Shown here: positions 1 through 64,000 of the stretch, one piece after another
Position numbering within the stretch: position 1 is the stretch's first letter
Layout of the letters: each line of letters opens with the position of its first letter
The notes under the pieces: generated by a model
Seen by the model: the letters and a program-made list of their open reading frames with translations, nothing else
Database searches by the model: none
Told to the model about the DNA's origin: nothing
IMG/VR virus record: IMGVR_UViG_3300032245_001746
Coordinates: 62,001 to 126,000 of that record
Strand: one strand, 5' to 3'
Length of the DNA stretch: 64,000 nt
Program-made: the position numbers and the translations under genes

Positions 1-415
1 AACCATATACAACTTGTTTTTGATCTTCAGATAAGTAATAAGGTTGTGAAACAAGAATATTATCACCAATGTTCAAATCTCTAGCACTTACTTCTTTAGA
101 AGAAATATTATCCCAAGAATAACCCTTATATTCATCAAAGTTTTTTAAATGTGGAATAAAAATTTGATGATTTGGCGTACAAGCAAATTGTGTTCTACCA
201 TTTCCTCCACGTTTTCTAACAATAAATTGCAAAAATTTTTCACTTTCTTGTAAATTACCATTATTGTGACATTCAATAATTTTCTTAGGTTCAATATTAC
301 CATTTTCTGGATTAAAAGACAGAACTTCTAATCCAATCATATTTTGATTAACTATTTTACCAATTTTCATTGTTGAACCATCAGCTAATACAACACGAGA
401 ATCATATTGAAAACA
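1..415 (-). mobile_element. Intein in RecA (N-terminal part), probably with LAGLIDADG endonuclease
   Basis: After KIGVLYG the frame reads CFQYDSRVVLADGSTMKIGKIVN (block A)...FACTPNH (block B TxxH)...LSEDQKQVVYG at the window edge. Confidence 0.9.
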
Positions 416-1108
416 ACCATACAAAACTCCAATTTTACTTCTAATTTGATTAATAATATATAAAGTAGCATTATTTTCATTTATAAATGGATTAATTTTT
501 CTTAAAAGATCTCCTGCCGCTCTTGCTCTTTCGCCAGGTCTTTCAGACCCAACAGCTTTTAATTGTGCAGCCGTTGGATTTTCAGGCAATCCGATTTCTG
601 ACCATTCTCTTTCTGTTGGAGAAACCCCAATAGAGTCCCAAACAAAAAGTATTGGTATATCTTTACCATAATGCTTTCTAATAGCATTAGTAGCTGATAT
701 TATTTTCTTTTCAACTTCTTCTATTGAAATTGGTTCATAAGTAATAAGTCTTGAAGTATTTAAATGTGCAGCTTTTTCTGCAAATTCAGCATTTCCTGCT
801 CTTTCGCAATCAAGTAATACAGCTATTCCATTTAATCGTTGACAAGACGCTAAACAACAATAACCCAATAAAGACTTACTTGTTGCTGGTGGACCAAAAA
901 CCTCAGTTATTCTTCCACCCGGAATACCACCAGTCGCAAACCTACCAGAACACATGTAATTTAAAGCTAAATTACCAGTATCAATAAAATAAGGACATTT
1001 TCCAGCAGTATCTAATGTATTAGCCTTAGCAGTTTTAAGTAATTCTGAAAACAGATCATCACTTTTTGAGTCATTTACTTCTTCTTTTTCTTGTTTTCTT
1101 TTAGCCAT
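1..1108 (-). CDS. recA: RecA/UvsX recombinase containing an intein (3' end runs off window)
   Basis: Not in ORF track. Manual translation from ATG 1108: ...FIDTGNLALNYMCSGRFATGGIPGGRITEVFGPPATSKS...LLDCE...FVWDSIG...IINQIRSKIGVLYG, then an intein. RBS GAGG upstream. Confidence 0.93.
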   Translation of the reverse strand, partial: MAKRKQEKEEVNDSKSDDLFSELLKTAKANTLDTAGKCPYFIDTGNLALNYMCSGRFATGGIPGGRITEVFGPPATSKSLLGYCCLASCQRLNGIAVLLDCERAGNAEFAEKAAHLNTSRLITYEPISIEEVEKKIISATNAIRKHYGKDIPILFVWDSIGVSPTEREWSEIGLPENPTAAQLKAVGSERPGERARAAGDLLRKINPFINENNATLYIINQIRSKIGVLYGCFQYDSRVVLADGSTMKIGKIVNQNMIGLEVLSFNPENGNIEPKKIIECHNNGNLQESEKFLQFIVRKRGGNGRTQFACTPNHQIFIPHLKNFDEYKGYSWDNISSKEVSARDLNIGDNILVSQPYYLSEDQKQVVYG

Positions 1109-1135
1109 TTTTTACCTCTTTTTTTAAAAATTTCA

Positions 1136-1170
1136 AAAAAAATGCTGCACGTACATTTAAACGTGCAGCA
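1136..1170 (-). terminator. Intrinsic terminator after ssb
   Basis: TGCTGCACGT/ACGTGCAGCA inverted repeat followed by a T-tract on the minus strand. Confidence 0.7.
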
Positions 1171-1193
1171 CTTGAATAAAATATACTACATCA

Positions 1194-2162
1194 TTATGTT
1201 AAATTCTTTAATTGTTCAAAGAATTCATCGCTATCACTAGATTCCACAGCAGAATCAGAAACAGCACTAGAAACAGAATTAACTATAGATTCTGTAGATA
1301 CTGGAGTGGATGAAACATTTGTCTTCGAAACAGAAGATTGCTTGCTTTGGTATTCACTTGGATCAAATGAATTTCCAACATTATCATTAGGAATGACTCC
1401 CAAGTGTTTTTTAAGCTCTGTTTTTAATTCATCTACAGTATGACTCTTTCTTTCAGCTACCAAATCATGAAGAGAAGACATCCAAGTTCTAATTTGTTCT
1501 GGTGTGCCTAATGGTGTTTGGTCTAAAAACTTAGATGAATCATAGTTAGGATATTCATTGTCACCAGACTTCTTAATTGTTTTTATAATCTTAAAATCAC
1601 GTCCAGTTGTAGGATGTGTTACATCTCCATAACCTTTTTCTTGTATTGTTTCATCACCAACAATACCAGTAATAATCATTTTGTATAATGTTTTACCTAC
1701 AGACAAAATCTTAGGTCCAACATTTTCAAGAACAGATCCATCTTCTTGTTTTTCTTGTCTTACTATACAATTGAAATAATATCTTTCAACTGGCTTGATA
1801 TCTCTTGCTTGCTTTTGAAGTTTATCTCTTTCTTCTTTGCTATTTTGTTGTTCAGATGTATTCCATAGCCAATTGTAATATTCACAGATTGGACAAGTTC
1901 CAACATACTTCTTAGCTTTTTTATCAAATTCTTTCAAGCAATGTTTGCTTTTATTATTTACTCTGTGCAATCTTGTTTGCATGAAAAATGGAGATTTTTC
2001 ACGATCAAACATTCCAGCTTCTGCTGGACCTAACAACCTAACAGTAACTGACCCAGCGCCTTCTGGGAATTTTACGTACTTAGATAAGTAGTCCATGTCT
2101 GTTTGATTATCTTCAGATAATCTGTTTGCTTCTTCTTTCAATCCCAATAAATCTAAACTCAT
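1194..2162 (-). CDS. T4 gp32-like single-stranded DNA-binding protein
   Basis: VRLL..PFF..H..C..CPIC zinc motif, RYYFNCIVR, GRDFKI, acidic C-terminal tail; adjacent to recA. Confidence 0.85.
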   Translation of the reverse strand: MSLDLLGLKEEANRLSEDNQTDMDYLSKYVKFPEGAGSVTVRLLGPAEAGMFDREKSPFFMQTRLHRVNNKSKHCLKEFDKKAKKYVGTCPICEYYNWLWNTSEQQNSKEERDKLQKQARDIKPVERYYFNCIVRQEKQEDGSVLENVGPKILSVGKTLYKMIITGIVGDETIQEKGYGDVTHPTTGRDFKIIKTIKKSGDNEYPNYDSSKFLDQTPLGTPEQIRTWMSSLHDLVAERKSHTVDELKTELKKHLGVIPNDNVGNSFDPSEYQSKQSSVSKTNVSSTPVSTESIVNSVSSAVSDSAVESSDSDEFFEQLKNLT

Positions 2163-2277
2163 GTTATTCTCCTGTATAAAGTCTTTTAAAGTTTTAACAC
2201 ATGTTACACAAACATGTATAAGTATTTTTTGTTATATTTAAGTTCTACTTATATATCGATATAAGTATCGTTAAACT

Positions 2278-2619
2278 TTAATCAAAATTTAATTTTTTAT
2301 TAGCAAAGTTAATGCTTTGTTCTTTAATTGCGTTTAACTTGTCTTCTAAAGAATGATAACCTTGTGACTCTAATTCTTCAGTAAGATTTTTTCTTTTTTC
2401 CATAGTTTTTCGATAATCATCTTCCAATGCTTTAAGTATTTTTAAATTATTATCTAATGCCGCATCGCTCTTTTTATTTGAATCTAAATATTTTTTCACT
2501 TGATTTTCAATCAAATTTTGTTTAAGCTTATTTTTCAACTCTTGTTTGTGTATATTTTTATTTTTTATTTTTTCTTTTCTTATCTTAATTTTTTTATCAT
2601 TTTTTTTCTGTTTTGACAT
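2278..2619 (-). CDS. Hypothetical coiled-coil protein
   Basis: 113-aa ORF co-oriented within the operon. Confidence 0.6.
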   Translation of the reverse strand: MSKQKKNDKKIKIRKEKIKNKNIHKQELKNKLKQNLIENQVKKYLDSNKKSDAALDNNLKILKALEDDYRKTMEKRKNLTEELESQGYHSLEDKLNAIKEQSINFANKKLNFD

Positions 2620-2629
2620 AATTAATCTT

Positions 2630-3334
2630 TCATCTTATAACTAAATCACTTGAATCTTCACCTGTTTTAAAACCTATTACATCTATTCCAACAGTTTTTG
2701 GAATAAAAAATCTATCATTTATTTTAATGAAATTACCCTCATCATCTTTAATTAAATAATTCATGCCATCATAAAAATTAGCTCCAGGTGTCTCTTCATA
2801 AATTGCATATTCTTTATTTAAAGTCAACTTTTTATTTTTAACTTGTTCTAATAGAAATTTTTCTGGTGGGTAAAATATTTCATATCTAATTGGTTTTTTA
2901 ACAATGTTAACACTATTAGGATTTTTAACAATTTTGGCAACAATAGCAGGATTTTCTTCAACAAATTTATTACCAGCTTTAACAACCTCTTCTTCTGAAA
3001 AGAATGAAGATTCATTTTCAATATTTGATGTAGTATTTAATAATACGTTCGTAATTAAATTGTCATCATCAAAGTTAAATTTTCTATTTTTAATAAGTAT
3101 TCCATCATTAGTTTCTTTAAAAGAAATTTTCTTTTTTTCAAATTCAAAAATCTCAACATTAACAATTAATATATTACGTCGAGCAAATTGAGACATTATT
3201 TTTCCTGCCAATTGCTCTAGAGAGATATTTTCATAAGGTGTGCCAACTTTTATAGATTTAGTTTTTAAATTTTCTTTATCATATACACCTTTATCTAACT
3301 CTTCATGATAATGTAGTATACATTCATATCCCAT
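2630..3334 (-). CDS. Hypothetical protein
   Basis: 234-aa ORF, tightly packed with neighbours. Confidence 0.7.
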   Translation of the reverse strand: MGYECILHYHEELDKGVYDKENLKTKSIKVGTPYENISLEQLAGKIMSQFARRNILIVNVEIFEFEKKKISFKETNDGILIKNRKFNFDDDNLITNVLLNTTSNIENESSFFSEEEVVKAGNKFVEENPAIVAKIVKNPNSVNIVKKPIRYEIFYPPEKFLLEQVKNKKLTLNKEYAIYEETPGANFYDGMNYLIKDDEGNFIKINDRFFIPKTVGIDVIGFKTGEDSSDLVIR

Positions 3335-3344
3335 AATAATCTTT

Positions 3345-3959
3345 CTATTTTAGAATTAAACCAACGCCATACCTAGTATTTAAAATTTCTCCACCAACAT
3401 TGTTAATTTTCAAAAAATTAACAAAAACTTTATTAATAATATCACTAGACTTAACTTGATTTATCACTAATAATGCATTGTAATTTAAATTTTTCCAAAC
3501 TTCAGTTAATTTAAATAATGTTTTATCATACGATTCTTCAATATCAAATATTGCTAAATTCCACTTATTTTTAATGAGTTTTTCATTAAACTCTTTATCA
3601 TTTATATTTCCATGATAAATTTCTAAACTTTTAACATTTTTTTTAATGTTTTTTTCAGCAAATCTTTTTGTATAAAACTCACTTGTTTTTTGTTGAAATC
3701 CTAAGTAATTGTCAATTAATTTAACGGATTTTAAATAACAAGCACTATTCAAACCTGCCCCAACTCCTATTTCTAATAAATTATTAGAAATGAAATGTTT
3801 ACCCAAATAATAATAAAAAGGTATGTTTTTTGGATCTACGTAAGATGATGATTTTCTAGAATCTTCATTCATAATAGATAAATTATCTAATAAACATGAA
3901 GATGAAATTAATGATTTATTTAAATCATTTTCTAATTTTATTTTTAATTCTTTAAGCAT
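3345..3959 (-). CDS. Class I SAM-dependent methyltransferase-like protein
   Basis: LLEIGVGAGLNS motif I; family not resolved further. Confidence 0.55.
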   Translation of the reverse strand: MLKELKIKLENDLNKSLISSSCLLDNLSIMNEDSRKSSSYVDPKNIPFYYYLGKHFISNNLLEIGVGAGLNSACYLKSVKLIDNYLGFQQKTSEFYTKRFAEKNIKKNVKSLEIYHGNINDKEFNEKLIKNKWNLAIFDIEESYDKTLFKLTEVWKNLNYNALLVINQVKSSDIINKVFVNFLKINNVGGEILNTRYGVGLILK

Positions 3960-3974
3960 TTTTGATATATAAAT

Positions 3975-4241
3975 AAAAAACGAATCACTCCTATCGCCTG
4001 TCGCGCAACAAACTTGAAGTGATTCGTTTTGTGAATTGATAAATTAATAAGAACAACTTATTAATTTATCAGCTTGTTTGCTTACAATTAAAGCGACTGA
4101 ACTTAGTTTAAGTCATTACATTTCTATAATCTGACTTTCGTATTAACTAGTTCACTATATTAGCTCTGATATCGATATTAATACGCAAATCAATAACAGA
4201 TATATTCTAATATAGTAGATTAAGGTTAAATACAAGCAAAC
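3975..4241 (-). ncRNA. Candidate structured non-coding RNA ending in a terminator
   Basis: Five nested or adjacent inverted repeats in an ORF-free gap (see findings). Confidence 0.35.
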
Positions 4242-4270
4242 TATATATTATTAATCTCTTAAAAAATATA

Positions 4271-4816
4271 TTATATAATATATTTTTTAAGAGGACAATC
4301 TTGACATTTCCAATTAGAATCAATCAATTCATTATCATCATAAACAACACATTCTCTTATTGTTCCTAAATATTTAAAATATGGTGTTAATAAATTTAAA
4401 ATTTCATTATGCTTTTTTTCATCTCTAGTTGAGAAAAATCTGAAATTATTTCCTTTAATTTTATTAACAGAAATATGTCCGCCATTTTCTAAAATAATAT
4501 TTTTAAAAAGATCATGATTAGTCACTTCAAATTTAGAATGAAATTCTTTATATTTAAAATCAAAATCTATTATTGTATTTTTAGAAATAATTTTTTCTAA
4601 CTTTTTCCTTATAACCTTTTTAAATAAATTTGCAATATTATTCATTTCTAAATAAGCTGTTTCATAATCACAATTATGAAATTTTGAAGTCATTTTTTGT
4701 TCTAACATTAAAGATCCTGTATCGCCAGTTATAACTACAGGTTTTAATTTATTTAAAGTACAAATTTCAATGAATTCATCATAATCAGACTCTACAGTAA
4801 CATGTGATTCATACAT
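4271..4816 (-). CDS. Hypothetical protein
   Basis: 181-aa ORF with YESHVT, EFHSK and RECVVYD motifs. Confidence 0.7.
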   Translation of the reverse strand: MYESHVTVESDYDEFIEICTLNKLKPVVITGDTGSLMLEQKMTSKFHNCDYETAYLEMNNIANLFKKVIRKKLEKIISKNTIIDFDFKYKEFHSKFEVTNHDLFKNIILENGGHISVNKIKGNNFRFFSTRDEKKHNEILNLLTPYFKYLGTIRECVVYDDNELIDSNWKCQDCPLKKYII

Positions 4817-5317
4817 TTATCCACCAATAATATCTTCAAGAGATTTTTGAAAATTTGAATTAGAAGAATTTGAAGATTGATAAATATCAGAATTCAATTT
4901 ATCCATTTCTTTTCTAATCATATAACCTCTATTTTGAGCCATAGAATGAGCCTTATCTAAAGATTTAGTAAATTCTTTCAACTGTTTTAAAGCAGAACTT
5001 AATTTGTTTTCGTTAGCTTGTAGTTGCTTTACTTCCTGTTGTGTACGTGCATAAGCTTCTGCAGCTTTATCTGGAAGACCGTCAGTTTTCGCCTTTAAAA
5101 AATGTTCATAATATTTCATTTCTTTTTCAGACTCTATATTAACATATAACTCTTCAGCTTTAGCTGTTTTAGAAGAAAAATAGTCATACCAAATACTTAA
5201 TTCTTCCATAAATAAACTTAAAGTTGAATCATTAAAAGAAAGTCTAGCTGGGTCTAAAACAACAACTTCATCAACCAAATCTATTGTTCTTATGTTTTTT
5301 ATAACTTCATCTTGCAT
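4817..5317 (-). CDS. UvsY-like recombination mediator
   Basis: Helical coiled-coil of UvsY-like size next to the helicase in the UvsX/gp32 operon. Confidence 0.55.
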   Translation of the reverse strand: MQDEVIKNIRTIDLVDEVVVLDPARLSFNDSTLSLFMEELSIWYDYFSSKTAKAEELYVNIESEKEMKYYEHFLKAKTDGLPDKAAEAYARTQQEVKQLQANENKLSSALKQLKEFTKSLDKAHSMAQNRGYMIRKEMDKLNSDIYQSSNSSNSNFQKSLEDIIGG

Positions 5318-5328
5318 ATAATTTCTTT

Positions 5329-6963
5329 CTAACTTTCAATTGGAGCATCTTCAACATCATTATATCCGACATCGTCTACAAAAGCAGCAACAGCCGCTTG
5401 TGTTTTTTCTTTATTTTTATTACCACCAACAATACGATCAACTTCATCTAATTTAGACTGATGTTCAGCAACAGTAATTTGTTTTTCATTTTTATATCTA
5501 TTAAAAATAGTTGTATATTTATTTTGAGATATTTCTCTCATCTTTAATGTATTATAATCAAATTCTATGTGACATATAAATCTTGCTTTCCCATCACGAT
5601 GTTTAATAACAAAAACTCTAGCTAAAGAACATTCTCTTTCTTCTTGTAATTGATTGATAGACCACAAAGCATCTAAAGGTCTGTTTTGACCTTTTGCTTC
5701 TGCTAAGTTATCATCATCAATAATTCCGCCCATTCTAATAGATTCTCTAGATTTTCCATCCACTTGCATAGCTGTCATAACACATATATTATTTTCAACA
5801 GCAAAGCCTCTTAAATCTCTAACCATTTTAGGTCTAGATTCATGAATAGGCATTCCTGGATAATCCTTCATTTCTCCTAAATAATCAACTAAAACAATAT
5901 CAGGCTGATAACCTGATATTATCAATTGAGCATAATATGCTCTTAATTCAGCCATTCCCATTTGACCACTAGGAAATTGTTTAATTATTAAACAATTTTT
6001 TTGATCTTTGTCAGCAACATAATCTTCAAGAGATTTAAAAACATATTCTTTATTTTCATAAAGGTTTTTAGTACTAATTCCTGTAGAATTGTCACCATAT
6101 GGATTTGGATTTGCTAATTGTGCATCAAATCTTTCTGCACACTTGTCATCATTTAATTCTAAAGAAATATATAATATTTTTTTGCCACGATGCATATTTG
6201 CAATTGCGGCATTAACCAAAAAAATAGATTTTCCAGTACCAGGAAGACCAATTACTGAACCAATTTCGCCTCTTGCTAAACCACCACCGGCTAATGATTC
6301 ATCGATACTTCTAAATCCAGTAATGAAAAAATCACCACTTTCTTTCTTTAATTTCATTCTTTCATAACGTTCTTCATATGTTTGAAAATAATCAAGACCA
6401 GTGTCAAAATTTCTATTTACACTTAATGCTTTTTTAATTATATTTTCTATATTTACCCAAGTTTCTTCACTTTCAGGAGCTTTAGAAAATTCTTCCAAAC
6501 ATTTAGAAAAAGCGTTTTTTACAGCCATACCTTTAGCAAAATTTGTAATTTTATCTAAATAGTATTCTCTAGATTCTAAACCCGGCAAATAATATTTATA
6601 TACTGTGTTAAACTCACCAATATAAAAAGCTTTAATTGCATCTTCTTTATCTTTAATTGATTGATTTAATTCATTTAAAACTATTGTTTTACTTGGTATT
6701 TGTTTATATGTTTCAAAATACTTATAAAGTATTTTACTTACTAATTGATGACATTGATTTGTAAAATAACTTGGTTTTATTAAACCAAAACTTTGAGTTA
6801 GAAAATATTTATCATTAGTTATTAATGATAAAATTTCTCTTTGAATTTCTTCATCAAAAGAATAATGATTATTATTTGATTTAGGATCAATATAATCTGG
6901 ATCTTTTAAGTCATTTAACAAATTTGTTTCTTCTTGTGTTAAATCTAAAAGATTGTTTGTCAT
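5329..6963 (-). CDS. Replicative DnaB/gp41-like helicase
   Basis: TGFRSID, GLPGTGKS Walker A, YISLEL, VLVDYLG, TAMQ, IKHRDG. Confidence 0.92.
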   Translation of the reverse strand: MTNNLLDLTQEETNLLNDLKDPDYIDPKSNNNHYSFDEEIQREILSLITNDKYFLTQSFGLIKPSYFTNQCHQLVSKILYKYFETYKQIPSKTIVLNELNQSIKDKEDAIKAFYIGEFNTVYKYYLPGLESREYYLDKITNFAKGMAVKNAFSKCLEEFSKAPESEETWVNIENIIKKALSVNRNFDTGLDYFQTYEERYERMKLKKESGDFFITGFRSIDESLAGGGLARGEIGSVIGLPGTGKSIFLVNAAIANMHRGKKILYISLELNDDKCAERFDAQLANPNPYGDNSTGISTKNLYENKEYVFKSLEDYVADKDQKNCLIIKQFPSGQMGMAELRAYYAQLIISGYQPDIVLVDYLGEMKDYPGMPIHESRPKMVRDLRGFAVENNICVMTAMQVDGKSRESIRMGGIIDDDNLAEAKGQNRPLDALWSINQLQEERECSLARVFVIKHRDGKARFICHIEFDYNTLKMREISQNKYTTIFNRYKNEKQITVAEHQSKLDEVDRIVGGNKNKEKTQAAVAAFVDDVGYNDVEDAPIES

Positions 6964-6973
6964 TTAAAATACC

Positions 6974-7534
6974 TTACATTGATGCCATATAGTCGAAATC
7001 AGATAAACTTACAGAATTTTCTCTGATGGATTTTTCACGTGTTATTTTTTTTCCCATTGTTTTTTGTTCATTCCAAGTAATTGATTTACAATAAATTATA
7101 AATTTGGAATCAATTTTCAATGATGCTGCTTTATCAGGATAATAGGATTTAGGAACAACTTTATTAAGTAAAAGTTCCAATTTTTTTTCTTCAATTGGAC
7201 CAAATTTTTGTTTATTTGCCCCATGTCTAGTTTTATTGTTCCACAAATCTTTCAATAACAAAATTTTCTTTTTACTATTTAAATCTTTAGAATATTTTTC
7301 ACATAAAAATAAACATTTTTCAATATAAACTTGTCTCTTATAATAAGAACCAGCTTTCATTAAAGCGATTCTTAAATTTTGAGCAATGTCAACCTGTTCA
7401 TCAGTAAAATTAGTTCTATTATTTCTTCTAATTAAATCCCAAGATTGATGTTCAATTAATTTGCCAAATTTAATATCTAATTTTTCATATTCTTCTGAAG
7501 AAATCTTCCATTCTTTACAAATATCTTCTTTCAT
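6974..7534 (-). CDS. Hypothetical protein
   Basis: 186-aa ORF with RBS GAGG. Confidence 0.7.
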   Translation of the reverse strand: MKEDICKEWKISSEEYEKLDIKFGKLIEHQSWDLIRRNNRTNFTDEQVDIAQNLRIALMKAGSYYKRQVYIEKCLFLCEKYSKDLNSKKKILLLKDLWNNKTRHGANKQKFGPIEEKKLELLLNKVVPKSYYPDKAASLKIDSKFIIYCKSITWNEQKTMGKKITREKSIRENSVSLSDFDYMASM

Positions 7535-7546
7535 AATGCCTCAAAA

Positions 7547-8836
7547 TTAAAGTTGTTTATTCATATTCAAAAGCGAATCACCAACAGAACATACTGTCTT
7601 TAAATTCAAACCTTTGTACATATCACTATCTTGTTCTAAAATATTTTTAGAAATTTGGATGGTTTTTTCAATCTTATTCTTATCAGAAATTATAATGTAT
7701 CCATCATGGATGTGCATACATATTTTAGAAATATCACTAAGATTTACATATAATTTATTCAATTTATCCATACAAACTAAAGAGGCGGGCGATTGTACGA
7801 TAAAATTTCTTATAAGGTAGGAGTTATCAAAATTTCTTCTTCTTCCAAAATAATCAACAGCAGTTGTTAATTTATTTTGTTGATTATTCATCCATGAAAT
7901 AGAAACATGAAACAATCTATTTATGTCCTCTACTATTTTTTTTGCATGATTAATTGGCCAATTAATTTTTTTTGATAATGCTTCAGCACCTAAACCATAA
8001 AAAACAGGAAGAAAAAATTCTTTACAAGTTTTACGATGATTCGAGTTACAAGGAACTTTTGGTATTAAAATATTCCAAACACTTTCATAAAAATCATTTG
8101 AATTATTTAACAATTCATCCATAAATGGATCTTTTGATAACCATTGAAGCATAAAAACTTCCATGTTTCTATAATCAAAAGAAACAAATTTTCCATCAAA
8201 AAATGGTACTTTTAAATTTTCTTTATCTTCTGTTGTAAGACAATGGGGATTAATACTTTTTTTATAACCCTTTGAACAAATTGATCTTCCATTTACTTGA
8301 CCATCTATTTCATAGTTAGAATAAACTAATTCTTTTTTATTTTTATAAATTAAACCACATGATTCTATAGAAGAAATAACATTTACTGAATTTAAATAAA
8401 TTTGATTATGTATCAAAATAGCATTTTTGAATAATTCATCATTAGAAATTTCTTTAAGCCTACTTTTAAATTCTAATAGACTTTTTGGTTTATTTTTATG
8501 TTTAAAACCCAAATAAGATTCTAAAAAATATAAATCAATTATTATTCCGTTTAATGAAAAATCAAATTTAGATTTACCTTTAAAATAACTTACAATTGAT
8601 TTGTAATTCCATGTAAAAATAAAAGTTTTGTCACCACCTAAAAAAGATTGTAAATAGCCAGCTTGCTCTCTAAACTTAGAATAATCTGCACTAAGTTCGA
8701 CTTGAATATTATAATCAACTGAACATATATTTATATTATAGTTTTTATCAATTGTAAAATCCATAATATCAAAGTCTGAATATAAATAAATTTCTTTATT
8801 TTTTAAATTATATATTGTAGTGTTAAAATCAGACAT
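7547..8836 (-). CDS. Family A DNA polymerase, short form lacking the 5'-3' exonuclease
   Basis: NGRS, motif A FDYRNMEV, motif B RKTCKEFFLPVFYG, GRRR, NFIVQSPAS, motif C HIHDG. Confidence 0.85.
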   Translation of the reverse strand: MSDFNTTIYNLKNKEIYLYSDFDIMDFTIDKNYNINICSVDYNIQVELSADYSKFREQAGYLQSFLGGDKTFIFTWNYKSIVSYFKGKSKFDFSLNGIIIDLYFLESYLGFKHKNKPKSLLEFKSRLKEISNDELFKNAILIHNQIYLNSVNVISSIESCGLIYKNKKELVYSNYEIDGQVNGRSICSKGYKKSINPHCLTTEDKENLKVPFFDGKFVSFDYRNMEVFMLQWLSKDPFMDELLNNSNDFYESVWNILIPKVPCNSNHRKTCKEFFLPVFYGLGAEALSKKINWPINHAKKIVEDINRLFHVSISWMNNQQNKLTTAVDYFGRRRNFDNSYLIRNFIVQSPASLVCMDKLNKLYVNLSDISKICMHIHDGYIIISDKNKIEKTIQISKNILEQDSDMYKGLNLKTVCSVGDSLLNMNKQL

Positions 8837-9119
8837 ATTATTTATAATTGTATTTTTCTATTGAAACATTTAAATTTAATTTTTTTAAAAATTTTAAAAG
8901 TCCATCAGGATCTCTATTGAAATCCCAATAATTACCTTCAAATAATACTTTTTCATCTAAAACAATTTTCATCATTTCGACAGATTCATCTTTTAAAATT
9001 TTTACTTTAGACATTCAGATATCTTTCTTAAAAGGATACGTAAAAAAAACTTGTTTGAAACTTATTTTATAATTTAAAAATTTCCTTTTATTAATTAGTC
9101 CTATATTTTTTTATAGACT

Positions 9120-9535
9120 TTGCCCCCTTTCCTACCCTAGAGATATTAGAAATAATTAATAAATAATTCATATAAAGAAAAATTTAGTTTTATTTCTAAT
9201 ATCCATGTAGAATTAGAAGCTAGTTCTGGATTAACCAAGAATATTTCAACATTAGAAGTTCAGTCAGTGTTTCAGCATGAATCATATTTTTTGTTATTAT
9301 TTTCAAGTATCTCTACATGCGAGTCAAACCAGGGCGTAATAACACTTTTGGCGAACCAAAGTATTCCTTCGGGGGCAACAAACTAATATATTACTATTAA
9401 TTATTTAGATCCATAGTTGGGCAATCCCAAATCACTAAATCCGGTGCCTGGTAAAAAAACTAATTTGCATTAGTCCAAAAAATAATTCACTGTTCCAGGT
9501 TAATTTTTCACCTTTAAACCTGGTGTTCACGGTAG
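9120..9535. ncRNA. Candidate large structured RNA or cis element in an 810-bp intergenic region
   Basis: Many complementary segments and locally raised GC (see findings). Confidence 0.4.
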
Positions 9536-9647
9536 TTAAAAAGTTTTTTTGTTAATAAAAGTAAATATTTTGTTTACATTGAAGTACAAGACTTTACTCG
9601 AAAAAAGAGTAACTTAAAAGTTTTTTTTCAAAAAAACATTCATATGA

Positions 9648-10379
9648 TTGACTAGATCACAGGAGATTTCAAACATGGCTTTAATTGATATTTTAGATTA
9701 TAATATGAATGAACAAGAAGCTTTTGCTTATAAATTATGCATGATTTGGGAAGATATTGTTAATAAACAATTGAAAAATTATGATAAAAAAGGATTATTA
9801 ATACCAAAAACTGGTGATCCAAGAAAATCTATATTATTTAAATATTGTTACAAATTAGCAAGAGAAACTAAAGGTTTAATAAAACCTGAAGAATACAAGT
9901 TTTATATTTTTTCACAAATTGATAATTTAAAAAACTTTAGTGATGGAAAAGTTCATTCTTTAATTACACCAGCTTGTCTATGTGGAGAAAAAGCTTGGAT
10001 GCGATGGACTATATGGAAAAATAAATTTGAAAAAAAATTACAAGAGCATTCTTCTTTAGGTGAAAAAGAAACAACAAGTATTAAAGTATCTATCACAGAT
10101 ATAGAAATAGAACTTCATAGAACTAAAAAATATTTAAATTCTATTTTAGGAGACAATTATTCTTTATCTAAACTTCATGAATATATCAAAAGTAAAAAAA
10201 TAATAAGAGATTATTCTTTTAATAAAATTAGTTCATTTTACATCGTACTTTCACCAATAGTAAAAATGTATTTTGAAGATATAGATGAAGCATTTTCTTT
10301 TAATTCTAGCTTAATGAAAAATTCAATCAACAAACAAATATTAAACTTTTTTGAAAAAACTTTCAGTAACGAATTTTAA
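9648..10379 (+). CDS. Hypothetical protein (likely true start ATG 9675)
   Basis: Long ORF; AGGAG precedes ATG 9675. Confidence 0.7.
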   Translation: MTRSQEISNMALIDILDYNMNEQEAFAYKLCMIWEDIVNKQLKNYDKKGLLIPKTGDPRKSILFKYCYKLARETKGLIKPEEYKFYIFSQIDNLKNFSDGKVHSLITPACLCGEKAWMRWTIWKNKFEKKLQEHSSLGEKETTSIKVSITDIEIELHRTKKYLNSILGDNYSLSKLHEYIKSKKIIRDYSFNKISSFYIVLSPIVKMYFEDIDEAFSFNSSLMKNSINKQILNFFEKTFSNEF

Positions 10380-11167
10380 AAAGTTTTTAACGAATTAAAA
10401 ACAACAGAAATTATTTCCTTAATGTTTTGTTTTGGAGCAAAATATTCTTCAAAATCTGATACTCCTGGTATCCATCTGCTAGAATTTTTTGGAGATTCTA
10501 TCGATGCCCCAAAACATTTTATTAAACCAGTTTCTTCACTATAAATAAAGTTTATATGATATTGTTCTATTTTATTATTAGCACCACTACCTGAAGAAGA
10601 TTCTAAACCACTGCCAGTTAACTCTAACATTATTAAATAATGATTTTCATTAATTTGTTTGATTTTATTAAACATCATCCATTTACATGGTCTTTTGAAT
10701 TTTATTTGTTCTGATGTTTTAATTACTATTTTTTTTAAATCAATTTTTTCTTTAACACTTTCTGATTGTTCCTTATTCATTATATGAAGAGTTTTTAATA
10801 TTTCATCAGCTAAATTTTCTTCCGATACATTTTTATCACTATCTGGTAATGGATAGACATGTTTGGTTATCCAAACATTTTCTCCTATTTTACTTTTAAT
10901 TTGCTTTTTTAGTATGGTCCTTAAAGATCCGTATGGACTAAATGTGACTTTTAACTTTTCATCTGTTTGATTTGACCATATAATGTCATTACCAAAAACA
11001 TTTGGGTATTTATTTCCAATGTTTTTGGTAACAAATTTTTTGATTTTATCAATTTTAATTACATATTTTTCTTCAATATCTTTAACTTCTTTATTTTCTT
11101 TTTCAAAGCCAAAAATATCTTTTTTAGATTCTTCTAAAATCCAAAATTTAAAATTTAAATTATTCAT
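10376..11167 (-). CDS. Hypothetical protein with capsid-targeting-like N-terminus
   Basis: Start adjusted to MNNLNFKFWILEE; TAAATA just upstream. Confidence 0.65.
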   Translation of the reverse strand: MNNLNFKFWILEESKKDIFGFEKENKEVKDIEEKYVIKIDKIKKFVTKNIGNKYPNVFGNDIIWSNQTDEKLKVTFSPYGSLRTILKKQIKSKIGENVWITKHVYPLPDSDKNVSEENLADEILKTLHIMNKEQSESVKEKIDLKKIVIKTSEQIKFKRPCKWMMFNKIKQINENHYLIMLELTGSGLESSSGSGANNKIEQYHINFIYSEETGLIKCFGASIESPKNSSRWIPGVSDFEEYFAPKQNIKEIISVVFNSLKTF

Positions 11168-11199
11168 ATAATATTTATTAAAAAACATATAAATATTAT

Positions 11200-11469
11200 A
11201 TGAATTTAGAATTTAAAAAATTTATTGAAAATGCAGAAATAGAAAAAATCGCAACTAAAAGTTTAGTTTTAGATTTTTTAAAAAATCGACTAAACATTAC
11301 AGATGAAGATATTATATTGAATATGAATATATCAAATTTTGATTCAAAAGTAATAGAAGATCTTTTAAATCGAGGTATGTTCGCTGAATTAATACCTTCA
11401 ATTAAAGATGATATTAAAAATAAAAACATGTCTGTTGAAGAATTTATAGATATTTTATCCTCTAAATAG
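11200..11469 (+). CDS. Hypothetical protein with capsid-targeting-like N-terminus
   Basis: MNLEFKKFIENAE; exact T4 late promoter TATAAATA at 11188-11195. Confidence 0.65.
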   Translation: MNLEFKKFIENAEIEKIATKSLVLDFLKNRLNITDEDIILNMNISNFDSKVIEDLLNRGMFAELIPSIKDDIKNKNMSVEEFIDILSSK

Positions 11470-11480
11470 AAAATTATTTT

Positions 11481-12203
11481 ATGCTGAAAATGTATTTAAT
11501 GCGAGGTTTACCAGGATCTGGTAAAAGCACTTTAGTAAAAGAATTATTGAAAAAATTCAACAAAGATGATGATTGTGTCTTTTCAACTGATAATTTTTAT
11601 ATTCCTGTAACTAAAAAAATACAAAATTTATTAAAAACAGATAATTCTTCTCTTGAAGAGGTAATAAAACTATCTCAAGAAATTTTTGATATTTGGAACT
11701 CTTCAAATAAATATGAAGAAAAAAATTTAAATTTAGATTTGTATTTAAAATTTAACAAATTGTTCAATGATGGAAAATATGAAGAGTCAATCTTATTTGT
11801 TAAAAACAATTCTTTTTTTGAATACTTAGAATATTGTAATAACTTTTCTGTAACTAAATGCGGAATGTTTCATAAACAAAATTTTAATAATTTTAAAAAA
11901 GCTATTGATGATAAAAAAGAATTAGTAATTGTTGATAATACTAATGTTTCTTTAAAAGAAGGCTCTAAATATATTAAATATGCTCATGAAAACAAATACG
12001 ATATTGAAATCAAAGAACCAGAATCTCCACATTGGAAAAAACATGTTCATATTTTAAAACATAAAGATGGATCTGAATTAAAAGAATTTATAAATATTCT
12101 TTTTGAAAAGAATAAACATGGTGTGCCTAAAGATGTTATTTTAAATATGGCAAATAAATGGTTTTATAAACCTACAATTAAAGATTTTTTAAAACATGAT
12201 TGA
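11481..12203 (+). CDS. AAA_33 / N4BP2-like P-loop (polynucleotide) kinase
   Basis: MYLMRGLPGSGKST, FSTDNF, VIVDNTN, NKHGVP. Confidence 0.8.
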   Translation: MLKMYLMRGLPGSGKSTLVKELLKKFNKDDDCVFSTDNFYIPVTKKIQNLLKTDNSSLEEVIKLSQEIFDIWNSSNKYEEKNLNLDLYLKFNKLFNDGKYEESILFVKNNSFFEYLEYCNNFSVTKCGMFHKQNFNNFKKAIDDKKELVIVDNTNVSLKEGSKYIKYAHENKYDIEIKEPESPHWKKHVHILKHKDGSELKEFINILFEKNKHGVPKDVILNMANKWFYKPTIKDFLKHD

Positions 12204-12621
12204 GTCAAATATAAATATTTGGAAAAGTCAAAGTGATTTTAAATGCGTAACTACAAATTCTGTTCTTAAAAAAGATGGTTCTTTAGTTATGGGTAAAGGT
12301 ATTGCTCTTGAAGCATCACTTAAATATAAAAATTTACCTAAAGAATTAGGATTTTTAGTTCAAAAATATGGTAACAATCCTTTTATATTTTTTAATTACG
12401 GAATAATATCTTTTCCAACAAAACATCATTGGAAAGACAATTCTGATATTAATTTGATTGAAAGAAGTGCAAAAATAATATCTGCTTTTGCTAAAATATA
12501 TGATATTAAAACTATTTCATTAACAAGACCAGGATGTGGTAACGGACATCTAAAGTGGCTTGATGTTGCTCCAATTTTAGAAAAATATTTTGATAATAGA
12601 TTTATAATTCATAATTCATAA
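12196..12621 (+). CDS. Macrodomain protein (ADP-ribose binding/hydrolase)
   Basis: VTTN..VMGKGIA, FPTKHHW, RPGCGNGHLKW macrodomain signatures. Confidence 0.8.
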   Translation: MIESNINIWKSQSDFKCVTTNSVLKKDGSLVMGKGIALEASLKYKNLPKELGFLVQKYGNNPFIFFNYGIISFPTKHHWKDNSDINLIERSAKIISAFAKIYDIKTISLTRPGCGNGHLKWLDVAPILEKYFDNRFIIHNS

Positions 12622-13040
12622 TACAATGGAGAAATTTGTTTAAATCCAAATTTTTGATACCAACTTTTTAATTGTTTATCATTTAAATTTTGTTTGTGTT
12701 TTTCTGTTCTTTTTGGATATAATCTTAAAATAATTCCATTTTTCTTTGCAATTTCTATTAATATTTTCAAGGCATTATTAGCGTTTCCTTGTCCTTTATT
12801 AATTGATTGAATGTTTTCAATATACCATATATTCGGCGTAGATTCATGATAATTAACAATATCATTTTCAATATTTCTACTTTCGTTAGATAATGATATG
12901 TAAACACCATTACCGAAATCCCATGTTGGATAGCCTTTCCAACTCGGAGCACGATTTATATTATTTAAATCTTTAATCATACCTAAAGACGCTTGATGCT
13001 CTTTAGATGTTTCGTTTTCAAAAAATTGTTTAAAATCCAT
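12609..13040 (-). CDS. GNAT-fold acetyltransferase with capsid-targeting-like N-terminus
   Basis: KGQGNA acetyl-CoA loop, LKSWYQKFGF; N-terminus MDFKQFFENE. Confidence 0.7.
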   Translation of the reverse strand: MDFKQFFENETSKEHQASLGMIKDLNNINRAPSWKGYPTWDFGNGVYISLSNESRNIENDIVNYHESTPNIWYIENIQSINKGQGNANNALKILIEIAKKNGIILRLYPKRTEKHKQNLNDKQLKSWYQKFGFKQISPLYYEL

Positions 13041-13059
13041 GATTTATATATTAAAAGTG

Positions 13060-13584
13060 TTATGTTTTTTGACTGCATCTAAAAACGATAGAATATCTTT
13101 TATTTTCTACTGGAATAATAGAATGCATCCATTTATATCGTATTTCATTTCTCATTACTACTAAACTTCTAGCTTTTAATTCAACAATAAAAGATTCATT
13201 CTTCTTGTTGAATTTCATCATAGCATTACTTAAAAGGCTTAATACTATAATTACTTCTCCACTATTCATACTATCAATATGAGGTTTTATTTCTTGACCT
13301 TTTAAGTATTCATTAATTGATATTGAATCTGGTTTTTGTTTAATAAAACCAGATTCAAATATTTTTAAATTAATATTTTCAAGATAATCAGGAATGGTTT
13401 TAGATATCATATTCCCAGGATATGGAATATTACTGCCATATCGTTTTATGCTATTTCTTTCTTTTTGTTTAGCAACTCTATCTTTTTTATCGTCGATTAT
13501 ATTTAATATTAATGATTCTTCTTCTATAGAAATAAAATCATCAATAACAAATAATCCTAATTGTTGATAATCAATCCCAAACAT
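13060..13584 (-). CDS. AlkB-family 2OG-Fe(II) dioxygenase
   Basis: INEY..GQEIKPHID, LSL, WMHSI, RYSIVFR (HxD...H...R). Confidence 0.85.
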   Translation of the reverse strand: MFGIDYQQLGLFVIDDFISIEEESLILNIIDDKKDRVAKQKERNSIKRYGSNIPYPGNMISKTIPDYLENINLKIFESGFIKQKPDSISINEYLKGQEIKPHIDSMNSGEVIIVLSLLSNAMMKFNKKNESFIVELKARSLVVMRNEIRYKWMHSIIPVENKRYSIVFRCSQKT

Positions 13585-16500
13585 AATAAGTCCATTTACT
13601 AATGGGATTTTTATATCTCATTCTTACTTTAAAATTATTTACAGGCTTGTCAATAACAACAGTGAAATTTCCACCTTCGTTAAGTTGTACAACTTCTTGT
13701 ACAACAATATCATTCCAATCAGTATATCTTTCATTTGCCATGTAATCTTCGTGCCACTGAACTTCAATTTGATCAGCAGTTAATGTAATTTCTTCTTCGT
13801 TGTAATTTGAAGGAACGAGAATACCAGTGTGTTCTTCATTATAACCTATAAAATAATTACCTGGAATTGGGTTTTTACCAAATTTTTGTAATGTAAGTCC
13901 ACCACTTGCTCTAAATTGCCCTATGCTTGTAGCATATAAAAGACTATCCCCATCAGGTTCTAAATTATCTAAATAAGCCAATGTGTAAGTATGATCATTA
14001 TCATAAGACATAAGAATTAAAGCATTACCAGTGGATGCTAAAGCACGAATTGCAAAATTATAAATTTGATTGTTATCTACAAAAACAGTTGGTCCTTTTT
14101 TATTTTCTAATTGATTTATTATTTCTCCAGTACTAGGATTAATTTCAGCTAATTCTGGAATTTGTGAAAATGTGGCAAATAATCTATCGCCAACAAATGC
14201 TAATCCTCTACATTCTGCCCAATGAAATTGATCAGAAATTGAAGTAGCTACACCATCATTTGTTATTGAATGTAAACCTTCATTGGATGCAACTAAAAAT
14301 TTATTATTTTTATAATATGTCATACAATGAGGTTGATTTAATCCAGGTTTGTAATTAATAAATTCAGATGCCATTCCATCGAAATAGTCAGTAAAAGCAA
14401 ACATATTAGGAATGTTTTCTGTTATGTTTGTCACTGAACTATTTAAATTTGATAATATATTTTCAATGGTCATACTTGGACCAGTTATAGTATTTAAAAA
14501 ACTATTTCCAATTGTACGTGCCTGTTCAGATGTAATTTCGTTATTTATATTATCTCCGTTATCTATACTTGAAAATAATAAATAATAAATATAATCAACA
14601 CCTGAAAGATTGCTTATCTTATGAAAATCTTGGTAAGTACTGTAACTTATTTCTTGCATTACTCCTGATTTAGTTGGAATAATAATCAAATGATTAACAG
14701 AAGGATCGCCGCTATTATAAATTTTTTTGAAATAACCTGTGTGTCCATTATTTAATGTTATAACATCTTCAGCGGCAAGTCCACTTCCATCTGCGCCTAT
14801 TTGACCATATATCGAAAAAGAAGTTATATCAATATCTTTTGCAACCATTACAAATAAGCCTGAATACATGTTTGTGAAGTACCGACTACCAGGACCAAAA
14901 TAATCATATTCATCTTCATAAGAATGACCATCAGTTATTACACCATCAGCTATTTGATTGAAAGCTTCCCAATCGTACTCAGTTTGTTGAGTATGTGTGT
15001 ATTCAATAAAACCATTATTTGATCTGTTTGTTCCAAGGAAATTTCCTCGGTCATACATGTCATCTCCACCATCATCAATATATGATTCTGTCTGAAATTC
15101 AGTTCCATTGACTTTAATTGATCCTGATAAATCTATTGGTGTAACTTCAAGTGTGTCTAAATTCAATTTTTCAAACACTAAATTAGTTTCATCATAATCT
15201 GAAGTATCTACCGCACGCATACAAAGATGGTAAATATGTCTATCTATTGGATTAAATGCGACAGATTGATATTCTTCAATATTACAGCAAACTTTAGTGT
15301 CAACAATTAAATCCCCTACAATTCCTTCGTCGCTTAAATAATTCAAAGCACTTAAATCATTGTTTGATTGTTGTATTATTAATTGATTTTCTTCATTAAT
15401 ATTGATAGAAGTCAATGCTCTGTAATTTATTGAAAGTTGTGAAATAAACGAGTATTGATTAGTTTGTGTTATTACATTTGTTACCGAAATTGTAGTAATT
15501 GCAAATATTCCTTCTGTATCCACACCTTGTAGTTCAAGTGTAATTAAATGCTCGCCAGTAGTTAAGTTAACAGAAACATCTCCAGAACCAGTTCCATAAC
15601 AATTAACTGTTTCTAATGTTGTTCCGTTTGATTTTACAAATAAATCACCATATACATTTGAAGAAAAATTATAAGAAAAAGATAAAACGCTATTTTCACC
15701 AACATTAAAATTTTGTGTCAAAATATTAGTTTGACCAGAAATGAAATTTGTTCTTATATCTGAAGCATCTCGTGACCATTGTGTGCCAACCCAACCATGA
15801 TTATCATCATCAAAACCACTAGTATATGTGTTAGATTCTGATGTGCTTTCTATTTTAGCCAAAATCATACCACTATAACCTTGTTCATTTGTCGCATAAA
15901 GAATTGCATGTAAATTACCATTGTGTTCGGTTAAACTATGTCCTTCTAATAAATTATAACCATCAATTGTCATTTCAAACAATGGTGATTCATTTAGTAA
16001 TAGACCATTTGTTGGATCAAGTACATATATTTGAATTGGTCCTTGATAATTATTATCAAATAATCCAACTAAGACATTATTATAGTAATACATTCCTCTA
16101 ATGCTATTATTAGCACCACTTAATTGTGTTACAGTTCCATTTGTTTCTATTTGATAGAAAGAACAATCAGTAGCTAATAAAAATACACCTGTAGGTGGAT
16201 AATAACACATAGTTTTTACAGAACAATTAAAGTCATTAGAAGTTAAAGGTATGTTGATTATTTCTAAAGTTTCTGTATTAATATATTCAAATTCATACCC
16301 TTGATAAGAATCTCTATTTTTTCTTATCATTCTATAAATTAATCCATTGTGAAAAGCAATTGCATGATTTGTTTCATAAACATTTTCATTTGTAAAAGTT
16401 TTTAATTTGTTTGTATAAAACTCATCTCCATAATTTATTGCATAAAGAGTATTTGCTTCTGATAAATTATCATTTACATTTTCTGTAAGACCATATAATT

Positions 16501-16909
16501 GAAAGTCTGCAAGTTGCCATATTGACATACTTGCTTCTGAATAATTATTTGAATAATTTGAATTTTTAAAATGTCTAACTTTTATTTCAATTGTATCATT
16601 AGGTGATACATCAATAATTGTTTCATTATTGTTGTTTTCAACAATAATGGTTTCCCAATAAGTATTATTTATGTTATATTGTAGTTCAGTGCCCAAATTA
16701 GATTGATTAGTCCAATTAACAATAATGCCTAAGTTTTCTAAACTTAAATTTAAATTTTTCACATCAGGAATGTCATTATTTAAGTTTGTTGTTTGATATG
16801 GGTATAATTGATATCTACAAACTGTTATTACAGAAACCCAAGCGTTTTTTAAATATACCCATTTAATTTCTCTTATAACATTGTTTTTATCCAAACATCT
16901 ATATGTCAT
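13571..16909 (-). CDS. Large beta-rich protein, probable virion/adhesion protein; paralog of 24628-27558
   Basis: Shares long blocks with the paralog, e.g. YFTNMYSGLFVMVAK and MRYKNPISKWTYY.WD. Confidence 0.6.
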   Translation of the reverse strand: MTYRCLDKNNVIREIKWVYLKNAWVSVITVCRYQLYPYQTTNLNNDIPDVKNLNLSLENLGIIVNWTNQSNLGTELQYNINNTYWETIIVENNNNETIIDVSPNDTIEIKVRHFKNSNYSNNYSEASMSIWQLADFQLYGLTENVNDNLSEANTLYAINYGDEFYTNKLKTFTNENVYETNHAIAFHNGLIYRMIRKNRDSYQGYEFEYINTETLEIINIPLTSNDFNCSVKTMCYYPPTGVFLLATDCSFYQIETNGTVTQLSGANNSIRGMYYYNNVLVGLFDNNYQGPIQIYVLDPTNGLLLNESPLFEMTIDGYNLLEGHSLTEHNGNLHAILYATNEQGYSGMILAKIESTSESNTYTSGFDDDNHGWVGTQWSRDASDIRTNFISGQTNILTQNFNVGENSVLSFSYNFSSNVYGDLFVKSNGTTLETVNCYGTGSGDVSVNLTTGEHLITLELQGVDTEGIFAITTISVTNVITQTNQYSFISQLSINYRALTSININEENQLIIQQSNNDLSALNYLSDEGIVGDLIVDTKVCCNIEEYQSVAFNPIDRHIYHLCMRAVDTSDYDETNLVFEKLNLDTLEVTPIDLSGSIKVNGTEFQTESYIDDGGDDMYDRGNFLGTNRSNNGFIEYTHTQQTEYDWEAFNQIADGVITDGHSYEDEYDYFGPGSRYFTNMYSGLFVMVAKDIDITSFSIYGQIGADGSGLAAEDVITLNNGHTGYFKKIYNSGDPSVNHLIIIPTKSGVMQEISYSTYQDFHKISNLSGVDYIYYLLFSSIDNGDNINNEITSEQARTIGNSFLNTITGPSMTIENILSNLNSSVTNITENIPNMFAFTDYFDGMASEFINYKPGLNQPHCMTYYKNNKFLVASNEGLHSITNDGVATSISDQFHWAECRGLAFVGDRLFATFSQIPELAEINPSTGEIINQLENKKGPTVFVDNNQIYNFAIRALASTGNALILMSYDNDHTYTLAYLDNLEPDGDSLLYATSIGQFRASGGLTLQKFGKNPIPGNYFIGYNEEHTGILVPSNYNEEEITLTADQIEVQWHEDYMANERYTDWNDIVVQEVVQLNEGGNFTVVIDKPVNNFKVRMRYKNPISKWTYYVWD

Positions 16910-16962
16910 TATAATAACTCCATTATTTTATTTTATTTTATTTTATTTTAAATTGGATATTT

Positions 16963-17235
16963 TTAATCTTTAATAGTTTTTAATTTATGTTCTTTTAAAA
17001 AACCTCTAGGACCTGTTACTTCAATTTCAGTTAATTCTTGAATTAATTTCAATTTATCGATCATTTCTTGACTTGCATCAAATGTGCAAAACCAGTGAGT
17101 CTCTGGTTTTTCGCCTGTTTCTGACAATCCAATTCCTAATATTCTTGGATGATTAGCAAAAGCTTCAATTTCCAATCTAGCTTTATTTCTAGCTAATTCA
17201 ACATCTTCATTTTTTGCTAAAATACATATTTGCAT
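16963..17235 (-). CDS. 90-aa hypothetical protein; paralog of 24343-24615
   Basis: ILGIGLSETGEKP.THWFCTFDASQEMIDKLK is shared. Confidence 0.8.
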   Translation of the reverse strand: MQICILAKNEDVELARNKARLEIEAFANHPRILGIGLSETGEKPETHWFCTFDASQEMIDKLKLIQELTEIEVTGPRGFLKEHKLKTIKD

Positions 17236-17283
17236 ATAATAAATATCTCTTGTAAATAATTTTATTATATATGTTTAAATAAA

Positions 17284-18711
17284 TTAAAAATCTATTTCTT
17301 TTTTAATTGTTATTTTATGACCTTCATTTTTTAATATTTTTACTCTTTGATTAGAATGTCTAAGTAAATAAGGATTTATATTGAATATAAAATCATAATA
17401 TTTTAATTCTTCTTTATCATCAGATGGTCTTAAACCTCTTCCCATACGTTGTATAATCGTATGATCTGCCTTACCACCCGCACAGTTTATTAAGTTATGC
17501 AAATGACAATTTATTCCAGAATTTAATATTTTTTGTGTTGCTATAGCTACAACATCTTCTTTAGATGATTTATGTAATCTTTGAATTACTTCTTTTCTCG
17601 TTTTTAATGTATCTTTACCTTTAATCCAAATTGAATCTGTAATTATATCATTTAATATATTTCCATGTTCTATTCTTTCAACAAGAATTAAAGTTCTTCC
17701 TTTGCATAATGTTGTTAATCTTTTAACTATTTCATGTAAATAATAATTATTAGCAATACCTGCTGTTACAGCATCTCTGTATATTTCATAAGGCAACTCT
17801 GGTTCATTAATATGATAAAAATAACAATCACTTTTTGCTAATGTACCTCTTTCTTGTAACAATTTAGTTTTAACGACACCTTTTTCTGCAACATCTGAAT
17901 TTGTTTTTAAAACAGGACCAAAATATCCTTTAACATAATATCTTTGAGATTTATCTTTACCTCCAAATTTTTCCCAAGTTGCAGATATGGCAAGTCTCAT
18001 AGAAGCATTTGTTAATTTTTCATATGCTTTTTTACATGTTTTACCCATCATTTCATGGATTTCATCCACAATAACACATTTTATGTGTGGCAATAAAGAT
18101 TCAATTTTATGAATAGATTGAATTGTTGAGCATGTAATTACATTTGGCTCAAAATAATTTCCATATACTCTTCCAACCTTTTCGAATTTCCATTCTTTTA
18201 ACTTTTCATAATTTTGATCAACTAAGCTAGTTTGTCCAGCTAAAATTAAACAAGGTGTTTTAGGACTTAAACACCTTAATGATCCTACTAAAATTTCAGA
18301 CTTTCCAGCACCTGTTGCGGCTGAAACTATTCCTCTTTTATATTCCATAAATTGATTAATTAAATCAACTTGATAATCATATAATTCAAAATTAGGATTC
18401 CATTGTTTTAAAAAATCTTTATCTATTTTTGAATTAATTATATTCACTTCAGTTCTTTTATCAATTGTTTCATATTGAATGTTCCAATATTTTAATGCAG
18501 CCGTTACTTCTGGTAATAAACCAGTTAAAAATCTTCCTGTTTTTTCTTTAAAAAAATCTGTAAAACCATCCCAGACTTTTTGTTTAAAAAGTCTGGAATG
18601 CATATAATTAAGTTCTCTTACTTTAAATAACTTAGTTAAGTCATTCATTACTTTCAAATTTTCACTTTGAAGCCAAGAGTAATTATTTTGTATTTTTATT
18701 ACAGTTTTCAT
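17284..18711 (-). CDS. UvsW-like superfamily 2 helicase
   Basis: LYDYQ, ATGAGKS, VDEIH, SAT, QRMGRGLR. Confidence 0.88.
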   Translation of the reverse strand: MKTVIKIQNNYSWLQSENLKVMNDLTKLFKVRELNYMHSRLFKQKVWDGFTDFFKEKTGRFLTGLLPEVTAALKYWNIQYETIDKRTEVNIINSKIDKDFLKQWNPNFELYDYQVDLINQFMEYKRGIVSAATGAGKSEILVGSLRCLSPKTPCLILAGQTSLVDQNYEKLKEWKFEKVGRVYGNYFEPNVITCSTIQSIHKIESLLPHIKCVIVDEIHEMMGKTCKKAYEKLTNASMRLAISATWEKFGGKDKSQRYYVKGYFGPVLKTNSDVAEKGVVKTKLLQERGTLAKSDCYFYHINEPELPYEIYRDAVTAGIANNYYLHEIVKRLTTLCKGRTLILVERIEHGNILNDIITDSIWIKGKDTLKTRKEVIQRLHKSSKEDVVAIATQKILNSGINCHLHNLINCAGGKADHTIIQRMGRGLRPSDDKEELKYYDFIFNINPYLLRHSNQRVKILKNEGHKITIKKEIDF

Positions 18712-18741
18712 TCAATATGATACGTTATTAACTTTTTGAAA

Positions 18742-19248
18742 TCACATTTTTTCCAATCTTTTGATTACTTTTTCTATATTTTTTTCTAATTCTGTTTCAA
18801 TTCTAGATCTTGAAGCAAATACGCTATCTAATGCTGCTTTCATTTCAATTGTAATTTCTGCTTTTCCTTTTATGTTCTTTACAACAATTGTTGTAGATTG
18901 ATCTTTTAAATTACCAGTTAATGGTCTAATCATTTCGACTTGGAATATTCCTTCTTCTTCATTTATTTTTCTTGTTTCTTTTGCAACAAATGTTGATGTA
19001 CCAATTGCATTTTTATTTTGAATTTGAAGCAAATCTTTTTCTCTTTTTAAAACTACCGTACCAATTTCTTTATAAAGTATATCTTGTTTAAAATATATTT
19101 TATTAATACATTCTTCATAATCCATATCTGTCATTCTTGTTATTTTTGTTTCACCCTCACCAGCAATACAAATATTTGGTAACAACAATATTGAAAAAAA
19201 TAAATATTTAAACATAAAAACTCCTTTTTTATTATTTATCCAATACAT
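18742..19248 (-). CDS. Hypothetical protein with signal-peptide-like N-terminus (start probably 19215)
   Basis: MFKYLFFSILLLPNICIA preceded by AGGAG. Confidence 0.6.
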   Translation of the reverse strand: MYWINNKKGVFMFKYLFFSILLLPNICIAGEGETKITRMTDMDYEECINKIYFKQDILYKEIGTVVLKREKDLLQIQNKNAIGTSTFVAKETRKINEEEGIFQVEMIRPLTGNLKDQSTTIVVKNIKGKAEITIEMKAALDSVFASRSRIETELEKNIEKVIKRLEKM

Positions 19249-19280
19249 AAATAATAAAATATAAAAGTTTTGAGGTTTAT

Positions 19281-19958
19281 ATGAATTTTAAAAAATATTA
19301 TGAAAACTCTTCAGTTGCAGTTAAAGTATTGAGAGATCAAGATTCAATTGATGCAAAATTCATACAAGAAATTGATAAATTAAAAAAATCAATAATGGAA
19401 TATGTTGGAAATAGATTTGCAAATATTTTAAATATAAGTGGTAAAAATCATTTTTCAACAATTGCTACAATGGCAAATACAAATAATGAAGTTATCAATC
19501 ATTTAATGAAATTATCAGAAATTGATGTTCAAATATTAGATTTTTTATATTCTGCACAAATTGTTCATTTTAATCAGATATTAAGATCAATACCAGAAAC
19601 TTTTGCTGAATTAGCAGATATTATGGAAAGAATTAGTCAAAATGATTTAGTACCAGATTTAACACATACTAAAAACGCAATTGATTATTCTTTAGCTAAA
19701 ATTAAAAAAAATGCTTCTAGTATGTTGAAAACAATTCAAATGAATGAAGAATTATTAAAAATTTCTTTAGCAAATGAAAAATTATTTCAATACATGTATA
19801 AATTTAAAAATAATCAACAAAAAGAAGCAGAAAGTTGGATAATAAATGTGGCTACATGGTATAATATTTATGTTCCAAACTTTATCGATGTTTGTTCAAA
19901 TTATGCTAACATAACAATTCAAAATTTGAACCATTATGTTTTAAATCAAGAAAATTAA
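19281..19958 (+). CDS. Hypothetical protein with capsid-targeting-like N-terminus
   Basis: MNFKKYYENS; RBS GAGG; TAAATA upstream. Confidence 0.7.
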   Translation: MNFKKYYENSSVAVKVLRDQDSIDAKFIQEIDKLKKSIMEYVGNRFANILNISGKNHFSTIATMANTNNEVINHLMKLSEIDVQILDFLYSAQIVHFNQILRSIPETFAELADIMERISQNDLVPDLTHTKNAIDYSLAKIKKNASSMLKTIQMNEELLKISLANEKLFQYMYKFKNNQQKEAESWIINVATWYNIYVPNFIDVCSNYANITIQNLNHYVLNQEN

Positions 19959-19970
19959 AGAAAGGTTTTT

Positions 19971-20273
19971 ATGGCTCTTACTCAAAAATTATTATTTACT
20001 CAAGATTATTCTGAATATCCAATTACTTTTAATTATTTAAGTAACGAAATTGCAAGAATAGACAGAGAAGGTATCTTTCACTTCTGCGTAGAACCTTCTG
20101 ATGAAAACACAAAGAAGTTTGTAGACTTATTGCAGAATTTGTTCAATCGAAAAATTACTGGTTTGAACGTTGTAGAAAAAAAATCCAAAAACTTGTTTAC
20201 AAACACTGACAACAACACGTATAGTTCTGATGACAATTCTGATGTTGTAGAAGAATTTGATCTTCTAAAATAA
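19971..20273 (+). CDS. Hypothetical protein
   Basis: 100-aa ORF with AAGG RBS. Confidence 0.65.
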   Translation: MALTQKLLFTQDYSEYPITFNYLSNEIARIDREGIFHFCVEPSDENTKKFVDLLQNLFNRKITGLNVVEKKSKNLFTNTDNNTYSSDDNSDVVEEFDLLK

Positions 20274-20287
20274 TTTTCAAAATTTTT

Positions 20288-20317
20288 TTGAAAAAAAACA
20301 ATCAACTACCATATAAT
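20288..20317 (+). promoter_or_regulatory. Sigma70-type promoter for the leader/tRNA operon
   Basis: TTGAAA (20288-20293), 18-nt spacer, TATAAT (20312-20317). Confidence 0.6.
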
Positions 20318-20342
20318 AATTAAACTTAAAAGGAAATTTAAA

Positions 20343-20423
20343 ATGTCATATTTATTTAGTTCATATTTGTATAGTTCATCCTCGCTCTTTATGAGCGGAA
20401 GGACTAGTCTTGCTGTATGCTAA
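20343..20423 (+). CDS. Putative attenuator leader peptide MSYLFSSYLYSSSSLFMSGRTSLAVC
   Basis: AAGGAA RBS; codons 2-16 encode only Ser/Tyr/Leu/Phe, matching the downstream tRNAs; last codons overlap the antiterminator strand. Confidence 0.75.
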   Translation: MSYLFSSYLYSSSSLFMSGRTSLAVC

Positions 20424-20464
20424 GTAAATGAGGAAATAGGAATAAAAACCTCGGCATCGCAAGA
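20408..20464 (+). promoter_or_regulatory. Putative antiterminator helix
   Basis: TCTTGC (20408-13) pairs GCAAGA (20459-64); ATGCT (20417-21) pairs GGCAT (20453-57); excludes the terminator. Confidence 0.65.
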
Positions 20465-20479
20465 TGCCGAGGTTTTTTT
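20444..20479 (+). terminator. Strong intrinsic terminator (attenuator) in front of the tRNA array
   Basis: CCTCGGCATC-GCAA-GATGCCGAGG perfect 10-bp stem followed by T7. Confidence 0.9.
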
Positions 20480-20484
20480 GTTTT

Positions 20485-20567
20485 ATAGGTTAAAGAGAAT
20501 CTGGGAATTCTGACGGAAAATAAACCGTTGTCTTTTGACTGTTGTGGTTCGAATCCACATGCCTATA
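20485..20567 (+). pseudogene. Degenerate tRNA (Tyr-like scaffold)
   Basis: Acceptor ATAGGT/GCCTAT, T-arm TGTGG-TTCGAAT-CCACA, but an 8-nt anticodon loop AAAATAAA. Confidence 0.55.
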
Positions 20568-20601
20568 TTTGTTCTTTTAAAATTTAAAATATATTTATTA
20601 T

Positions 20602-20683
20602 GCGTTGATATGGCAAGTGGATAAAGCCGGGTGACTGTAAATCACTTCTTAATTGTTCGGGGGTTCGAATCCCTCTCAACGCA
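20602..20683 (+). tRNA. tRNA-Tyr(GTA)
   Basis: GCGTTGA/TCAACGC; GGTGA-CTGTAAA-TCACT; T-loop TTCGAAT. Confidence 0.9.
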
Positions 20684-20689
20684 CTTTAT

Positions 20690-20776
20690 AGATGGTTTTA
20701 CTATTGGCTAGGTTAACTTAGTTGGAAACTAAGAAGGCGTTAATTCGCTTTACAAGTTCGATTCTTGTACCATCTG
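20690..20776 (+). tRNA. tRNA-Ser(GGA)
   Basis: AGATGGT/ACCATCT, G73; CTTAG-TTGGAAA-CTAAG; long variable arm. Confidence 0.85.
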
Positions 20777-20784
20777 TTTTATTT

Positions 20785-20866
20785 AGAGTCGCTTCAATGT
20801 GGGTATTGGAGAAGTCTGTAAAACTTCTGCCCTATGGGCAAAACAGTTCGATTCTGTACGACTCTA
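20785..20866 (+). tRNA. tRNA-Tyr(GTA)
   Basis: AGAGTCG/CGACTCT; GAAGT-CTGTAAA-ACTTC; variable arm TGCCC/GGGCA. Confidence 0.85.
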
Positions 20867-20880
20867 CTTGTTGTTATTTT

Positions 20881-20970
20881 AGATGGGTAGACCTATTGGT
20901 AGGTCAGATTATTTGCTAAATAATTAGGGCGGGTCAAACCGTCTTGCAAGTTCGATTCTTGTCCCATCTG
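20881..20970 (+). tRNA. tRNA-Ser(GCT)
   Basis: AGATGGG/CCCATCT, G73; ATTAT-TTGCTAA-ATAAT; long variable arm. Confidence 0.88.
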
Positions 20971-20990
20971 CTTGGTTTTTTATTTTATAT

Positions 20991-21081
20991 AGATTGGTAA
21001 CTGGACAGGCGTGCCAGCATTGTTTTGAAAACAATTGGAGCCATTGAGAAATGGCTTGGGATTCGATTTCTCACCTCTCTG
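20991..21081 (+). tRNA. tRNA-Ser(TGA), two acceptor-stem mismatches
   Basis: ATTGT-TTTGAAA-ACAAT; long variable arm; AGATTGG/CCTCTCT, G73. Confidence 0.75.
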
Positions 21082-21101
21082 CTTTGTTTATTTTATAATA
21101 T

Positions 21102-21177
21102 GGACGGTGAGCTAGTGTGGTCATTTAAGCGGAAATTTGAAAGATTTCAGAACTCAGTTCGATTCTGAGACCGTCCA
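21102..21177 (+). tRNA. tRNA-Phe(GAA)
   Basis: GGACGGT/ACCGTCC; GAAAT-TTGAAAG-ATTTC; CTCAG-TTCGATT-CTGAG. Confidence 0.85.
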
Positions 21178-21247
21178 CTTTTAAAGAATTTATAAAATTC
21201 GAACATTATTTTTCTTAAAATTAAATACGCTATTACTGTAATAGTGT

Positions 21248-21964
21248 ATGAGCAAAATAATTTATACAAAAGAAGTGTTAGAAAAAGCAGTAAAAGAAGC
21301 AAGTTACTTAACTGAAGTATTTAAAATACTTAATGCAAGACAAGGAGGAAATACTTATCAAAGAATAAAAATATTAATTAAAGAGTATAAAATAGACACA
21401 TCTCATTTTTTGAATGGAAAATATAAAGGATTTTTAAAATCTGGAATTGCTAATAAAAAATGTCATTTAAAAATCCTTGTAAATGATAAATCTAGAAATA
21501 GAAGAGAAAGTAGTTATTTATTAAAACGTGCATTAATAGAAAGTGGTCGAATTCATGTTTGTGAATGCTGTGGTTTGAAACCTGAATGGAATGGTAAAGA
21601 ATTAACACTTCAAGTTGATCATATAGATGGAAATTGGTTAGATAATAGAAAAGAAAATTTAAGATTTTTATGTCCTAATTGTCATACTCAAACAAAAACA
21701 TTTGGAAATCAAAAGGAACAAAAAAAATGTGAAAATTGTAACATGAAAATAGGAAGAAAATCTCGATGGTGTAAGCGTTGTTTTCCATTATTTGTTTTTA
21801 TAAATAAAAGAAAAGTAAAAGACAGACCAGAATTACATGTATTAAACCAAGAAGTAAAAGAACTTGGGTATGTAGGAACTGGTAGAAAATATGGCGTAAG
21901 TGATAATGCTATTAAAAAATGGATTAAAACAGAAACTAAAAAATTAAATATTACAAATAAATAG
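21248..21964 (+). CDS. HNH homing endonuclease inside the tRNA array
   Basis: CECCG..WNGKELTLQVDHIDGNWLDNRKENLRFLCPNCH; C-terminal HTH (GRKYGVSDNAIKKW). Confidence 0.9.
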   Translation: MSKIIYTKEVLEKAVKEASYLTEVFKILNARQGGNTYQRIKILIKEYKIDTSHFLNGKYKGFLKSGIANKKCHLKILVNDKSRNRRESSYLLKRALIESGRIHVCECCGLKPEWNGKELTLQVDHIDGNWLDNRKENLRFLCPNCHTQTKTFGNQKEQKKCENCNMKIGRKSRWCKRCFPLFVFINKRKVKDRPELHVLNQEVKELGYVGTGRKYGVSDNAIKKWIKTETKKLNITNK

Positions 21965-21982
21965 TAAATATAGTGTTTATAT

Positions 21983-22065
21983 GTTCGCGTGATGAAATTT
22001 GGGATACATGATGGTCTAAGAAGCCATTGCCGTAAGGCTTGCAGGTTTGATTTTTGTCGCGAACA
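21983..22065 (+). tRNA. tRNA-Leu(AAG)
   Basis: GTTCGCG/CGCGAAC; ATGGT-CTAAGAA-GCCAT; variable arm GCC-GTAA-GGC; weak T-arm. Confidence 0.75.
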
Positions 22066-22079
22066 CTTGTTGTTTTTAT

Positions 22080-22154
22080 GCTGTAGTACGCAAATAGGCA
22101 AAGCGGCAATACTTAAAATATTGTGATTCTGTCGTTCGACTCCGATCTACAGTA
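22080..22154 (+). tRNA. tRNA-Leu(TAA), short variable arm, imperfect T-stem
   Basis: GCTGTAG/CTACAGT; CAATA-CTTAAAA-TATTG. Confidence 0.7.
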
Positions 22155-22168
22155 CTTGTTATTTTTAT

Positions 22169-22242
22169 GCTCATGTGATGCAATTGGCAGACATTTCTCG
22201 TTTAAACCGAGGATCTTACAAGTTCAAGTCTTGTCATGAGCA
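22169..22242 (+). tRNA. tRNA-Leu(TAA), short variable arm
   Basis: GCTCATG/CATGAGC; TCTCG-TTTAAAC-CGAGG; ACAAG-TTCAAGT-CTTGT. Confidence 0.8.
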
Positions 22243-22251
22243 CTTTTATAT

Positions 22252-22329
22252 GCTTACGTGATGCAATTTGGTAGACATCTTTCGCTTAAAACGAAAGTTT
22301 TTTTGTAGGTTCGAGTCCTATCGTAAGCA
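22252..22329 (+). tRNA. tRNA-Leu(TAA), short variable arm
   Basis: GCTTACG/CGTAAGC; TTTCG-CTTAAAA-CGAAA; GTAGG-TTCGAGT-CCTAT. Confidence 0.85.
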
Positions 22330-22333
22330 CTAT

Positions 22334-22406
22334 CGGTCAATAACAATGATGGTTCATGTAGTCGTCTGAAGAACGACAAATCCCAGATCGTAACTGGGTT
22401 GACCGG
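22334..22406 (+). tRNA. tRNA-Phe(GAA), atypical T-loop and G73
   Basis: CGGTCAA/TTGACCG; GTCGT-CTGAAGA-ACGAC; CCCAG-ATCGTAA-CTGGG. Confidence 0.7.
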
Positions 22407-22415
22407 CTTTTATAT

Positions 22416-22499
22416 GTCCATGTGGTGAAATTTGGCAGCCACGCCAGCCTAAGAAACTGGTTCCTTAATGGAGTGTAGGTTCAAATCCTATCATGGACA
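22416..22499 (+). tRNA. tRNA-Leu(AAG)
   Basis: GTCCATG/CATGGAC; CCAGC-CTAAGAA-ACTGG; variable arm; GTAGG-TTCAAAT-CCTAT. Confidence 0.8.
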
Positions 22500-22513
22500 C
22501 TTGTTATTTTTAT

Positions 22514-22596
22514 GCCCATGTGATTGAAATTGGTAAACTTGGAAGTTTTAGAAACTTTCGCCTTCGGGCTTGCAGGTTCAACCCCTGTCGTGGGCA
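22514..22596 (+). tRNA. tRNA-Leu(TAG)
   Basis: GCCCATG/CGTGGGC; GAAGT-TTTAGAA-ACTTT; long variable arm. Confidence 0.85.
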
Positions 22597-22616
22597 CTTA
22601 TTATATTATTAAAAAT

Positions 22617-22690
22617 GGCTCAGTAGGCAACGGAAGACCACTTTTACTCAAAATAAAAGATGATTGTGAGTTCGACTCTCACCTGAGTTA
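22617..22690 (+). tRNA. tRNA-Leu(CAA), short variable arm
   Basis: GGCTCAG/CTGAGTT; TTTTA-CTCAAAA-TAAAA; GTGAG-TTCGACT-CTCAC. Confidence 0.8.
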
Positions 22691-22794
22691 CTTATATACA
22701 ATTATACTGTGAACAAATAGCAAATCTTACTAGGTTATTCTAGTGCTCATCAAACGTTGAAATAAATAATCTAAGTTATAATTGTATATTTTTT

Positions 22795-22879
22795 GGATTA
22801 GATTGAAAGCGGCTATTCTACTAAATTTCGAAAATTTAGAACTATTTTTAGTTTGCGAGTTCGACTCTTGCCTAATCCG
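22795..22879 (+). tRNA. tRNA-Ser(CGA)
   Basis: GGATTAG/CTAATCC, G73; TAAAT-TTCGAAA-ATTTA; long variable arm. Confidence 0.8.
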
Positions 22880-22913
22880 TTTTTAAAATTTAAGTTATTA
22901 TAATAAATATATT

Positions 22914-23078
22914 ATGAAAAATTTTAAACAATGGTTACAAGAAAACAATAGATGTTGGACTGGATACGAGCCAGTTCCAGGCAAAAAAGCTTTTTCAAAA
23001 GGATCATGTAGAAAAAAGAAGATCCAAAAAGAGAACTCATTTAATGAATGGTTAAAAAATAAATCATCACTTTTCTAA
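22914..23078 (+). CDS. 54-aa protein with capsid-targeting-like N-terminus and CWxGY...SC motif
   Basis: Manual translation MKNFKQWLQENNRCWTGYEPVPGKKAFSKGSCRKKK...; TAAATA upstream. Confidence 0.7.
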   Translation: MKNFKQWLQENNRCWTGYEPVPGKKAFSKGSCRKKKIQKENSFNEWLKNKSSLF

Positions 23079-23160
23079 AGTGAAAGTTTTTCTAACTTTT
23101 CAATTCAACTTTCTTTGAAGTTACTTATAATCATTTAAATCAAACTAAAGAAAGGCTTAT

Positions 23161-23733
23161 ATGAAAAATTTAAAAGATAAATTTTTAGATTTAAAAGAAA
23201 ATATTAAAAATACTTTAACAATTAAAGAAAAAGAAAAAGAATTAAAATCATTAAATGATAAAAAAAGAGCTGCAAATTTGCTTTATTTGCATGAAGAGTT
23301 GATTAAGTCTTTTAATGAAAAAAAACATTTATATGAAAATATTTTAATTTTAAATTCTTATGTTAAGAATAACCCTTTGGGTTATATTGAACCTAAATTT
23401 ATTTTTACACAAATAGACACAAATTTGAAAGCAGAAGTTGATGTTTTAGTAAATCTTAATTTTAATGACATTCAAATATTTGTGGAAGATATTATATTCT
23501 ATCTTATTGATGATAATAATCAATACAAATATGCAAAAGTTAGATATGATGATACAAGAATGAATTTCTCTGGTCAGTTAGGATGGGGAAAAAACTATTC
23601 TTCTAGTCAACCTATAGCTTTTAATAAAATTGAATCTGATAAAATAACTTGGATCAATTCAACAGATGAATTAACAGATAATTTACTTGATGAAGTCTTA
23701 AATAAAATTAAAAAAGATGCTAATTTAATTTAA
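23161..23733 (+). CDS. Hypothetical protein
   Basis: 190-aa ORF with AAGG RBS. Confidence 0.65.
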   Translation: MKNLKDKFLDLKENIKNTLTIKEKEKELKSLNDKKRAANLLYLHEELIKSFNEKKHLYENILILNSYVKNNPLGYIEPKFIFTQIDTNLKAEVDVLVNLNFNDIQIFVEDIIFYLIDDNNQYKYAKVRYDDTRMNFSGQLGWGKNYSSSQPIAFNKIESDKITWINSTDELTDNLLDEVLNKIKKDANLI

Positions 23734-24340
23734 TATATTTTTCCCAAATTTTATTACTTAATCTTACTCTAGAGTCATTTTCGTTCCATCCTAAATCAGC
23801 ATAAGGTATAACAAATCCATAACTTAAATGAATTTTACTTTTATCAGATTTATCCATCCAGTGTTGATAAAAATTAGCTTCAAAACAATATAAATCAAAC
23901 TTTTCAATAAGTAATTTTTCTTTATCTATGTAAATGTAATCTAAATCTGGACCATCAACAGATATGTTACATTTATAAGTAATATATCCTGGCAATCCCA
24001 CATCATAATGTTTTTTAACTTCGCCACCACTTCCTAGATAAATATATTGAAAAAACATATTTTCTTTATTAAGATTGATTTTTTTAGCTATTCTGTCAGC
24101 TATATTTATAAAAATTTCAGAAACATAATCTATTTGTGTAGTATCACCTTGATGTTTAGATATTTCTTTAGAAATATTTGATTTTGTAATATCATAAAGA
24201 AAAGTCCATCCGTTTGATGCTTCATTTAAAGCTTTAACATTTTTATTTTCAATTTCTGTTTTTGTTTTAATAAAAGATTTGGAAAAATCTATAATTTCTT
24301 TTGCTTCATCTGTGGTAATAAAATTATTTATTGTCTTCAT
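23720..24340 (-). CDS. 2OG-Fe(II) oxygenase-like protein
   Basis: INNFIT..E N-terminus, GGEVKKHYD, YKCNI, YQHW. Confidence 0.65.
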   Translation of the reverse strand: MKTINNFITTDEAKEIIDFSKSFIKTKTEIENKNVKALNEASNGWTFLYDITKSNISKEISKHQGDTTQIDYVSEIFINIADRIAKKINLNKENMFFQYIYLGSGGEVKKHYDVGLPGYITYKCNISVDGPDLDYIYIDKEKLLIEKFDLYCFEANFYQHWMDKSDKSKIHLSYGFVIPYADLGWNENDSRVRLSNKIWEKYIKLN

Positions 24341-24342
24341 GT

Positions 24343-24615
24343 TTAACCTTTAATTAATGATAATTTAAATTTTTTTAAAAAACTTCTAGGATTTGTAACT
24401 TCTATTTCTGTAAATTCTTGAATAGATTTCAACTTATCTATCATTTCTTGGCTTGCATCAAACGTACAAAACCAATGAGTAATAGGCTTCTCGCCAGTTT
24501 CAGACAATCCTATTCCTAAAATTTGATAATGATTTGCAAATTTTTCAATTTTTTGTCTTGCTTTTTCTCTTACAACTTCAATGTTTTCATTTTTTGCTAA
24601 TATACAAACTTGCAT
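24343..24615 (-). CDS. 90-aa hypothetical protein; paralog of 16963-17235
   Basis: Near-identical core; AGGAG RBS. Confidence 0.8.
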   Translation of the reverse strand: MQVCILAKNENIEVVREKARQKIEKFANHYQILGIGLSETGEKPITHWFCTFDASQEMIDKLKSIQEFTEIEVTNPRSFLKKFKLSLIKG

Positions 24616-24627
24616 TATTTCTCCTTT

Positions 24628-27558
24628 TTAATCCCAAGTATAATAAGTCCATTTACTAATTGGATTTTTATAACGCATTCTTAATTTAAAGTTAGATGTT
24701 GGTTTATCTACAATAACCCACCACCATTCTGTATCTTGTTGTATTACTTCTAATACATTAACGTTTTCCCAACCTATATAACTTTGATCAGCGTTTCCAT
24801 CAGAATTCCATTGAACTTCTAAATTTTCTTTATTTGGCTCTTCACTTGTTGGTCCAACTTCTATAAGAGTTGTTGTTTCATCATAACTCCAATACCATGC
24901 ACCTTCAGGACGTTCTTTTCCAAATAGTTCAGCAACAAGTCCACCAACAATTTTAAACGTTCTAATACTAGTTGCGTAAATTATATTAAATTCGTCAGGT
25001 TGTAAATTATCAATAACTGCTAGTGTATAATTTTGATTTCCATCATAAGAAATAATATACAAATCATTTCCTACTGCTGCCATACTTTTTGTTGAATAAT
25101 GATTTATTGAATTATTATCAACCCAAACTATTGGTCCCTTTTTATCTTGTACTTCATTTATAATTTCTCCAGTATTTGGGTCTAATTCTGCTATATTTGC
25201 AACACTATCATAACCTGCATACAATCTGTTTTCAATGAAAGCTAGTGATGAGCAATCATAAAAATGCCATGCATTATTTAAGTAATTTATTACACCATTT
25301 TTATTAATAGAATAAAATCCTCCATTATTTCCAACAATTAAAAAAGAATTGTTATTTTTATAAACCATACATCTAGGATTTTGTAATCCTGGTCTATTTC
25401 CAACAGGAAAATTTTGTTCTCCATTATTTTGATCAACAAATAGATAAATATTTTCTATATTTGATGTTATTTGATTTACATTCGCATTTAATGCCGATAA
25501 AGCATCAGATGCAGTATTAGAATTAAATATAACCGACAAGAAACTATTTCCAATTATTTGTGCCAAATTTTCTGAAACTTCAGATCCATCATAAGGAGAA
25601 AAAGTTGAAAACAATAAATAATAGATATGATTAGTATTTTCTAAGCCTGATATTTCATGAAAATCTTGATTTGTATCTGCAACTATATTTGATAATATAC
25701 CTGTTCTGGTTGGAACAATAATAAGATGGTTTACTGATGAACTATTTGTTCCATATGTTTTTTTAAAATAACCAGTATATCCACCATTTAGTGAAATTGA
25801 ATGTTGATTCACAATTCCATTACCATCTGCTCCCAAATCACCAGATATGGTAAAACTATTAATATTAATATTTTTAGCCACCATAACAAATAAACCTGAA
25901 TACATATTTGTAAAATATTCTGAATTTTCTCCAAAATATAAAGTTCCATCTGCTACAACTCCATCAGCAATCTCTGTAAATTCACTACTTTCTTGTTGAG
26001 TATGAGTATATTGTATAAATCCATTTTCGATAATGTTGGTATTTAAAAAATTACCAGTATCAAACATATTATTTCCACCATCACTTATATAAGAAGTAGT
26101 AGAATGTAAAACTCCTTTTATATACACATCACCCGAAATGTTTATTTGTGTTATTTCTAATGTATTTGGGTTGAATTTTTCAAAATTCAATTCCATTTGA
26201 TCTTCTATATCTAATTCTTGGTCATAACCTTCTACTCTCATTGAAGCATGATAAATATTTCTATCAATAGGATTAAATGCAATACATGGATATCTTTCTC
26301 TATTACAACACATACTTGTATTTATTATTTCATTTCCCACTTGACCAGAGTCACTTAAAAAGTATAAAGTGTTATTTTGAATATTTTGAACAATTAATTT
26401 TGATTCTCCATTTACTATTGCTGATGAAATTAGATTATATCCATCAGATAATGTTGAAATAAATGAAACATTTTCTTGAACAAGATCTATAGTAATTAAA
26501 ATAAGACCATCATATTCTTCTGGCTCAACGGCACTTAAAATCGCATAAAATAAGCCATTATAATATTCTAAGCTATGTATATCGGTTAGAGTATATTGAT
26601 TTATAGTAGAGTTAGCCCAATGAAGAGTTGTACGATCTCCGTTTGATGTATCAACTTCATATAAACCAATAGTTCCATTATCATTATAAAGAGTGAAATA
26701 AGCTTCGTTGTTGCTAGTAAAACCTTTATTTGAAGTATTATTATTTGAACTAAGTCTTGTAACTGTTCCATTTGTTTCTAATTGAAAAAACCCACAATTA
26801 GAACTTACAAAAAAATTATTATTTTGTAAGTTAAAACACATTGAGGCACCGTTACATAAAGTATATTCACCAGAATAGTTTAATGGAATTGGATTTACTT
26901 GATTTGTTATTAAATTAATATGTTCAAATTCAATTCCAGAATAATCATCTCTCGTACGATAAACAAGTCTATAAATTGAGCTAATATTAGCTGGGACAGA
27001 GCCTAAAGCATATTCATCTTCAAATACATTTTCTTCTAAAAATGTTATTATTTTATTAGGTGTAAAATCTTGGTTTTCTGAATTAAAATTATATAATGTA
27101 TTACCTTTTAAATCAGGTAATCCAGTGCCAGATAATCCATATAAAGTAAAATCAATTAATTCCCAAGTAGTTATTGATGCTGTTGTATAATTTTTTGAAA
27201 ATCTATCATTATTATCTATAAATCTGACTTTAACTTCTATTGTAGAATTAGGTTGTAAATCATAAATAATAGTATTTTGATTTTTTTCAATTATACTTAC
27301 ATTCCATTCGCCTTCTGATAATTTAATAGATATTTCAGTAAAATATGATAAATTATTTATCCAAGAAATAATTAAACCTAAATTTTCAAATTCTAAATTT
27401 AATCCTGTAACATCTGGAATATCATCAACTAATTTGATTACATTTGTTATTGGGTATAATTTATAAGTACAAACAGTTATAACTGGTATCCATGCATCTT
27501 TACGATAAATCCAAGTTATATTTCTAACTATTTTATTATCTTTGCACTTAAAAGTCAT
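24628..27558 (-). CDS. Large beta-rich protein; paralog of 13571-16909
   Basis: Collinear similarity from N- to C-terminus. Confidence 0.6.
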   Translation of the reverse strand: MTFKCKDNKIVRNITWIYRKDAWIPVITVCTYKLYPITNVIKLVDDIPDVTGLNLEFENLGLIISWINNLSYFTEISIKLSEGEWNVSIIEKNQNTIIYDLQPNSTIEVKVRFIDNNDRFSKNYTTASITTWELIDFTLYGLSGTGLPDLKGNTLYNFNSENQDFTPNKIITFLEENVFEDEYALGSVPANISSIYRLVYRTRDDYSGIEFEHINLITNQVNPIPLNYSGEYTLCNGASMCFNLQNNNFFVSSNCGFFQLETNGTVTRLSSNNNTSNKGFTSNNEAYFTLYNDNGTIGLYEVDTSNGDRTTLHWANSTINQYTLTDIHSLEYYNGLFYAILSAVEPEEYDGLILITIDLVQENVSFISTLSDGYNLISSAIVNGESKLIVQNIQNNTLYFLSDSGQVGNEIINTSMCCNRERYPCIAFNPIDRNIYHASMRVEGYDQELDIEDQMELNFEKFNPNTLEITQINISGDVYIKGVLHSTTSYISDGGNNMFDTGNFLNTNIIENGFIQYTHTQQESSEFTEIADGVVADGTLYFGENSEYFTNMYSGLFVMVAKNININSFTISGDLGADGNGIVNQHSISLNGGYTGYFKKTYGTNSSSVNHLIIVPTRTGILSNIVADTNQDFHEISGLENTNHIYYLLFSTFSPYDGSEVSENLAQIIGNSFLSVIFNSNTASDALSALNANVNQITSNIENIYLFVDQNNGEQNFPVGNRPGLQNPRCMVYKNNNSFLIVGNNGGFYSINKNGVINYLNNAWHFYDCSSLAFIENRLYAGYDSVANIAELDPNTGEIINEVQDKKGPIVWVDNNSINHYSTKSMAAVGNDLYIISYDGNQNYTLAVIDNLQPDEFNIIYATSIRTFKIVGGLVAELFGKERPEGAWYWSYDETTTLIEVGPTSEEPNKENLEVQWNSDGNADQSYIGWENVNVLEVIQQDTEWWWVIVDKPTSNFKLRMRYKNPISKWTYYTWD

Positions 27559-27688
27559 TAATTAATCCTTTTATTAGATTTGTATGTTTTAATTATATAT
27601 TAAAAACAAATAATTTTAAAAAACATCTTTATCATAATAATTAATAAACTTATACTATTTTTAAAGCAGTTTAAACAGGTAATTTATA

Positions 27689-28111
27689 ATGAAAAAAATT
27701 TCTTTTGATTTTGATGACACACTCGCTAATAGTATTAGTGTCCCATATTTTGGATTGGATGGCGAAATATATTATTCTGAATTACATTTTCCTATTGAAA
27801 AAATATTTAAATTTCTTAAAAAATGTCATGACAAGAATCATGATTGTATCATATTAACAGCTAGAGAAGAAAATGATAAAAATATTAATATAATTAATAA
27901 ATTTTTAAAAGATTATGGTGCATTTGATATGATTAGTAAGGTTTATTTTACTAATCATAAATATAAAGGTGATTTTATTAAAAAACATAATATTAATATA
28001 GATCTTCATATTGATGATGATAATGATCATTTAGAATCACTAAGAGAGCATAAAATAAATGGGATTTCATCATTATATGAATCTTGTATTTATGAAAATC
28101 TTGATATATGA
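27689..28111 (+). CDS. HAD-superfamily phosphatase
   Basis: ISFDFDDTL, ILTAR, K, HIDDD. Confidence 0.8.
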   Translation: MKKISFDFDDTLANSISVPYFGLDGEIYYSELHFPIEKIFKFLKKCHDKNHDCIILTAREENDKNINIINKFLKDYGAFDMISKVYFTNHKYKGDFIKKHNINIDLHIDDDNDHLESLREHKINGISSLYESCIYENLDI

Positions 28112-28199
28112 TAATTAAAGTTTACAACAAGCATTATATTTATTTTAATAAAATTTGTAAAAATTTATAAAAATATGTAAAAACATACTATATAAAGTA

Positions 28200-28781
28200 A
28201 TGAATAAAATTAAATTGTCAACCTATGCTAAAAGAAATAATCTGTGCTATCGCACTGCATATAATTACTTTCACTCCGGAACACTTAAAGGCGAACAACT
28301 TGAATCTGGTACTATCCTAGTTTATGATGATCAAAAAGATAAATCAAAAATTGAAAAAGTTGCAATTTATTGCAGAGAATCAACCTCTGAAAATTCTAGC
28401 TCTTTAAATAACCAAATTCAAAGAGTATCTGATTTTTGTACTGCAAAAGGTTGGATTATACACAAAATTATAAAAGAAATCGGAAGCGGACTAAATGATA
28501 AAAGACCAAAATTTTTATCATTATTAGAAGATACTTCAATAACAAAAATTGTTGTAGAACACAATGATAGATTTTGTAGATTTGGAATAGAACCAATAAA
28601 AATATTACTCAAATCACAAGGAAGAGAATTAATTATAATTAATGAAGTAACTAATGATAAAGAAGATTTAATTCAAGATTTTGTTTCAATAATAACATCT
28701 TTTTGTGCAAGAATTTATGAACAAAGAAGAACCAAAAAAGCAACTGAAAAACTAATCAAGGAATTAAATGAAATTAGTTGA
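28200..28781 (+). CDS. tnpA: IS607 TnpA serine recombinase
   Basis: N-terminal HTH, AIYCRES, EIGSGLNDKR, DRFCRFG, DFVSIITSFCARIY. Confidence 0.93.
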   Translation: MNKIKLSTYAKRNNLCYRTAYNYFHSGTLKGEQLESGTILVYDDQKDKSKIEKVAIYCRESTSENSSSLNNQIQRVSDFCTAKGWIIHKIIKEIGSGLNDKRPKFLSLLEDTSITKIVVEHNDRFCRFGIEPIKILLKSQGRELIIINEVTNDKEDLIQDFVSIITSFCARIYEQRRTKKATEKLIKELNEIS

Positions 28782-29970
28782 AATTCATAATTTTAAAAAG
28801 AACTCTAAACAATATAAAGAACTTGATGAAATATTATTTAAATCAAAAAATGTTTATAATTCTGCATTATATGTTTGGAGACAATATTACATCAAAGAAA
28901 ATAAATTTATTTCTTTGAATGAAACTTATCATATAATAAAAAATTATGAATGTTACAAACAACTTCCTCAAAATGTATCAACTCAAACTTTGAAATTAAC
29001 ATTTCAAAACATTAATTCTTATTTCAAAGCAATTAAATCATATAATAAAAACCCAAATAAATTTTTAGGAAAACCTAAATTACCAAAATATAAAGACTCA
29101 ATAAAAGGTAGAATTATTGCTGTTTATACTTCAAGAGTAATAAGAAAAAAAGATTTTAATAAAGGAAAAATTCAATTAACAGGATTATCTTTTTCCATTC
29201 CAACAAAAATTGAAAATTATAATGATATAAAACAAGTAAGAATAATTCCTTCAATTAATTCTATTAAAATTGAAATTGTCTATAATAAACAAGAAAAGAA
29301 AATTAAGAAGAATAAAAAATTAGCTGCAATTGATTTAGGTTTAAATAATTTATCAACACTTTGTTTTAATGAAGTAAAAAATAAACCAATAATTATAAAT
29401 GGGAAGCCATTAAAATCAATTAATCAATATTACAATAAAAAGAAATCAAAATTACAATCAAAATTACATAACAATAAAAGAACAAGTAAAAACATATTAA
29501 AATTAACAGAAAAAAGAAACAATAAAATTAAAGATTATCTTCACAAATCATCAAGATGTTTAGTGAATCAATTAGTTTCTAAAAATATATCCAAGCTCAT
29601 TATAGGATATAATAAAGGATGGAAACAAGACATTAATATTGGTAAAAAGAACAATCAAAATTTTGTAAATATTCCATTTTTACATTATATTAATCAATTA
29701 AAATATAAATGTGAATTAGAAGGGATAGAAGTAATTTTAAACGAAGAGAGTTATACGTCTAAATGTTCTTTTATTGATATGGAAGATGTTAAAAAGCATG
29801 ATTCATATGTAGGTAAAAGAATAAAAAGAGGTTTATTTAAATCTAAAGGTGGAATATTAATTAATGCAGATTTAAATGGATCGTATAATATAATGAGAAA
29901 AGTAGTTCCTAATGTTTTTAACAAGGGAATAGAGGGTTTTGTGGTAAGTCCAAAAGTGATATCGCTTTAA
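28768..29970 (+). CDS. tnpB: TnpB RNA-guided nuclease
   Basis: AIDLGLNN (RuvC-I), IIGYNKGWKQ, EESYTSK, NADLNGSYNI (RuvC-III). Confidence 0.93.
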   Translation: MKLVEIHNFKKNSKQYKELDEILFKSKNVYNSALYVWRQYYIKENKFISLNETYHIIKNYECYKQLPQNVSTQTLKLTFQNINSYFKAIKSYNKNPNKFLGKPKLPKYKDSIKGRIIAVYTSRVIRKKDFNKGKIQLTGLSFSIPTKIENYNDIKQVRIIPSINSIKIEIVYNKQEKKIKKNKKLAAIDLGLNNLSTLCFNEVKNKPIIINGKPLKSINQYYNKKKSKLQSKLHNNKRTSKNILKLTEKRNNKIKDYLHKSSRCLVNQLVSKNISKLIIGYNKGWKQDINIGKKNNQNFVNIPFLHYINQLKYKCELEGIEVILNEESYTSKCSFIDMEDVKKHDSYVGKRIKRGLFKSKGGILINADLNGSYNIMRKVVPNVFNKGIEGFVVSPKVISL

Positions 29971-30253
29971 AAGAAGATATTTACATGTTTTCTATAACCA
30001 TCATGGTAATTATCCAAAAGATTCTGTTTATATTGGTAGAGGATCTTGTTATGGTAATCCGTTCATAATAGGAAAAGATGGTACAAGAGAAGAAGTTATA
30101 AAAAAATATATTGATTTGATAGAATCTGATGAAAAGCTTAAAAAGTTAATAATACAAAGATTAAAAGGTAAAAATTTACTTTGTTTTTGTTCGCCAAAAC
30201 CTTGTCATGGTGATTATTTATTAAAAATTTGCAATGAATAAAATATATAAAAT

Positions 30254-31030
30254 ATGAGACTCGGAATATGCTATATGGTTTTTGATGGCGATGAATTATT
30301 AGAATTTGCCATTAAAAGTATAAGAAATGTTGTTGATTTTGTATCTGTTACATATCAAAAAGTATCCTATTTTGGAAATCCAGCAGATCCTAATTTGCTT
30401 CCTTTGTTAGAAAATCTAAAAAAACAAGGATTAATTGATGAAATTCTTCATTATGAAACAAATTTAGGTATACATCATAAACAAAATGAACTAAATTTAA
30501 GAAATTTAGGACTTGAAGCTTCTAAAAAAGCTGGCTGTACACACCATATATCCGCAGATGTTGATGAATTTTATAAACCAGATGAATTAACTTTTGCTAA
30601 AAATTATATGGCAGAAAATGATCACGATTTTTCTGCTGCATATTTGTATACTTATTATAAAGAACCAACTTACTTAGTTTATCCTGTTCAAAAATTATTG
30701 GTTTCTTTTATACATCCTGTACATAACGAATATAGAATGGATGTTCCATATCCTACTTTTCCTTTACATATGGAAACCACTCGTAGATTTGGAAAATGTA
30801 AAAATTATCATATTTTTGATCAAAATAATTTTATGATTCATCATATGAGCTATATTAGAAAAGATATAAGGAAAAAATTTCAAAACTCCGATAATGCTCA
30901 ATTTTATAAAATAGAAAAATTTATCAATAACTTTGATAAATACAAATTAGGAGAACGTGTGTGCTTACTCCCTGATTTTATGAATCGAAAAACAATAGAA
31001 GTTGATAATTATTTTAACATAAAAATATAA
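30254..31030 (+). CDS. GT-A fold glycosyltransferase (GT2-like)
   Basis: RNLGL...ISADVDEFY (DxD), HHMSYIR. Confidence 0.7.
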   Translation: MRLGICYMVFDGDELLEFAIKSIRNVVDFVSVTYQKVSYFGNPADPNLLPLLENLKKQGLIDEILHYETNLGIHHKQNELNLRNLGLEASKKAGCTHHISADVDEFYKPDELTFAKNYMAENDHDFSAAYLYTYYKEPTYLVYPVQKLLVSFIHPVHNEYRMDVPYPTFPLHMETTRRFGKCKNYHIFDQNNFMIHHMSYIRKDIRKKFQNSDNAQFYKIEKFINNFDKYKLGERVCLLPDFMNRKTIEVDNYFNIKI

Positions 31031-31038
31031 GGAATATT

Positions 31039-31407
31039 ATGGGTGCAGCATCAGTAACAGGTAAAGGAATAGGATCTTCAAATAAATTAACCGTTAAAGA
31101 ATTAGCTATTGCAGCAAACGGTCCACAAATTTATTTTTCAGGAATAATAACCTCTGCTGGATCGACTTTAAGTCCTCCTTCAAGTCCTCCTGCTACTTTA
31201 AGTAGATTAATATTTCCTTACCCATTACCAGGAAGTTCTAGTAATTATGCAGTAATGTTAACTACATTAAATGGTGGATATGCTTACATTTCTGATTTAG
31301 ATGAAAATACTAATGGTGATTTTACTGGTTTCTCATTTGTAACAGAAGCAGAATGTGATTTAATGTATTTAGTTGTTAGTTGCGGTATGAAGCCATTAAC
31401 TATATAA
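31039..31407 (+). CDS. Hypothetical protein, possibly structural
   Basis: MGAASVTGKGIGS; AAGGA RBS. Confidence 0.65.
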   Translation: MGAASVTGKGIGSSNKLTVKELAIAANGPQIYFSGIITSAGSTLSPPSSPPATLSRLIFPYPLPGSSSNYAVMLTTLNGGYAYISDLDENTNGDFTGFSFVTEAECDLMYLVVSCGMKPLTI

Positions 31408-32029
31408 TATTTTGAGTTTCACTATAAGTATTATTTGTTTTTATTATTGTATTTGTTAATGTAAACCTTTTAATATCAATATTCATTAAAAATATATCTA
31501 CCGCCTTGTGTATTGGAAAAAAACAATCCATTATTTTTTTAATGGATTGTTTTTTTATTAAATAACCATGTGTCCCAGCCAACACATGTTTTGGATAATA
31601 AATTCCATGAATTTTATTCCCAACATATTCTCCTTCTTTACAACAATTAGTATAACAATTAATTCCTAAATAAAATATGTCCCAATTTATATTCTTAATT
31701 CTATTCATTAGAATATTATATTTAATATTAAATCCATCAACGAAAAATACATCATCTTCTAACACTAAACTTATTTCGGCATCATTCTTAATTATTTCTT
31801 CATAGATTTTATAATGACTAAGAGAGCAACCTATTTCTCCTCTTGTTAATTTGCAGTTATTTGAAATAATGTTTTTATTTTTTAATTCTTCTGAATTTAA
31901 ATCATTACCATTAATTGCTTCAATAAAATTATAATTTTCTATCTTGTGTTTTTTAAATTCTTCAATTAAATACTTTTTTCTTTCTGTATTTTTCTTTAGA
32001 TTTATTACATAAATTGGTAATTCTTGCAT
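31400..32029 (-). CDS. Glycosyltransferase family 25
   Basis: YVINL..ER, AING, GEIGCSLSH, LVLEDD, GTHGYLI, VD. Confidence 0.9.
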   Translation of the reverse strand: MQELPIYVINLKKNTERKKYLIEEFKKHKIENYNFIEAINGNDLNSEELKNKNIISNNCKLTRGEIGCSLSHYKIYEEIIKNDAEISLVLEDDVFFVDGFNIKYNILMNRIKNINWDIFYLGINCYTNCCKEGEYVGNKIHGIYYPKHVLAGTHGYLIKKQSIKKIMDCFFPIHKAVDIFLMNIDIKRFTLTNTIIKTNNTYSETQNII

Positions 32030-32318
32030 AAACTATTTATCACTTTTCAGTTCACTTTCAAAAAGTTTCATTGTACAATTAGTTGTTAAAAAATTTTTTT
32101 GAGAATTTACTATGTTTATTTATTTGTTGCGGTTTCATGGAGAAGATGGTCCTGAAGATTTAAAAGCTACTCTTGACCGTGAGCGTCTTATTACTATTTT
32201 TAAAATCAGACGAAGATCTTTTGTCGGAAACAACAGATGGAATACATAGTCTTATGGATGGGGCGGATTACATTTGCAAGTTGTAAAATCTTTATGAATT
32301 TTATTAAGGAAAATTAAA

Positions 32319-32732
32319 TTGTTTCAAACTATATTGAATATGCCTCAAACATTAAAAGCTCAGGTTTATGAACATAGAGCACCTACCGACGATTCAATTC
32401 GTTTGTATGAAGAATATCGCGAAAAAGCAATTAAATCAATTATTGATATAAATACGGAACATTTAAGTGTAGATAAAATTCAATGGATAATTAGAGACGC
32501 TCCTGAAATTTATGGTATTTATATTGATCTTGTCTTTTTTATAGATGGTAGAAAGTGTAAAGAAACTATTAAAATATCTAAAACAGAAATTTATGGAGAC
32601 ATAGAAAAACAATGTGAAATTATTACTAACCATATTTATAATTGTGTTATTGCTTCTGTTTCAAAAGAAATAACTTTTAGATTATTTAAATCTATTGGAG
32701 CAAAAATTTCAAATGCAATCATAAAAAAATAA
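32319..32732 (+). CDS. Hypothetical protein
   Basis: TTG start with AAGGA RBS; EHRAPTDDSIRL motif. Confidence 0.7.
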   Translation: MFQTILNMPQTLKAQVYEHRAPTDDSIRLYEEYREKAIKSIIDINTEHLSVDKIQWIIRDAPEIYGIYIDLVFFIDGRKCKETIKISKTEIYGDIEKQCEIITNHIYNCVIASVSKEITFRLFKSIGAKISNAIIKK

Positions 32733-32811
32733 AAAAAATATTAAAAATAAGACTAAATTTATATGGTTATTGAAAACGTAATTAGTACATTAATAAAAGA
32801 AATTTAACAAA

Positions 32812-33060
32812 ATGATGAAAAAATATTTTATAATTGTTTTATTTGTTCTCTTTTTTGTTGGATGTGCAAAAACAAATTTTATAATATTAGAAGTTCATCC
32901 AACATCTATTTATTTAGAAAATGAAGATGTAATAATTATAGAATCTTACATAATAATAGAACGTGATGGAGTTAAATACAAACATATTTGCAATACACAA
33001 GGATTATCTTCTGGAATGGATATCAAATTAAATATCAATAACTTGGAAGAAATTAAATGA
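32812..33060 (+). CDS. Putative lipoprotein
   Basis: KK + hydrophobic stretch + FVGC lipobox. Confidence 0.6.
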   Translation: MMKKYFIIVLFVLFFVGCAKTNFIILEVHPTSIYLENEDVIIIESYIIIERDGVKYKHICNTQGLSSGMDIKLNINNLEEIK

Positions 33061-34265
33061 TTAGAAGAAATTTTTTAAAAAGTAGTTTATTGTCTGTTCC
33101 TTTTTTGAATTTTTTAAATTCATTAAAAGAAAATGAATCTAATTTAAAGAAAAATAATAAATCGTGTGTTTTAATTTGGCTGGGTGGTGGTCCTTCAACT
33201 ATAGATATGTTTGATCTTAAACCTCATTCTAAAAATGCAGGTGAATTTAAACCTATTCAAACGAATGTTAATGGAATTGAAATATGTGAACATTTGCCAA
33301 AATTAGCTACTACATTTAATGATCTATCAATTATTCGTTCAATGAGTACTAGAGAAGCTGATCATATGAGGGGCAGTTATTATCTGCATACTGGTTTTAT
33401 TCCAACACCATCAGTTGTTCATCCTACTGCTGGGTCTGTTTTTAGCTTTGAATCTAAAACAGAATTAGATATTCCTTCTTTTATATCAATTAATCCAACA
33501 TCATTTAAATCTGGATATCTTGGTGTTAAATATGATCCATTTGTAGTATTAGAAGATGGAAGTATACCCAATTTAAACAAAAATTCTAACTTAAATAAAA
33601 AACTCTCTTTCTTAAATGAAATTGAAAATAATTTTATAAATTCTAACCGTGGCGATATGCCAAATTCTCACAAAGAAATATATTCTAATACTATTAATTT
33701 GATTAATTCAAATCAATCAAAAGTTTTTAATACTTTTGAAGAAAATGAAGATACAAAAATTAAATATGGTAATTCTTCAATTGGAAAAAGTCTTTTATTA
33801 ACTAGAAGATTAATAATGGCTGGTGTTCCATTTGTTGAAGTTAATTATAATGGCTGGGATATGCATTCTGATATTTTTAATTCATTGAAATTTAAATTAT
33901 CAGAATTTGATCAATCTTTACATACATTTATTCAAGATTTAAAATCTTTGAATATGTATAAAAATACAACTATTGTTTGCATGGGTGAATTTGGAAGAAC
34001 TCCAAAAATCAATCAAGATTCAGGAAGAGATCATTGGGCTAATGCATGGTCTATTTTGCTTGGTGGCGGTTCATTAAAAAATGGACAAGTTTTAGGAAAA
34101 ACATCAAAAGATGGTACACTAGTTGAAGAAAGTCCATATAATGCTGGCAATGTTTGGTCTACTGTTTCTAAATCGATGGGAATTGAGATTAATACTCATA
34201 CATCAAAAAATGGTCGTCCAATGAAAATGTTTAATGGTGACAATTTTATTGAATCATTATTTTAA
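33057..34265 (+). CDS. DUF1501 family protein with Tat signal
   Basis: RRNFLK; IWLGGGPSTIDMFDLKP; GWDMH; MGEFGRTPKIN..GRDHW. Confidence 0.92.
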   Translation: MIRRNFLKSSLLSVPFLNFLNSLKENESNLKKNNKSCVLIWLGGGPSTIDMFDLKPHSKNAGEFKPIQTNVNGIEICEHLPKLATTFNDLSIIRSMSTREADHMRGSYYLHTGFIPTPSVVHPTAGSVFSFESKTELDIPSFISINPTSFKSGYLGVKYDPFVVLEDGSIPNLNKNSNLNKKLSFLNEIENNFINSNRGDMPNSHKEIYSNTINLINSNQSKVFNTFEENEDTKIKYGNSSIGKSLLLTRRLIMAGVPFVEVNYNGWDMHSDIFNSLKFKLSEFDQSLHTFIQDLKSLNMYKNTTIVCMGEFGRTPKINQDSGRDHWANAWSILLGGGSLKNGQVLGKTSKDGTLVEESPYNAGNVWSTVSKSMGIEINTHTSKNGRPMKMFNGDNFIESLF

Positions 34266-34278
34266 TAAGGAATTTTAA

Positions 34279-34431
34279 ATGTCAGGACAAAATGGTAAAG
34301 GTGATTCTCCAAGACCAAAGTCTATTTCAAATGAACAATTCCAAAATAATTGGAATAATATTTTTAAAAAAAACAAAAAAATAAATAAAACAAAACATGA
34401 TAGAATCATAAAAAATAATAAAGAAATTTAA
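34279..34431 (+). CDS. 50-aa hypothetical protein
   Basis: Manual translation MSGQNGKGDSPRPKSISNEQFQNNWNNIFKK...; AAGGA RBS. Confidence 0.65.
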   Translation: MSGQNGKGDSPRPKSISNEQFQNNWNNIFKKNKKINKTKHDRIIKNNKEI

Positions 34432-34433
34432 TT

Positions 34434-34847
34434 ATGAATATTTTATATTGTAAAAATAGAAAAGCTTTTCATGATTATGAAATTATAGAAACCTATGAGG
34501 CTGGTATTGTTTTGTTTGGATCTGAAGTTAAAGAAATAAAAAATAACAAAAGTTCTTTAGATGGATCTTTTGCTATTATTAACGATAATGTTGTAAAACT
34601 TTTAAATTTCAAAATGGGCAATTTAGAAAATAGAGAGATAATTTTACTTTTAAATAAAAAAGAAATTTATAATATACAAAAAGAATTAGTTAAAGGTTAT
34701 TCGTTAATACCACTTGTTGTATATTATACAAATAATTATATTAAATTAGAAATTGCTCTTTGTAAAGGTTTAAAGAAATTTGATAAAAGACAAGTTTTAA
34801 AAGATAAAGATTTAATTAAATCGGAATCATCTAAAATTAAACTTTAA
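34434..34847 (+). CDS. smpB: SsrA-binding protein SmpB
   Basis: NRKAFHDYEIIETYEAGIVLFGSEVK, LLLNKKEI, KG.KKFDKR. Confidence 0.92.
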   Translation: MNILYCKNRKAFHDYEIIETYEAGIVLFGSEVKEIKNNKSSLDGSFAIINDNVVKLLNFKMGNLENREIILLLNKKEIYNIQKELVKGYSLIPLVVYYTNNYIKLEIALCKGLKKFDKRQVLKDKDLIKSESSKIKL

Positions 34848-35005
34848 TAAGTATAAATATATTTAAACTTAATTAAAGGATTAATTATGAGTAATTATAA
34901 AAAATTTGAATCAATTATTAAAGGATTAAAGTTGGGAGTCATAGGAATTATTTTAATTAAAGTAATTAAAGTAATAATATGTGCTTTATTTGGTTTTTGT
35001 GTAAT

Positions 35006-35197
35006 TTAAGACTTCTTCTTTTTTCGTTTCTTGCGTTTTTTTGCAATTTTCCTAGAATAAGCCAAGTAAGGATTTGATTGTCCACCATAAAGTGGCGGAT
35101 AATTTCCTATACCTCCATATCCAATAGGATATACGCCTGTTATATCTTCTAAACCTTCACCTATTTTATCTTTTAACCATTCTTGAAAACTTTTCAT
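35006..35197 (-). CDS. Small basic protein with capsid-targeting-like N-terminus
   Basis: MKSFQEWL; poly-Lys/Arg C-terminus; TAAATA upstream. Confidence 0.7.
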   Translation of the reverse strand: MKSFQEWLKDKIGEGLEDITGVYPIGYGGIGNYPPLYGGQSNPYLAYSRKIAKKRKKRKKKKS

Positions 35198-35228
35198 TAC
35201 TTATTTACTTTTTTAAGGACTTTTTTTA

Positions 35229-35960
35229 ATGTTTAATTCTGAATTAATTTTGAATGCTTTTTCTAAATTTGCTTTTTTAGAAATGTATAGCTTTTTTTGG
35301 TTTGTTTATATAGTAGGATTTGTTTGGTTGTTAGCCAAACTTGTAGATGAAGCATATTACACAAGTTCGTTTTTTACTTTACTTTTTGGGGTTTTAGCTT
35401 TAGACTTTTTAGGCAACACTCCAATATTATATTTTATACTTCAGTATAAATATTTTCTGTTTTTATTGGTTCCAATTTATTTAATTGCTGGATCTGTTTG
35501 GGGCTTATTAAAATGGCGATTTTATATCTCTGATTGTTTTAATAAATTTATAGCCTCTAAAGAAGAATATTGTGAAAAAAATGGTATTAATGAAATTTCT
35601 AATTCTGAATTTTTATCTAAATCATATGATTACGTCTCTTACCAGAAAGAAATACCTAGTTATATAAATAGAATTGCTGGGACAGCGTCCAGAGGAAAAA
35701 CAGAATACACATATGTTGTCAGACCTTATGCTTATAAACACAAATCTTTAATTTTGTCTTGGATGATTTATTGGCCATTTTCTCTCGTTTCGACTTTGTT
35801 GTACGACTCAGTTGCTGCTACATTTAACTATATGAAAGTAAAATTTATATCAATTAGAAATAGTTTAATGCAAAGAATGGAAATTGTTTCTATCAATAAA
35901 TTCAAGTCAATTCAAGATGAAATTGATAATGCTAAACAAGAATCCAAAAAATTTGAATAA
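35229..35960 (+). CDS. Membrane protein
   Basis: Several hydrophobic segments; WMIYWPFS. Confidence 0.7.
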   Translation: MFNSELILNAFSKFAFLEMYSFFWFVYIVGFVWLLAKLVDEAYYTSSFFTLLFGVLALDFLGNTPILYFILQYKYFLFLLVPIYLIAGSVWGLLKWRFYISDCFNKFIASKEEYCEKNGINEISNSEFLSKSYDYVSYQKEIPSYINRIAGTASRGKTEYTYVVRPYAYKHKSLILSWMIYWPFSLVSTLLYDSVAATFNYMKVKFISIRNSLMQRMEIVSINKFKSIQDEIDNAKQESKKFE

Positions 35961-35962
35961 TT

Positions 35963-36007
35963 TTTATAATAGTACGCAAAAAAATGTTTTTTGCGTACTA
36001 TTATAAA
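35963..36007. repeat. Perfect 21-bp inverted repeat
   Basis: TTTATAATAGTACGCAAAAAA-ATG-TTTTTTGCGTACTATTATAAA. Confidence 0.9.
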
Positions 36008-36066
36008 GTGCGAAATTAGTCGCGTAGTTTTTTATTGCACAAATAGGTGCGAAGAAGGAGAAATTT

Positions 36067-36969
36067 ATGGAAAAAATTAATACTGTAGTTGCATTAATTG
36101 AAGAGCATAATAAATTAATGCAAGATGATTTGAAAATTAATGTAGAGTTATTTAAAAGAAAACTCTCGCTTATTGGTGGGACATCTGATGAACGATGTAA
36201 AGGCTTATCCCACGAAGAAATAACAGAATGCTTTGTCCCAATTGATGGGATTTATCCTAAACTTCTAATAAAAGAAATAGCAAAAATATTTAGAGGTAAA
36301 GAAGATTCAGGTTACGCTACATCAAATTCTTCTTTAAAAGAAAAAAAATATTTATCTAGCAAAGATGTTTCTAAAATGTCAACTAGAGAATTGGTGGAAA
36401 ACTATTCTGTTGATGAACCTGAAAGTAATGTAACTAAAAGATTAAAAGAGATTTCAAAAGGAATGAAATGTGTAGTATTTAAAAACAAACTACCTGATGT
36501 TGAAAAAACATTTCTTCTTATTCAAGAGATAATTAAAAATTATCCAGAAAGAAAATTCTTTGTTGAAGGCAATGAAGTTTATGAAACCTATAAAATTGGT
36601 GATAATCCATATGATTTAGTTGATGAAAATCCAATTTATGTTAATAGACCTCTAAGACTTGATGAATCTTGTGATCAAACTGGTCGTTCTTGGAATGGTG
36701 TTTCAACAGAAATAAGACAATTTGTAAGATTAATTAGTGTTACTATTGGAAATGTTAATCTTGAAACGGCTCATAAATTAATTGATTATGCTATATCTGC
36801 TGATCCTATAAAAACATTATCAATGTATTACCCTGCTGCTAAATTAGAGTTTAATAGACTTAAAGATAGTGGTGATTTACCGAAATTAAAAATTTCATTA
36901 TCTAATAAAGTTCCATCTTTATATAAAAATATAAATAATGGTACTAAAGTAGAATTAAAAAAAAATTAA
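36067..36969 (+). CDS. Hypothetical protein
   Basis: 300-aa ORF, AAGGAG RBS. Confidence 0.75.
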   Translation: MEKINTVVALIEEHNKLMQDDLKINVELFKRKLSLIGGTSDERCKGLSHEEITECFVPIDGIYPKLLIKEIAKIFRGKEDSGYATSNSSLKEKKYLSSKDVSKMSTRELVENYSVDEPESNVTKRLKEISKGMKCVVFKNKLPDVEKTFLLIQEIIKNYPERKFFVEGNEVYETYKIGDNPYDLVDENPIYVNRPLRLDESCDQTGRSWNGVSTEIRQFVRLISVTIGNVNLETAHKLIDYAISADPIKTLSMYYPAAKLEFNRLKDSGDLPKLKISLSNKVPSLYKNINNGTKVELKKN

Positions 36970-37050
36970 CAAACAAACCTAGTTTAAATAAGCCAAATTA
37001 CAATTTTTTAAAAAATTTATTTCTAAAAGGAAATAGAAGGGAATTAATAT

Positions 37051-37893
37051 ATGAGCGATAAAACAACATATGTGTCTATAATTTTAGATAAAAGTGGATC
37101 TATGTCTGCTGCTGCCAACGGAGCAGTAGCTAATTTTAATGAACAAATTCAACAAATGAAACAAAACTCTGATACTCAAAAGATTTTTTGTTCATTAATT
37201 ACATTTAATGGAAATGTTTATGAAAACTGTTGGAATGAAACAGCTTCCTCAATTGAGGAAGCTGAATTAAATACATTTCATCCTTGTGGATCAACTGCTT
37301 TATTTGATGCAATTGGTTATACAATTTCAAAAATGAAAAAGAGCACAAAGGACGACACATCAGATAAAGCTTATTTGGTAATAATTATATCTGATGGTGA
37401 AGAAAATGCCTCTTCTCATTATGATCAAACTTCAATTGGACAGCTTATTTCTTCTTGTAAAGAAGAAGGTAATTGGACATTTACTTATTTAGGATGTGAC
37501 GAACGTTATATTAAAAATATAGCAAAATCGTTGAACATAGCAGCGGCAGACTGTGCAGTATGGAGTAATCAGACTGATGAATCTGCTTATACATCATTAA
37601 GATGTTCTTCTGATGCAATTGGTTCATATTACACAGAAAGAGCAAGGGGTGTCAAATCACTCACAGGTTTGCATTCTAATGATGGTGATATTGCTAATTA
37701 TGCAGAATCTGTTTTAAAATATGATCCTCAAAATTCAACAAGTTCTGTTGCATCTTTCAATAATCAAGTTTCAATTTGTTCTGTTAGTAATCCTACTTAC
37801 ACAAATAAATCTGTTACAAGATCTATTAATAAAACTAAATCAACTTCATCTAAAAAATCAATATTCGAAACGTCGACGGCTGTTAAATTTTAA
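37051..37893 (+). CDS. von Willebrand factor A domain protein
   Basis: MIDAS DKSGS, T (GSTALFDAI), D (ISDGEENAS). Confidence 0.9.
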   Translation: MSDKTTYVSIILDKSGSMSAAANGAVANFNEQIQQMKQNSDTQKIFCSLITFNGNVYENCWNETASSIEEAELNTFHPCGSTALFDAIGYTISKMKKSTKDDTSDKAYLVIIISDGEENASSHYDQTSIGQLISSCKEEGNWTFTYLGCDERYIKNIAKSLNIAAADCAVWSNQTDESAYTSLRCSSDAIGSYYTERARGVKSLTGLHSNDGDIANYAESVLKYDPQNSTSSVASFNNQVSICSVSNPTYTNKSVTRSINKTKSTSSKKSIFETSTAVKF

Positions 37894-37914
37894 ATAAAAT
37901 TTAATAATTTTTAT

Positions 37915-37952
37915 AAAAAACCCACTTAAAATTAATTTTAAGTGGGTTTTTT
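37915..37952. terminator. Bidirectional terminator
   Basis: AAAAAACCCACTTAAAA/TTTTAAGTGGGTTTTTT between convergent genes. Confidence 0.85.
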
Positions 37953-38314
37953 TATTTAATATTGATATTGAATTTAAAATTAGGTTCACATCTTCTTCTT
38001 CCTTCTCTATATCCTGCTTCATAATGTGGAGAATTTAAAAAATTTACATTTTTTTCTCTTCCTCTTACGCCATCTTCATAACCTAATTGATATAATCTTC
38101 TTTCTTCTATTGAATAATTTGGAACATTTTGTACTGGTGGATTTACAATAACTGGGGGCTGCACTGGTGGATTTATAATAACTGGTGGTTGAATTGGGTT
38201 TGGACTTACAATCACTGGTGGTTGAGTGTTTTTATTTTCATTTGATTGTAAAAAAAACATCATACCACAAAAAATTATTAAACACACTGCAAGTAATCCT
38301 GATGAATTATTCAT
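37952..38314 (-). CDS. Membrane-anchored protein with QPPVIxNPP repeats
   Basis: N-terminal TM, Pro-rich repeats, Y..GY..G repeats. Confidence 0.7.
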   Translation of the reverse strand: MNNSSGLLAVCLIIFCGMMFFLQSNENKNTQPPVIVSPNPIQPPVIINPPVQPPVIVNPPVQNVPNYSIEERRLYQLGYEDGVRGREKNVNFLNSPHYEAGYREGRRRCEPNFKFNINIK

Positions 38315-38355
38315 TTTTTTATTCCTTTTTTATATATCTTAAATATATAGTAAGT

Positions 38356-38844
38356 ATGAAAAAAACATTTTGGCAATTTACACAACAATTAAAAGAAAAT
38401 AGTCCTCCTTCTGGACCTGATGGTGGCGGGGGTGCTCCACCAATCGGCGGCGGAATGGGAGATATGGGTGGTGGAATGCCTGGTGTGGGCGGAAGTTCAC
38501 CAATGCCTCCAATGGGTGGTGGAATGGGAGATATGGGCGGCGGTCTCGGAGGAATGGGTGGTGGAATGATGGGAGGTCCACCACCAAATGCTGGACCTAG
38601 TGGTCAAAAAACATCACCAATACAATTAAAACCTATTGATGTGTGGTCGGTTATAAATAGAATTTTAGACGGCAAATCTATTAAAGTTGAAAAAGAAAAA
38701 AACTCTGTACAATCTGCTCCTGATTCATTACAATCAAATAATGATTTGTCTCAAAATCAAAATAATTCTCAACCAAACGATATGTCACAACAAATGAATC
38801 AACCTATGCCACAAATGAATAATCAAAATGTTATGGGACAATAA
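38356..38844 (+). CDS. Gly/Met/Pro- and Gln/Asn-rich low-complexity protein
   Basis: Start adjusted to MKKTFWQFTQQLKE, downstream of TAAATA. Confidence 0.7.
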   Translation: MKKTFWQFTQQLKENSPPSGPDGGGGAPPIGGGMGDMGGGMPGVGGSSPMPPMGGGMGDMGGGLGGMGGGMMGGPPPNAGPSGQKTSPIQLKPIDVWSVINRILDGKSIKVEKEKNSVQSAPDSLQSNNDLSQNQNNSQPNDMSQQMNQPMPQMNNQNVMGQ

Positions 38845-38871
38845 TCATTTGTTGTTTTAGAAAGTTTAAAA

Positions 38872-39969
38872 TTGAAAGCTTTAATATTTAGTGATTTGCA
38901 TTGTCATCAACACAAAAATTCTCAATCAAGACTGGAAGATTGCATTGAAGCTCTTGAATGGGTTTTTAAAACGGCACAATCTAAAAGTATTGATTTAATC
39001 ATTTTTTGTGGTGATTTATTTCATGATAGAGCAAAAATTGATATATTAACTTATCAAAGAGTTTTTGAAACTTTTCAAAAATATCTTTCGGACACTACTG
39101 GTCCTGAAGTTTATTTACTACTTGGAAATCATGATTTATTTTACTTTGAAAGTAAAGAAGTTTCAAGCGTGTATCCTTTATCTTCTTTAAAGAAGATAAA
39201 TATAATAAGCAAACCATCTGTTGTTAATATTAGAGAATATAATGTTGGTTTTATGCCATACACTCATGATCCAATCTCAGATCTAAAATTAGTTCCTATA
39301 AGAGAAATGAAAAAAGGTAAAAACAAATATAATGTTTTATTTGGGCATTTGGCTGTTCATGGAGCATTATTTAATCTTGTATATGGAACTAAGGCAGATG
39401 TTCAAATAGAAGGTGATGCAGGAATGACTGTTGTTACGCCTGATATATTTGATTCATTTGACCGAGTATTTTTAGGTCATTATCATGCTGCTCAAGAATT
39501 AACTTCTAAAGTTGAATACGTTGGTTCTCCATTACAATTGAGTTTTGGTGAAATGGAACAAAAGAAACATATTGTTATATATGATTTTGAAAGTGATACA
39601 AAAGAATATATAGAAAACACGTTTTCTCATAAACATTTAAGATTTAATTCAATTAAAGAAGCTGCAAAAGCAGCAGAAAAAGGTGGTTTAAAAGGTGAAT
39701 TTGTTGAAATTTTTGATGAAAACACTAATTCATCAGATGCTTTAGAACTCAAGCAAACATTGATTGAAAATAAGGTTGGAACTTTTTCTATAAGACAACT
39801 GCCAAAATCCAAAGTGAATGAAGCAATAGATGTTCAAAATGCTAAATCGATTTTATCATCAACAGATCAAATGTTAACTAACTATATTGGTTCAATAAAA
39901 GATTTGAAATTAGATAAAAATGTTTTATTAACAATTGGTAAAAAAATATGTGAAAAGAAAGTGGACTAA
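38872..39969 (+). CDS. gp47/Mre11/SbcD-like nuclease
   Basis: SDLH, GDLFH, GNHD, GH, GHYH, YVGSP. Confidence 0.9.
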   Translation: MKALIFSDLHCHQHKNSQSRLEDCIEALEWVFKTAQSKSIDLIIFCGDLFHDRAKIDILTYQRVFETFQKYLSDTTGPEVYLLLGNHDLFYFESKEVSSVYPLSSLKKINIISKPSVVNIREYNVGFMPYTHDPISDLKLVPIREMKKGKNKYNVLFGHLAVHGALFNLVYGTKADVQIEGDAGMTVVTPDIFDSFDRVFLGHYHAAQELTSKVEYVGSPLQLSFGEMEQKKHIVIYDFESDTKEYIENTFSHKHLRFNSIKEAAKAAEKGGLKGEFVEIFDENTNSSDALELKQTLIENKVGTFSIRQLPKSKVNEAIDVQNAKSILSSTDQMLTNYIGSIKDLKLDKNVLLTIGKKICEKKVD

Positions 39970-41360
39970 TGGAACAATATAAAGATGGTCATTTAGGTGG
40001 TGCTGTAGTAGGTGGCGATCCAGCAACTTACTATCCTAATGTTTGGGATTGTTTAATTGAATCATTAAATGTAAAATCAATGATTGATGTTGGTTGTGGT
40101 GAAGGTCAAACAATGCATTACTTTCAAGATAAAGGAGTTGAAGTATTTGGAATTGATGGTTGCAAAGAAGCAATTGATAATAGTTTAGTTAAAGACAAAA
40201 TATCATTACATGATTTTACTAAAGGAAAATTTCAACTTAATAAAAGTTATGATCTTATTTGGTGTTGTGAATTTGTTGAACATGTATTTGAAGAATTTTC
40301 AGAAAATTATTTAAATTTATTTTCAAATAGTTCTGCAAAATATATAGTTATGACACATGCTTTGCCAAATCAAGGGGGTCATCATCATGTTAATTTGCAA
40401 AAACCTTCTTATTGGATAGAGAAAATTTCTAATTTGGGTTACACTTTAGATCCAACATTATCCAGACAGCTTAGAATAGTAGCTAGACTTGAAAGCATAC
40501 AAGTTGTGTATAATCATTTTTATAATACTGGATTAGTTTTTGTAAGAAATGATTTAATAAATAAAGAAAAAAAGAATCGGTTAAACACAGCCATATTAAC
40601 TTGGATGTCTGGAGATTTGTTTTGTAAAAATGATGGCATAAAAGTTTTTGTAAATTCTTTGAATGATATTCAGTATAATGGAAATAAAATAGTTTTCACA
40701 CATGATATGAATTTAGAAACAAGAGAATATTTATATAAACATGAATTTGAAATTATTGATGTTAATCCAAATCAAGTTAGACATGTTGTTATAGATAGAT
40801 TCTTGCATTATTTTAAATACTTAAACAATAAAAATTACTATTATATAGGGCTTTTTGATTGTAAAGATGTTTTATTTCAATCAGATCCTTTAATTTCGCT
40901 TCCTCCTTTATTGTTTGTATCAGAAGGTAAAAAACATAAAGATTGTGAATGGAATATGAAAGATCAAACAAATTGTCAGAATGAAACAGCTTTATTTGAT
41001 AATGATTTCCAAAATTGGGAAGTTATTTGTGGTGGGACTATTTTGGGTCAAACAAAAGAAATACAAACATTATGTATATCTATATGGTCTTTGTGCAACA
41101 ATAAATTTACTCGTTTTACTGATCAAGCTGCTTTAAATTATTTGTACAACAATATTTATAATAAATATTGTTGTACAAATCCATATAAAGACAATTTTGT
41201 ATGCACTGCCAATCTACCAGTAGATCAACAGCCAATTTTGATTGATGGATTATATTGTAACGCAAAAACTAAAGAACCTTATATGGTATATCATCAATAT
41301 GATAGAGTTGAATCTTCTAAAAAATATATTTATGAAAGTTATTTAAATGAATCAATTTAA
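39969..41360 (+). CDS. SAM methyltransferase fused to a glycosyltransferase-like domain
   Basis: IDVGCGEG, EFVEH, GGHHHVN; C-terminal FDCKDVLFQ, ICGGTILG, DQAALN, HQYDR. Confidence 0.75.
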   Translation: MEQYKDGHLGGAVVGGDPATYYPNVWDCLIESLNVKSMIDVGCGEGQTMHYFQDKGVEVFGIDGCKEAIDNSLVKDKISLHDFTKGKFQLNKSYDLIWCCEFVEHVFEEFSENYLNLFSNSSAKYIVMTHALPNQGGHHHVNLQKPSYWIEKISNLGYTLDPTLSRQLRIVARLESIQVVYNHFYNTGLVFVRNDLINKEKKNRLNTAILTWMSGDLFCKNDGIKVFVNSLNDIQYNGNKIVFTHDMNLETREYLYKHEFEIIDVNPNQVRHVVIDRFLHYFKYLNNKNYYYIGLFDCKDVLFQSDPLISLPPLLFVSEGKKHKDCEWNMKDQTNCQNETALFDNDFQNWEVICGGTILGQTKEIQTLCISIWSLCNNKFTRFTDQAALNYLYNNIYNKYCCTNPYKDNFVCTANLPVDQQPILIDGLYCNAKTKEPYMVYHQYDRVESSKKYIYESYLNESI

Positions 41361-43323
41361 AATTAAAAAAGTAAAAGCTAGTAATTTTTTGTGTTTTGGA
41401 GAAGATGGTTTTGAAGTTGATTTTGAATCATTCGGAAACATTATTTTACTTCAAGGTAGAAACTTAGATAATGTTTCTGAAAAAGAAGAAGATCAATTGT
41501 GTTCTAATGGAGTTGGTAAATCCAGTATAGGAGAATCTATAGTTTATGGAATTACTGGTAAAACTGTTAGAAAATTTAAAAAAAATGAACAAATGATTAA
41601 CAACAAATCAGGTAAAAAATTATGTGTTGAAATATGGGTTGATGATTTAAAGATAGTAAGAAAAATATCACCTACTAGTTTAAAAGTTTATGATGTATCT
41701 GGTGAAGATCCTGTTGATTTAACCAAAGGAACAATGTCAGAAACTCAAGCTTTAATTGAATCTAAATTAGGATTTAATTCTTCACATCAATCTTTAATTA
41801 ATTTGCTTATTTTAACAGATAATAATAGTGGTTCATTTTTAGAATCAGATGGACCATCTAAAAGAAAAATGGTTGAAAGTTATTTAGAACTTGAACAGTA
41901 TGCTGAATACAGTAAATCTGCGTCTGATGCTTTAAAAGAACAAAAAAATAGAATTAAAGAAATTCAAAAAGAGTATGACGTAATTGAAATATATTTGGAA
42001 GATTCTAAATCCAGATATGAATCGGATAAAGAATTAGATTCTAAGTGGGAAAATGACAAAAAATTAGAACTTGAATCTTTAATTTCAAAGTTTAAAAATA
42101 AACAAAATGAATTAGCAAATACAGATAATGGAAAGGCTTTAATTGAATATGAAAATGCTCAAATTCAAATTAAAGAGTTGAATCAAAATCTTTCTTTAAA
42201 AGACTCATTAATTAAAAATTTGTATAATGAATTACAAAGTCTTAAATTAAATTTAACAAGCTTAAATGATAAGAAAAGTTCTATAAATAACAATTTACAA
42301 ATAATTAAGAACAAGTCAATTAATTCTAAAAATCAAATTGAAATGAATAAATCTATAATAGACAATTTGGATTTGCAAAAATGTAAAAAATGCGGAAATT
42401 TTGATGAAGAAACATCAAAAAAATGTCAATCAATTATTGATACAGAAAAATCTAACATTGTTTGTTTTGAGCAAGAGTTCAAAACTATTTTACCTGAATT
42501 AACAACAATTAATTCTGATATATCAGAATTAAATAAAAATATAGAAATAAAAGAAAAAGAATATAAAAATTTTCAATCTGAATTTGATTTAATGAGAAAT
42601 AAAGTTTCTAATTTATTAAAAATAAATAAACCTGTAAACTCAGTAAATGAAAAAATTATTGAAGAACAAATTTTAGAATTGAAAAATCAAATATTAGCTA
42701 AAAAATCTGAATCTGATGGTGATTCTCCTTATATCACTATTTTAGATAAAGATTTGAAAGATATTGAAAAAAACAAACAATCATTAGAAGAAAAAAAGAA
42801 AGAATTAGATGAAGTTAGTTCTCAATTATCTTATTATGAATTTTGGGTTAAAGCATTTGGAGAACAAGGAATCAGAAAGTTTGTTATAGATGGAATTATT
42901 CCATCTTTAAATGATAGAATTCATTATTGGCTAAATTATTTAATAGATAATAAAATTACTTTAAAATTTGATAATGAATTAAATGAAAAAATAGAAAGAA
43001 ATCCTTCTGATGGAGAAGAATTTGTTTATGACGCTATGAGTGGTGGAGAAAGAAGAAGATTAAACCTTGCTGTTTCGCAAGCTTTTTCGTATATTACTAC
43101 CCTAGCCACTGGATCTTGTCCAAGTTTAAGTTTTTTAGATGAAGTCGCTACTAATATAGATCAAGTGGGTGTTAATAACGTTTATCAAATGATAAAAGAA
43201 TTGAGTAAGGAACGACAAATTCTTGTTACTACTCATGATAAAAATTTGTTAGATTTATTAAATGCTGATAATTGTGATGTTATTAACTTGATAAAACAAA
43301 ATGGTGTAACGAAAATAAATTAA
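41347..43323 (+). CDS. gp46/Rad50/SbcC-like ATPase
   Basis: NGVGKSS, coiled coil with CKKC hook, MSGGE, FLDE, TTH. Confidence 0.92.
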   Translation: MNQFKIKKVKASNFLCFGEDGFEVDFESFGNIILLQGRNLDNVSEKEEDQLCSNGVGKSSIGESIVYGITGKTVRKFKKNEQMINNKSGKKLCVEIWVDDLKIVRKISPTSLKVYDVSGEDPVDLTKGTMSETQALIESKLGFNSSHQSLINLLILTDNNSGSFLESDGPSKRKMVESYLELEQYAEYSKSASDALKEQKNRIKEIQKEYDVIEIYLEDSKSRYESDKELDSKWENDKKLELESLISKFKNKQNELANTDNGKALIEYENAQIQIKELNQNLSLKDSLIKNLYNELQSLKLNLTSLNDKKSSINNNLQIIKNKSINSKNQIEMNKSIIDNLDLQKCKKCGNFDEETSKKCQSIIDTEKSNIVCFEQEFKTILPELTTINSDISELNKNIEIKEKEYKNFQSEFDLMRNKVSNLLKINKPVNSVNEKIIEEQILELKNQILAKKSESDGDSPYITILDKDLKDIEKNKQSLEEKKKELDEVSSQLSYYEFWVKAFGEQGIRKFVIDGIIPSLNDRIHYWLNYLIDNKITLKFDNELNEKIERNPSDGEEFVYDAMSGGERRRLNLAVSQAFSYITTLATGSCPSLSFLDEVATNIDQVGVNNVYQMIKELSKERQILVTTHDKNLLDLLNADNCDVINLIKQNGVTKIN

Positions 43324-43399
43324 TAACAATTTTTTTTAAAAAAAATTGATTGATAACCTTTACATATGGTTTAATTAATCAATAAGAGGAATGTAAAAA

Positions 43400-45019
43400 A
43401 TGAGTTCAATTAGTGTAATAAAGAAAAATGGTTCAAAAGAAGTTTTTGATATAGAAAAAATTCACAAAGTAGTATCATGGTCAGTAAATGGATTGTCAAA
43501 TGTAAGCCAATCAGATATAGAAATTAATGCAAAATTAAACATAATTGATGGAATTAAAACAGAACAAATTCATTCTGTTTTAATTGACTCTGCAGCTAAT
43601 TTAATTAATGAAGAAAATCCTGATTATCAATATGTTGCTGGACGATTGTTGAATTATCAAATAAGAAAAAATGTTTGGGGTGGGAAAAATGCTCCAAAAT
43701 TGATTGATTTAATTAAAAAAAATATTGATTTAAAATTTTATGAACCAAAACTTTTAGAGTGGTATTCTGCTGAAGAAATCAATAAAATTGATGAGTTCAT
43801 CAATCATGATCAAGACTTGCACTATACTTACTGTTCTGTAAAACAATTATGTGATAAATATCTTGTTAAAAATCAACACACAAATGAATTATTTGAAACT
43901 CCGCAATTCAGATACATCGTTGCAGCAATGACTTTGTTTAGAAATTATAGTAAAAAAACAAGATTAAGTATCATAAAAAGATCTTATAACTATTTTAGTA
44001 AATTTAAGATCAATTTAGCAACGCCTCAATTAGCTGGACTAGGAACGAATAATAATTCGTATGCTTCGTGTTGTTTAATTGAAATGCTTGATGATAGAAA
44101 AAGTATTAATGCAACTAATCATGCTGTTGCAAATGCAACATGTGCTGGTTATGGCATTGGCGTAAATTATGGTAGAATGAGAGGCATTGGATCTTCTATT
44201 AAAAATGGATTAATCATTCATCCTGGAGTTGTTCCATTTCTTAAAATAACAGAAGCTGAAACTAAAGCTTGGCAAAAAAATGGTTTGCGTGGCGGCAGCG
44301 CTACTGTAAATTTTCCAATTTGGCATTCTGAAATTGAAACTATTGTTCAGTTGAAAAATGCAACTACTGGAACTAATGATAGTAGAGTTTTTAATTTAGA
44401 TTATGCTATTGGTTTGTCTAAATTGTTTTATGAAAGATTTTTGAAAAATGAAGATATCACATTATTCTCGCCAGATGAATGTGGTGATTTATATGATGCT
44501 TTTGGATTAGATTCTTTTGATGAATTATATGTGAAATACGAAAACAACAAAAAGATAAAAAATAAGAAAAAAGTAAATGCAAGAGAATTGTTTTCATTAT
44601 TAGTAAAAGAAAGACTTGAATCTGGGCGTATTTATATTTTAAATGTTGATAATGCCAACAAGTATTCTTCTTGGATTGGTAAAGTTAATATGTCTAATCT
44701 TTGCTTATCTGGAGACACTGAGGTTCACATATCTATTAATAATAATTTAATGACTATTTCTTTGAAAGAATGTATTGATTTACTTAAAGATGGTAAAAAT
44801 ATTGATATTTTATCAAAAAATATAAAAACAGATAATATAGAATTTAAAAAAATATTAGCTGGAGAATTAACAAGATTTAATTCTGAAGTCATTAAGGTAG
44901 AAGATGTTGAAACTGGTAAATACATAATATGCACACCAGATCATAAAATATATACAAAAAATAGAGGATATGTAGAAGCGGAAAAACTGAATCAAGATGA
45001 TATCTTAGATTTTTGTTGA
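43400..45019 (+). CDS. nrdA: Ribonucleotide reductase alpha, N-terminal part + split intein N-half (44702-45016)
   Basis: ATP cone, ETPQ, ASCC, LRGG, SNL then CLSGDT...CTPDH. Confidence 0.93.
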   Translation: MSSISVIKKNGSKEVFDIEKIHKVVSWSVNGLSNVSQSDIEINAKLNIIDGIKTEQIHSVLIDSAANLINEENPDYQYVAGRLLNYQIRKNVWGGKNAPKLIDLIKKNIDLKFYEPKLLEWYSAEEINKIDEFINHDQDLHYTYCSVKQLCDKYLVKNQHTNELFETPQFRYIVAAMTLFRNYSKKTRLSIIKRSYNYFSKFKINLATPQLAGLGTNNNSYASCCLIEMLDDRKSINATNHAVANATCAGYGIGVNYGRMRGIGSSIKNGLIIHPGVVPFLKITEAETKAWQKNGLRGGSATVNFPIWHSEIETIVQLKNATTGTNDSRVFNLDYAIGLSKLFYERFLKNEDITLFSPDECGDLYDAFGLDSFDELYVKYENNKKIKNKKKVNARELFSLLVKERLESGRIYILNVDNANKYSSWIGKVNMSNLCLSGDTEVHISINNNLMTISLKECIDLLKDGKNIDILSKNIKTDNIEFKKILAGELTRFNSEVIKVEDVETGKYIICTPDHKIYTKNRGYVEAEKLNQDDILDFC

Positions 45020-45050
45020 TAAAATGTAATACTTCGCTCATATATAATGT

Positions 45051-45965
45051 ATGAAAAATTACATTATATATGAGCACAAATTTAAAACATCAAAAAAAAG
45101 TTACATAGGGTATACTTCATTATCTATTTTTGAAAGATTACATAAACATTATATAAATGCCATGAGTGGATTAAATACTAAATTTTATAGAGCTATTAGA
45201 AAATGCGGCATCTCTGATATTGAGTCTAATATTTTATTTTTAACAAATGATATAAATATTGCAAAAGAAAAGGAAAAGGAATTTATTCAAATTAAAGATA
45301 CGTTTAAAAATGGATATAACATGACTTTAGGAGGTGATGGCGGGGATTGTACGTTGTATATGACAAAAAAACAAAAGAAAGCATATTTTGAAAAAAAGAG
45401 AATAAGTGCTACTGGAATTAATAATCCTAAATATTCTGGGTATACAGATGAAGAAATTATTTTAAAAGCAGTGGATTATTTTTTAGAAAATAAAAAATTA
45501 ACAAGATTAGCTTGGTTTAAATTTTGCAAAAAAGAAGGATATCCAGTTAATTATTCAAAATTCAGATTTAATGGAAAAAAATATGAAGGATTTGTTGAAA
45601 ATTTAAAAATTAAATTAAAAGAATTAAATATAAATTTTAAAGAAGATCAATTTTTTATATCTAAAAAAGAAAGATATAGCGGAAAGGTTTTTTCTAAAAT
45701 TAGTGATGATGAAATTTTAAAACATGCAATTAAATATTATAAAGAAAATTTAATTTTTGTAAAATCTAGATGGTTTCAATACTGTAAATTAAATGGTTTG
45801 CCTCAAATTTATTCTAAAAATAGATTTGGAGGATTAAAGTATGATGGTTTAATTAATTGTTTAAAAGAAGAATTTAGAAAAACAAATACAGATTTTGTTT
45901 ATAAGAAATTAGTAAATCAATTTGATAAGGAAAAAATAAATGTTAAAAATAACAAAAATGAATAA
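45051..45965 (+). CDS. Free-standing GIY-YIG homing endonuclease
   Basis: YIIY..SYIGYT..R..H, E, NGYNMTLGG; repeated C-terminal module. Confidence 0.88.
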   Translation: MKNYIIYEHKFKTSKKSYIGYTSLSIFERLHKHYINAMSGLNTKFYRAIRKCGISDIESNILFLTNDINIAKEKEKEFIQIKDTFKNGYNMTLGGDGGDCTLYMTKKQKKAYFEKKRISATGINNPKYSGYTDEEIILKAVDYFLENKKLTRLAWFKFCKKEGYPVNYSKFRFNGKKYEGFVENLKIKLKELNINFKEDQFFISKKERYSGKVFSKISDDEILKHAIKYYKENLIFVKSRWFQYCKLNGLPQIYSKNRFGGLKYDGLINCLKEEFRKTNTDFVYKKLVNQFDKEKINVKNNKNE

Positions 45966-46983
45966 AGAAAATGTTTATGATATTACTGTAGAAGATAATC
46001 ATAATTTTTATGCAAACGATATTTTGGTTTCAAATTGCATGGAAATTTTACAAAATATAGAATCGTTGAAAGATATAGATGATCCAAATTCTGAAATTGG
46101 TGTTTGTGTTCTTTCTGCAATTAACTGGCTTGAAATTTCTTCTGAAGAAGAAATGGAAAAAGTATGTGATGTTGTTGTAAGAATGCTTGATGAAATTATT
46201 GATATACAAGATTATTTTGATTTAGCTGCTAAAAATTTCTGTCAAAATAAAAGAAGTTTGGGTATTGGCGTTACTAATTTGGCTGCATTTCTTGCTAAAA
46301 ATAAACTTAAATACACAGATGAAGAAGCTATTGAATTAGTTGATGAATGGATGGAAAAACAACAATATTATCTTATTAAATCATCTATTAATTTAGCTAA
46401 AGAAAAAGGAAAATGTTCCAAATTCAACACATCAAAATATTCAAACGGATGGTTGCCAATAGATAAAGACATTAATGTTGCTAAAAGAAAATATTCAATG
46501 GATTGGGAACAATTAAGGGCAGATATTAAAGAATTTGGTTTAAGACATACAACATTTACAGCAGAAATGCCAGTTGAAAGTTCTTCGCTTTGTCAGAACA
46601 CAACAAACGGGGTGGAACCAGCACGAGCACTTTTAACATTTAAGAGTTCTAAAAAATCAAGTATTCCTTTTTTGGTTCCAAATGTAAAATCTTGTGGAGA
46701 TCACTATCAGTTGGCATATGATATGGAAAACAACATTGGCTATTTGAATGTGTGTAATGCAATTCAAAAATGGATGGATATGGGAATGTCTGTTAATCAA
46801 TATTTTAATCCATCAAATTATGAAGATAATAAAATACCATATTCACAAATAATTAAAGAATTAATTCATTTTTGGAAAAATGGTGGTAAAAGTTTTTATT
46901 ATTTAAATTCTGAAGACGGCAATTCTCATTTCAAAAAAGAAGAAAAATCAAGTGGTTGTGAATCTGGAGCATGTTCATTGTAA
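45940..46983 (+). CDS. nrdA: Split intein C-half (32 aa) + ribonucleotide reductase alpha C-terminal part
   Basis: VYDITVEDNHNFYANDILVSN then CMEI; CVLSAIN; MPVESSS; FYY; CESGAC. Confidence 0.93.
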   Translation: MLKITKMNKENVYDITVEDNHNFYANDILVSNCMEILQNIESLKDIDDPNSEIGVCVLSAINWLEISSEEEMEKVCDVVVRMLDEIIDIQDYFDLAAKNFCQNKRSLGIGVTNLAAFLAKNKLKYTDEEAIELVDEWMEKQQYYLIKSSINLAKEKGKCSKFNTSKYSNGWLPIDKDINVAKRKYSMDWEQLRADIKEFGLRHTTFTAEMPVESSSLCQNTTNGVEPARALLTFKSSKKSSIPFLVPNVKSCGDHYQLAYDMENNIGYLNVCNAIQKWMDMGMSVNQYFNPSNYEDNKIPYSQIIKELIHFWKNGGKSFYYLNSEDGNSHFKKEEKSSGCESGACSL

Positions 46984-46992
46984 AGGAAAATT

Positions 46993-48051
46993 ATGCAAAC
47001 TGTATTAAATAAAAAAAATGTGTCTGTAGAAGATAGAATAATGTTTCTAGGACCAGATTTATCTCTTCAAAGATATGATCAATTCAAATACCCAAAGTTT
47101 TTTGAGCTTTGGGAAATGCAAGAAAATTATAGATGGAGACCTCAAAGAATAGATCTTTCTAAAGATAGAACAGATTATGAAAAATTAACTGATACTGAAC
47201 GATTTATATTTGAATCTAATATTAAATGGCAAACTATGACTGATAGTATGTTAAGTCGTTCTATTCATGAATTATCACAATATGTAACAAATCCTGAATT
47301 AGAATTATGCATGGGTACTTGGGCTTCAATGGAACAAATGCATTCTTTTAGTTATACTCATATTTTTAAAAATGTGACTAAAAATGCTACTTTGTTTTTT
47401 GATTCTATCTTAGAAGATGAAGAAATTGTAAAAAGAGCTTATGAAATTTCATCATCTTATGATGCTTTATTAGGAAATCCAGAAGATATAAAACAAAATA
47501 TATTTGATGTTGTTCTTTGTACTAACACGACAGAAGGTATTTCTTTTTACTCTTCATTCATTTGTTCATTCTTTTTTGGTAAAAAAGGATTAATGGAAGG
47601 ATCTGCTAAGATTATTGGCGAAATAGCAAGAGATGAAAATCTTCATGTTGCAATTACTCAAAATATAATTAAAAATTGGAAAAACAAACCAGAAGAAGGC
47701 TTTCAAGATATTTTGAATAAAAATGAAGATAAAGTATATGAAATATATAGATTAGCTGCAGAAAATGAGAAAAAATGGGCAACTTATTTGTTTTCAAAAG
47801 GTTCATTATTAGGATTGAATGAAGAAATACTTCATCAATATATAGAATGGTTAACCAACACAAGACTAGCAGGAATTGGTTATAAAAAAATATTTGAACA
47901 AAAGAAGAATCCGGTTTCTGGATGGTCTGATCGTTATTTTGATAGCTCGAAAGTGCAAGTTGCTCCTCAAGAAACAGAAGTAGAATCATATTTAACTGGC
48001 AGTGCAAACACATCATTAAAAGATGAAGATTTTGCTTCAATTGAATTGTAG
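46993..48051 (+). CDS. nrdB: Ribonucleotide reductase class Ia beta subunit
   Basis: W.P, DS, EQMHSFSY, EGISFY, RDENLH, QVAPQETE. Confidence 0.93.
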   Translation: MQTVLNKKNVSVEDRIMFLGPDLSLQRYDQFKYPKFFELWEMQENYRWRPQRIDLSKDRTDYEKLTDTERFIFESNIKWQTMTDSMLSRSIHELSQYVTNPELELCMGTWASMEQMHSFSYTHIFKNVTKNATLFFDSILEDEEIVKRAYEISSSYDALLGNPEDIKQNIFDVVLCTNTTEGISFYSSFICSFFFGKKGLMEGSAKIIGEIARDENLHVAITQNIIKNWKNKPEEGFQDILNKNEDKVYEIYRLAAENEKKWATYLFSKGSLLGLNEEILHQYIEWLTNTRLAGIGYKKIFEQKKNPVSGWSDRYFDSSKVQVAPQETEVESYLTGSANTSLKDEDFASIEL

Positions 48052-48062
48052 AAAGAATATTT

Positions 48063-49646
48063 ATGGCTAAGTTTATTTTTGTTGTTGGTGGTGTTTATTC
48101 CGGTACAGGCAAAGGCGTTGCTTCTGCATCTATTGGGTTTTTATTAAAAGAACGTAATTTAAAAGTTCAGATGTTGAAATTAGATCCTTATCTTAATGTA
48201 AATGCTGGAATTATACGCCCATCAGATCATGGAGAAGTTTATGTTTGTGACGATGGGTCAGAAATTGATTTAGATGCAGGTACTTATTATAGAATCGCAA
48301 ATGAAGAAACATCAAAAGATAGCATCTGTACATCTGGAACACTTTATAAAGAATTAATTTTCGATCAAGAAAATGGAAAATATCTTGGTCAAACATTACA
48401 AATAACTCCACACATGACAGAAAAAATAACTTCAAAACTTTTAAATGTAGAAAAAGATAATGATGTTGTAATTGTAGAAATTGGTGGCACAGTAGGCGAT
48501 AGTGAATCATTTGCTTTTTTTGAAACTATAAGACAATTTAAACAAAATAAAGATTGTATGATAATAATGGTAGCACCCATTATATGGGCAGACACTATTA
48601 AAGAATTTAAAACAAAACCATTACAAAATTCCGTTAAAGAATTACAAAAATGTGGTCTTTTTCCAGACATTCTCTTGTGTAGAAGTAATTTTAAACTTCC
48701 TAATTCTATTTTGGAAAAAACATCATCTATGACTGGCATACCTCTTGAAATGGTATTTAGTTGTCCTGATGTTTCTTCTTTATATGATGTTCCAATAGAA
48801 TTTTATAATTTACATATTGATGATATTATTGTAGATAGATTTCGACTTAAAAGGAATGTTTGTAAAATACATTCTTATAAAGAATTAATTGATAAAAGCA
48901 AGAAATTTGAAAAATATACAAATATTGCAGTGGTTTGTAAGTATGATAATTCTGAAGCTTATTTATCTTTAAAAGAAGCTATTCATCATGCTGCCATTCA
49001 TAATGATTGTAAAGCAAATATTTATTTTATAAATTCTGATTTTTTTGAAAATAAGAATCAATTACAAGAATTAAATAAATATAATGCTGTAATTGTACCT
49101 GGAGGTTTTGATTATCGTGGAGTAGAAGGTAAAATTAATGCAATTAAGCATTGTAGAGAAAATAAAATTCCTTTTTTAGGAATATGTTTAGGTTTACAAT
49201 GTGCTGTAATAGAATTTGCGAGAAACATTTGTGGTATTAAAGATGCTAATAGTTTAGAATTTGAAAAAGATTGTAAAAATCCTGTTATTAATTATGTTCT
49301 TGGACAAAAAGATATTCAACAAATGTCAGGAACAATGAGATTGGGAGCTTATAATTGTAAATTACAGACAAACTCTTTAGCTAATATTTCTTATAATAAT
49401 ACTCTAATTAGTGAAAGACACAGACATAGATATGAGGTAAATTCTGAATACAAACCTATTTTAGAAAAAAATGGATTTATAGTTTCTGGAGTCAATCCAG
49501 AAACTGGATTAATTGAAATAATGGAATTGGATACAAAAATACATCCATTTTTTATAGGAATTCAAGCACATCCAGAATTTAAGTCTAGATTATTAAATCC
49601 ATCTCCTTTATTTGTTTCTTTAATAAAAGAAAGTTTGAAAAAATGA
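48063..49646 (+). CDS. pyrG: CTP synthase
   Basis: GGVYSGTGKG, KLDPYLN, EIGGTVGD, KTKP, GICLG, RHRHRYE, HPEF. Confidence 0.95.
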   Translation: MAKFIFVVGGVYSGTGKGVASASIGFLLKERNLKVQMLKLDPYLNVNAGIIRPSDHGEVYVCDDGSEIDLDAGTYYRIANEETSKDSICTSGTLYKELIFDQENGKYLGQTLQITPHMTEKITSKLLNVEKDNDVVIVEIGGTVGDSESFAFFETIRQFKQNKDCMIIMVAPIIWADTIKEFKTKPLQNSVKELQKCGLFPDILLCRSNFKLPNSILEKTSSMTGIPLEMVFSCPDVSSLYDVPIEFYNLHIDDIIVDRFRLKRNVCKIHSYKELIDKSKKFEKYTNIAVVCKYDNSEAYLSLKEAIHHAAIHNDCKANIYFINSDFFENKNQLQELNKYNAVIVPGGFDYRGVEGKINAIKHCRENKIPFLGICLGLQCAVIEFARNICGIKDANSLEFEKDCKNPVINYVLGQKDIQQMSGTMRLGAYNCKLQTNSLANISYNNTLISERHRHRYEVNSEYKPILEKNGFIVSGVNPETGLIEIMELDTKIHPFFIGIQAHPEFKSRLLNPSPLFVSLIKESLKK

Positions 49647-49927
49647 AAGAAAATTATTGGGTAAAGAAAATTAATATCGAAGAGCTTATTAAGAAATATA
49701 GTTATAATTTTGATGCTATTTTTCCTAAAAATATTAGATGGAATAAAGAACAAGATTTAGAAGATGATATTATAAATTTTGATGTTGATTTTTTCGACAT
49801 GTATCCAGAATATATAAAATATTCTAAATATATTAAAATTGATATTAAAACCGACATTAAAGTAAATAATCATAATGGGTGTAATCAAATTTATATATCT
49901 AAATATACAATAACAGAAAAGGAATGA
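49643..49927 (+). CDS. Hypothetical protein
   Basis: ATGA-coupled to pyrG. Confidence 0.55.
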   Translation: MKENYWVKKINIEELIKKYSYNFDAIFPKNIRWNKEQDLEDDIINFDVDFFDMYPEYIKYSKYIKIDIKTDIKVNNHNGCNQIYISKYTITEKE

Positions 49928-49928
49928 A

Positions 49929-50369
49929 ATGTCAATATCTAGAATTTATTTTAAAGATTTCATCTTAAATGAAAAAAAACATTATTTGTCTCAAAAAATA
50001 GGAATTTTACTATCAGATTTGCAAGATTTGCAACAAAATTATGAAGGAATGGGAAAAAGACAATTAATTTTTAATTCAGAATCTATTGTTTCCAAAATGC
50101 GGGCTATATTACAAGATGTATGGGATGAAAAAGAAGAAAAACATTTAAAAACTATACAAAAAATAGCATTATCTATATCTAAATGTATAGAAGAAAAAGG
50201 TGAATTAATTCAAACTTTAAATAATTCTATTAAGTATTTAGAAAAAATATCTTCTGAGTTAGGAACTCCAGTAAATGATATTGGATCTAATGAAGATCAA
50301 GATTCTGAAAATAATTCTAAAGAAAAAAACCAAGATAATTTAAATAATCAACAAAATATTTCACAATAA
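49929..50369 (+). CDS. Hypothetical protein with capsid-targeting-like N-terminus
   Basis: YFKDFILNE; TAAATA upstream. Confidence 0.65.
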   Translation: MSISRIYFKDFILNEKKHYLSQKIGILLSDLQDLQQNYEGMGKRQLIFNSESIVSKMRAILQDVWDEKEEKHLKTIQKIALSISKCIEEKGELIQTLNNSIKYLEKISSELGTPVNDIGSNEDQDSENNSKEKNQDNLNNQQNISQ

Positions 50370-50388
50370 TGTTAACTATAATATTATT

Positions 50389-50943
50389 ATGAATAAAAAT
50401 ACGATTGATAATGATGATTTAGAAATAGATGATGTAATAAAAAATCTTTCTGAAAAAAAGAAAAAAATAAATTGTAAAAAAAAAGGCAATAGAGTCGAAT
50501 TACAATTAACTAAACTTCTTACTGATAGATTTAAACTAAATTTTAGCAGAACAGTTTCATCTGGAGCGAGGTGGTCACAAGCAAAATTATCAGAAGAAGC
50601 AAAGAATATCTTTTCTGGTGATTTAGTTGTTTGTAAAGGATTTAAATTTGTTATTGAGTGCAAAGGCGGCTATGATTCAATTGATCTTAATACTCTTTTT
50701 ATAGATGGAAATAAAGATTTAGATAAATTTCTAGAACAAGTTACTAATGATAGCGATAGATGTAATAGAAAACCAATGGTTTGTTGGAAAAAAACTCGTA
50801 AACCTTGGTTAGCTTTTATCCACTCATCAGAATTAACAGAACATAAAAATATGTTTAACTATATATTATATTATAATAATTGGTCTATTGTTTCTTTGGA
50901 TATATTACTTCAATTAAATGATGACTTTTTTATAGAACAATGA
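50389..50943 (+). CDS. PD-(D/E)xK nuclease, Holliday-junction-resolvase-like
   Basis: KKGNRVE, SG, GDL, IECK. Confidence 0.75.
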   Translation: MNKNTIDNDDLEIDDVIKNLSEKKKKINCKKKGNRVELQLTKLLTDRFKLNFSRTVSSGARWSQAKLSEEAKNIFSGDLVVCKGFKFVIECKGGYDSIDLNTLFIDGNKDLDKFLEQVTNDSDRCNRKPMVCWKKTRKPWLAFIHSSELTEHKNMFNYILYYNNWSIVSLDILLQLNDDFFIEQ

Positions 50944-50973
50944 AATAATGTTAAAGTTTTTAAAAAATTAAAA

Positions 50974-51885
50974 TTGAATCATATATACTATTGTTCTGCA
51001 AAAAGGGATATTATGATTCTTGAAGAAAAATGTAAAAATAAGAAATGTAAATGTAAAAAATGCATTATTTATAGAAAAGAATGTAAGTTAAACAAATTAG
51101 AAGTTGTGAAGAAAGTTTTTTTAGAAGCTGAATGTGAATTAATAAGTGAACCAAGTCTTAGCGGTAAAATGAAATATAAATGTTCTTGTAGCAATATTAA
51201 TTATATAAAATGGTTTCATTTTAAAAATGGTGGAAGATGTCGAAAATGCGGAAATTTAAAAACTAAAAAAAACAATCCGAAAAGAATGTCAATTGAAAAT
51301 AAAATACATGATTATTTCAAAGAGCATAATTGTGTTTTGTTAGAAACAAGTTATGTCAATAGTAATTTTAAAATGAGATATATTTGTGAGTGTGGAAATG
51401 AGTCAAAAATAACTTGGGATTGTTTTAAAAAAGGGTGTCGTTGTGAAAATTGTGCTAAAATTAAAATAAAAAATAGATTTATACCTAAAGGCGAATCACA
51501 TTCTAAATGGAATCCAAATAGAGAAGAAGTTGATCTAAATAAAAAAATTAGAAATAAAGCAAAACATATCTTAAAAAGATCACTTTTAAATCAAATGAAA
51601 GATGATACAACTTTTAATTTATTAGGATACACAAAAGAAGAATTAATTAATCATATTAAAAATGATGACAATTGGGAAACATTAAAAAATGTTAAATGGG
51701 AGTTAGATCACATTTTTCCAATAAAAGCTTTTTTTGATTATAAAATATATGATGTTCAAAAAATAAATACATTAGAAAATTTAAGACCATTGTCTTCATT
51801 TGAAAATAAAACTAAAAATAGTTTTTATGACAAAGACGAATTTGAATCTTGGTTAAAATCAAAAAATTGGTTTAAAATTGATTAA
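50974..51885 (+). CDS. HNH endonuclease with repeated zinc-ribbon modules
   Basis: Two KM.Y.C.C.N...W..FK.G.RC..C repeats; WELDHIFP...N.LENLRPL...N..K. Confidence 0.8.
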   Translation: MNHIYYCSAKRDIMILEEKCKNKKCKCKKCIIYRKECKLNKLEVVKKVFLEAECELISEPSLSGKMKYKCSCSNINYIKWFHFKNGGRCRKCGNLKTKKNNPKRMSIENKIHDYFKEHNCVLLETSYVNSNFKMRYICECGNESKITWDCFKKGCRCENCAKIKIKNRFIPKGESHSKWNPNREEVDLNKKIRNKAKHILKRSLLNQMKDDTTFNLLGYTKEELINHIKNDDNWETLKNVKWELDHIFPIKAFFDYKIYDVQKINTLENLRPLSSFENKTKNSFYDKDEFESWLKSKNWFKID

Positions 51886-51908
51886 TTTGAAAACGAATTT
51901 TTCTTTAA

Positions 51909-54470
51909 TTAAAAATCTTCATCTTTAGGAGGTTTATATCCTGGTTGTCCCTTTAATTTTATTATGTGCAATTCTTCTTTAGCTCTTGTTATAGCTACAT
52001 ATTTAGCATTTGCTTCTTGTGCTTTATCTTTTTCTCTTTTAGCTGTAGGATGAGGAAAATGATCATATCTAAGAATAAATACTCTTTCAAATTCTAATCC
52101 TTTAGATCTGTGTGCTGTAATTAAAACTATTGGTTTTTCTTTTTCCATGCGTTTTTTATATTCTGCATAATCTTTTTCGTTTTCTTCAATATCAAAACCG
52201 CCAAGTTTAACATTTATCCATTTTTTATATTTACCAATAGTTTTTTGTTCTTGACTTTCTTCGAATTGAGATATTGTTGCTAACATTGCATTAGTTACTT
52301 CTTCAAGTTCTTTTAGAAAATCTTTTCTAGCAGCAGATCCAGAATACTTTTCGTTATATCCTTCTACATATTTCATTATCATGTTTTTTAAACTAGAAAC
52401 TTCTGAATCATCATTTAATTTAAAATGATAAATAATGTTTTGTAGTTCTTTTTTAATATCATTTGCTATGTCTTTTCCAATTATAATGAAAGGTATGTTA
52501 TTTGATAATAATGTCAATGCAGCATGAATTAATGGATCGTTAGTTCTAGCAATAAAAGCTGTTTCTTTAACATGTCCATTTGCTTCTTTTTCATTAATTA
52601 ATTCTCTAAATGCATCTTGATAATCTTTTTCAAATTTACTAATTTTTCCGTTAGCTGATTCTTCACCGTCTGTAAGTCCAGATTTAAGATTTTTCACATG
52701 TGTTTCTTCATTTGCAAAATCAATTATATATTTTTTAGATCTAAAGTTTTTAGTTAATGTTTGTTCAATATCTTCACCATTTCCAGATACATTTTTAAGC
52801 ATACTAGATATGTTGCTGAAACTATTAGCATCTGCTCCTCTGAACCTGTAGAGCGATTGATTTGGGTCGCCTACCGCAACCACTATAGATCCTTGACTTG
52901 CCATTTTTTGCAACATTATTTTTTGATTTTCATTAAAATCTTGTATTTCATCTGCTAAAACAACATCGAATTTTGGCCAATTAATTTCATTAGAATGTAT
53001 AGCTGTGTACCATAAATCATCATCAAAATCTCTGTAATCTGATAAATCATGATTTTTATCTTTAGATTTATATTTAGCTTTTGTAAATCCTGGCATTGAT
53101 TCTTCTAATATCCAAATCGCTCCATGAATTATTTCAAGCTTATAATTAATTGAACCAAATTCAAATCCAAAATTATTTTTAATAATTTGATTCATTTCTT
53201 CAAAAAAACGTTCATTCCTGCTCCATCCTTCTAATTTTTCTTGAGCTTTTGAAAAATTTTCATCAAAATCATAATCATCAAATATTTCTGTAGCTTTACT
53301 TATTAAATTTTCAGATTTTCTTGGATCTAAAGCATTTGATTTTAGTAAACTAGCAAGTTTTACAACTTGTTCTTTATATGAAAATTTTACTATATTTAAA
53401 AATGATCTAAATGCATTTAATTGATATTCATTATCAATTCCTAAATTATTAGGAATTTTTGATGGAAGTTTATATTTTTCCATTATTTCTTCGAAAACTG
53501 GACTATCTGCTATAACTCTTATTTTTTGTAATTTTTTAACATCATCATTTTCAAGATTAACAATTCTATGAGTTTTTTTAATAGTTGTAGAGTTATTTTT
53601 GTTTGATAAAACTTCTCCCAAAAATCCATTAGTTGTACGAACAGTAACAAAACTTGGAAATTTCTCTGTAGCTTCTACTTTATTTTTATTGTTAAAAACA
53701 ATATAAAGCCAACTTTGACTAGAACTGCCATATTTCCACGCTAAATGTCTCAACATGGTGGTTTTACCTGTACCAGCTAAAGCATTTATCATAATGTGGT
53801 TTTTAGATTTTCCATTTATTATATTTTCAAACTTTTGTTCTATAGCTTTTTGTTCTTCACTCATCATAGAATCTTTAATCATACCTTTAGCCTTATCAGA
53901 AGCTGTTGTTGTTTGAAATTCAACAGCTAAATCTGGGTCTTGATTAATTAAATCTTTAAGCGATGGATTATCTGGAGTTTTTAATTTTGTTCCATTTTTT
54001 AGTATAGATTTAAACACATTTTGAAGATCATCGTTGTCAACATATCCAGTATTTCCATTGATAAGAGTTATGTATTGCCACTTGTAATTATCAAATTTTC
54101 TAAGTGCAACTTTTTCTTTAATTTTAAATCTAGGATCAGAATCTGTTATAACTTCCGCATAAAACCACCATTGTTTTTGTTGCACTTGACCAGCAGTTTG
54201 TGGTTGATTTTGTTGTTGGGCAATTACATTTTTAGCTTTATTTGGATTATAACCAGTTGTATATCTACAATTAGGATACCCTTTACATCCTAAAAATTGA
54301 TTTTGATTAGCTTTATTTATTCTCAATACTAAATCTTTTCCGCAAGTAGGACAAGATCCTTGAGATTCATTATTAACTGTTTCAAAAAGCCAATTATGAA
54401 TTGAAATCAATTTTTTATCAGCATTATTTTCAATAATGTTTGAATATTGTTTAAAATTTAGATCTAACAT
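51909..54470 (-). CDS. UvrD/Rep-like SF1 helicase with N-terminal topoisomerase-type C4 zinc ribbon
   Basis: CPTCG..FLGCKGYPNC; LAGTGKT, DEIQD, GDPNQSLYRFRGA, TAHRSKGLEF, YVAITRA. Confidence 0.9.
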   Translation of the reverse strand: MLDLNFKQYSNIIENNADKKLISIHNWLFETVNNESQGSCPTCGKDLVLRINKANQNQFLGCKGYPNCRYTTGYNPNKAKNVIAQQQNQPQTAGQVQQKQWWFYAEVITDSDPRFKIKEKVALRKFDNYKWQYITLINGNTGYVDNDDLQNVFKSILKNGTKLKTPDNPSLKDLINQDPDLAVEFQTTTASDKAKGMIKDSMMSEEQKAIEQKFENIINGKSKNHIMINALAGTGKTTMLRHLAWKYGSSSQSWLYIVFNNKNKVEATEKFPSFVTVRTTNGFLGEVLSNKNNSTTIKKTHRIVNLENDDVKKLQKIRVIADSPVFEEIMEKYKLPSKIPNNLGIDNEYQLNAFRSFLNIVKFSYKEQVVKLASLLKSNALDPRKSENLISKATEIFDDYDFDENFSKAQEKLEGWSRNERFFEEMNQIIKNNFGFEFGSINYKLEIIHGAIWILEESMPGFTKAKYKSKDKNHDLSDYRDFDDDLWYTAIHSNEINWPKFDVVLADEIQDFNENQKIMLQKMASQGSIVVAVGDPNQSLYRFRGADANSFSNISSMLKNVSGNGEDIEQTLTKNFRSKKYIIDFANEETHVKNLKSGLTDGEESANGKISKFEKDYQDAFRELINEKEANGHVKETAFIARTNDPLIHAALTLLSNNIPFIIIGKDIANDIKKELQNIIYHFKLNDDSEVSSLKNMIMKYVEGYNEKYSGSAARKDFLKELEEVTNAMLATISQFEESQEQKTIGKYKKWINVKLGGFDIEENEKDYAEYKKRMEKEKPIVLITAHRSKGLEFERVFILRYDHFPHPTAKREKDKAQEANAKYVAITRAKEELHIIKLKGQPGYKPPKDEDF

Positions 54471-54565
54471 AGCATTTTTATATATGAAAAAAATAAAAAT
54501 TTAATTGAAAGAATAATATATAATTTTGGAGTACTTCTTATCATGGATGAATACGGGAAGTAAGA

Positions 54566-54600
54566 AAACCTGCCATCCTTTGTGCTCTGGCAGGTTTTTT
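54566..54600. terminator. Intrinsic terminator hairpin
   Basis: AAAACCTGCCA/TGGCAGGTTTT with T-tracts on both strands. Confidence 0.75.
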
Positions 54601-54604
54601 ATTT

Positions 54605-55330
54605 TTAATCTATTTGTAGTTGTTGTTTTTCTGAAATATATACACAATCTCCAAAAGCTAATTCAAAATAAACATCATATATTCCAATATCTATATCCGT
54701 AGTATCTAGAAAATAATAAGCCATACATTTTTCTCTTAATTCTATTGGTTCATTTTCTACAATTTTTCTTAAATCGCACAATTCTGGCATACATGGACCA
54801 CACTTTTGTTCAATAGATATTTTGATATCTGCAACTATGGCTAGATTTTTATAATATTCTTCTAAAGAATTTGAATTTGGTACATTTGGTATTATTTCTA
54901 CAACTAACCATCGTTTTGACCCTTTTTTAATTCTGTTTGGTCTTAAAAAGAAATTAAAATCATAAATTATTGGCGTTGAAGTGGTAAACCATAAATTTGG
55001 ATATATTTCAAAATTGTTTTGAATTGTTGTTGATTCATTTTCAATATTAACATGCCATACATCAATATATTGTCCTATTACAAACAAATCCTGTTCTGCT
55101 TTAAAGCTTATTAAATAGCTTCCAACATCTGTTGTTGTAACGTCAGTTATGGTTTTAACTAATCTTGCTCCATTTTTATTTGATTCAGTAATTTCATTTG
55201 GATCTAAAAAATAAATTTCAACTTTATCTATAGAAGAAAAGTTTGCTTTTGCATTAGCATTATAAGCCATAAGTCTAAGTTTTAAATCATCATTAATTAC
55301 TGGATTTTGATAGCGTTCTCTAGTAGACAT
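54605..55330 (-). CDS. Hypothetical protein, probably structural
   Basis: Two Ig-like beta repeats (G.Y.DVW, GIYDVYF); downstream of baseplate-type genes. Confidence 0.6.
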   Translation of the reverse strand: MSTRERYQNPVINDDLKLRLMAYNANAKANFSSIDKVEIYFLDPNEITESNKNGARLVKTITDVTTTDVGSYLISFKAEQDLFVIGQYIDVWHVNIENESTTIQNNFEIYPNLWFTTSTPIIYDFNFFLRPNRIKKGSKRWLVVEIIPNVPNSNSLEEYYKNLAIVADIKISIEQKCGPCMPELCDLRKIVENEPIELREKCMAYYFLDTTDIDIGIYDVYFELAFGDCVYISEKQQLQID

Positions 55331-55338
55331 TTTTTCCC

Positions 55339-55677
55339 TTAATAGATTTTATCATATTTTATATAATATTTACAATAACCAGTTTGTAAAGATTCAAATG
55401 TTATTAAATTTAAATCTTCAAATCTGTTGAAATTATTTTCAGATATAACTGTTATTGAATTAACAGATGTTATAATTTTCTTACTTGTCTTAAACGTTAT
55501 ATTACTTATGTTTCCATATGAAATATTTACGTAAAGTAAATCTTTACTGTTTTCATCAAAATTATAACTTAAATTATTATTTTCATAAAAAATAATATTA
55601 AATTTATCTAATCTAAATAAATCTTTATTTAAAATTTTATTTTTATAATAATAATATTCTGTAGTCAGAAAGCACAT
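55339..55677 (-). CDS. Hypothetical protein
   Basis: TAATG-coupled to the upstream ORF. Confidence 0.55.
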   Translation of the reverse strand: MCFLTTEYYYYKNKILNKDLFRLDKFNIIFYENNNLSYNFDENSKDLLYVNISYGNISNITFKTSKKIITSVNSITVISENNFNRFEDLNLITFESLQTGYCKYYIKYDKIY

Positions 55678-55832
55678 TATTTACCTTTTCCCGCATTATC
55701 TAATGCTTCTTTTTCTTTGTTTTTTTGTTGAATAAATCTTTCAATCATCCATTTTCTTTCATTGATTGGCATTCTCATAGTAGAATCAAAATCTTGATGC
55801 ATATGATATAAAAAGAAGAATTTTTCTTCCAT
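55677..55832 (-). CDS. gp51-like baseplate/tail assembly chaperone C-terminal ORF
   Basis: Manual translation MEEKFFFLYHMHQDFDSTMRMPINERKWMIERFIQQK...; frame open upstream through the slippery site at 55892. Confidence 0.7.
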   Translation of the reverse strand: MEEKFFFLYHMHQDFDSTMRMPINERKWMIERFIQQKNKEKEALDNAGKGK

Positions 55833-55849
55833 TAAACTTTCCCATAATC

Positions 55850-56935
55850 TTATGCATTCATCTCCGCTTTCTGACTTGGGAAGAAAAAATTTGCACCCAA
55901 TGGTAATTCAACTTCAAATTCTTCACCATTAAAAGGTGAAGTTACTTTAATTTTTGTTTGTACTCCAAAAGGTGGATTTGTTACTAAGTTTCTTAAATAA
56001 TTAACATCAATACTTTTTAATTCTTTCAACAAAACAAGTATTTCTCGCGTGTCTGTTAAACCTTCGATGTCATCAATTAATAAAGCTGTTCTGTACAATA
56101 AAGTATCATCTGTTTGTTGAGATGTTGTAAACTGAGACTTTCTTTCTTTATATTCAACTATTTTTTGTTCATCTTCGCCATTTTCAAGATGATATTTAAA
56201 ATGAAAACCACAAGATGGTAGTGTTCCATAAAGAGAACTTTCATCAAATTCATCTGGACACAAATCAATATCAAGATTCAAATCAATTGTGTAATTAAAT
56301 GTTTTTGATGTAAAAGGACATGTTAAAGTCACTTCATAATCTGGACCGTAAGAAATACCTCTTAAATAAATCAAAATAAAATTTCTATCTTCTAATAATA
56401 ATTTTTCTGAAGAAAATTGTTTACTTTCTTGTATACAATTATCAAAAATCATATTTAAAGCAGTTCCTTTTTTAACAAATCTTTGAGTTGCTAAAATATT
56501 TTGATCTTGACCAAGCATTGGTCTTATATGAATTTTTCCATCTCTTGGTCCGTTCGTTCCATCATAAAACTTACCTTTTGATGGCAACAATATTTCTTCA
56601 AAGATATGATTTTCTTTTTTCAACCCAGCAACAAGTTCTTGTAATTTGGAACTAGAGCTTACAGGTCCTGCAAATCTTTGATCTTTTTTATTTTTTGAAA
56701 TAGGCATGGTTTTTTTATTAGGCATAGGTATAGGTTGCTGAAATTGCACAGCATCTACATATTGATTAGATACATTTGTTCCTTCTTGATAAGATTCATT
56801 AATTGAATTTGCACTAAGTGAAGCTTTTTGTTGTATTTCTTGTAAAAGTTCAGGTGGTACTGCACCTGAAAATTCAACACCACCTATTTCTGATGGATTT
56901 ATTGGTGTTCGTTGTGGTCTATATGCTTCAGACAT
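55850..56935 (-). CDS. gp26-like baseplate hub / tail assembly protein
   Basis: LPSKGKFY, IRPM, DR.FILIYLRGISYG..Y, CP, ELPLGANFFFP. Confidence 0.75.
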   Translation of the reverse strand: MSEAYRPQRTPINPSEIGGVEFSGAVPPELLQEIQQKASLSANSINESYQEGTNVSNQYVDAVQFQQPIPMPNKKTMPISKNKKDQRFAGPVSSSSKLQELVAGLKKENHIFEEILLPSKGKFYDGTNGPRDGKIHIRPMLGQDQNILATQRFVKKGTALNMIFDNCIQESKQFSSEKLLLEDRNFILIYLRGISYGPDYEVTLTCPFTSKTFNYTIDLNLDIDLCPDEFDESSLYGTLPSCGFHFKYHLENGEDEQKIVEYKERKSQFTTSQQTDDTLLYRTALLIDDIEGLTDTREILVLLKELKSIDVNYLRNLVTNPPFGVQTKIKVTSPFNGEEFEVELPLGANFFFPSQKAEMNA

Positions 56936-56999
56936 TTTTATTCTCCTAGAAAGATTTTGTTCAAAATATAAGAGTATTAACTATATTAAATTTGTCAAA

Positions 57000-57359
57000 A
57001 TGATAAAAATTAATTTTAAAAATGTCGAAGAATTGTTATTGACTAATAATAGTATTAAAAACTCTTTTCCAGAGTTCAAGCCTTATTTTGATCAAATCGA
57101 AAGGTCTAAACATTATTCGTTTATGAAACAATCTGCAATTCAAGCTAAAATAGATCTTGTTAATCATTTGAATGAAAGACATATTCAAATAATTGAAAAT
57201 CATTTAAACCAAAGTGTTGAAATTGTTAAATTTAATAACAATTTTACACAAAATTATTCTTGTAAAATTGATGAATTTGATTTGTCATTAAATTCTAATT
57301 TAGATTTATTCTGTATTTACAGAAATAAAGATGTTTTAAAAGTAACTTTTTTTAAGTGA
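57000..57359 (+). CDS. Hypothetical protein
   Basis: 119-aa ORF. Confidence 0.6.
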   Translation: MIKINFKNVEELLLTNNSIKNSFPEFKPYFDQIERSKHYSFMKQSAIQAKIDLVNHLNERHIQIIENHLNQSVEIVKFNNNFTQNYSCKIDEFDLSLNSNLDLFCIYRNKDVLKVTFFK

Positions 57360-57368
57360 TATTATATT

Positions 57369-57668
57369 ATGAACATAATTCTTTTTATATTCGCCTGTGT
57401 TGGACTTACATCAATAATTATTGAATCAGTAATGTTATCTAAAGTAAGATTGTTTTTAAAAAATAAACTTTCTAAATTTTGGTATACACCTTTTGAATGC
57501 TATCAATGTATGGGTTTTTGGTCTGGCATAATATGTAGTTTTATATTAACTTTAAATCCATACATGATTTTGTGTTGTGGTTTTGCCGGAAGTTTTTTAT
57601 CTCCTTTGTTTGTAAATATATCTAATTATTTAGAAGCTCAAACATTAATTTCGCTTGAGGAAAAATGA
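57369..57668 (+). CDS. Small membrane protein (DUF1360-like)
   Basis: TM segments flanking CYQCMGFW. Confidence 0.55.
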   Translation: MNIILFIFACVGLTSIIIESVMLSKVRLFLKNKLSKFWYTPFECYQCMGFWSGIICSFILTLNPYMILCCGFAGSFLSPLFVNISNYLEAQTLISLEEK

Positions 57669-57991
57669 TGGAAAAAAATATTGTTTTAGAATTGTTTTGT
57701 TCTAAATGTTTTTGGAAAAGGTATATTAGAGAAAAAAAAGATCTTGAAGATTTGATTGAATATAAACAATCTGAATTACAAAAATCTATAAAAAATAATA
57801 CTAATTTAAAATTAAATAAAAAATTTAAATGCAAAAATTGTGGATTTGTTGTTTCTTTAAAAAAAATACAAGATACACAAAAAGTGCTTTTAGATCAAAA
57901 AGAACTTGAAAAAAGAGTTGCCGAAATAGAAGAATTTAATATTTATATTAATAATTTTGATAAGAAAGATTCAAATGAAGATAGGACTTAA
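57665..57991 (+). CDS. Zinc-ribbon protein
   Basis: CSKC and CKNCG. Confidence 0.6.
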   Translation: MMEKNIVLELFCSKCFWKRYIREKKDLEDLIEYKQSELQKSIKNNTNLKLNKKFKCKNCGFVVSLKKIQDTQKVLLDQKELEKRVAEIEEFNIYINNFDKKDSNEDRT

Positions 57992-58361
57992 AGAAATTAA
58001 AGAAGCTGTTAAAGATGAAAGATTTTTAGAAAGTCTGCCATCTGAATTTAAAGAAGATATCATTAAATATAAAAATAATCCTTCTTGTAATTGCAATACA
58101 GATTTTTATAAAAAAATCTTTTCTAATTGTAAAAAACAATTGAAACAATATTTTCCTCATTTAGAAGTTTCTGAAGATTTAAACATAAATTCTAGAATAG
58201 AACAGTTGAATGATTGGAGTGTGATTAATTGTCATATTAACGATTTAAACAAAGAATTAAAAAAAATTAGACATGGAAAAAAACAAATTGCAATAGCAAG
58301 ATATGAAGATCAAGTTACTGTTGTAATTAATGAAGTAAAATTAAATATTAATAGAATTTAA
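57957..58361 (+). CDS. Hypothetical protein
   Basis: NPSCNCN motif. Confidence 0.6.
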   Translation: MIRKIQMKIGLKEIKEAVKDERFLESLPSEFKEDIIKYKNNPSCNCNTDFYKKIFSNCKKQLKQYFPHLEVSEDLNINSRIEQLNDWSVINCHINDLNKELKKIRHGKKQIAIARYEDQVTVVINEVKLNINRI

Positions 58362-59273
58362 TTTGTTAATCATTTTTTCTGGATATTCTTTGTATTTTGA
58401 TATATCAAGAGGTAAATCATCATTTTTTCTTTTACTTCCGAGCAATATTGCGTTTTCATAAAACGATATTGCTCTAATTTTATCTTTAAGATAATAAAAT
58501 ATATCACCTAATAAACACCAAAATTCTGCCATTAATGGCTTTTTGGATATACATTTCATTATGTTGTTATTTGAAGAATTTACATTTTTAAAATAAAATA
58601 GTTCTATCATTGCAACATAATATCTCATCATTAATGATGAATTTGTTTCTTTTTTAGAAACAAACAAATAATGATTAGCTAATTCATAAAATTTTTTATA
58701 ATTTTTATTTTTTAATTCATTAAATGCTTCATAATATAATGGTTCAACATTAAAAGGTTCTTTATTTTTCCATATATTTAATATTTCTTTAATGTTGTTT
58801 ATTTTTTTAATACCTTTTGATACAATTATACTTTCACAATTTATAGCATTTAAATCCTCAATATATTCAAATATTAAATTTTTAAATTTAATATTTTTAT
58901 TACACCACAACCTTGTTTCGTTCATTATTGTGTTGTTTTGTATTATCTTAAATTTATAAGAACTATCTTTTAAAAATAATTTTTCAATATTATTTTTGAA
59001 TAAATATTCATCTGGCTCTAATGTCATTTTCCATTTTGTGGTATAAGATTTTAATCTTTCATTTCTTAAATCAGAATAATCTGAAATAAATTTAAATTCG
59101 TTAACTTTTAAATTAAAATTTTTACATATTTCAATAGTTTTATCAACACTTCCTGTATCTATTATATCAATAGTAGGATTTAGTGGCAATATTGAATTTA
59201 TACACTTTTCAATTGTATCTTCATTATTGTAAGTTATTATTTGAATCGTTAACATTTTTAAATTTTGTTTCAA
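58341..59273 (-). CDS. GT2 glycosyltransferase with TPR-like C-terminus
   Basis: ITYNNEDTIEKCINS, DTGSVDKT, DYSDLRN, EPDE; AEFWCLLGDIFY. Confidence 0.8.
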   Translation of the reverse strand: MKQNLKMLTIQIITYNNEDTIEKCINSILPLNPTIDIIDTGSVDKTIEICKNFNLKVNEFKFISDYSDLRNERLKSYTTKWKMTLEPDEYLFKNNIEKLFLKDSSYKFKIIQNNTIMNETRLWCNKNIKFKNLIFEYIEDLNAINCESIIVSKGIKKINNIKEILNIWKNKEPFNVEPLYYEAFNELKNKNYKKFYELANHYLFVSKKETNSSLMMRYYVAMIELFYFKNVNSSNNNIMKCISKKPLMAEFWCLLGDIFYYLKDKIRAISFYENAILLGSKRKNDDLPLDISKYKEYPEKMINKLNSINI

Positions 59274-59427
59274 TTAAATATTCAAAACCTATAGCATCAT
59301 CTATTCTATTTGTTTTTTTTAAATATTTTAAGTATTCTTCATATCCTTTTTTAATATGAGGTTTCTCTAATATAGTTAGTAATAATTCAGTTTCACTCAT
59401 ACACTATCTTAGTAACAAGGAAATTAA

Positions 59428-59952
59428 ATGTCAACAGAGTATCTAAATAATAAATTGTTAGAAACAGCTATTTGTAATTATTTAAAAACAAGACAACAAA
59501 AAATTAAAATGGAACTTATAATGGAAGATCTTGAAGTTTCATTTAAAAAACGAGAAAAAAATAAATTAAAACAAAATTATAATTTAGAAGAATATAGAAA
59601 AATATTTCTTGAATCAAAAATAAATTACGAAATTCAACAATCAAATTTGGCAAACGCCTTTTACACACTTGCAGAACATTTAGCTAGATATGCTAAAGAT
59701 ATTATTACTGATTCTGATGATGCTATTCAAGAAAGTGTACTAACCTGCTTTGAAAAAATCGATAAATTTCATCCAAATAAAGGAAAAGCTTTTTCTTATT
59801 TTACAAGTGTAATGCTTAATAGTTCTAGACAAATGTACAGATCTTATAAAGGTTATAAATTATTGAAAGAAAGATATAAAGACTTTTTAAATTGCAAAAT
59901 AGGAGAAACTATAATTAAAAATGGAAAAGAAATAAATATTTCTGAAGATTAA
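59428..59952 (+). CDS. gp55-like late sigma factor
   Basis: YLNNK.L, LAE.LA, DDAIQE, KF.P.KGKAFSYFT. Confidence 0.7.
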   Translation: MSTEYLNNKLLETAICNYLKTRQQKIKMELIMEDLEVSFKKREKNKLKQNYNLEEYRKIFLESKINYEIQQSNLANAFYTLAEHLARYAKDIITDSDDAIQESVLTCFEKIDKFHPNKGKAFSYFTSVMLNSSRQMYRSYKGYKLLKERYKDFLNCKIGETIIKNGKEINISED

Positions 59953-59983
59953 TTGCATATAATTAATTATTTAAAGGAGATAC

Positions 59984-60214
59984 ATGTCAAAAAGTCTTAT
60001 AGATGCTATCGATCGACAGGAATTATTGGATAAATTAAATGAAGCTGGATATGGAGATTTAATCGATACTTTGCTTTCAAATGAAAAAAAAGTATATACC
60101 AAAAAAGGTAGATTAAACAAGTCAGGAGCATGCAGATTATTAAAATGTAAAACTAAAGATTTAGAAGAAAAATTAGAAGCATGCAAAGATATACTTAGAC
60201 AGTCACTTGAATAA
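59984..60214 (+). CDS. Hypothetical protein (possible HTH)
   Basis: AAGGAG RBS; YTKKGRLNKSGACRLL. Confidence 0.65.
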   Translation: MSKSLIDAIDRQELLDKLNEAGYGDLIDTLLSNEKKVYTKKGRLNKSGACRLLKCKTKDLEEKLEACKDILRQSLE

Positions 60215-60215
60215 A

Positions 60216-60725
60216 TTAACATTCATCAGAAAGATATGCTCTGGCATATCTTAATGTAACATCACAACTAACAACTTCACTATTTTCCATATCTAAATCA
60301 CCAAAATCTATTTCTAATGGCCAAACGTTTTCAAATATCCAACGTTCAAGTACAGAACCAATACCATCATATAACTCTAAATAAGCGGTTTTAAAAAAAT
60401 TATTATCAACTGGATATATTGAATTTCCACTACATGGATTATAAAGTTTTTTAAACCATTCTAAAACAGGATGTTTGTTTTTTTTCAAATCATATAAAGT
60501 TAAATTAATTGGTTTCATTTCAACTTTACCTGGTATATAAATAGTTTCATTTAAATGTTCTAAAGATATTTCTTTATATGACATTTTAGGTCTTGATGCC
60601 TTGCTAGGTGGCAACGAATCAACACCAGAAGCACTTATGTTTGGAATCATAAATAACCATCTGTGTTTTTGCTTAATACAAATATCACTTTTTTCTAAAC
60701 CATAACCTAAACCCATATTTGGCAT
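60216..60725 (-). CDS. gp19-like tail tube protein (native start ATG 60725)
   Basis: RP, Y.PGK, I.LTLYD, LELYDGIG...W, WP.EIDFGDLD, VTLRY. Confidence 0.85.
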   Translation of the reverse strand: MPNMGLGYGLEKSDICIKQKHRWLFMIPNISASGVDSLPPSKASRPKMSYKEISLEHLNETIYIPGKVEMKPINLTLYDLKKNKHPVLEWFKKLYNPCSGNSIYPVDNNFFKTAYLELYDGIGSVLERWIFENVWPLEIDFGDLDMENSEVVSCDVTLRYARAYLSDEC

Positions 60726-60941
60726 AATATTATTTCCATAAAATCTAGAAAAATACATAAAAATCAACTATAATAAAGCATTAATGAATCAATTAGTTTC
60801 ATAAGAAACAAGACATTAATAATTAATTGTGTTAAAAAAAGTAGTTCCTAATGTTTTTAACAAAGGAATAGAGGGCTTTGTGGTAAATCCAAAAGTAATT
60901 TAAATTTAAATATAATATATTTACATATTTTCTAAAACCAT
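60726..60941 (+). mobile_element. 216-bp non-autonomous derivative of the IS607 element
   Basis: 60841-60941 resembles the IS right end 29902-30001; internal patches TGAATCAATTAGTTTC and GAAACAAGACATTAATA match tnpB; similar left end; CAT at both junctions. Confidence 0.88.
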
Positions 60942-60966
60942 AAATTCCTCACTATTTACTTATAAT

Positions 60967-61001
60967 AGAAAAAGCCAACAAATTATTTGTTGGCTTTTTC
61001 T
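60967..61001. terminator. Intrinsic terminator after upstream tube gene
   Basis: AGAAAAAGCCAACAAAT/ATTTGTTGGCTTTTTCT. Confidence 0.8.
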
Positions 61002-61022
61002 TTAAATTAATTAATTTAAACT

Positions 61023-61652
61023 TTATGCACCAAAATTGTTACCTACGATACCAGTAGGTAACCCACCACCAGTACCACCAGAAGATGTATCTCCGCAAGA
61101 AGAATAACATCCAAATGGAGTATATTCTGGACATAATGATTTATACTGTAAACCTGTATATCTCAAAGTCAATTCAATAGTAGCTGGATCATTAGAATCA
61201 TTAGCTAATTCTCCAAATTTTACAGATTTTGGCCAACAATTTAATAAAATCCATTGTTCTAAAGGTGTACCTGCCGTGTCATACATAACAATAATACCAG
61301 TACCAGAATAATCACTTGCTTTTGAAGCTATAGGCATTCTAACTGGATCATTAAAGTTGTAAACTGATGCTAACCAAGACCATAATGGTCTTTGATCAAT
61401 ACTAGCAACATCATAGTAAGTTACAGTTAATGTGTCTAAAGTTGTTTTTCCTGGAATAAATGTTTTAGCATTCAAGAAATCAATTTGAGTTTCTTCTGTA
61501 TCCCATGATGGTCTGCTTGCCATCTTAACAAAACTTTCACCTATCTTTGTAGTCCCGTTACCAGAACACAAATTTATCACAGAAAAGGTGTAAGCATATT
61601 GTCTTTTATAAATTAGGTTACCAGAACCTAGTTTTCCTATTCCCATATTCAT
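61023..61652 (-). CDS. gp19-like tail tube protein
   Basis: SRPS, FIPGK, VTYYD, MYD..G..LEQW.L..CWPKSVKFGEL, LTLRY; follows sheath. Confidence 0.88.
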   Translation of the reverse strand: MNMGIGKLGSGNLIYKRQYAYTFSVINLCSGNGTTKIGESFVKMASRPSWDTEETQIDFLNAKTFIPGKTTLDTLTVTYYDVASIDQRPLWSWLASVYNFNDPVRMPIASKASDYSGTGIIVMYDTAGTPLEQWILLNCWPKSVKFGELANDSNDPATIELTLRYTGLQYKSLCPEYTPFGCYSSCGDTSSGGTGGGLPTGIVGNNFGA

Positions 61653-61671
61653 AATTTTATTTTCCTTTTAA

Positions 61672-64000
61672 TTAAAATGCTGTTGTATCTTCAGTGAAAG
61701 ATCCTGTTCTATGAACACTAAATTCTATATACATAAATTCAACAGAACGTGTTGGTTGTATTCCGATTCTTGCTCTGAATTCATTTCTGTCTATAACATC
61801 TGGTGTATTTAAAGAAGTGTCAGCTTGTATTTGGAAATCATAAAGACCACGTCCAATTTGTACCTCTCTCAAAATACCAGAAGCAATTTCTTCAAATCCT
61901 CTTCTGAAGTCGTCATCATTTGGTTCAAATAACAAAGATCTGCTTGCAACTCTTATTCTTTTCTCAATTGAGAATAATAATCTTCTAACATTGATTCTAT
62001 CAAGAGCAGTAGGTTTTCTTTGCAATGTCTTTTGACCAAACGCTATAAATCCTGTGTCTACGAATTGAATAATTGGATTGATAGCATTTCTGTTTCCATA
62101 CATTGAATCTCTTTCTTCTAATGTAGGTCTGCTATAAACACCTGTTACTCCTGGCAATTGTCCTCTTGACATACCTGCTGGGGCAAACCAAGGTTCAGAT
62201 AAAGCATCACTTCTTGCAATCATAGCCATTACAGATCCTGATGGTGGAACCCACACATCAATTCTGTTGAAATTATCACGAATCTTGACCCAGGGCCAAT
62301 ACAATGCAGCAAAGTCACTATCAATCTTAGTCGAATTTAAAGGATGTGCTCCATTTTGCCATTTAATTATTTCATTTACGCCTAATCCAAATGGAGGATC
62401 AATAATTGCCAAACAATCCATTCTATAGTTTTGACAAACATCAATTAATCCCAAAACAACACCTGTGCTAGAACGACCAGGAGCAGCAAGTAAGTCGATA
62501 TCAATTTGTTCTGGATCGCTTAATGCGAACAAACCAGTTGAACCAACCACACTTCCGATAACTAAACTATCTTGAAGATCAGGATCAGATGGAATACCAT
62601 CTGTTCCACCACTTAAAGAATAAGTTCCGTTTTTAGGTGGTGCAACTGCTAATGTATTATCAATTGCTGTTATGAAATCTGAATTTCTTATCAAATAAGT
62701 TTCTACATAATATGTACTTGTTTGATCTTTAGTTAAATTACCATGACTTTCAACTTGAATACCATTGTTGTAGACTTCAATTTGAAAAGTTCCTTCTCTA
62801 ACATCATTTTTTACTACAACTTGAGTTGTATTACCATCAATACCAGGACTATCAGCAGTAATTGTTAAACTATTGCTATCTGACACAGCAGAACCAGTTA
62901 CAATTCCTAATTCTTGAATGTTTACATCACCAGTCACGCCTGAAGTTGTAGCTCCAGTAGATGTAGTTCCGTCAAAATCAAATATTTCAAATGCTGTAGA
63001 TTCTGATTTAACCAATATTTTAGCATCTTTTCCACTATGTAATGTGACTAAAGTTACATTATTTGCAGCATAAAGAGCGTGTGTTGTAAGGTTTACTGTT
63101 ACACCATTAATTACAGGTCCATTTGCAACTGATCCACCAACTGCGTAAAATCCGCCCATTATGGTTCCATCAGTGATTTGACTGTTAATTTCATTAACTA
63201 TGTCTGCAGTTGAGTTACTTAATCCTTCTAATGCTTCTAAATCAATTACTTGAACAGTATTATCAATTGCTGCATTTTCGCTACCATCTACTACAACTAA
63301 AAGTTGTAAATTTGAAGCACCAGTAAAATCCCAAGTTCCATCTACAGCATAACCAGTGCTGTATCCAGCAGCACCACTTGTTGTTTCTGCTTGAGTCATT
63401 TCTGTTCCTAAACTTATCATTCCAGAAAGTTTAGAATCTTTTTTAACTACGTGTGAATTACTCCAAGTTCTAGCTGCACCTAAAGTAATCGTATTTGTTG
63501 TGTAATTTACTGAAGTAATACTTGATGAAACGTTGTTTACAGTGATAGAATCGCCAGCGTAAAACATTGAAGCATCTGTAACTATCAAAGTTGTAGAGCT
63601 TGATCCTGAACCAACTGCAGTTGTACTAACTGTACCAGGAACTGCTTTTCCATATAATGAATTTTGAACACTGACTAATTCCAAAGAACTATCTGGTCCA
63701 TAAGAAAAAGTTGTTGAAACTTTTAATTTATTATCAGTTGAGCATGAAAATTCAATTCCGTCTACAGAAGATGATAATTGATCATTTAATTCTTCTACAA
63801 GTTCTGAACAAGTATATTTTCCAGCAGGAACTAACAATGTTTTAACAGATTCAATTCCGTTAAGTTTCCATTTAAAAAATGCATCAACATCAAAAACATA
63901 ACTTCCAGCAACGTTTGATTGTAAAACAATCGAAGCTCCAGCAACTGGAACATTCACAGATGCTGTTTTTGCAGCTTCATCATTTACAGAATTTGTTTCT
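61672..64000 (-). CDS. gp18-like contractile tail sheath protein (5' end outside window)
   Basis: AALYWPW, VPPSG, PWFAPAG..RG, INPI, FGQKTL, DRINVRRL, FEPND; frame open to the window edge. Confidence 0.93.
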   Translation of the reverse strand, partial: ETNSVNDEAAKTASVNVPVAGASIVLQSNVAGSYVFDVDAFFKWKLNGIESVKTLLVPAGKYTCSELVEELNDQLSSSVDGIEFSCSTDNKLKVSTTFSYGPDSSLELVSVQNSLYGKAVPGTVSTTAVGSGSSSTTLIVTDASMFYAGDSITVNNVSSSITSVNYTTNTITLGAARTWSNSHVVKKDSKLSGMISLGTEMTQAETTSGAAGYSTGYAVDGTWDFTGASNLQLLVVVDGSENAAIDNTVQVIDLEALEGLSNSTADIVNEINSQITDGTIMGGFYAVGGSVANGPVINGVTVNLTTHALYAANNVTLVTLHSGKDAKILVKSESTAFEIFDFDGTTSTGATTSGVTGDVNIQELGIVTGSAVSDSNSLTITADSPGIDGNTTQVVVKNDVREGTFQIEVYNNGIQVESHGNLTKDQTSTYYVETYLIRNSDFITAIDNTLAVAPPKNGTYSLSGGTDGIPSDPDLQDSLVIGSVVGSTGLFALSDPEQIDIDLLAAPGRSSTGVVLGLIDVCQNYRMDCLAIIDPPFGLGVNEIIKWQNGAHPLNSTKIDSDFAALYWPWVKIRDNFNRIDVWVPPSGSVMAMIARSDALSEPWFAPAGMSRGQLPGVTGVYSRPTLEERDSMYGNRNAINPIIQFVDTGFIAFGQKTLQRKPTALDRINVRRLLFSIEKRIRVASRSLLFEPNDDDFRRGFEEIASGILREVQIGRGLYDFQIQADTSLNTPDVIDRNEFRARIGIQPTRSVEFMYIEFSVHRTGSFTEDTTAF

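What the first reader, a model, noticed from the sequence alone, without database searches (positions are those of the whole stretch)
20288..22879. Leader-peptide attenuator controlling a Tyr/Ser/Phe/Leu-only phage tRNA array
Seen: promoter (20288-20317), RBS AAGGAA and an unannotated 26-codon ORF (20343-20423). Codons 2-16 are TCA TAT TTA TTT AGT TCA TAT TTG TAT AGT TCA TCC TCG CTC TTT, i.e. 15 consecutive Ser/Tyr/Leu/Phe codons. All 15 identifiable tRNAs downstream carry only those amino acids: Tyr x2, Ser GGA/GCT/TGA/CGA, Phe x2, Leu AAG x2/TAA x3/TAG/CAA. The leader samples codons for nearly every isoacceptor, including GC-ending TCC, TCG and CTC in a very AT-rich genome. A perfect terminator (20449-20479) lies between leader and array. 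The leader's last codons and stop (20408-20424) can pair with the terminator's 5' arm and loop (20450-20464), and an upstream hairpin (CGCTC/GAGCG, TCCT/AGGA, 20379-20403) could act as a pause. Established: this is the layout of trp/his/ilv-type ribosome-mediated attenuators, and phage tRNAs can counter tRNA-cleaving defences (e.g. T5 tRNA-Tyr versus retron Ec78). Inference: a ribosome reaching the stop masks the antiterminator and transcription ends; stalling when any of these tRNAs is cleaved or uncharged releases the replacement tRNAs. I know of no described attenuator whose output is the tRNAs it senses.
Basis: partly seen in the sequence, partly recalled or inferred. Interest (0 to 1): 0.95.

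Follow-up and report, generated by a model that had tools for sequence, protein, structure and literature searches.

The report
Leader-peptide attenuator before phage tRNA genes
A giant phage seems to switch on its serine, tyrosine, leucine and phenylalanine tRNA genes only when ribosomes stall on a tiny upstream test gene made almost entirely of codons for those four amino acids; I found no earlier description of this classic bacterial device controlling tRNA genes.

Summary
A Shine-Dalgarno-led 26-codon ORF (20343-20423) has 15 consecutive Ser/Tyr/Leu/Phe codons. A strong intrinsic terminator follows (20444-20477 plus U-tract), then a tRNA array that ARAGORN reads as Tyr, Ser, Phe and Leu only.

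The window is part of a phage of more than 500 kb with very few relatives. I recovered six distinct leader-terminator sequences in three ORF lineages.
- All keep the SD, the ATG, a 26-27-codon frame and the TAA at the same structural place. One lineage has an in-frame extra Ser codon.
- Between lineages, 14 of 45 bases and 8 of 15 residues change, yet every codon stays in the four-amino-acid set. Only 0.03% of random substitution sets do this.
- Three mutually exclusive helices are conserved: P1 (early codons with the stop region), an antiterminator (ORF 3' end with the terminator 5' arm and loop, which co-varies) and the terminator (three compensatory pairs).
- Footprint-constrained folds behave like a trp/his attenuator.
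- Every relative has the same tRNA set directly downstream.

My verdict is a ribosome-mediated attenuator feeding back on the tRNAs it uses: a new variant of a known kind, supported in silico only. An internal promoter and the rest of the genome's tRNA content remain open.

The parts
20196..20225 (+). Upstream sigma-70-like promoter candidate (TTTACA-18-TATAGT), overlapping the end of the 100-aa ORF
   Evidence: 10 of 12 positions. The homologous DNA in relatives is intergenic and reads TTTACA-17-TATAAT.
20288..20317 (+). Sigma-70-like promoter candidate TTGAAA-18-TATAAT. Its -10 lies in the conserved block ACTACMATATAWTAA (20305-20319).
   Evidence: 11 of 12 positions. The block is invariant across six sequences. 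It does not recur in the window above chance.
20330..20335 (+). Shine-Dalgarno AAGGAA, 7 nt before the ATG
   Evidence: AAGGAA is invariant in all six sequences, 7-8 nt before the ATG. 32% of long ORFs in the window have an SD-like motif, against 6% of random sites.
20343..20423 (+). Leader ORF, 26 codons plus TAA (MSYLFSSYLYSSSSLFMSGRTSLAVC*)
   Evidence: The frame, start and stop are conserved in three lineages, with an in-frame 3-nt insertion in lineage C.
20346..20390 (+). Control region: 15 consecutive Ser/Tyr/Leu/Phe codons (TCA TAT TTA TTT AGT TCA TAT TTG TAT AGT TCA TCC TCG CTC TTT)
20345..20360 (+). Segment 1: 5' strand of helix P1, which pairs with 20419-20432
   Evidence: Single-sequence folds and the RNAalifold consensus, columns 43-58 with 120-135.
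20372..20408 (+). Hairpin P2 inside the ORF (core CGCTC 20383-20387 with GAGCG 20393-20397); candidate RNA polymerase pause hairpin
   Evidence: The core is kept in all six sequences. The pause role is inferred.
20408..20433 (+). Segment 2: the ORF 3' end, stop codon and 10 nt beyond. It forms either the P1 3' strand (20419-20432) or the antiterminator 5' strand.
20449..20464 (+). Segment 3: terminator 5' arm, loop and 2 nt more. It pairs with segment 2 in three short helices (antiterminator).
   Evidence: Duplex energy is -14.1 to -17.8 kcal/mol in all six sequences, with shuffle p of 0.002-0.03. 96.9% of cells are paired, against 22-48% in slid controls.
20444..20480 (+). Intrinsic terminator: 15-bp stem, GCAA loop, U7
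   Evidence: Three pairs carry compensatory changes across relatives.
20484..20567 (+). tRNA-like cloverleaf with an 8-nt anticodon loop; the first product of read-through and possibly a processing handle
20570..20601 (+). Conserved A+T-rich spacer holding a -10-like TAAAAT (20578-20583); possible internal promoter
   Evidence: It does not recur in the window.
20602..22880 (+). tRNA array: Tyr x2, Ser GGA/GCT/(TGA)/CGA, Phe x2, Leu (AAG)/TAA x3/AAG/TAG/CAA. It is interrupted by an HNH endonuclease gene at 21248-21964.

Best explanation
This is a ribosome-mediated (leader-peptide) transcription attenuator of the trp/his type. Its regulated output is the phage's own Tyr/Ser/Phe/Leu tRNA array.

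Transcription starts at a sigma-70-like promoter and the leader ORF is translated. Three outcomes are possible.
- Ample supply: if the tRNAs for its 15-18 consecutive Ser/Tyr/Leu/Phe codons are plentiful, the ribosome reaches the TAA. It then covers segment 2 (20408-20433), the terminator (20444-20477) folds and transcription stops about 5 nt before the first tRNA-like gene.
- No translation: helix P1 (20345-20360 with 20419-20432) sequesters segment 2, and transcription also terminates.
- Short supply: if any of these tRNAs is scarce, uncharged or damaged, the ribosome stalls in the control region and holds P1 open. Segment 2 pairs with the terminator's 5' arm and loop (20449-20464), and RNA polymerase reads through into the array.

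The tRNAs made then relieve the stall, which gives negative feedback.

What the sequence shows: the ORF, its codon restriction, the three alternative helices, the terminator, the gene order and their conservation. What is inferred: translation of the leader, coupling to transcription, the pause role of hairpin P2, and the physiological trigger.
For: 1. Conservation of the ORF as an ORF. Six distinct sequences in three lineages (A = window, B, C) keep AAGGAA, the ATG, 26-27 codons and TGC-TAA. Lineage C has an in-frame insertion of a Ser codon.

2. Codon-set constraint rather than peptide constraint.
- S/Y/L/F runs are 15, 17 and 18 codons long.
- Frame-specific enrichment has p of about 6e-5 in both A and B.
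- A and B differ at 14 of 45 bases and 8 of 15 residues, yet all codons stay in the set. Only 0.03% of composition-matched random substitution sets do so.
- The exchanges (Ser to Leu, Tyr or Phe) are chemically non-conservative.

3. Architecture.
- Single-sequence folds give P1, P2 and the terminator, with z-scores of about -6 in A and B. The RNAalifold consensus of all six sequences gives the same three helices.
- The terminator has three compensatory pairs.
- The antiterminator is present in all six, at the same alignment columns. Energies are -14.1 to -17.8 kcal/mol, with shuffle p of 0.002-0.03.
- Pairing segment 2 of the window with segment 3 of lineage B or C, or the reverse, lowers the duplex to between -7.4 and -12.3 kcal/mol.
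- On the alignment, 96.9% of cells are paired, against 22-48% when the partner is slid, and two pairs are compensatory.

4. Switch behaviour. With a 28-nt footprint at A-site codon 5 or 9, the nascent transcript folds into the antiterminator in all five sequences tested. With the footprint at the stop codon the antiterminator cannot form and the terminator folds.

5. Output. In every locus the terminator is followed directly by a tRNA-like gene and then Tyr, Ser and so on. Only S/Y/L/F tRNAs occur.

6. Matching. Every S/Y/L/F codon in the leaders can be read by an array anticodon, and the array covers all 16 codons of these four amino acids.

7. These four amino acids make up only 25.7% of the window's proteins, while Lys, Asn and Ile are each more common than any one of them. 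The tRNA set therefore does not simply track the amino acids the phage uses most.
Against: - There is no experimental evidence of any kind, and the host is unknown.
- Only three ORF lineages exist. B and C share the terminator apex, so the antiterminator covariation rests essentially on A versus B/C: 2 compensatory pairs, and 45 of 500 shuffles reach the observed values.
- Lineage C has an uncompensated mismatch in antiterminator helix a.
- With the ribosome footprint at A-site codons 13-16, the window and lineage C folds re-form P1 behind the ribosome.
- The terminator is thermodynamically much stronger than the antiterminator, so the switch must be kinetic, as it is in trp.
- A -10-like hexamer (TAAAAT / TATAAT / TACAAT) is conserved 18-25 nt upstream of the first canonical tRNA. 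It could be an independent promoter.
- The GC-ending codons TCG and CTC are explained by the P2 stem. They are not evidence that rare isoacceptors are deliberately sampled.
- Rfam leader families match only below threshold: His_leader 30.4 bits against a cut-off of 49, Phe_leader 24.8-27.2 against 55.
Confidence: 0.7

Rival explanations
1. The attenuator-like element is real but is not the main control of the tRNAs. The array from tRNA-Tyr onward is transcribed from an internal promoter in the conserved A+T-rich spacer. The terminator mainly insulates upstream transcription, and read-through adds at most the tRNA-like element or a minor boost.
For: A -10-like hexamer sits at the same place in all lineages, 18-25 nt before the next tRNA: TAAAAT in the window at 20578-20583, TATAAT in B, TACAAT in C. 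This spacer is far longer than the other inter-tRNA spacers and is conserved.
Against: - No -35 is conserved at a workable spacing: TCCACA-18 in the window becomes 21 nt or more in B and C.
- Such hexamers are at chance frequency in this 25%-GC DNA: 50 promoter-like sites found against 43 expected.
- The motif does not recur in the window.
- This reading does not explain why the leader codons match the tRNA set, or why the antiterminator co-varies.
Confidence: 0.12
2. The ORF encodes a small functional peptide, for example a membrane-active or toxic peptide, expressed as its own short transcript ending at the terminator. The match to the tRNA set is coincidental.
For: The ORF, the SD and the C-terminal pattern (Ser-x-Arg ... 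Cys-stop) are conserved. Arg is kept through a two-base change, AGG to CGA.
Against: - Eight of 15 residues differ between lineages through non-conservative swaps (Ser to Leu, Tyr or Phe) that preserve only set membership. That is not how functional peptides evolve.
- The C-terminal codons lie in P2, P1 and the antiterminator, so RNA constraints explain their conservation.
- The Arg codon change is also neutral for pairing: U-G becomes U-A.
Confidence: 0.05
3. The region is a non-coding structured RNA, either an sRNA or a processing or stability element at the 5' end of the tRNA precursor. The ORF is a by-product of T-rich sequence and of the helices.
For: The fold is strong and conserved (z-score about -6). 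A 15-nt tandem repeat generates part of the codon run.
Against: - The enrichment is frame-specific, p of about 6e-5 in two lineages, and is absent from the other frames.
- The indel is in frame and the SD is invariant at fixed spacing.
- The most divergent stretch, which is unpaired (codons 7-12), still holds only S/Y/L/F codons in all lineages.
Confidence: 0.05
4. The mechanism is the same, but the signal is amino-acid starvation or general translational stress in the host rather than loss of specific tRNAs. The array is simply up-regulated whenever translation slows.
For: Classical attenuators sense charged-tRNA supply (PMC1183508). Nothing in the sequence separates uncharged tRNAs from missing ones.
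Against: Four unrelated amino acids are sensed, and what they share is the downstream tRNA set. Making more tRNA does not relieve amino-acid starvation.
Confidence: 0.08

Closest known systems
Leader-peptide attenuators of amino-acid biosynthetic operons (trp, his, leu, thr, ilvGMEDA, pheA) in enterobacteria
   Same: - A short SD-led ORF with a block of regulatory codons.
- Three mutually exclusive helices (1:2, 2:3, 3:4), with an intrinsic terminator as 3:4.
- The stop codon is placed so that a terminating ribosome masks segment 2.
- As in his, the control region consists entirely of regulatory codons, a design feature discussed in PMC1183508.
- As in ilv and thr, more than one amino acid is sensed (my own knowledge).
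   Different: - The output is tRNA genes, not enzymes.
- Four amino acids are sensed, with up to 11 different codons that sample almost every isoacceptor in the array.
- It is encoded by a phage.
- There is no sequence homology; Rfam His_leader and Phe_leader match only below threshold.
- An extra conserved hairpin (P2) lies inside the ORF.
pheST attenuator (pheM leader) of E. coli, which controls phenylalanyl-tRNA synthetase
   Same: A leader-peptide attenuator whose output belongs to the translation machinery that serves the sensed codons (my own knowledge, not tested here).
   Different: It regulates a synthetase for one amino acid. Here the regulated products are the tRNAs themselves, for four amino acids.
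T-box riboswitches of Firmicutes
   Same: They sense tRNA status and decide between a terminator and an antiterminator upstream of translation-related genes.
   Different: T-boxes bind the uncharged tRNA directly, need no ORF and have a conserved T-box sequence. No T-box model matched, even at E <= 10 or E <= 1.
Phage tRNAs as counter-defence (T5 tRNA-Tyr against retron-Eco7 PtuAB; T1/T7 tRNA-Lys against PrrC; phage tRNA against PARIS)
   Same: Phage-encoded tRNAs replace host tRNAs that a defence destroys (PMC11555353, PMC10264068, PMC11464382). Here there are complete isoacceptor sets, including tRNAs for codons the phage hardly uses: TCG 43, CTC 16, CTG 8 occurrences in the window's long ORFs.
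   Different: In T5 the tRNA-Tyr is simply driven by a strong promoter (PMC11555353, section 8). No sensing element has been described. No defence system aimed at Tyr, Ser, Leu and Phe together is known to me.

Membership tests
Ribosome-mediated (leader-peptide) transcription attenuator | Short ORF with a ribosome-binding site in the 5' leader | tested here: met
   AAGGAA lies 7-8 nt before the ATG, and the ORF has 26-27 codons. Both are conserved in six sequences of three lineages.
Ribosome-mediated (leader-peptide) transcription attenuator | Cluster of regulatory codons cognate to what the operon supplies | tested here: met
   There are 15, 17 or 18 consecutive S/Y/L/F codons, and the downstream tRNAs are Tyr, Ser, Phe and Leu only. 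Set membership is under purifying selection.
Ribosome-mediated (leader-peptide) transcription attenuator | Intrinsic terminator between the leader ORF and the regulated genes | tested here: met
   A 15-bp stem plus U7, with three compensatory pairs. The first tRNA-like gene starts about 5 nt after the U-tract.
Ribosome-mediated (leader-peptide) transcription attenuator | Antiterminator (2:3) that excludes the terminator, and a 1:2 helix that excludes the antiterminator | tested here: met
   P1 and the antiterminator share segment 2; the antiterminator and the terminator share segment 3. Support is moderate because only three lineages are available.
Ribosome-mediated (leader-peptide) transcription attenuator | Geometry: a ribosome at the stop codon masks segment 2, and a ribosome stalled at regulatory codons frees it | tested here: met
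   Footprint-constrained folding of five sequences. The result is clean for A-site codons 5 and 9, and less so for codons 13-16 in lineages A and C.
Ribosome-mediated (leader-peptide) transcription attenuator | Read-through depends on translation of the leader and on the supply of charged tRNA | not testable with these tools
   This needs reporter, Term-seq, Ribo-seq or in vitro coupled assays.
Rfam leader families (His_leader RF00514, Phe_leader RF01859, and others) | Score at or above the family's gathering threshold | tested here: not met
   His_leader scores 30.4 bits against 49, and Phe_leader 24.8-27.2 against 55. The minus strand of the terminator also gives His_leader 23.5 bits, so the hits largely reflect the terminator hairpin.
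T-box riboswitch | Match to the T-box covariance model (specifier loop and T-box sequence) | tested here: not met
   No T-box hit at E <= 10 in window 19800-23400, or at E <= 1 in L016, L017 and L018.

The most novel reading that the evidence does not exclude
The attenuator is an inducible counter-defence sensor. When a host or rival-phage tRNA nuclease, or any other attack on Ser, Tyr, Leu and Phe decoding, empties the pool, ribosomes stall on the leader. The phage then releases a complete, presumably resistant, replacement set for all 16 codons of these four amino acids. This would be the first case of a virus using a leader peptide to monitor the integrity of the host's tRNA pool.
Probability: 0.25. 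Interest if true: 0.95.

Novelty: new variant of a known kind. Interest (0 to 1): 0.85.

Why it matters
Why phages carry tRNA genes has been debated for decades. The candidates are codon compensation, host shut-off and escape from tRNA-cleaving defences, and almost nothing is known about how these genes are regulated.

A leader peptide whose codons mirror the downstream tRNA set would show that this phage measures decoding capacity for exactly those codons. It would then make its tRNAs on demand, which is a self-correcting loop.

It would extend a textbook mechanism, known for amino-acid biosynthesis and one synthetase operon, to tRNA genes and to a virus. It also gives a simple bioinformatic rule for finding more cases: look for a short ORF upstream of a tRNA array whose composition equals the array content.

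The element is about 200 nt and portable. It could serve as a reporter of the availability of specific tRNAs, for example to reveal which tRNAs an uncharacterised defence system destroys.

Tried and rejected
- GenBank phages: a distant-mode search with 19000-24000 found only HNH endonuclease fragments and one tRNA-Tyr, so there are no relatives there.
- IMG/VR: five scans (neighbour protein, terminator, spacer, odd tRNA-Phe, degenerate leader pattern) returned only the source contig.
- GTDB genomes: the degenerate leader pattern found nothing.
- The 100-aa upstream protein has no homologues other than itself. The short contigs carrying homologues of the 225-aa protein (L006-L008) stop before the leader.
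- The informative relatives came from the 199-aa protein that sits upstream of the leader in L003.
- General phage promoter motif: neither the -10 block nor the spacer recurs in the window, and no shared motif was obvious in 31 upstream regions.
- Idea that the array is a set of class II (long variable arm) tRNAs aimed at a Schlafen-type nuclease: not supported. Several Leu tRNAs here are only 74-76 nt and Phe is class I. The one bacterial Schlafen characterised cleaves Lys, Met, Ala and others (PMC13056530).
- Idea that the set follows the amino acids the phage uses most: rejected. Lys, Asn and Ile are each more common than any of the four, and tRNAs are present for codons the phage hardly uses.
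- Literature searches for an attenuator-controlled tRNA operon found none.

Full report
**1. What is there**

The window is part of IMG/VR contig UViG_3300032245_001746 (319,857 bp). The same phage is also assembled as a 530,789-bp ENA scaffold that is identical over the 8.3 kb I could compare. It is therefore a phage of more than 500 kb, with about 25% G+C.

- A TTGAAA-18-TATAAT promoter-like site at 20288-20317.
- AAGGAA at 20330-20335.
- A 26-codon ORF at 20343-20423 whose codons 2-16 all encode Ser, Tyr, Leu or Phe.
- A 15-bp terminator stem at 20444-20477 with a GCAA loop and a U7 tract.
- A tRNA array at 20602-22880. ARAGORN reads it as Tyr x2, Ser x3, Phe x2 and Leu x6, and finds no tRNA elsewhere in the 64 kb.

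Two further copies are decayed but clearly homologous to intact orthologues: Leu-AAG-like and Ser-TGA-like. An HNH endonuclease gene splits the array.

**2. Is the codon run more than chance?**

- It is the longest S/Y/L/F run in any of the six frames of the window: 15 codons, against 11 for the next.
- The leader is T-rich, so I shuffled its own bases. Eighteen of 25 in-set codons was reached in 6e-5 of shuffles, and the other two frames of the same DNA give only 8-9.
- Part of the run is a 15-nt (five-codon) tandem repeat. The block therefore probably grew by in-frame duplication.
- S, Y, L and F make up 25.7% of residues in the window's long ORFs.

**3. Relatives**

The clade is rare.
- GenBank phages, IMG/VR and GTDB genomes yielded nothing beyond the source contig.
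- The 225-aa upstream protein has five homologues among 5.8 billion proteins. One of them lies on a 57-kb Logan contig (L003) that carries a diverged leader and the same array order.
- The protein upstream of the leader in L003 led to more contigs.
- The single metagenome scan gave a near-identical relative, L009.

In total I hold six distinct leader-terminator sequences in three ORF lineages:
- A (window, L009, L020): MSYLFSSYLYSSSSLFMSGRTSLAVC
- B (L003, L014, L018): MSSSFSYLSFSLSSLYLSDRYLSVIC
- C (L010, L017): MLSLFSYSLSFSLSSLYLSERYLPAIC

**4. Evidence that the ORF is read and that the constraint is on codon set**

All lineages keep AAGGAA at the same spacing, the ATG, the frame and TGC-TAA. 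Lineage C has a 3-nt insertion that adds one more Ser codon. The S/Y/L/F runs are 15, 17 and 18 codons long.

Between A and B, 14 of the 45 bases of codons 2-16 differ. This changes 9 codons and 8 residues, yet every codon remains Ser, Tyr, Leu or Phe. Composition-matched random substitution sets achieve that in 0.03% of trials.

The exchanges (Ser to Leu, Tyr or Phe) are chemically drastic. That argues against a functional peptide and for a rule of the form 'any codon read by an array tRNA'. The stretch that diverges most, codons 7-12, is unpaired in the consensus structure, so RNA pairing does not explain the pattern either.

**5. RNA architecture**

- Single-sequence folds of A and B give the same three elements, with z-scores of about -6.
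- RNAalifold on the six sequences gives P1 (codons 2-6 with the stop-codon region), an internal hairpin P2 and the terminator. Three terminator pairs carry compensatory changes.
- That pairing occurs at the same alignment columns in all six sequences, at -14.1 to -17.8 kcal/mol with shuffle p of 0.002-0.03. It weakens to between -7.4 and -12.3 kcal/mol when segment 2 of the window is offered the lineage B or C terminator, or the reverse.
- On the alignment 96.9% of cells are paired, against 22-48% with the partner slid by 1-3 columns, and two pairs are compensatory.
- P1 and the antiterminator share segment 2. The antiterminator and the terminator share segment 3. This is the 1:2 / 2:3 / 3:4 logic of trp-type attenuators.

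**6. Switch behaviour in silico**

I forced a 28-nt ribosome footprint to stay unpaired.
- With the A site at codon 5 or 9, the nascent transcript (3' arm of the terminator not yet made) folds into the antiterminator in all five sequences tested.
- With the ribosome at the stop codon, the antiterminator strand is covered and the terminator forms.
- Without a ribosome, P1 and the terminator form.
- For stalls at codons 13-16, the folds of A and C re-form P1 behind the ribosome. The first dozen codons are therefore probably the effective ones.
- The terminator is thermodynamically stronger than the antiterminator, so the decision must be kinetic, as in trp (my own knowledge).

A control region made wholly of regulatory codons is the his-like design that modelling links to high sensitivity (PMC1183508).

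**7. Output**

In every locus the U-tract is followed first by a tRNA-like cloverleaf, within about 5 nt in A and about 25 nt in B and C. Then come Tyr, Ser-GGA, Tyr, Ser-GCT, Ser-TGA, Phe and the Leu genes. No tRNA for any other amino acid occurs in any locus.

The array anticodons cover all 16 codons of the four amino acids, and every in-set leader codon is readable by one of them. The array includes tRNAs for codons the phage itself rarely uses (TCG, CTC, CTG), while the more common Lys, Asn and Ile have no tRNA here. The set therefore does not track the amino acids or codons the phage uses most.

**8. Weak points**

- All evidence is computational and the host is unknown.
- Three lineages give limited power, and B and C share the terminator apex.
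- Lineage C has one uncompensated mismatch in the antiterminator.
- A -10-like hexamer (TAAAAT, TATAAT or TACAAT) is conserved in the spacer 18-25 nt before the first canonical tRNA. No -35 is conserved, such hexamers are at chance density in this DNA and the motif does not recur. Even so, an internal promoter cannot be excluded.
- 'Only these four amino acids' is established for the window and the related loci, not for the other 470 kb or so of the genome.

**9. Comparison with known systems**

By architecture this meets every sequence-level criterion of a leader-peptide attenuator. It is not a member of any Rfam leader family: His_leader scores 30.4 bits against a cut-off of 49, and Phe_leader 24.8-27.2 against 55. 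These hits come largely from the terminator hairpin. It is not a T-box.

Known attenuators regulate amino-acid biosynthesis, and in E. coli the Phe-tRNA synthetase operon (my own knowledge). Full-text searches found no attenuator that controls tRNA genes, in bacteria or in phages.

Phage tRNAs are known to rescue infection from tRNA-degrading defences. In the T5 case the tRNA is driven by a strong promoter rather than by a sensor (PMC11555353).

**10. Verdict**

I class it as a new variant of a known kind: a familiar mechanism with a new class of output, in a virus, forming a feedback loop on the tRNAs it uses. The idea that it is triggered by a tRNA-cleaving defence is attractive but remains inference, at about 0.25.

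Noticed in passing
window 20484-20567; also L003 about 11625-11710; second copies in L009, L017 and L018: A tRNA-like cloverleaf sits directly after the terminator. It has a 7-bp acceptor stem and a canonical T-arm, but its anticodon loop is 8-10 nt long and differs in sequence between relatives. It scores below threshold for both the tRNA and tRNA-Sec models. It may be a processing handle rather than a decoder.
   Followed up: partly
window 22692-22793; L003 12030-12118: An insert of about 100 nt lies inside the array. It is closed by a 13-15-bp A+U-rich inverted repeat and followed by a U6 run. It sits before a Ser tRNA in both genomes, but at different places in the array. Its nature is unknown: a mobile mini-element, a second terminator or a small RNA.
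   Followed up: partly
window 21248-21964 (+); L010 7212-8051 (-): HNH endonuclease genes interrupt the tRNA array at different positions and in different orientations in different relatives. L003 has none in the stretch of its array that was recovered.
   Followed up: partly
window 22334-22407: The 'tRNA-Phe(GAA)' has a non-canonical T-loop (AUCGUAA) and an odd D-arm, and the Rfam tRNA model does not see it. Yet it is 75/76 identical in L003, which makes it more conserved than the canonical tRNAs around it.
   Followed up: no
window 22080-22243 and 22617-22691: Three of the Leu tRNAs are only 75-76 nt long, so they lack the long variable arm usual for bacterial tRNA-Leu.
   Followed up: no
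window 20196-20225: The last 25 or so codons of the 100-aa ORF (19971-20273) overlap a TTTACA-18-TATAGT site. The homologous DNA in relatives is intergenic and reads TTTACA-17-TATAAT. The leader may have two tandem promoters, or the ORF's C-terminus may be a recent extension.
   Followed up: no
whole window; L020: The phage is assembled elsewhere as a 530,789-bp scaffold (ENA ERZ28594238). It is a very large, 25%-G+C phage with almost no relatives in public protein or phage collections.
   Followed up: partly
L003 versus window: The gene block of 258 aa, 122 aa and a 209-aa glycosyltransferase lies just upstream of the leader region in L003, L010 and L014, but about 10 kb downstream in the window (30254-32029). 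The leader-plus-array module therefore keeps its integrity while its neighbours are rearranged.
   Followed up: no

What the first reader, a model, noticed from the sequence alone, without database searches (positions are those of the whole stretch)
28108..30241. IS607 splits a DUF4326 gene; two insertions predict a GCAT target/TAM and two omegaRNA guides
Seen: precise removal restores MIIKVYNKHHGNYPKDSVYIGR...CHGDYL. Both insertion sites have GCAT immediately 5' (ACAAGCAT, TTTGGCAT) and both elements end in AACCAT. The part best kept in the miniature is the last ~100 nt. Established: the TnpB omegaRNA derives from the right end, with the 3' flank as guide and the 5' flank as TAM. Inference: crossover core within CAT, TAM ending in GCAT, guides starting CATGGTAATTATCCAA and AAATTCCTCACTATTT. 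One TnpB could then cut IS-free alleles at both loci in co-infecting phage.
Basis: partly seen in the sequence, partly recalled or inferred. Interest (0 to 1): 0.6.

Follow-up and report, generated by a model that had tools for sequence, protein, structure and literature searches.

The report
Phage IS607 transposon targeting GCAT sites
A known kind of small jumping gene (IS607, which carries an RNA-guided DNA cutter) sits inside one gene of a giant freshwater phage and a decayed copy sits in front of a tail gene; uninterrupted versions of both sites in other samples show it inserted next to GCAT, not the GG usual for this family.

Summary
The full element is 28135-30001 (1867 bp): tnpA is an IS607-type serine recombinase and tnpB has an intact D-E-D triad. 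It splits a DUF4326 gene after codon 9. A 216-bp derivative (60726-60941) sits between the ribosome-binding site and the ATG of a gp19-like tail-tube gene.

I found natural IS-free alleles of both loci in other metagenomes. (intact 88-aa protein, MTIKVYNKHHGNYP...) and ...TGGCAT|AAATTCC.... No duplication is left except the shared CAT. Three more relatives also have GCAT 5' of the left end, and all right ends finish in ACCAT.

This mirrors the published Clostridium botulinum IStron (CboIStron; target TGGG, right end TCGG), but with a CAT core instead of GG. The last ~107 nt form stem-loops supported by compensatory changes.

Still inferred: that the TAM is GCAT, and that TnpB cuts empty alleles.

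The second guide is doubtful. The miniature has 3 of 18 conserved pairs broken, folds weakly, and descends from a different lineage than the resident full copy.

Verdict: a real, well-delimited new variant (non-GG core) of a known system. Interest is moderate.

The parts
28108..28134 (+). 5' fragment of the DUF4326 gene (MIIKVYNKH). Its ATG overlaps the stop of the upstream HAD-like gene (ATGA).
   Evidence: The intact homologues P0121-P0126 start M(T/V)KVYNKHH.
28131..28134 (+). GCAT target motif at the left junction: the candidate TAM. CAT (28132-28134) is the block shared with the right end, the candidate crossover core.
   Evidence: Present in the empty alleles L119 and L120. The same motif lies 5' of the left ends of L098, L100 and L101.
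28135..30001 (+). Full IS607-family element, 1867 bp. The boundary is ambiguous by up to 3 nt because of the shared CAT.
   Evidence: The empty-site alignment joins 28134 to 30002 exactly. An X7 contig stops at 30001 and continues into a different flank (record 22).
28135..28199 (+). Left end with three 10-bp-phased direct repeats (TTTGTAAAA, TTTATAAAA, TATGTAAAA at +20, +30, +40). These are presumed TnpA binding sites.
   Evidence: The same phasing is seen in L098 and L100. That they bind TnpA is inferred.
28200..28781 (+). tnpA: IS607-type serine recombinase, 193 aa.
   Evidence: Pfam Resolvase 4.8e-17. NCBIfam NF033518, 173.6 bits against a cut-off of 110.
28768..29970 (+). tnpB: RNA-guided nuclease family, 400 aa. 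RuvC triad D189/E327/D368. No zinc-finger cysteines.
   Evidence: Pfam OrfB_IS605 plus Cas12f1-like_TNB. NF040570, 161 bits. Triad invariant in 20 relatives. The profile hits TnpB/Cas12f-like structures.
29895..30001 (+). Predicted omegaRNA scaffold. SL1 pairs 29905-29910 with 29925-29930. SL2 pairs 29934-29939 with 29946-29951. SL3 pairs 29953-29958 with 29963-29968. SL4 is 29972-29993. The tail is ATAACCAT.
   Evidence: RNAalifold gives 18 pairs, 9 with compensatory changes. 92.7% of cells are paired, against 25-55% when partners are slid, and 0 of 500 shuffles reach this. SL4 comes from single-sequence folds only.
30002..30021 (+). Predicted guide 1 (CATGGTAATTATCCAAAAGA), templated by the 3' flank.
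   Evidence: Position inferred by analogy with CboIStron and ISXfa1. Unique in the 320-kb record. Perfect 53-nt match in the empty allele L120.
30002..30241 (+). 3' fragment of the DUF4326 gene: 79 codons plus stop.
   Evidence: PF14216 2e-22. 100% identical to residues 10-88 of P0121.
60216..60725 (-). gp19-like tail-tube gene. Its ATG (60725-60723) is the CAT of the second GCAT target.
   Evidence: PF06841 on the called 169-aa product..
60726..60941 (+). Miniature derivative: left end, two tnpB-internal scraps, then the last ~106 nt of the right end. No ORF.
   Evidence: Covariance model R1 scores it 101 bits, against 123 for the full copy. The insertion is proven by the empty alleles L122 and L123.
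60942..60961 (+). Predicted guide 2 (AAATTCCTCACTATTTACTT). It contains the reverse complement of the tube gene's Shine-Dalgarno sequence (GAGGAA, 60945-60950).
   Evidence: Unique in the record. Whether it functions is doubtful.

Best explanation
Shown. An IS607-family insertion sequence (tnpA serine recombinase plus tnpB) inserted into a roughly 530-kb freshwater myovirus-like megaphage. It entered by conservative recombination at a CAT shared between the target (GCAT) and the element's right end (CCAT), leaving no duplication and splitting a dispensable DUF4326 gene. An older, related copy at a second GCAT site has decayed to 216 bp. Related phage strains carry both sites empty.

Inferred. 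The last ~107 nt of the element, which overlap the 3' end of tnpB, are transcribed with the flank and processed into an omegaRNA. Its guide is the 3' flank. TnpB uses it to cut DNA in which (R)GCAT directly abuts that flank. That configuration is the vacated donor site after TnpA excision, or the IS-free allele of a co-infecting relative. The break is then repaired from an IS-bearing genome copy, so the element is retained or spreads. The occupied locus escapes cutting because CCAT replaces GCAT at position -4. The resident TnpB most likely has one good guide (locus 1). The miniature's guide module is probably impaired.
For: Identity of the element.

Boundaries and empty sites.

Recurrent GCAT at left flanks (window full copy, window miniature, L098, L100, L101) and ACCAT at all six right ends. 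In L101 the frame of a split N6_N4 methyltransferase reads through the junction.

Published precedent in the same family. For CboIStron the target and the TAM are both TGGG, the right end is TCGG, and self/non-self is decided by one G/C. ISXfa1 has a GG crossover and a GGG TAM.

Sister subfamilies show the same G-versus-C contrast with other cores: GTAT against CTAT, and GTG against CTG.

Nuclease: triad D189/E327/D368 is invariant, with a profile match to TnpB/Cas12f-like structures.

RNA: three stem-loops with 9 compensatory pairs, 0 of 500 shuffles. The full copy has 0 of 18 pairs broken.

Targets: each guide is unique in the record, and the empty alleles match perfectly for 42-53 nt after GCAT.
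Against: - No RNA, cleavage or TAM data exist; no RNA run holds the locus.
- L097's left flank is probably TTCCAT, so G at -4 is not absolute for insertion.
- For the sister subfamilies no empty sites are known, so their 'G' could belong to the element rather than the target.
- This TnpB clade lacks the zinc-finger cysteines.
- The stems overlap coding sequence, so part of their conservation is protein-driven.
- The host is unknown and the phage uncultured, so co-infection and homing are conjecture.
- Only two copies are present in the 320-kb part of the genome that is held.
Confidence: 0.62

Rival explanations
1. Both right ends give working guides: the resident TnpB also loads the miniature's RNA and cuts the IS-free tail-tube locus.
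For: The miniature keeps the last 106 nt, still scores 101 bits with the covariance model, and ends in AACCAT next to a unique flank. A sigma-70-like hexamer pair (TAGAAA-17-TATAAT) lies in its left end on the correct strand. Empty alleles with a perfect protospacer exist.
Against: Three of 18 conserved pairs are broken, two of them specific to the miniature when compared with its nearest relative L099. Its fold is -12.5 kcal/mol, z -0.2, and SL3 and SL4 are lost. It descends from a different lineage than the resident TnpB. It is antisense to the late structural operon. Promoter-like hits are no more frequent than in shuffled sequence.
Confidence: 0.25
2. GCAT is the preference of the TnpA recombinase only. 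The TnpB TAM is something else: shorter (CAT), longer, or unrelated.
For: TnpA and TnpB specificities are separate proteins' properties. L097 seems to have inserted at CCAT. In CboIStron only GG was strictly required for integration, while the TAM was stricter.
Against: In every IS605 or IS607 system tested, the TAM equals the target motif. A TAM of plain CAT would let TnpB cut its own occupied locus (CCAT plus guide match), which selection should remove.
Confidence: 0.2
3. The tnpB is a passenger with no nuclease role in the phage: either inactive, or repurposed as an RNA-guided regulator like TldR.
For: Zinc-finger cysteines are absent. Phage-borne TnpB derivatives acting as transcription factors are known (one search lists those papers).
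Against: The protein is full length. The catalytic D-E-D is invariant across 20 relatives down to 54% identity. It is still paired with tnpA and intact ends. The guide matches only its own flank, as expected for homing rather than regulation.
Confidence: 0.08
4. The shared CAT is a 3-bp target-site duplication made by a staggered cut, not a crossover core.
For: The sequence data cannot formally distinguish the two: an occupied site reading GCAT-[element]-CAT-flank fits both.
Against: The transposase is a serine recombinase of the IS607 equivalog, whose mechanism is conservative exchange at a shared core. The 'duplicated' triplet is always CAT in all six relatives, whereas real duplications vary with the site.
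Confidence: 0.05

Closest known systems
CboIStron, the IS607-family element of Clostridium botulinum (bioRxiv 10.1101/2023.11.20.567912)
   Same: A serine-recombinase TnpA plus TnpB. Scarless insertion and excision. The omegaRNA spans the 3' end of tnpB and the right end. The target motif and the right end differ by one G/C just 5' of the shared core (TGGG against TCGG there, GCAT against CCAT here). The guide is the 3' flank. Gene-interrupting insertions occur. TnpA-less derivatives occur beside full copies.
   Different: The core is CAT, not GG. There is no group I intron (Rfam), so the split gene is not rescued by splicing. The host replicon is a lytic-type megaphage rather than a plasmid. 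TAM and cleavage are untested here.
ISXfa1 and canonical IS607/IS1535 (PMC10711439; review PMC13565253)
   Same: The IS607 transposase equivalog. Repeat units in both ends. No terminal inverted repeats and no duplication. An RNA of about 100-150 nt from the right end.
   Different: The literature describes the family as integrating 'strictly' at GG, with G-rich TAMs (GGG, AGGAG, GAGGG). This element and its sister groups use A/T-rich cores (CAT, TAT, TG). RAGATH-18 and other Rfam models do not detect its RNA.
Free-standing homing endonucleases of T-even phages (Seg, Mob), as summarised in PMC13565253
   Same: A proposed outcome of the same kind: cut the allele that lacks the element in a co-infecting relative, then spread by recombinational repair, with possible exclusion of nearby markers.
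   Different: Recognition would be RNA-guided plus a 4-5 nt motif rather than protein-only. The element can also transpose. No co-infection evidence is available here.

Membership tests
IS607 family insertion sequence | Serine-recombinase transposase of the IS607 type (N-terminal DNA-binding part followed by a resolvase catalytic domain) | tested here: met
   NF033518 equivalog, 173.6 bits against a cut-off of 110, covering residues 8-180. Pfam Resolvase covers 54-179.
IS607 family insertion sequence | tnpB immediately downstream of tnpA, on the same strand | tested here: met
   tnpA is 28200-28781 and tnpB is 28768-29970, overlapping by 14 nt.
IS607 family insertion sequence | No terminal inverted repeats and no variable target-site duplication; scarless relation to the empty site | tested here: met
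   The empty alleles L119/L120 and L122/L123 join the flanks exactly. Only the constant CAT is shared.
IS607 family insertion sequence | GG core dinucleotide at the insertion site and the element terminus | tested here: not met
   The junctions read GCAT|TA... and ...CCAT|CA or ...CCAT|AA, with no GG. The review states that GG is the rule. The element is therefore filed as a variant rather than a canonical member.
IS607 family insertion sequence | Repeated subterminal motifs in both ends (TnpA binding sites) | tested here: met
   Three phased TRTAAAA repeats in the left end, and an inverted ATGTAAA about 15 nt from the right end. Binding itself was not tested.
TnpB-omegaRNA (OMEGA) RNA-guided nuclease | RuvC D-E-D catalytic triad | tested here: met
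   D189, E327 and D368 are invariant in alignment A5. The motifs align to TnpB/Cas12f-like chains.
TnpB-omegaRNA (OMEGA) RNA-guided nuclease | Structured RNA encoded across the 3' end of tnpB and the right end | tested here: met
   18 pairs, 9 of them compensatory. 92.7% paired against at most 55% when slid. 0 of 500 shuffles.
TnpB-omegaRNA (OMEGA) RNA-guided nuclease | The RNA is actually produced and bound, and TAM-dependent cleavage of the donor joint occurs | not testable with these tools
   No RNA run holds the locus. Only contigs were available.
IStron (IS plus group I intron) | A group I intron fold spanning the element's ends | tested here: not met
   No intron match in Rfam at the gathering threshold or at E<=1. 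The left end is only 65 nt long before tnpA.
MITE-like non-autonomous derivative | Both ends kept, coding capacity lost, inserted at the family's target motif | tested here: met
   216 bp with no ORF, GCAT target, and empty alleles known. Whether it moved as a miniature or decayed in place is not resolved. The two separate internal scraps favour decay in place.

The most novel reading that the evidence does not exclude
In giant freshwater phages, IS607/TnpB elements with an A/T-type core act as RNA-guided homing elements between co-infecting relatives. TnpB cuts the GCAT-flanked IS-free allele, which demonstrably circulates in nature with a perfect protospacer. Recombination-dependent repair then copies the element, and perhaps neighbouring markers, into the rival genome. 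This would be an RNA-programmed equivalent of T4 Seg/Mob marker exclusion, and it would supply a new non-G-rich TAM (RGCAT) for a compact 400-aa nuclease.
Probability: 0.3. Interest if true: 0.7.

Novelty: new variant of a known kind. Interest (0 to 1): 0.45.

Why it matters
1. It is a fully delimited natural example. Occupied and empty alleles are in hand for two loci, and they show that IS607-family elements are not restricted to GG cores and G-rich targets, as current reviews state. The 'G in the target, C in the right end' self/non-self contrast seen in CboIStron appears here with the cores CAT, TAT and TG.

2. It gives a concrete, cheap test: a predicted RGCAT TAM for a 400-aa TnpB, with a defined ~107-nt scaffold.

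3. It places an RNA-guided nuclease, its transposase and its natural targets in competing strains of an uncultured megaphage. That setting makes phage-phage homing by TnpB testable from metagenomic reads.

4. It also shows that a miniature copy should not be assumed to supply a working guide.

Tried and rejected
- IStron idea: no group I intron, RAGATH-18 or any other Rfam match in 27900-30300 at E<=1.

- More copies by DNA pattern. Three strict right-end patterns found nothing in viral or metagenome contigs. A loose right-end pattern gave 150 matches, but only two real right ends (L163, L254), and both contigs are cut before the left end.

- TnpB relatives in viral contigs. Most are at most 55% identical. 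The large 44-46% group is not IS607 at all (see the noticed items), so I did not use it for the target logo.

- L097 left boundary. No long ORF reads through any candidate junction. The best reading is TTCCAT|TATG, and it remains uncertain.

- Promoter and terminator scans: no more hits than in shuffled sequence, so uninformative in this 26% G+C DNA.

- PDB search with the single TnpB sequence gave nothing; only the profile worked.

- Reads. No RNA run was listed. The four runs laid were contigs only. X5 contigs stop at both element borders (27677-28124 and 30000-30257) and X7 record 22 stops at 30001, which is consistent with the boundaries but not decisive. The joints listed are low-similarity pieces from other elements.

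- Exact look-up of the window's own tube protein returned only the same phage; the 99% relative was needed.

- Lak megaphage kinship, suggested by the tnpB DNA hits, is not supported. The tail sheath is nearest to T4-like and SP-15-like phages at about 34% identity.

- Operators' rules. Reads were laid on 3301 letters.
Full report
CONTEXT. The window is bases 62001-126000 of a 319,857-bp IMG/VR virus record that is 63% complete. The same phage also occurs as a 530,789-bp ENA scaffold with the identical insertion. It is 26% G+C. It carries 13 tRNA genes, a T4-type sheath and two gp19-like tube genes. The sheath is only about 34% identical to SP-15/T4-like phages. Runs that share words with the locus are river, lake, freshwater and wastewater metagenomes. 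The host is unknown.

OBSERVATION.
- The DUF4326 gene starts at 28108, with its ATG overlapping the upstream stop.
- It is interrupted after ...ACAAGCAT (28134) and resumes in frame at 30002 (CATGGTAAT...), running to 30241. The 3' part matches PF14216 at 2e-22.
- Between these points lie tnpA (28200-28781) and tnpB (28768-29970). tnpA hits Pfam Resolvase and NCBIfam NF033518 'IS607 family transposase' at 173.6 bits (cut-off 110). tnpB hits OrfB_IS605 plus Cas12f1-like_TNB, and NF040570 at 161 bits.
- The element ends ...CTATAACCAT at 30001.
- The second element is 60726-60941. It is preceded by ...TTTGGCAT, ends ...CTAAAACCAT and is followed by AAATTCCTCAC.
- Its last 104 nt are 88% identical to the full copy. 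Its left end is 81% identical. Two scraps of tnpB interior survive.
- A DNA search and a covariance-model search both find only these two copies in the 320-kb record.

EMPTY SITES: THE DECISIVE RESULT. I searched with the 3' DUF4326 fragment alone, by reference; the two fragments were never joined for a search. This found an 88-aa protein, P0121, that is 100% identical over the 79 residues and begins MTIKVYNKHHGNYP. Its two contigs (L119, L120) have the same gene order: HAD-like gene, DUF4326, then the 258-aa gene. They read ...TATAACAAGCAT|CATGGTAATTATCC.... The window's left flank (92.5% identical over 518 nt) runs straight into its right flank (98.0% over 741 nt), and the match after GCAT is perfect for 53 nt.

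For the second locus, a 99%-identical tube protein (P0241) led to contigs L122 and L123. In these the Shine-Dalgarno sequence and start codon are contiguous (...GTGAGGAATTT|ATGCCAAAT...), with a perfect match for 42-48 nt after GCAT on the window's + strand.

Both insertions are therefore real, and the boundaries are exact to within the 3-nt CAT that target and right end share. GCAT is target DNA, and nothing else is duplicated.

MORE COPIES. The word-based protein search gave TnpB relatives of 90, 87, 84, 75 and 63% identity. Their contigs all show right ends finishing in ACCAT.
- Left flanks are CCAGCAT (L098), CTGGCAT (L100, a copy lacking tnpA) and CAAGCAT (L101).
- In L101 the frame of a split N6_N4 methyltransferase reads through the junction.
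- L097 is best read as TTCCAT, but this is uncertain.
- In total, five of six independent left flanks carry (R)GCAT, where the window-wide frequency of GCAT is 0.25% per position.

HOW THIS COMPARES WITH WHAT IS KNOWN. For the IS607-family CboIStron, experiments showed several things:
- TnpA integrates at TGGG through a GG core via a circular intermediate.
- The TnpB TAM found by library assay is the same TGGG.
- The omegaRNA scaffold, and so the right end, finishes in TCGG.
- The G/C difference at -3 is what spares the occupied locus.

ISXfa1 likewise crosses over at GG and has a GGG TAM. A 2026 review states that the family integrates 'strictly' at GG and that its TAMs are G-rich.

The element here has the same architecture with a different core: target GCAT, right end CCAT, shared block CAT, and G against C immediately 5' of it. 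Two sister subfamilies (TnpB about 60% identical) show GTAT against CTAT, and GTG against CTG. For these no empty site is known, so their G could in principle belong to the element. Which dinucleotide within CAT is exchanged cannot be told from sequence.

THE RNA. I aligned ten right ends from three subfamilies (A3). The alignment folds into three stem-loops upstream of the terminal ...ACCAT. There are 18 pairs, 9 with changes on both sides. 92.7% of cells are paired, against 25-55% when the 3' partners are slid, and 0 of 500 shuffles reach the observed values. Single-sequence folds add a fourth hairpin, 29972-29993. This matches the published description of consecutive stem-loops preceding the guide. 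The stems overlap the last codons of tnpB, so conservation alone would prove little; the compensatory changes are the evidence.

The full copy has no broken pair. The miniature has three (C·A in SL2; G·A and A·A in SL3). It folds at -12.5 kcal/mol (z -0.2), against -19.9 for the full copy and -20.7 for L097. Its right end is 93.4% identical to L099 but only 87.6% to the resident copy. It is therefore an older insertion of a related lineage that has been eroding. This weakens the claim that it supplies a second working guide, though it does not exclude it.

THE NUCLEASE AND THE ENDS. D189, E327 and D368 are invariant in 20 relatives down to 54% identity, and the motifs align with TnpB/Cas12f-like structures. 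The usual zinc-finger cysteines are absent from the whole clade. The left end carries three repeats (TTTGTAAAA, TTTATAAAA, TATGTAAAA) at 10-bp phasing. The right end carries an inverted ATGTAAA about 15 nt from its tip. These fit the repeat units drawn for IS607 ends, but binding by TnpA is inferred.

MECHANISM, WITH STATUS.
- Shown: identity of the genes, exact insertion points, the target motif, the absence of a scar, a conserved RNA structure, and natural IS-free alleles with perfect protospacers.
- Inferred from the family's tested members: TnpA excises and inserts via a circle by exchange within CAT. The RNA from about 29895 to about 30021 guides TnpB to (R)GCAT plus CATGGTAATT.... The occupied locus is spared by C at -4. 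The break is repaired from an IS-bearing genome, giving retention after excision and, in mixed infections, homing.
- Conjecture: that this matters in competition between megaphage strains.

CONSEQUENCES FOR THE PHAGE. DUF4326 is split after codon 9 and there is no intron to rescue it. Its 3' part is still 100% identical in protein to the intact allele, so the insertion is probably recent.

At locus 2 the native Shine-Dalgarno sequence now precedes a six-codon ORF formed by the element's right end. The tube gene's ATG follows left-end sequence that offers only a weak GGAA. Gene callers nevertheless still call the 169-aa product.

VERDICT. This is a new variant (non-GG core, phage-borne) of a known system.

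Noticed in passing
L026-L081 (e.g. L030, L038, L058, L059), viral contigs mostly from sample 3300045988: TnpB genes 44-46% identical to this one sit without any tnpA in short elements. These have terminal inverted repeats (GGTAACTATATA ... TATATAATTACC) and 8-9 bp target duplications (e.g. AATGATAG in L038, AAGACAGTG in L030), at many different sites in roughly 100-kb viral contigs. So TnpB has been captured by a TIR/TSD-type element, not IS607.
   Followed up: partly
L100:743-2880: A copy of the same family lacking tnpA (left flank CTGGCAT) has a second, different IS607-type element (its own tnpA plus tnpB) inserted into the 3' end of its tnpB. This truncates the protein to 388 aa and removes its omegaRNA region.
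   Followed up: no
L101:2494-4703: A 63%-identical relative splits an N6_N4 DNA methyltransferase gene at ...CAAGCAT|TTGAATAT... with the frame reading through. Its tnpA is reduced to a 32-aa remnant while tnpB stays full length.
   Followed up: partly
window 60942-60965 and 60726-60745 (minus strand): The miniature separates the tube gene's Shine-Dalgarno sequence (GAGGAATTT) from its ATG. The native ribosome-binding site now precedes a six-codon ORF (ATGGTTTTAGAAAATATGTAA) made by the element's right end. How the gp19-like gene is still translated is unexplained.
   Followed up: partly
window 27600-28134 against 30002-30800, compared with L120: The IS-free strain is clearly more diverged on the left of the insertion site (92.5%) than on the right (98.0%). 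This could be chance, a gene-specific rate difference, or a recombination or co-conversion boundary at the element.
   Followed up: no
window 29806-30001 (run X7, record 22): A 251-nt contig from another sample of the source study matches the right end at 96% and stops exactly at 30001, continuing for 55 nt into sequence unlike this window. That indicates a further insertion site of the same element elsewhere. The flank letters were not shown.
   Followed up: no
window 20602-22880: A cluster of 13 tRNA genes (Tyr x2, Ser x3, Phe x2, Leu x6), several of them near-duplicate neighbours.
   Followed up: no
window 13573-17235 against 24339-25202: Direct repeats of 71-81% identity link the 976-aa ORF (24628-27558, minus strand) to a paralogous region about 11 kb upstream. 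These are probably duplicated large structural or fibre-like genes.
   Followed up: no
window 28161-28133 (minus strand): The best sigma-70-like hexamer pair in the region (TTTACA-17-TATAAT, 11 of 12) lies in the left end and points outward across the insertion junction. Hits in this A/T-rich DNA are no more frequent than in shuffled sequence.
   Followed up: no

Follow-up and report, generated by a model that had tools for sequence, protein, structure and literature searches.

A probable fractured nrdA gene, divided by a split intein at its catalytic cysteine, in a jumbo myophage

Results

The window is a 64,000-nucleotide stretch of DNA (positions 62,001 to 126,000 of IMG/VR record IMGVR_UViG_3300032245_001746). 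The source record is metagenome-derived, linear and 63% complete as estimated by CheckV, and the genome is that of an AT-rich myophage of >320 kb from freshwater and wastewater. Two open reading frames (ORFs) of the window match successive parts of the large subunit of class Ia ribonucleotide reductase (NrdA), each is joined to a short intein-like segment, and a third ORF lies between them (Table 1).

Table 1. Positions of the genes and sequence features at the nrdA locus, numbered from the first letter of the window.
Feature	Position	Strand	Description	Basis
nrdA N half	43400-45019	+	ORF, 539 aa; N-extein plus 105-aa IntN	
nrdA N-extein	43400-44701	+	434 aa, ends ...VNMSNL	Pfam PF03477, PF00317, PF02867
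IntN	44702-45019	+	105 aa, plus stop TGA	TIGR01445; NrdJ-1 homology
Hairpin	45036-45075	+	perfect 16-bp stem, arms 45036-45051 and 45060-45075	
GIY-YIG homing endonuclease gene	45051-45965	+	free-standing, 304 aa	PHROG, AlphaFold, motif residues
Shine-Dalgarno of C-half gene	45927-45931	+	AAGGA	read from sequence
nrdA C half	45940-46983	+	ORF, 347 aa; 32-aa IntC, then C-extein	
IntC	45940-46035	+	32 aa, blocks F and G, ...VYDITVEDNHNFYANDILVSN	TIGR01443
nrdA C-extein	46036-46983	+	315 aa, begins CMEI	E. coli R1 and PRK09103 alignments
nrdB	46993-48051	+	small subunit, functional partner; 9 nt 3' of C half	PF00268, E 3e-54

The N-extein comprises the ATP-cone, the all-alpha domain and the first half of the barrel. 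The N half covers positions 4-441 of the PRK09103 (NCBIfam) profile (E 3e-144) and its ATG at 43400 is preceded by the ribosome-binding site AAGAGGA, while the C half covers positions 435-760 of the same profile. Residues 438-760 of E. coli R1 (2R1R) align with residues 32-346 of the C half (E 5e-72). In this alignment residue 33 of the C half, the +1 Cys (codon 46036-46038), falls on E. coli residue 439, so the break lies directly N-terminal to the thiyl-radical Cys. The hallmarks of NrdA were all kept in the alignment to E. coli R1 (SNL/CMEI, the Cys in EIGVCVLSA, FYY, and the C-terminal CxxxxC as CESGAC); in E. coli numbering we take these to include Asn437, Cys439, Glu441, Cys462, the Tyr-Tyr pair and the C-terminal Cys pair.

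The N half, the endonuclease gene and the C half occupy three different frames (start mod 3 = 2, 0 and 1). The endonuclease and C-half ORFs overlap by 26 nt (45940-45965), and the Shine-Dalgarno of the C half lies 8 nt 5' of its ATG, within the 3' end of the endonuclease ORF. The order nrdA-nrdB was also found in L001, L003, L005, L022 and L023. The initial annotation had proposed that nrdA is interrupted at its catalytic Cys by a naturally split intein, with a GIY-YIG ORF in a separate frame between the halves; both proposals hold, at the positions in Table 1.

IntN begins with Cys1 (codon 44702-44704, Cys435 of the N half) in the block A motif CLSGDT, and ends at a TGA (45017-45019) that is followed directly by a TAA (45020-45022). 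It scored 28.9 bits with TIGR01445 in a six-frame search of the genome (cut-off 24.5), and 23.8 bits when the whole protein was searched. Its block B is T78-P-D-H81, of which T78 and H81 are invariant in alignment A3. IntC scored 34-38 bits with TIGR01443 (cut-off 15.6), can be aligned to the gp41-1 IntC in 6QAZ, and is close in sequence to a near-invariant family consensus. It ends in VSN, with Asn32 (codon 46033-46035) terminal, Ser31 penultimate and the +1 Cys next (...ILVSN/C). The 105-aa IntN from CLSGDT to TPDH and the 32-aa IntC ending VSN before CMEI, as first annotated, are therefore all present in the sequence. Judged by its motifs, this is a class-1 split intein, whose halves are placed on separate polypeptides by the stops and frames.

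A penultimate His is usual in class-1 inteins, and not obligatory. The window IntC lacks this residue and has Ser31 instead, a departure already pointed out in the initial annotation. It is real and is a minority state: among the window IntC and its 47 matches, the penultimate residue was Ser in 7 of 48 sequences and His in the rest. Those relatives with a penultimate Ser retain the same motifs. A penultimate His aids Asn cyclisation; Ser at this position is tolerated in other inteins, and could slow splicing.

Among solved structures, IntN is nearest in sequence to the fast-splicing NrdJ-1 intein (8UBS; E 1e-20), to which it is identical at 42 of 91 aligned positions. Complex prediction, run three times, docked the two halves with an ipSAE of 0.76, compared to 0.00 for the best control; at least 90% of contacts agreed among the three runs and the partner pLDDT was at least 72. 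Among 78 solved complexes 51 reached the mark used for docking, as did 2 of 108 mismatched pairs; likeness to solved inteins may account for part of the pass. L002, a related mini-intein that is contiguous, has a linker of 12 residues at precisely the point where the window intein is split. The earlier proposal that trans-splicing would rebuild SNLCMEI, which holds the thiyl-radical Cys, is supported structurally, and the junction residues that it would require are present.

The protein encoded between the halves matched the GIY-YIG families phrog_5123 (E 5e-12) and phrog_314 (E 6e-14). With PF01541 it scored 14.6 bits (E 0.04), below the gathering cut-off of 22.6; all four members of alignment A2 matched PF01541 (best E 8e-8). 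Its AlphaFold model (pLDDT 88) places a catalytic domain at approximately residues 1-100. This N-terminal domain superposes on the I-TevI catalytic domain 1MK0 with a TM of 0.84 (target-normalised) and an rmsd of 2.1 Å, and the model matches 1MK0 and 1LN0 with TM 0.80-0.84 (target-normalised) and probability 1.00. R29, H33, E75 and N90, which we take to be the equivalents of R27, H31, E75 and N90 in I-TevI, are invariant across 36 relatives, and Y7 and Y18-I19-G20 are nearly so. The C-terminal half holds two tandem copies of a helical module of ~85 aa (45411-45665 and 45666-45920; 39% identical, E 4e-17), which are putatively DNA-binding; Pfam and structure searches of this half found no NUMOD or other known DNA-binding domain. 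Three relatives were sampled at 39-44% identity, and each of them likewise lies between the two halves of an nrdA.

The hairpin at the start of the endonuclease gene has a ΔG of -22.4 kcal/mol (z -6.6), and equal folding was seen in 0 of 200 shuffles. The endonuclease ATG (45051-45053) lies at its stem-loop junction, and no Shine-Dalgarno was found 5' of this ATG. The 34 nt from 45017 to 45050 are 100% identical in L005, where the sole change in the hairpin is in the loop. Similar hairpins occur in L001, L003, L024 and L025. The T4-type late-promoter element TATAAATA is absent from the hairpin region (45020-45075) and is not enriched in the genome; L003 and L025 do have it, in the loop of the hairpin.

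The same locus was recovered in contigs L005, L006 and L007 from Logan, assembled independently from three other runs and representing a strain ~90% identical over the aligned region. Compared to this strain, the cassette formed by IntN, the endonuclease gene and IntC diverged less than its surroundings. In a single pair of DNA sequences, which together with protein-level comparisons makes up the mobility signal, identity was 93.4% in the cassette and 85.0% in the flanks (Fisher p 2e-14). Against L005, dS was 0.19-0.28 in the cassette and 0.91 in the C-extein. When two breakpoints were sought by an unbiased scan, the low-divergence segment came out at 44702-46037 (LRT 60), where the limits of the intein are 44702-46035. 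This drop in divergence specific to the cassette, with breakpoints on the splice junctions, is what the present analysis adds.

Protein comparisons showed that, across the family, intein identity does not track extein identity. The N-extein of P0002 is 81-82% identical to that of the window, yet its IntN is 96% identical. In P0003, P0004 and P0005 the exteins are 78-84% identical to those of the window, while the IntN is just 55-63% identical. The cassette is also patchily distributed among sister phages: in an NrdA clade with 99/99 support, two of the five members (L022 and L023) have an intact nrdA, and are candidate empty-site alleles. Together, the low divergence of the cassette, the breakpoints at the splice junctions and the intact nrdA of sister phages point to recent movement of the cassette between phages as one unit.

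Discussion

The best explanation for the locus as a whole, to which we give a probability of roughly 85%, is that a jumbo myophage here carries the gene for its class Ia ribonucleotide reductase large subunit in fractured form. On this reading each nrdA half would be translated on its own, as a fusion with one half of the intein. IntN and IntC would then associate, Cys1 and the +1 Cys would perform the acyl shifts and Asn32 would cyclise, joining the exteins into a full-length NrdA (...SNL-CMEI...). We infer this trans-splicing by analogy with known split inteins. Since the +1 nucleophile would become the active-site thiyl-radical Cys, NrdA would be active only after splicing. The endonuclease, which is I-TevI-like, presumably cuts nrdA alleles that lack the insert, and repair of the cut allele would copy the whole IntN-endonuclease-IntC cassette into the recipient. 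Its translation is probably held down by the 16-bp hairpin, which buries the start codon. By analogy, again, we infer the activity and target of the endonuclease and the regulatory role of the hairpin.

A metagenome-derived, linear and partial record leaves room for error, and the initial annotation had itself raised the possibility that the stop at 45017-45019 and the frame changes are assembly errors, in which case nrdA would have a contiguous intein or none. The independent assemblies argue otherwise. L005, L006 and L007 have the same architecture, and L005 and L006 share the stops, frames, hairpin and endonuclease/IntC overlap of the window, with no indel over 1461 aligned nt despite ~7% substitutions in the cassette. 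P0001 and P0002 have IntN stops at the same ...ILDFC end, the layout is common to at least seven more distant loci, and all or part of the stretch occurs in 20 runs from 10 studies. An assembly or sequencing artefact is effectively refuted by this identical layout. No more credible is a two-fragment nrdA that is decaying as a pseudogene while the phage depends on the ribonucleotide reductase of its host. The gene is interrupted, and many phages lack ribonucleotide reductase, but against L005 the C-extein shows purifying selection (dN/dS 0.098 at the dS given above), all catalytic and radical-transfer residues are retained, nrdB is adjacent and intact, and each nrdA half has its own ribosome-binding site and start codon. 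It could also be supposed that the intein halves do not splice and act just as a non-covalent clamp for two NrdA fragments. The NrdA of Aeromonas phage Aeh1 does function as two chains without splicing, and the missing penultimate His would fit such a role. However, all residues of the splicing chemistry (Cys1, the block B T and H, Asn32 and the +1 Cys) are retained, as are the motifs of the Ser-penultimate relatives, and the intein dN/dS is near 0 (0.014 for IntN and 0 for IntC, which has no non-synonymous changes from L005). Moreover, the insertion point of the intein is the active-site finger loop, directly on Cys439, so an unspliced complex would carry 137 residues inserted at the radical site. 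We consider a clamp very improbable.

The cassette might instead be a fixed relic, inherited vertically, with an inactive or domesticated endonuclease, and its low divergence might reflect ordinary recombination between co-infecting strains rather than homing. The step in divergence does come from just one DNA pair, its breakpoints are unusually sharp where double-strand-break repair normally co-converts flanks, and the C-terminal half of the endonuclease is evolving faster (dN/dS 0.43 against L005). On the other hand, the dN/dS of the catalytic domain is 0.12, the GIY-YIG catalytic residues are invariant in every relative aligned, and no variant has a broken reading frame. Conservation of the start-codon hairpin also suggests that expression of the endonuclease is still in need of restraint. 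With the patchy distribution and the decoupled intein and extein identities, these observations make a relic unlikely, and favour the mobile cassette. A stronger proposal, which we put forward tentatively and at a little less than even odds, is that the cassette is at present moving among jumbo myophages of freshwater and wastewater as one unit with precise limits and, separately, that the Ser-penultimate intein is functional and orthogonal to both NrdJ-1 and NrdA-2. If confirmed, such movement of the cassette would be population-level evidence for whole-unit homing of the composite element of a fractured gene.

Fractured phage genes of this type were already known, as the initial annotation had stated, and include the nrdA loci NrdA-1 to NrdA-7 from GOS metagenomes (Dassa et al. 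2009, PMC2677866). The discovery is incremental: its arrangement, site and mechanism have been on record since 2009. The Dassa loci share several features with the window: nrdA is interrupted immediately before the thiyl Cys (SNL/C), the split intein comprises ~105 aa (IntN) and ~33 aa (IntC), the halves flank a gene for a free-standing endonuclease (GIY-YIG in some of the Dassa loci) with a hairpin in its 5' region, and the host is a phage. The overlap between the endonuclease 3' end and the start of IntC in the window lies inside the range of 6-69 bp reported for fractured genes, in which TATAAATA was found inside 10 hairpins (Dassa et al. 2009, PMC2677866). Unlike those loci, the window has a hairpin without this element and an endonuclease with a duplicated C-terminal module. 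The NrdA-2 split intein, also at an SNL/C site, splices both in cis and in trans (Pinto et al. 2020 supplement, PMC7090010). The window IntN is ~47% and its IntC ~66% identical to NrdA-2, values that are approximate, having been read by eye from the machine-read text of the supplement. The window has a penultimate Ser and a +2 extein Met, and its host is a large myophage, whereas on the Dassa/NrdA-2 side these are His, Asn and a cyanophage-like genome.

Other systems share parts of this arrangement. NrdJ-1 (PDB 8UBS, 9OMB), another intein of the same clade, is likewise from a fractured ribonucleotide reductase gene, but its host enzyme is of class II, its insertion is one residue further on and its penultimate residue is His. 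The nrdA of Aeh1 (Edgell laboratory) resembles that of the window in being two genes in one operon with a homing endonuclease gene between them, in a hairpin that restrains endonuclease translation, and in the overlap of the endonuclease end with the downstream half. It differs in having no intein, non-covalent assembly, an HNH endonuclease gene (mobE) and another break point. I-TevI, the GIY-YIG homing endonuclease of phage T4, shares the predicted catalytic-domain fold with the window endonuclease; it is, however, encoded in a group I intron and binds DNA through a zinc finger, NUMOD and helix-turn-helix, none of which was detected in the window copy.

The locus and its relatives show several stages side by side: the empty site, a contiguous mini-intein, a split intein without and with an endonuclease gene, and a three-piece gene. 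With the sharp divergence step of the cassette, this makes a good natural system for the spread of a composite selfish element and the permanent breakage of a gene.

Split inteins from fractured phage genes (gp41-1, NrdJ-1, IMPDH-1 and NrdA-2) are the fastest protein-ligation tools known. Another diverged split intein could enlarge orthogonal sets, in particular as a natural penultimate-Ser variant with native junction residues. The comparison with known split inteins that had been suggested gave an IntN identity of ~46% to NrdJ-1, alongside that to NrdA-2 above, and an IntC that aligns with gp41-1. The one proposal of the initial annotation that these data leave unsupported is that of a candidate new orthogonal split intein: with the IntN this diverged and the IntC near the family consensus, orthogonality of the window intein to other split inteins is no more than possible. 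NrdA-2 and NrdJ-1 did not cross-react (Pinto et al. 2020, PMC7090010), so cross-reactivity is not predictable from relatedness alone. The cyanobacterial DnaE split inteins (Npu, Ssp) are, like that of the window, naturally split and of class 1, with an IntN of ~100 aa and an IntC of ~35 aa, but their halves lie far apart in a cellular genome, in another host protein and with no associated endonuclease gene. Their penultimate residue is also not His, being Ser in Npu and Ala in Ssp. The window IntC aligns with the solved DnaE (Npu, Ssp) intein structures, with weak sequence similarity.

Organization of the split nrdA gene

The three ORFs described by the initial annotation were each found in the window sequence at exactly those positions (Table). 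PRK09103, the profile for class Ia NrdA, is matched by the N half from position 4 to position 441 (E = 3e-144). In the alignment of the C half to E. coli R1 (2R1R; query residues 32-346 against chain residues 438-760, E = 5e-72), residue 33 falls opposite residue 439, and therefore nrdA is cut directly before the thiyl-radical Cys. From its position in the sequence, this same Cys would also serve as the +1 nucleophile in splicing. The alignment to 2R1R shows that the C half retains the equivalent of Cys462, the Tyr-Tyr pair and the C-terminal Cys pair. The nrdB gene lies 9 nt 3' of the C half and is followed by pyrG, which encodes a full-length CTP synthase. The same order, with pyrG straight after nrdB, was seen in a syntenic locus (L001) and in a Logan contig of a closely related strain (L005), and in this phage group pyrG is an auxiliary gene of nucleotide metabolism.

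Features of the split nrdA locus and of the rest of the phage genome (window positions, or positions in the whole record where prefixed C1)
Feature	Position	Strand	Description
N-half ORF	43400-45019	+	539 aa; residues 1-434 are ATP-cone, all-alpha domain and first half of RNR barrel
IntN	44702 (Cys codon) to TGA 45017-19	+	105 aa; block A CLSGDT, block B TPDH; TAA immediately after the TGA
Cassette (IntN, endonuclease gene, IntC)	44702-46035		1334 nt
Hairpin arms	45036-45051 / 45060-45075		perfect 16-bp stem; endonuclease ATG at stem-loop junction
Endonuclease ORF	45051-45965	+	304 aa; second frame
Endonuclease C-terminal half	45411-45920		tandem duplication
C-half ORF	45940-46983	+	347 aa; third frame; first 32 residues (IntC) end ...ILVSN, then CMEI
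pyrG	48063-49646		CTP synthase
RecA/UvsX-like gene, contiguous intein	1-1108	-	at left window edge; name read from translation
GyrB/topoisomerase II-like gene, contiguous intein	C1:24232-27498		name read from translation
DnaE-like gene, contiguous intein	C1:33042-35666	-	name read from translation
Portal-like gene, contiguous intein	C1:194543-197053		name read from translation
Dda/RecD-like helicase gene, contiguous intein	C1:252610-254781		name read from translation
ORF	13571-16909	-	1112 aa
ORF	24628-27558	-	976 aa
tRNA array	20602-22880		13 tRNAs
tmRNA	C1:29678-30043
Contig terminus	C1:319657-319857		(AATC)n simple repeat

The split layout is not an artefact. Assembly error could in principle have produced the stops and frame changes, but this was not borne out in independent assemblies. 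Three further runs yielded Logan contigs (L005-L007) of a strain approximately 90% identical to the window over the aligned region; these contigs hold the same genes, and two of them (L005 and L006) keep the stops, the hairpin and the overlap, with zero indels over 1461 aligned nt. Related N halves in other assemblies end at the same residue as that of the window. All or part of the stretch was present in 20 runs from 10 studies of wastewater, riverine and freshwater samples, including four metatranscriptome runs. Compared with L005, dN/dS was 0.014 for IntN, 0 for IntC and 0.098 for the C-extein, and for the endonuclease it was 0.12 in the catalytic domain and 0.43 in the C-terminal half.

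The split intein

Both intein halves matched splicing-domain families: TIGR01445 (N-terminal region) scored 28.9 bits in a six-frame search (cut-off 24.5), and TIGR01443 (C-terminal splicing region) scored 34-38 bits (cut-off 15.6). The solved structure closest to IntN by sequence was the NrdJ-1 intein (8UBS, 9OMB; E = 1e-20, 42 of 91 aligned positions identical), whose source is likewise a fractured RNR gene, while the best alignment of IntC among solved structures was to gp41-1 (6QAZ). Word-based searches returned 52 relatives of IntN and 47 of IntC. In the 48 IntC sequences made up of the latter 47 and that of the window, the motif VYDITVEDNHNFYANDILV-H/S-N, with Cys directly after it, was almost invariant. 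The penultimate residue of the window IntC is Ser, as initially annotated; seven of the 48 sequences share this residue, the nearest relatives of the window among them, and all others have His.

A contiguous relative (L002), a 913-aa NrdA with a mini-intein, has a 12-residue linker precisely at the split point of the window intein, and thus the split falls in the canonical endonuclease-insertion loop. When IntN and IntC were modelled as separate chains they were predicted to dock (ipSAE 0.76, best control 0.00), with at least 90% contact agreement over three runs and a partner pLDDT of at least 72. The docking mark was reached by 51/78 solved complexes and by 2/108 mismatched pairs; since solved split inteins exist, passing it indicates likeness to these rather than proof of binding.

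The endonuclease

The ORF between the two halves matched PHROG families annotated as GIY-YIG homing endonuclease (E = 5e-12 and 6e-14). PF01541 was under threshold for the window protein alone (E = 0.04) but was matched by all four of its aligned relatives (best E = 8e-8). The sole match in a sequence search of the PDB was an enolase, which we dismissed as chance. Among 36 relatives, R29, H33, E75 and N90 were invariant and the Tyr...Tyr-Ile-Gly residues nearly so. In an AlphaFold model (pLDDT 88), the first ~100 residues fitted the catalytic domain of I-TevI (1MK0) with an rmsd of 2.1 Å and a TM-score of 0.84, normalized to the target. The PHROG matches, the relatives and the structure model together settle the identity of the endonuclease, despite the weak Pfam and PDB-sequence results.

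The C-terminal half matched no NUMOD or helix-turn-helix family in family scans, and its model matched no fold in the PDB. It consists of a tandem duplication of a helical module of ~85 aa, the copies being 39% identical (E = 4e-17). Most relatives are ~250 aa long, a length that would be consistent with one module copy. More distant relatives (39-44% identity) were also encoded between nrdA halves in all three cases sampled, which ties this endonuclease lineage to the nrdA site.

Hairpin, overlap and comparison with known fractured genes

The hairpin at the start of the endonuclease gene folds with a dG of -22.4 kcal/mol (z = -6.6), and no Shine-Dalgarno sequence was found 5' of the endonuclease ATG in the window. 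An AAGGA of its own precedes the ATG of the C-half gene by 8 nt, and the overlap of this gene with the endonuclease ORF is 26 nt long. Comparable hairpins, unrelated in sequence, occur at the same position in four other loci: L001 (18 bp, with GGAGG and AUG buried), L003 (13 bp), L024 (16 bp) and L025 (19 bp). A fifth locus, L026, has only a weak one. The T4-type late-promoter element TATAAATA lies in the loops of L003 and L025. It is absent from the window hairpin, and is not enriched in the genome of this phage (45 and 42 occurrences on the two strands, compared to ~84 expected per strand).

For fractured genes, 15 of the 16 endonuclease 5' regions studied were reported to have a hairpin, and the reported overlaps span 6-69 bp (Dassa et al. 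2009, PMC2677866); both features are found at the window locus. All the defining features of fractured genes that we tested are present, except the optional late-promoter element. As judged from sequence, the arrangement is the one defined for NrdA-1 to -7 (Dassa et al. 2009, PMC2677866). The fractured-nrdA arrangement has thus been known since 2009, and the window adds a distinct sequence. Its IntN is ~46% identical to that of NrdJ-1 and ~47% identical to that of NrdA-2, the latter value being approximate, read by eye from machine-read text of the Pinto et al. 2020 supplement (PMC7090010). We therefore consider the window intein, from these identities, to be a distinct sequence within a known arrangement. 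It is possible, by analogy, that it forms an orthogonal pair, because orthogonality of NrdA-2 and NrdJ-1 has been published (PMC7090010), but caution is needed because IntC is near-invariant across the family.

Related loci and probable mobility of the cassette

The related loci show several states of nrdA. Like the window, L001 (syntenic), L003, L024 and L026 are fractured with a GIY-YIG gene. In L003 (5001-8481) and L026 (841-4283) the intein is displaced by one residue and follows the Cys439 equivalent, so that the C-extein begins CEI. This insertion point, reported for NrdJ only (Dassa et al. 2009, PMC2677866), is thus shared by NrdJ and these two nrdA genes. In L004 (LR796208.1, an uncultured Caudovirales phage; 5001-7364) nrdA is split without an endonuclease, its halves parted by a mere 225-nt spacer; a SegE-like GIY-YIG ORF lies ~1.1 kb downstream. 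L025 (818-5403) has a three-piece nrdA with two endonuclease genes, in the order NrdA-N with IntN, GIY-YIG gene, 83-aa ORF, 294-aa ORF and remaining NrdA-C. Here the 83-aa ORF is IntC plus a short extein stretch, the 294-aa ORF has a faint NUMOD3 match, and the last piece has no intein. Two syntenic sister phages (L022 and L023) have intact nrdA. Three further loci returned by genome searches (L008, L016 and L021) were left out of the comparisons.

No record of the cultured-phage collection searched contains the cassette. In Pelagibacter phage HTVC008M, the nearest cultured phage, nrdA is intact, and the alignment skips ~1331 nt, in keeping with the length of the cassette. In a C-extein tree, fractured (window, L005, L001) and intact (L022, L023) genes formed one clade with support of 99/99.

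Between the window and L005, the cassette is 93.4% identical (dS 0.19-0.28) and the 34-nt untranslated stretch containing the hairpin arm 100% identical, compared to 85.0% overall (81-87% by segment) for the flanks, which comprise extein tail, C-extein (dS 0.91) and nrdB (Fisher p = 2e-14, cassette against flanks). A scan of all breakpoint pairs placed the low-divergence segment at 44702-46037 (LRT 60; 2-lnL limits 44694-44733 and 45997-46053), which begins at base 1 of the Cys1 codon and overruns the last intein codon by two bases. In protein comparisons, one related N half (P0002) had an IntN 96% identical to that of the window and an N-extein 81-82% identical. In three others (P0003, P0004 and P0005) the exteins were as close to those of the window (78-84%) but IntN was only 55-63% identical; local N-extein comparisons were limited to residues 1-379. 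In the wider family, conservation of IntN was often above that of the extein (for example, 50% compared to 25%). The simplest reading of these sequences is that the whole cassette was recently gained or replaced by lateral transfer, with the DNA-level step coming from one strain pair.

Proposed mechanism

We propose that both nrdA halves would be translated from one operon, and that IntN and IntC would come together and join the exteins by trans-splicing, leaving an NrdA with an SNL-CMEI active-site loop. Cys439 would be able to act only after splicing, so that RNR activity would depend on splicing. The hairpin may hold the endonuclease at a low level. The endonuclease would cut the insert-less nrdA of co-infecting relatives, and repair would copy the cassette. 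The analysis itself shows everything short of the chemistry, namely the sequence motifs, the selection on the parts, the predicted docking of the halves, the distribution among related loci and the step in divergence. For NrdA-2, which has its intein at the same site, cis splicing of 75-98% and also trans splicing have been reported, without cross-reaction with NrdJ-1 (Pinto et al. 2020 supplement, PMC7090010).

Other features of the phage genome

The virus record is 319,857 bp long with 28% GC, contains 20 tRNAs and a tmRNA, and is 63% complete by CheckV. It encodes a tail sheath, DnaB and SbcCD, and is therefore assigned to a jumbo myophage. Five further inteins were seen in this genome, all contiguous (Table), the nrdA intein alone being split. 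The DnaE-like ORF stops ~70 residues past its intein, and the remainder of dnaE was absent from the adjoining ORFs; from its sequence, dnaE may be another gene in pieces. The two long ORFs of 1112 and 976 aa had no PHROG match at E 1e-5. Among the tRNAs of the array are those for Tyr, Ser, Phe and Leu, and several are present in duplicate. The contig ends in an (AATC)n run of at least 200 bp, which is probably the point where assembly stopped.
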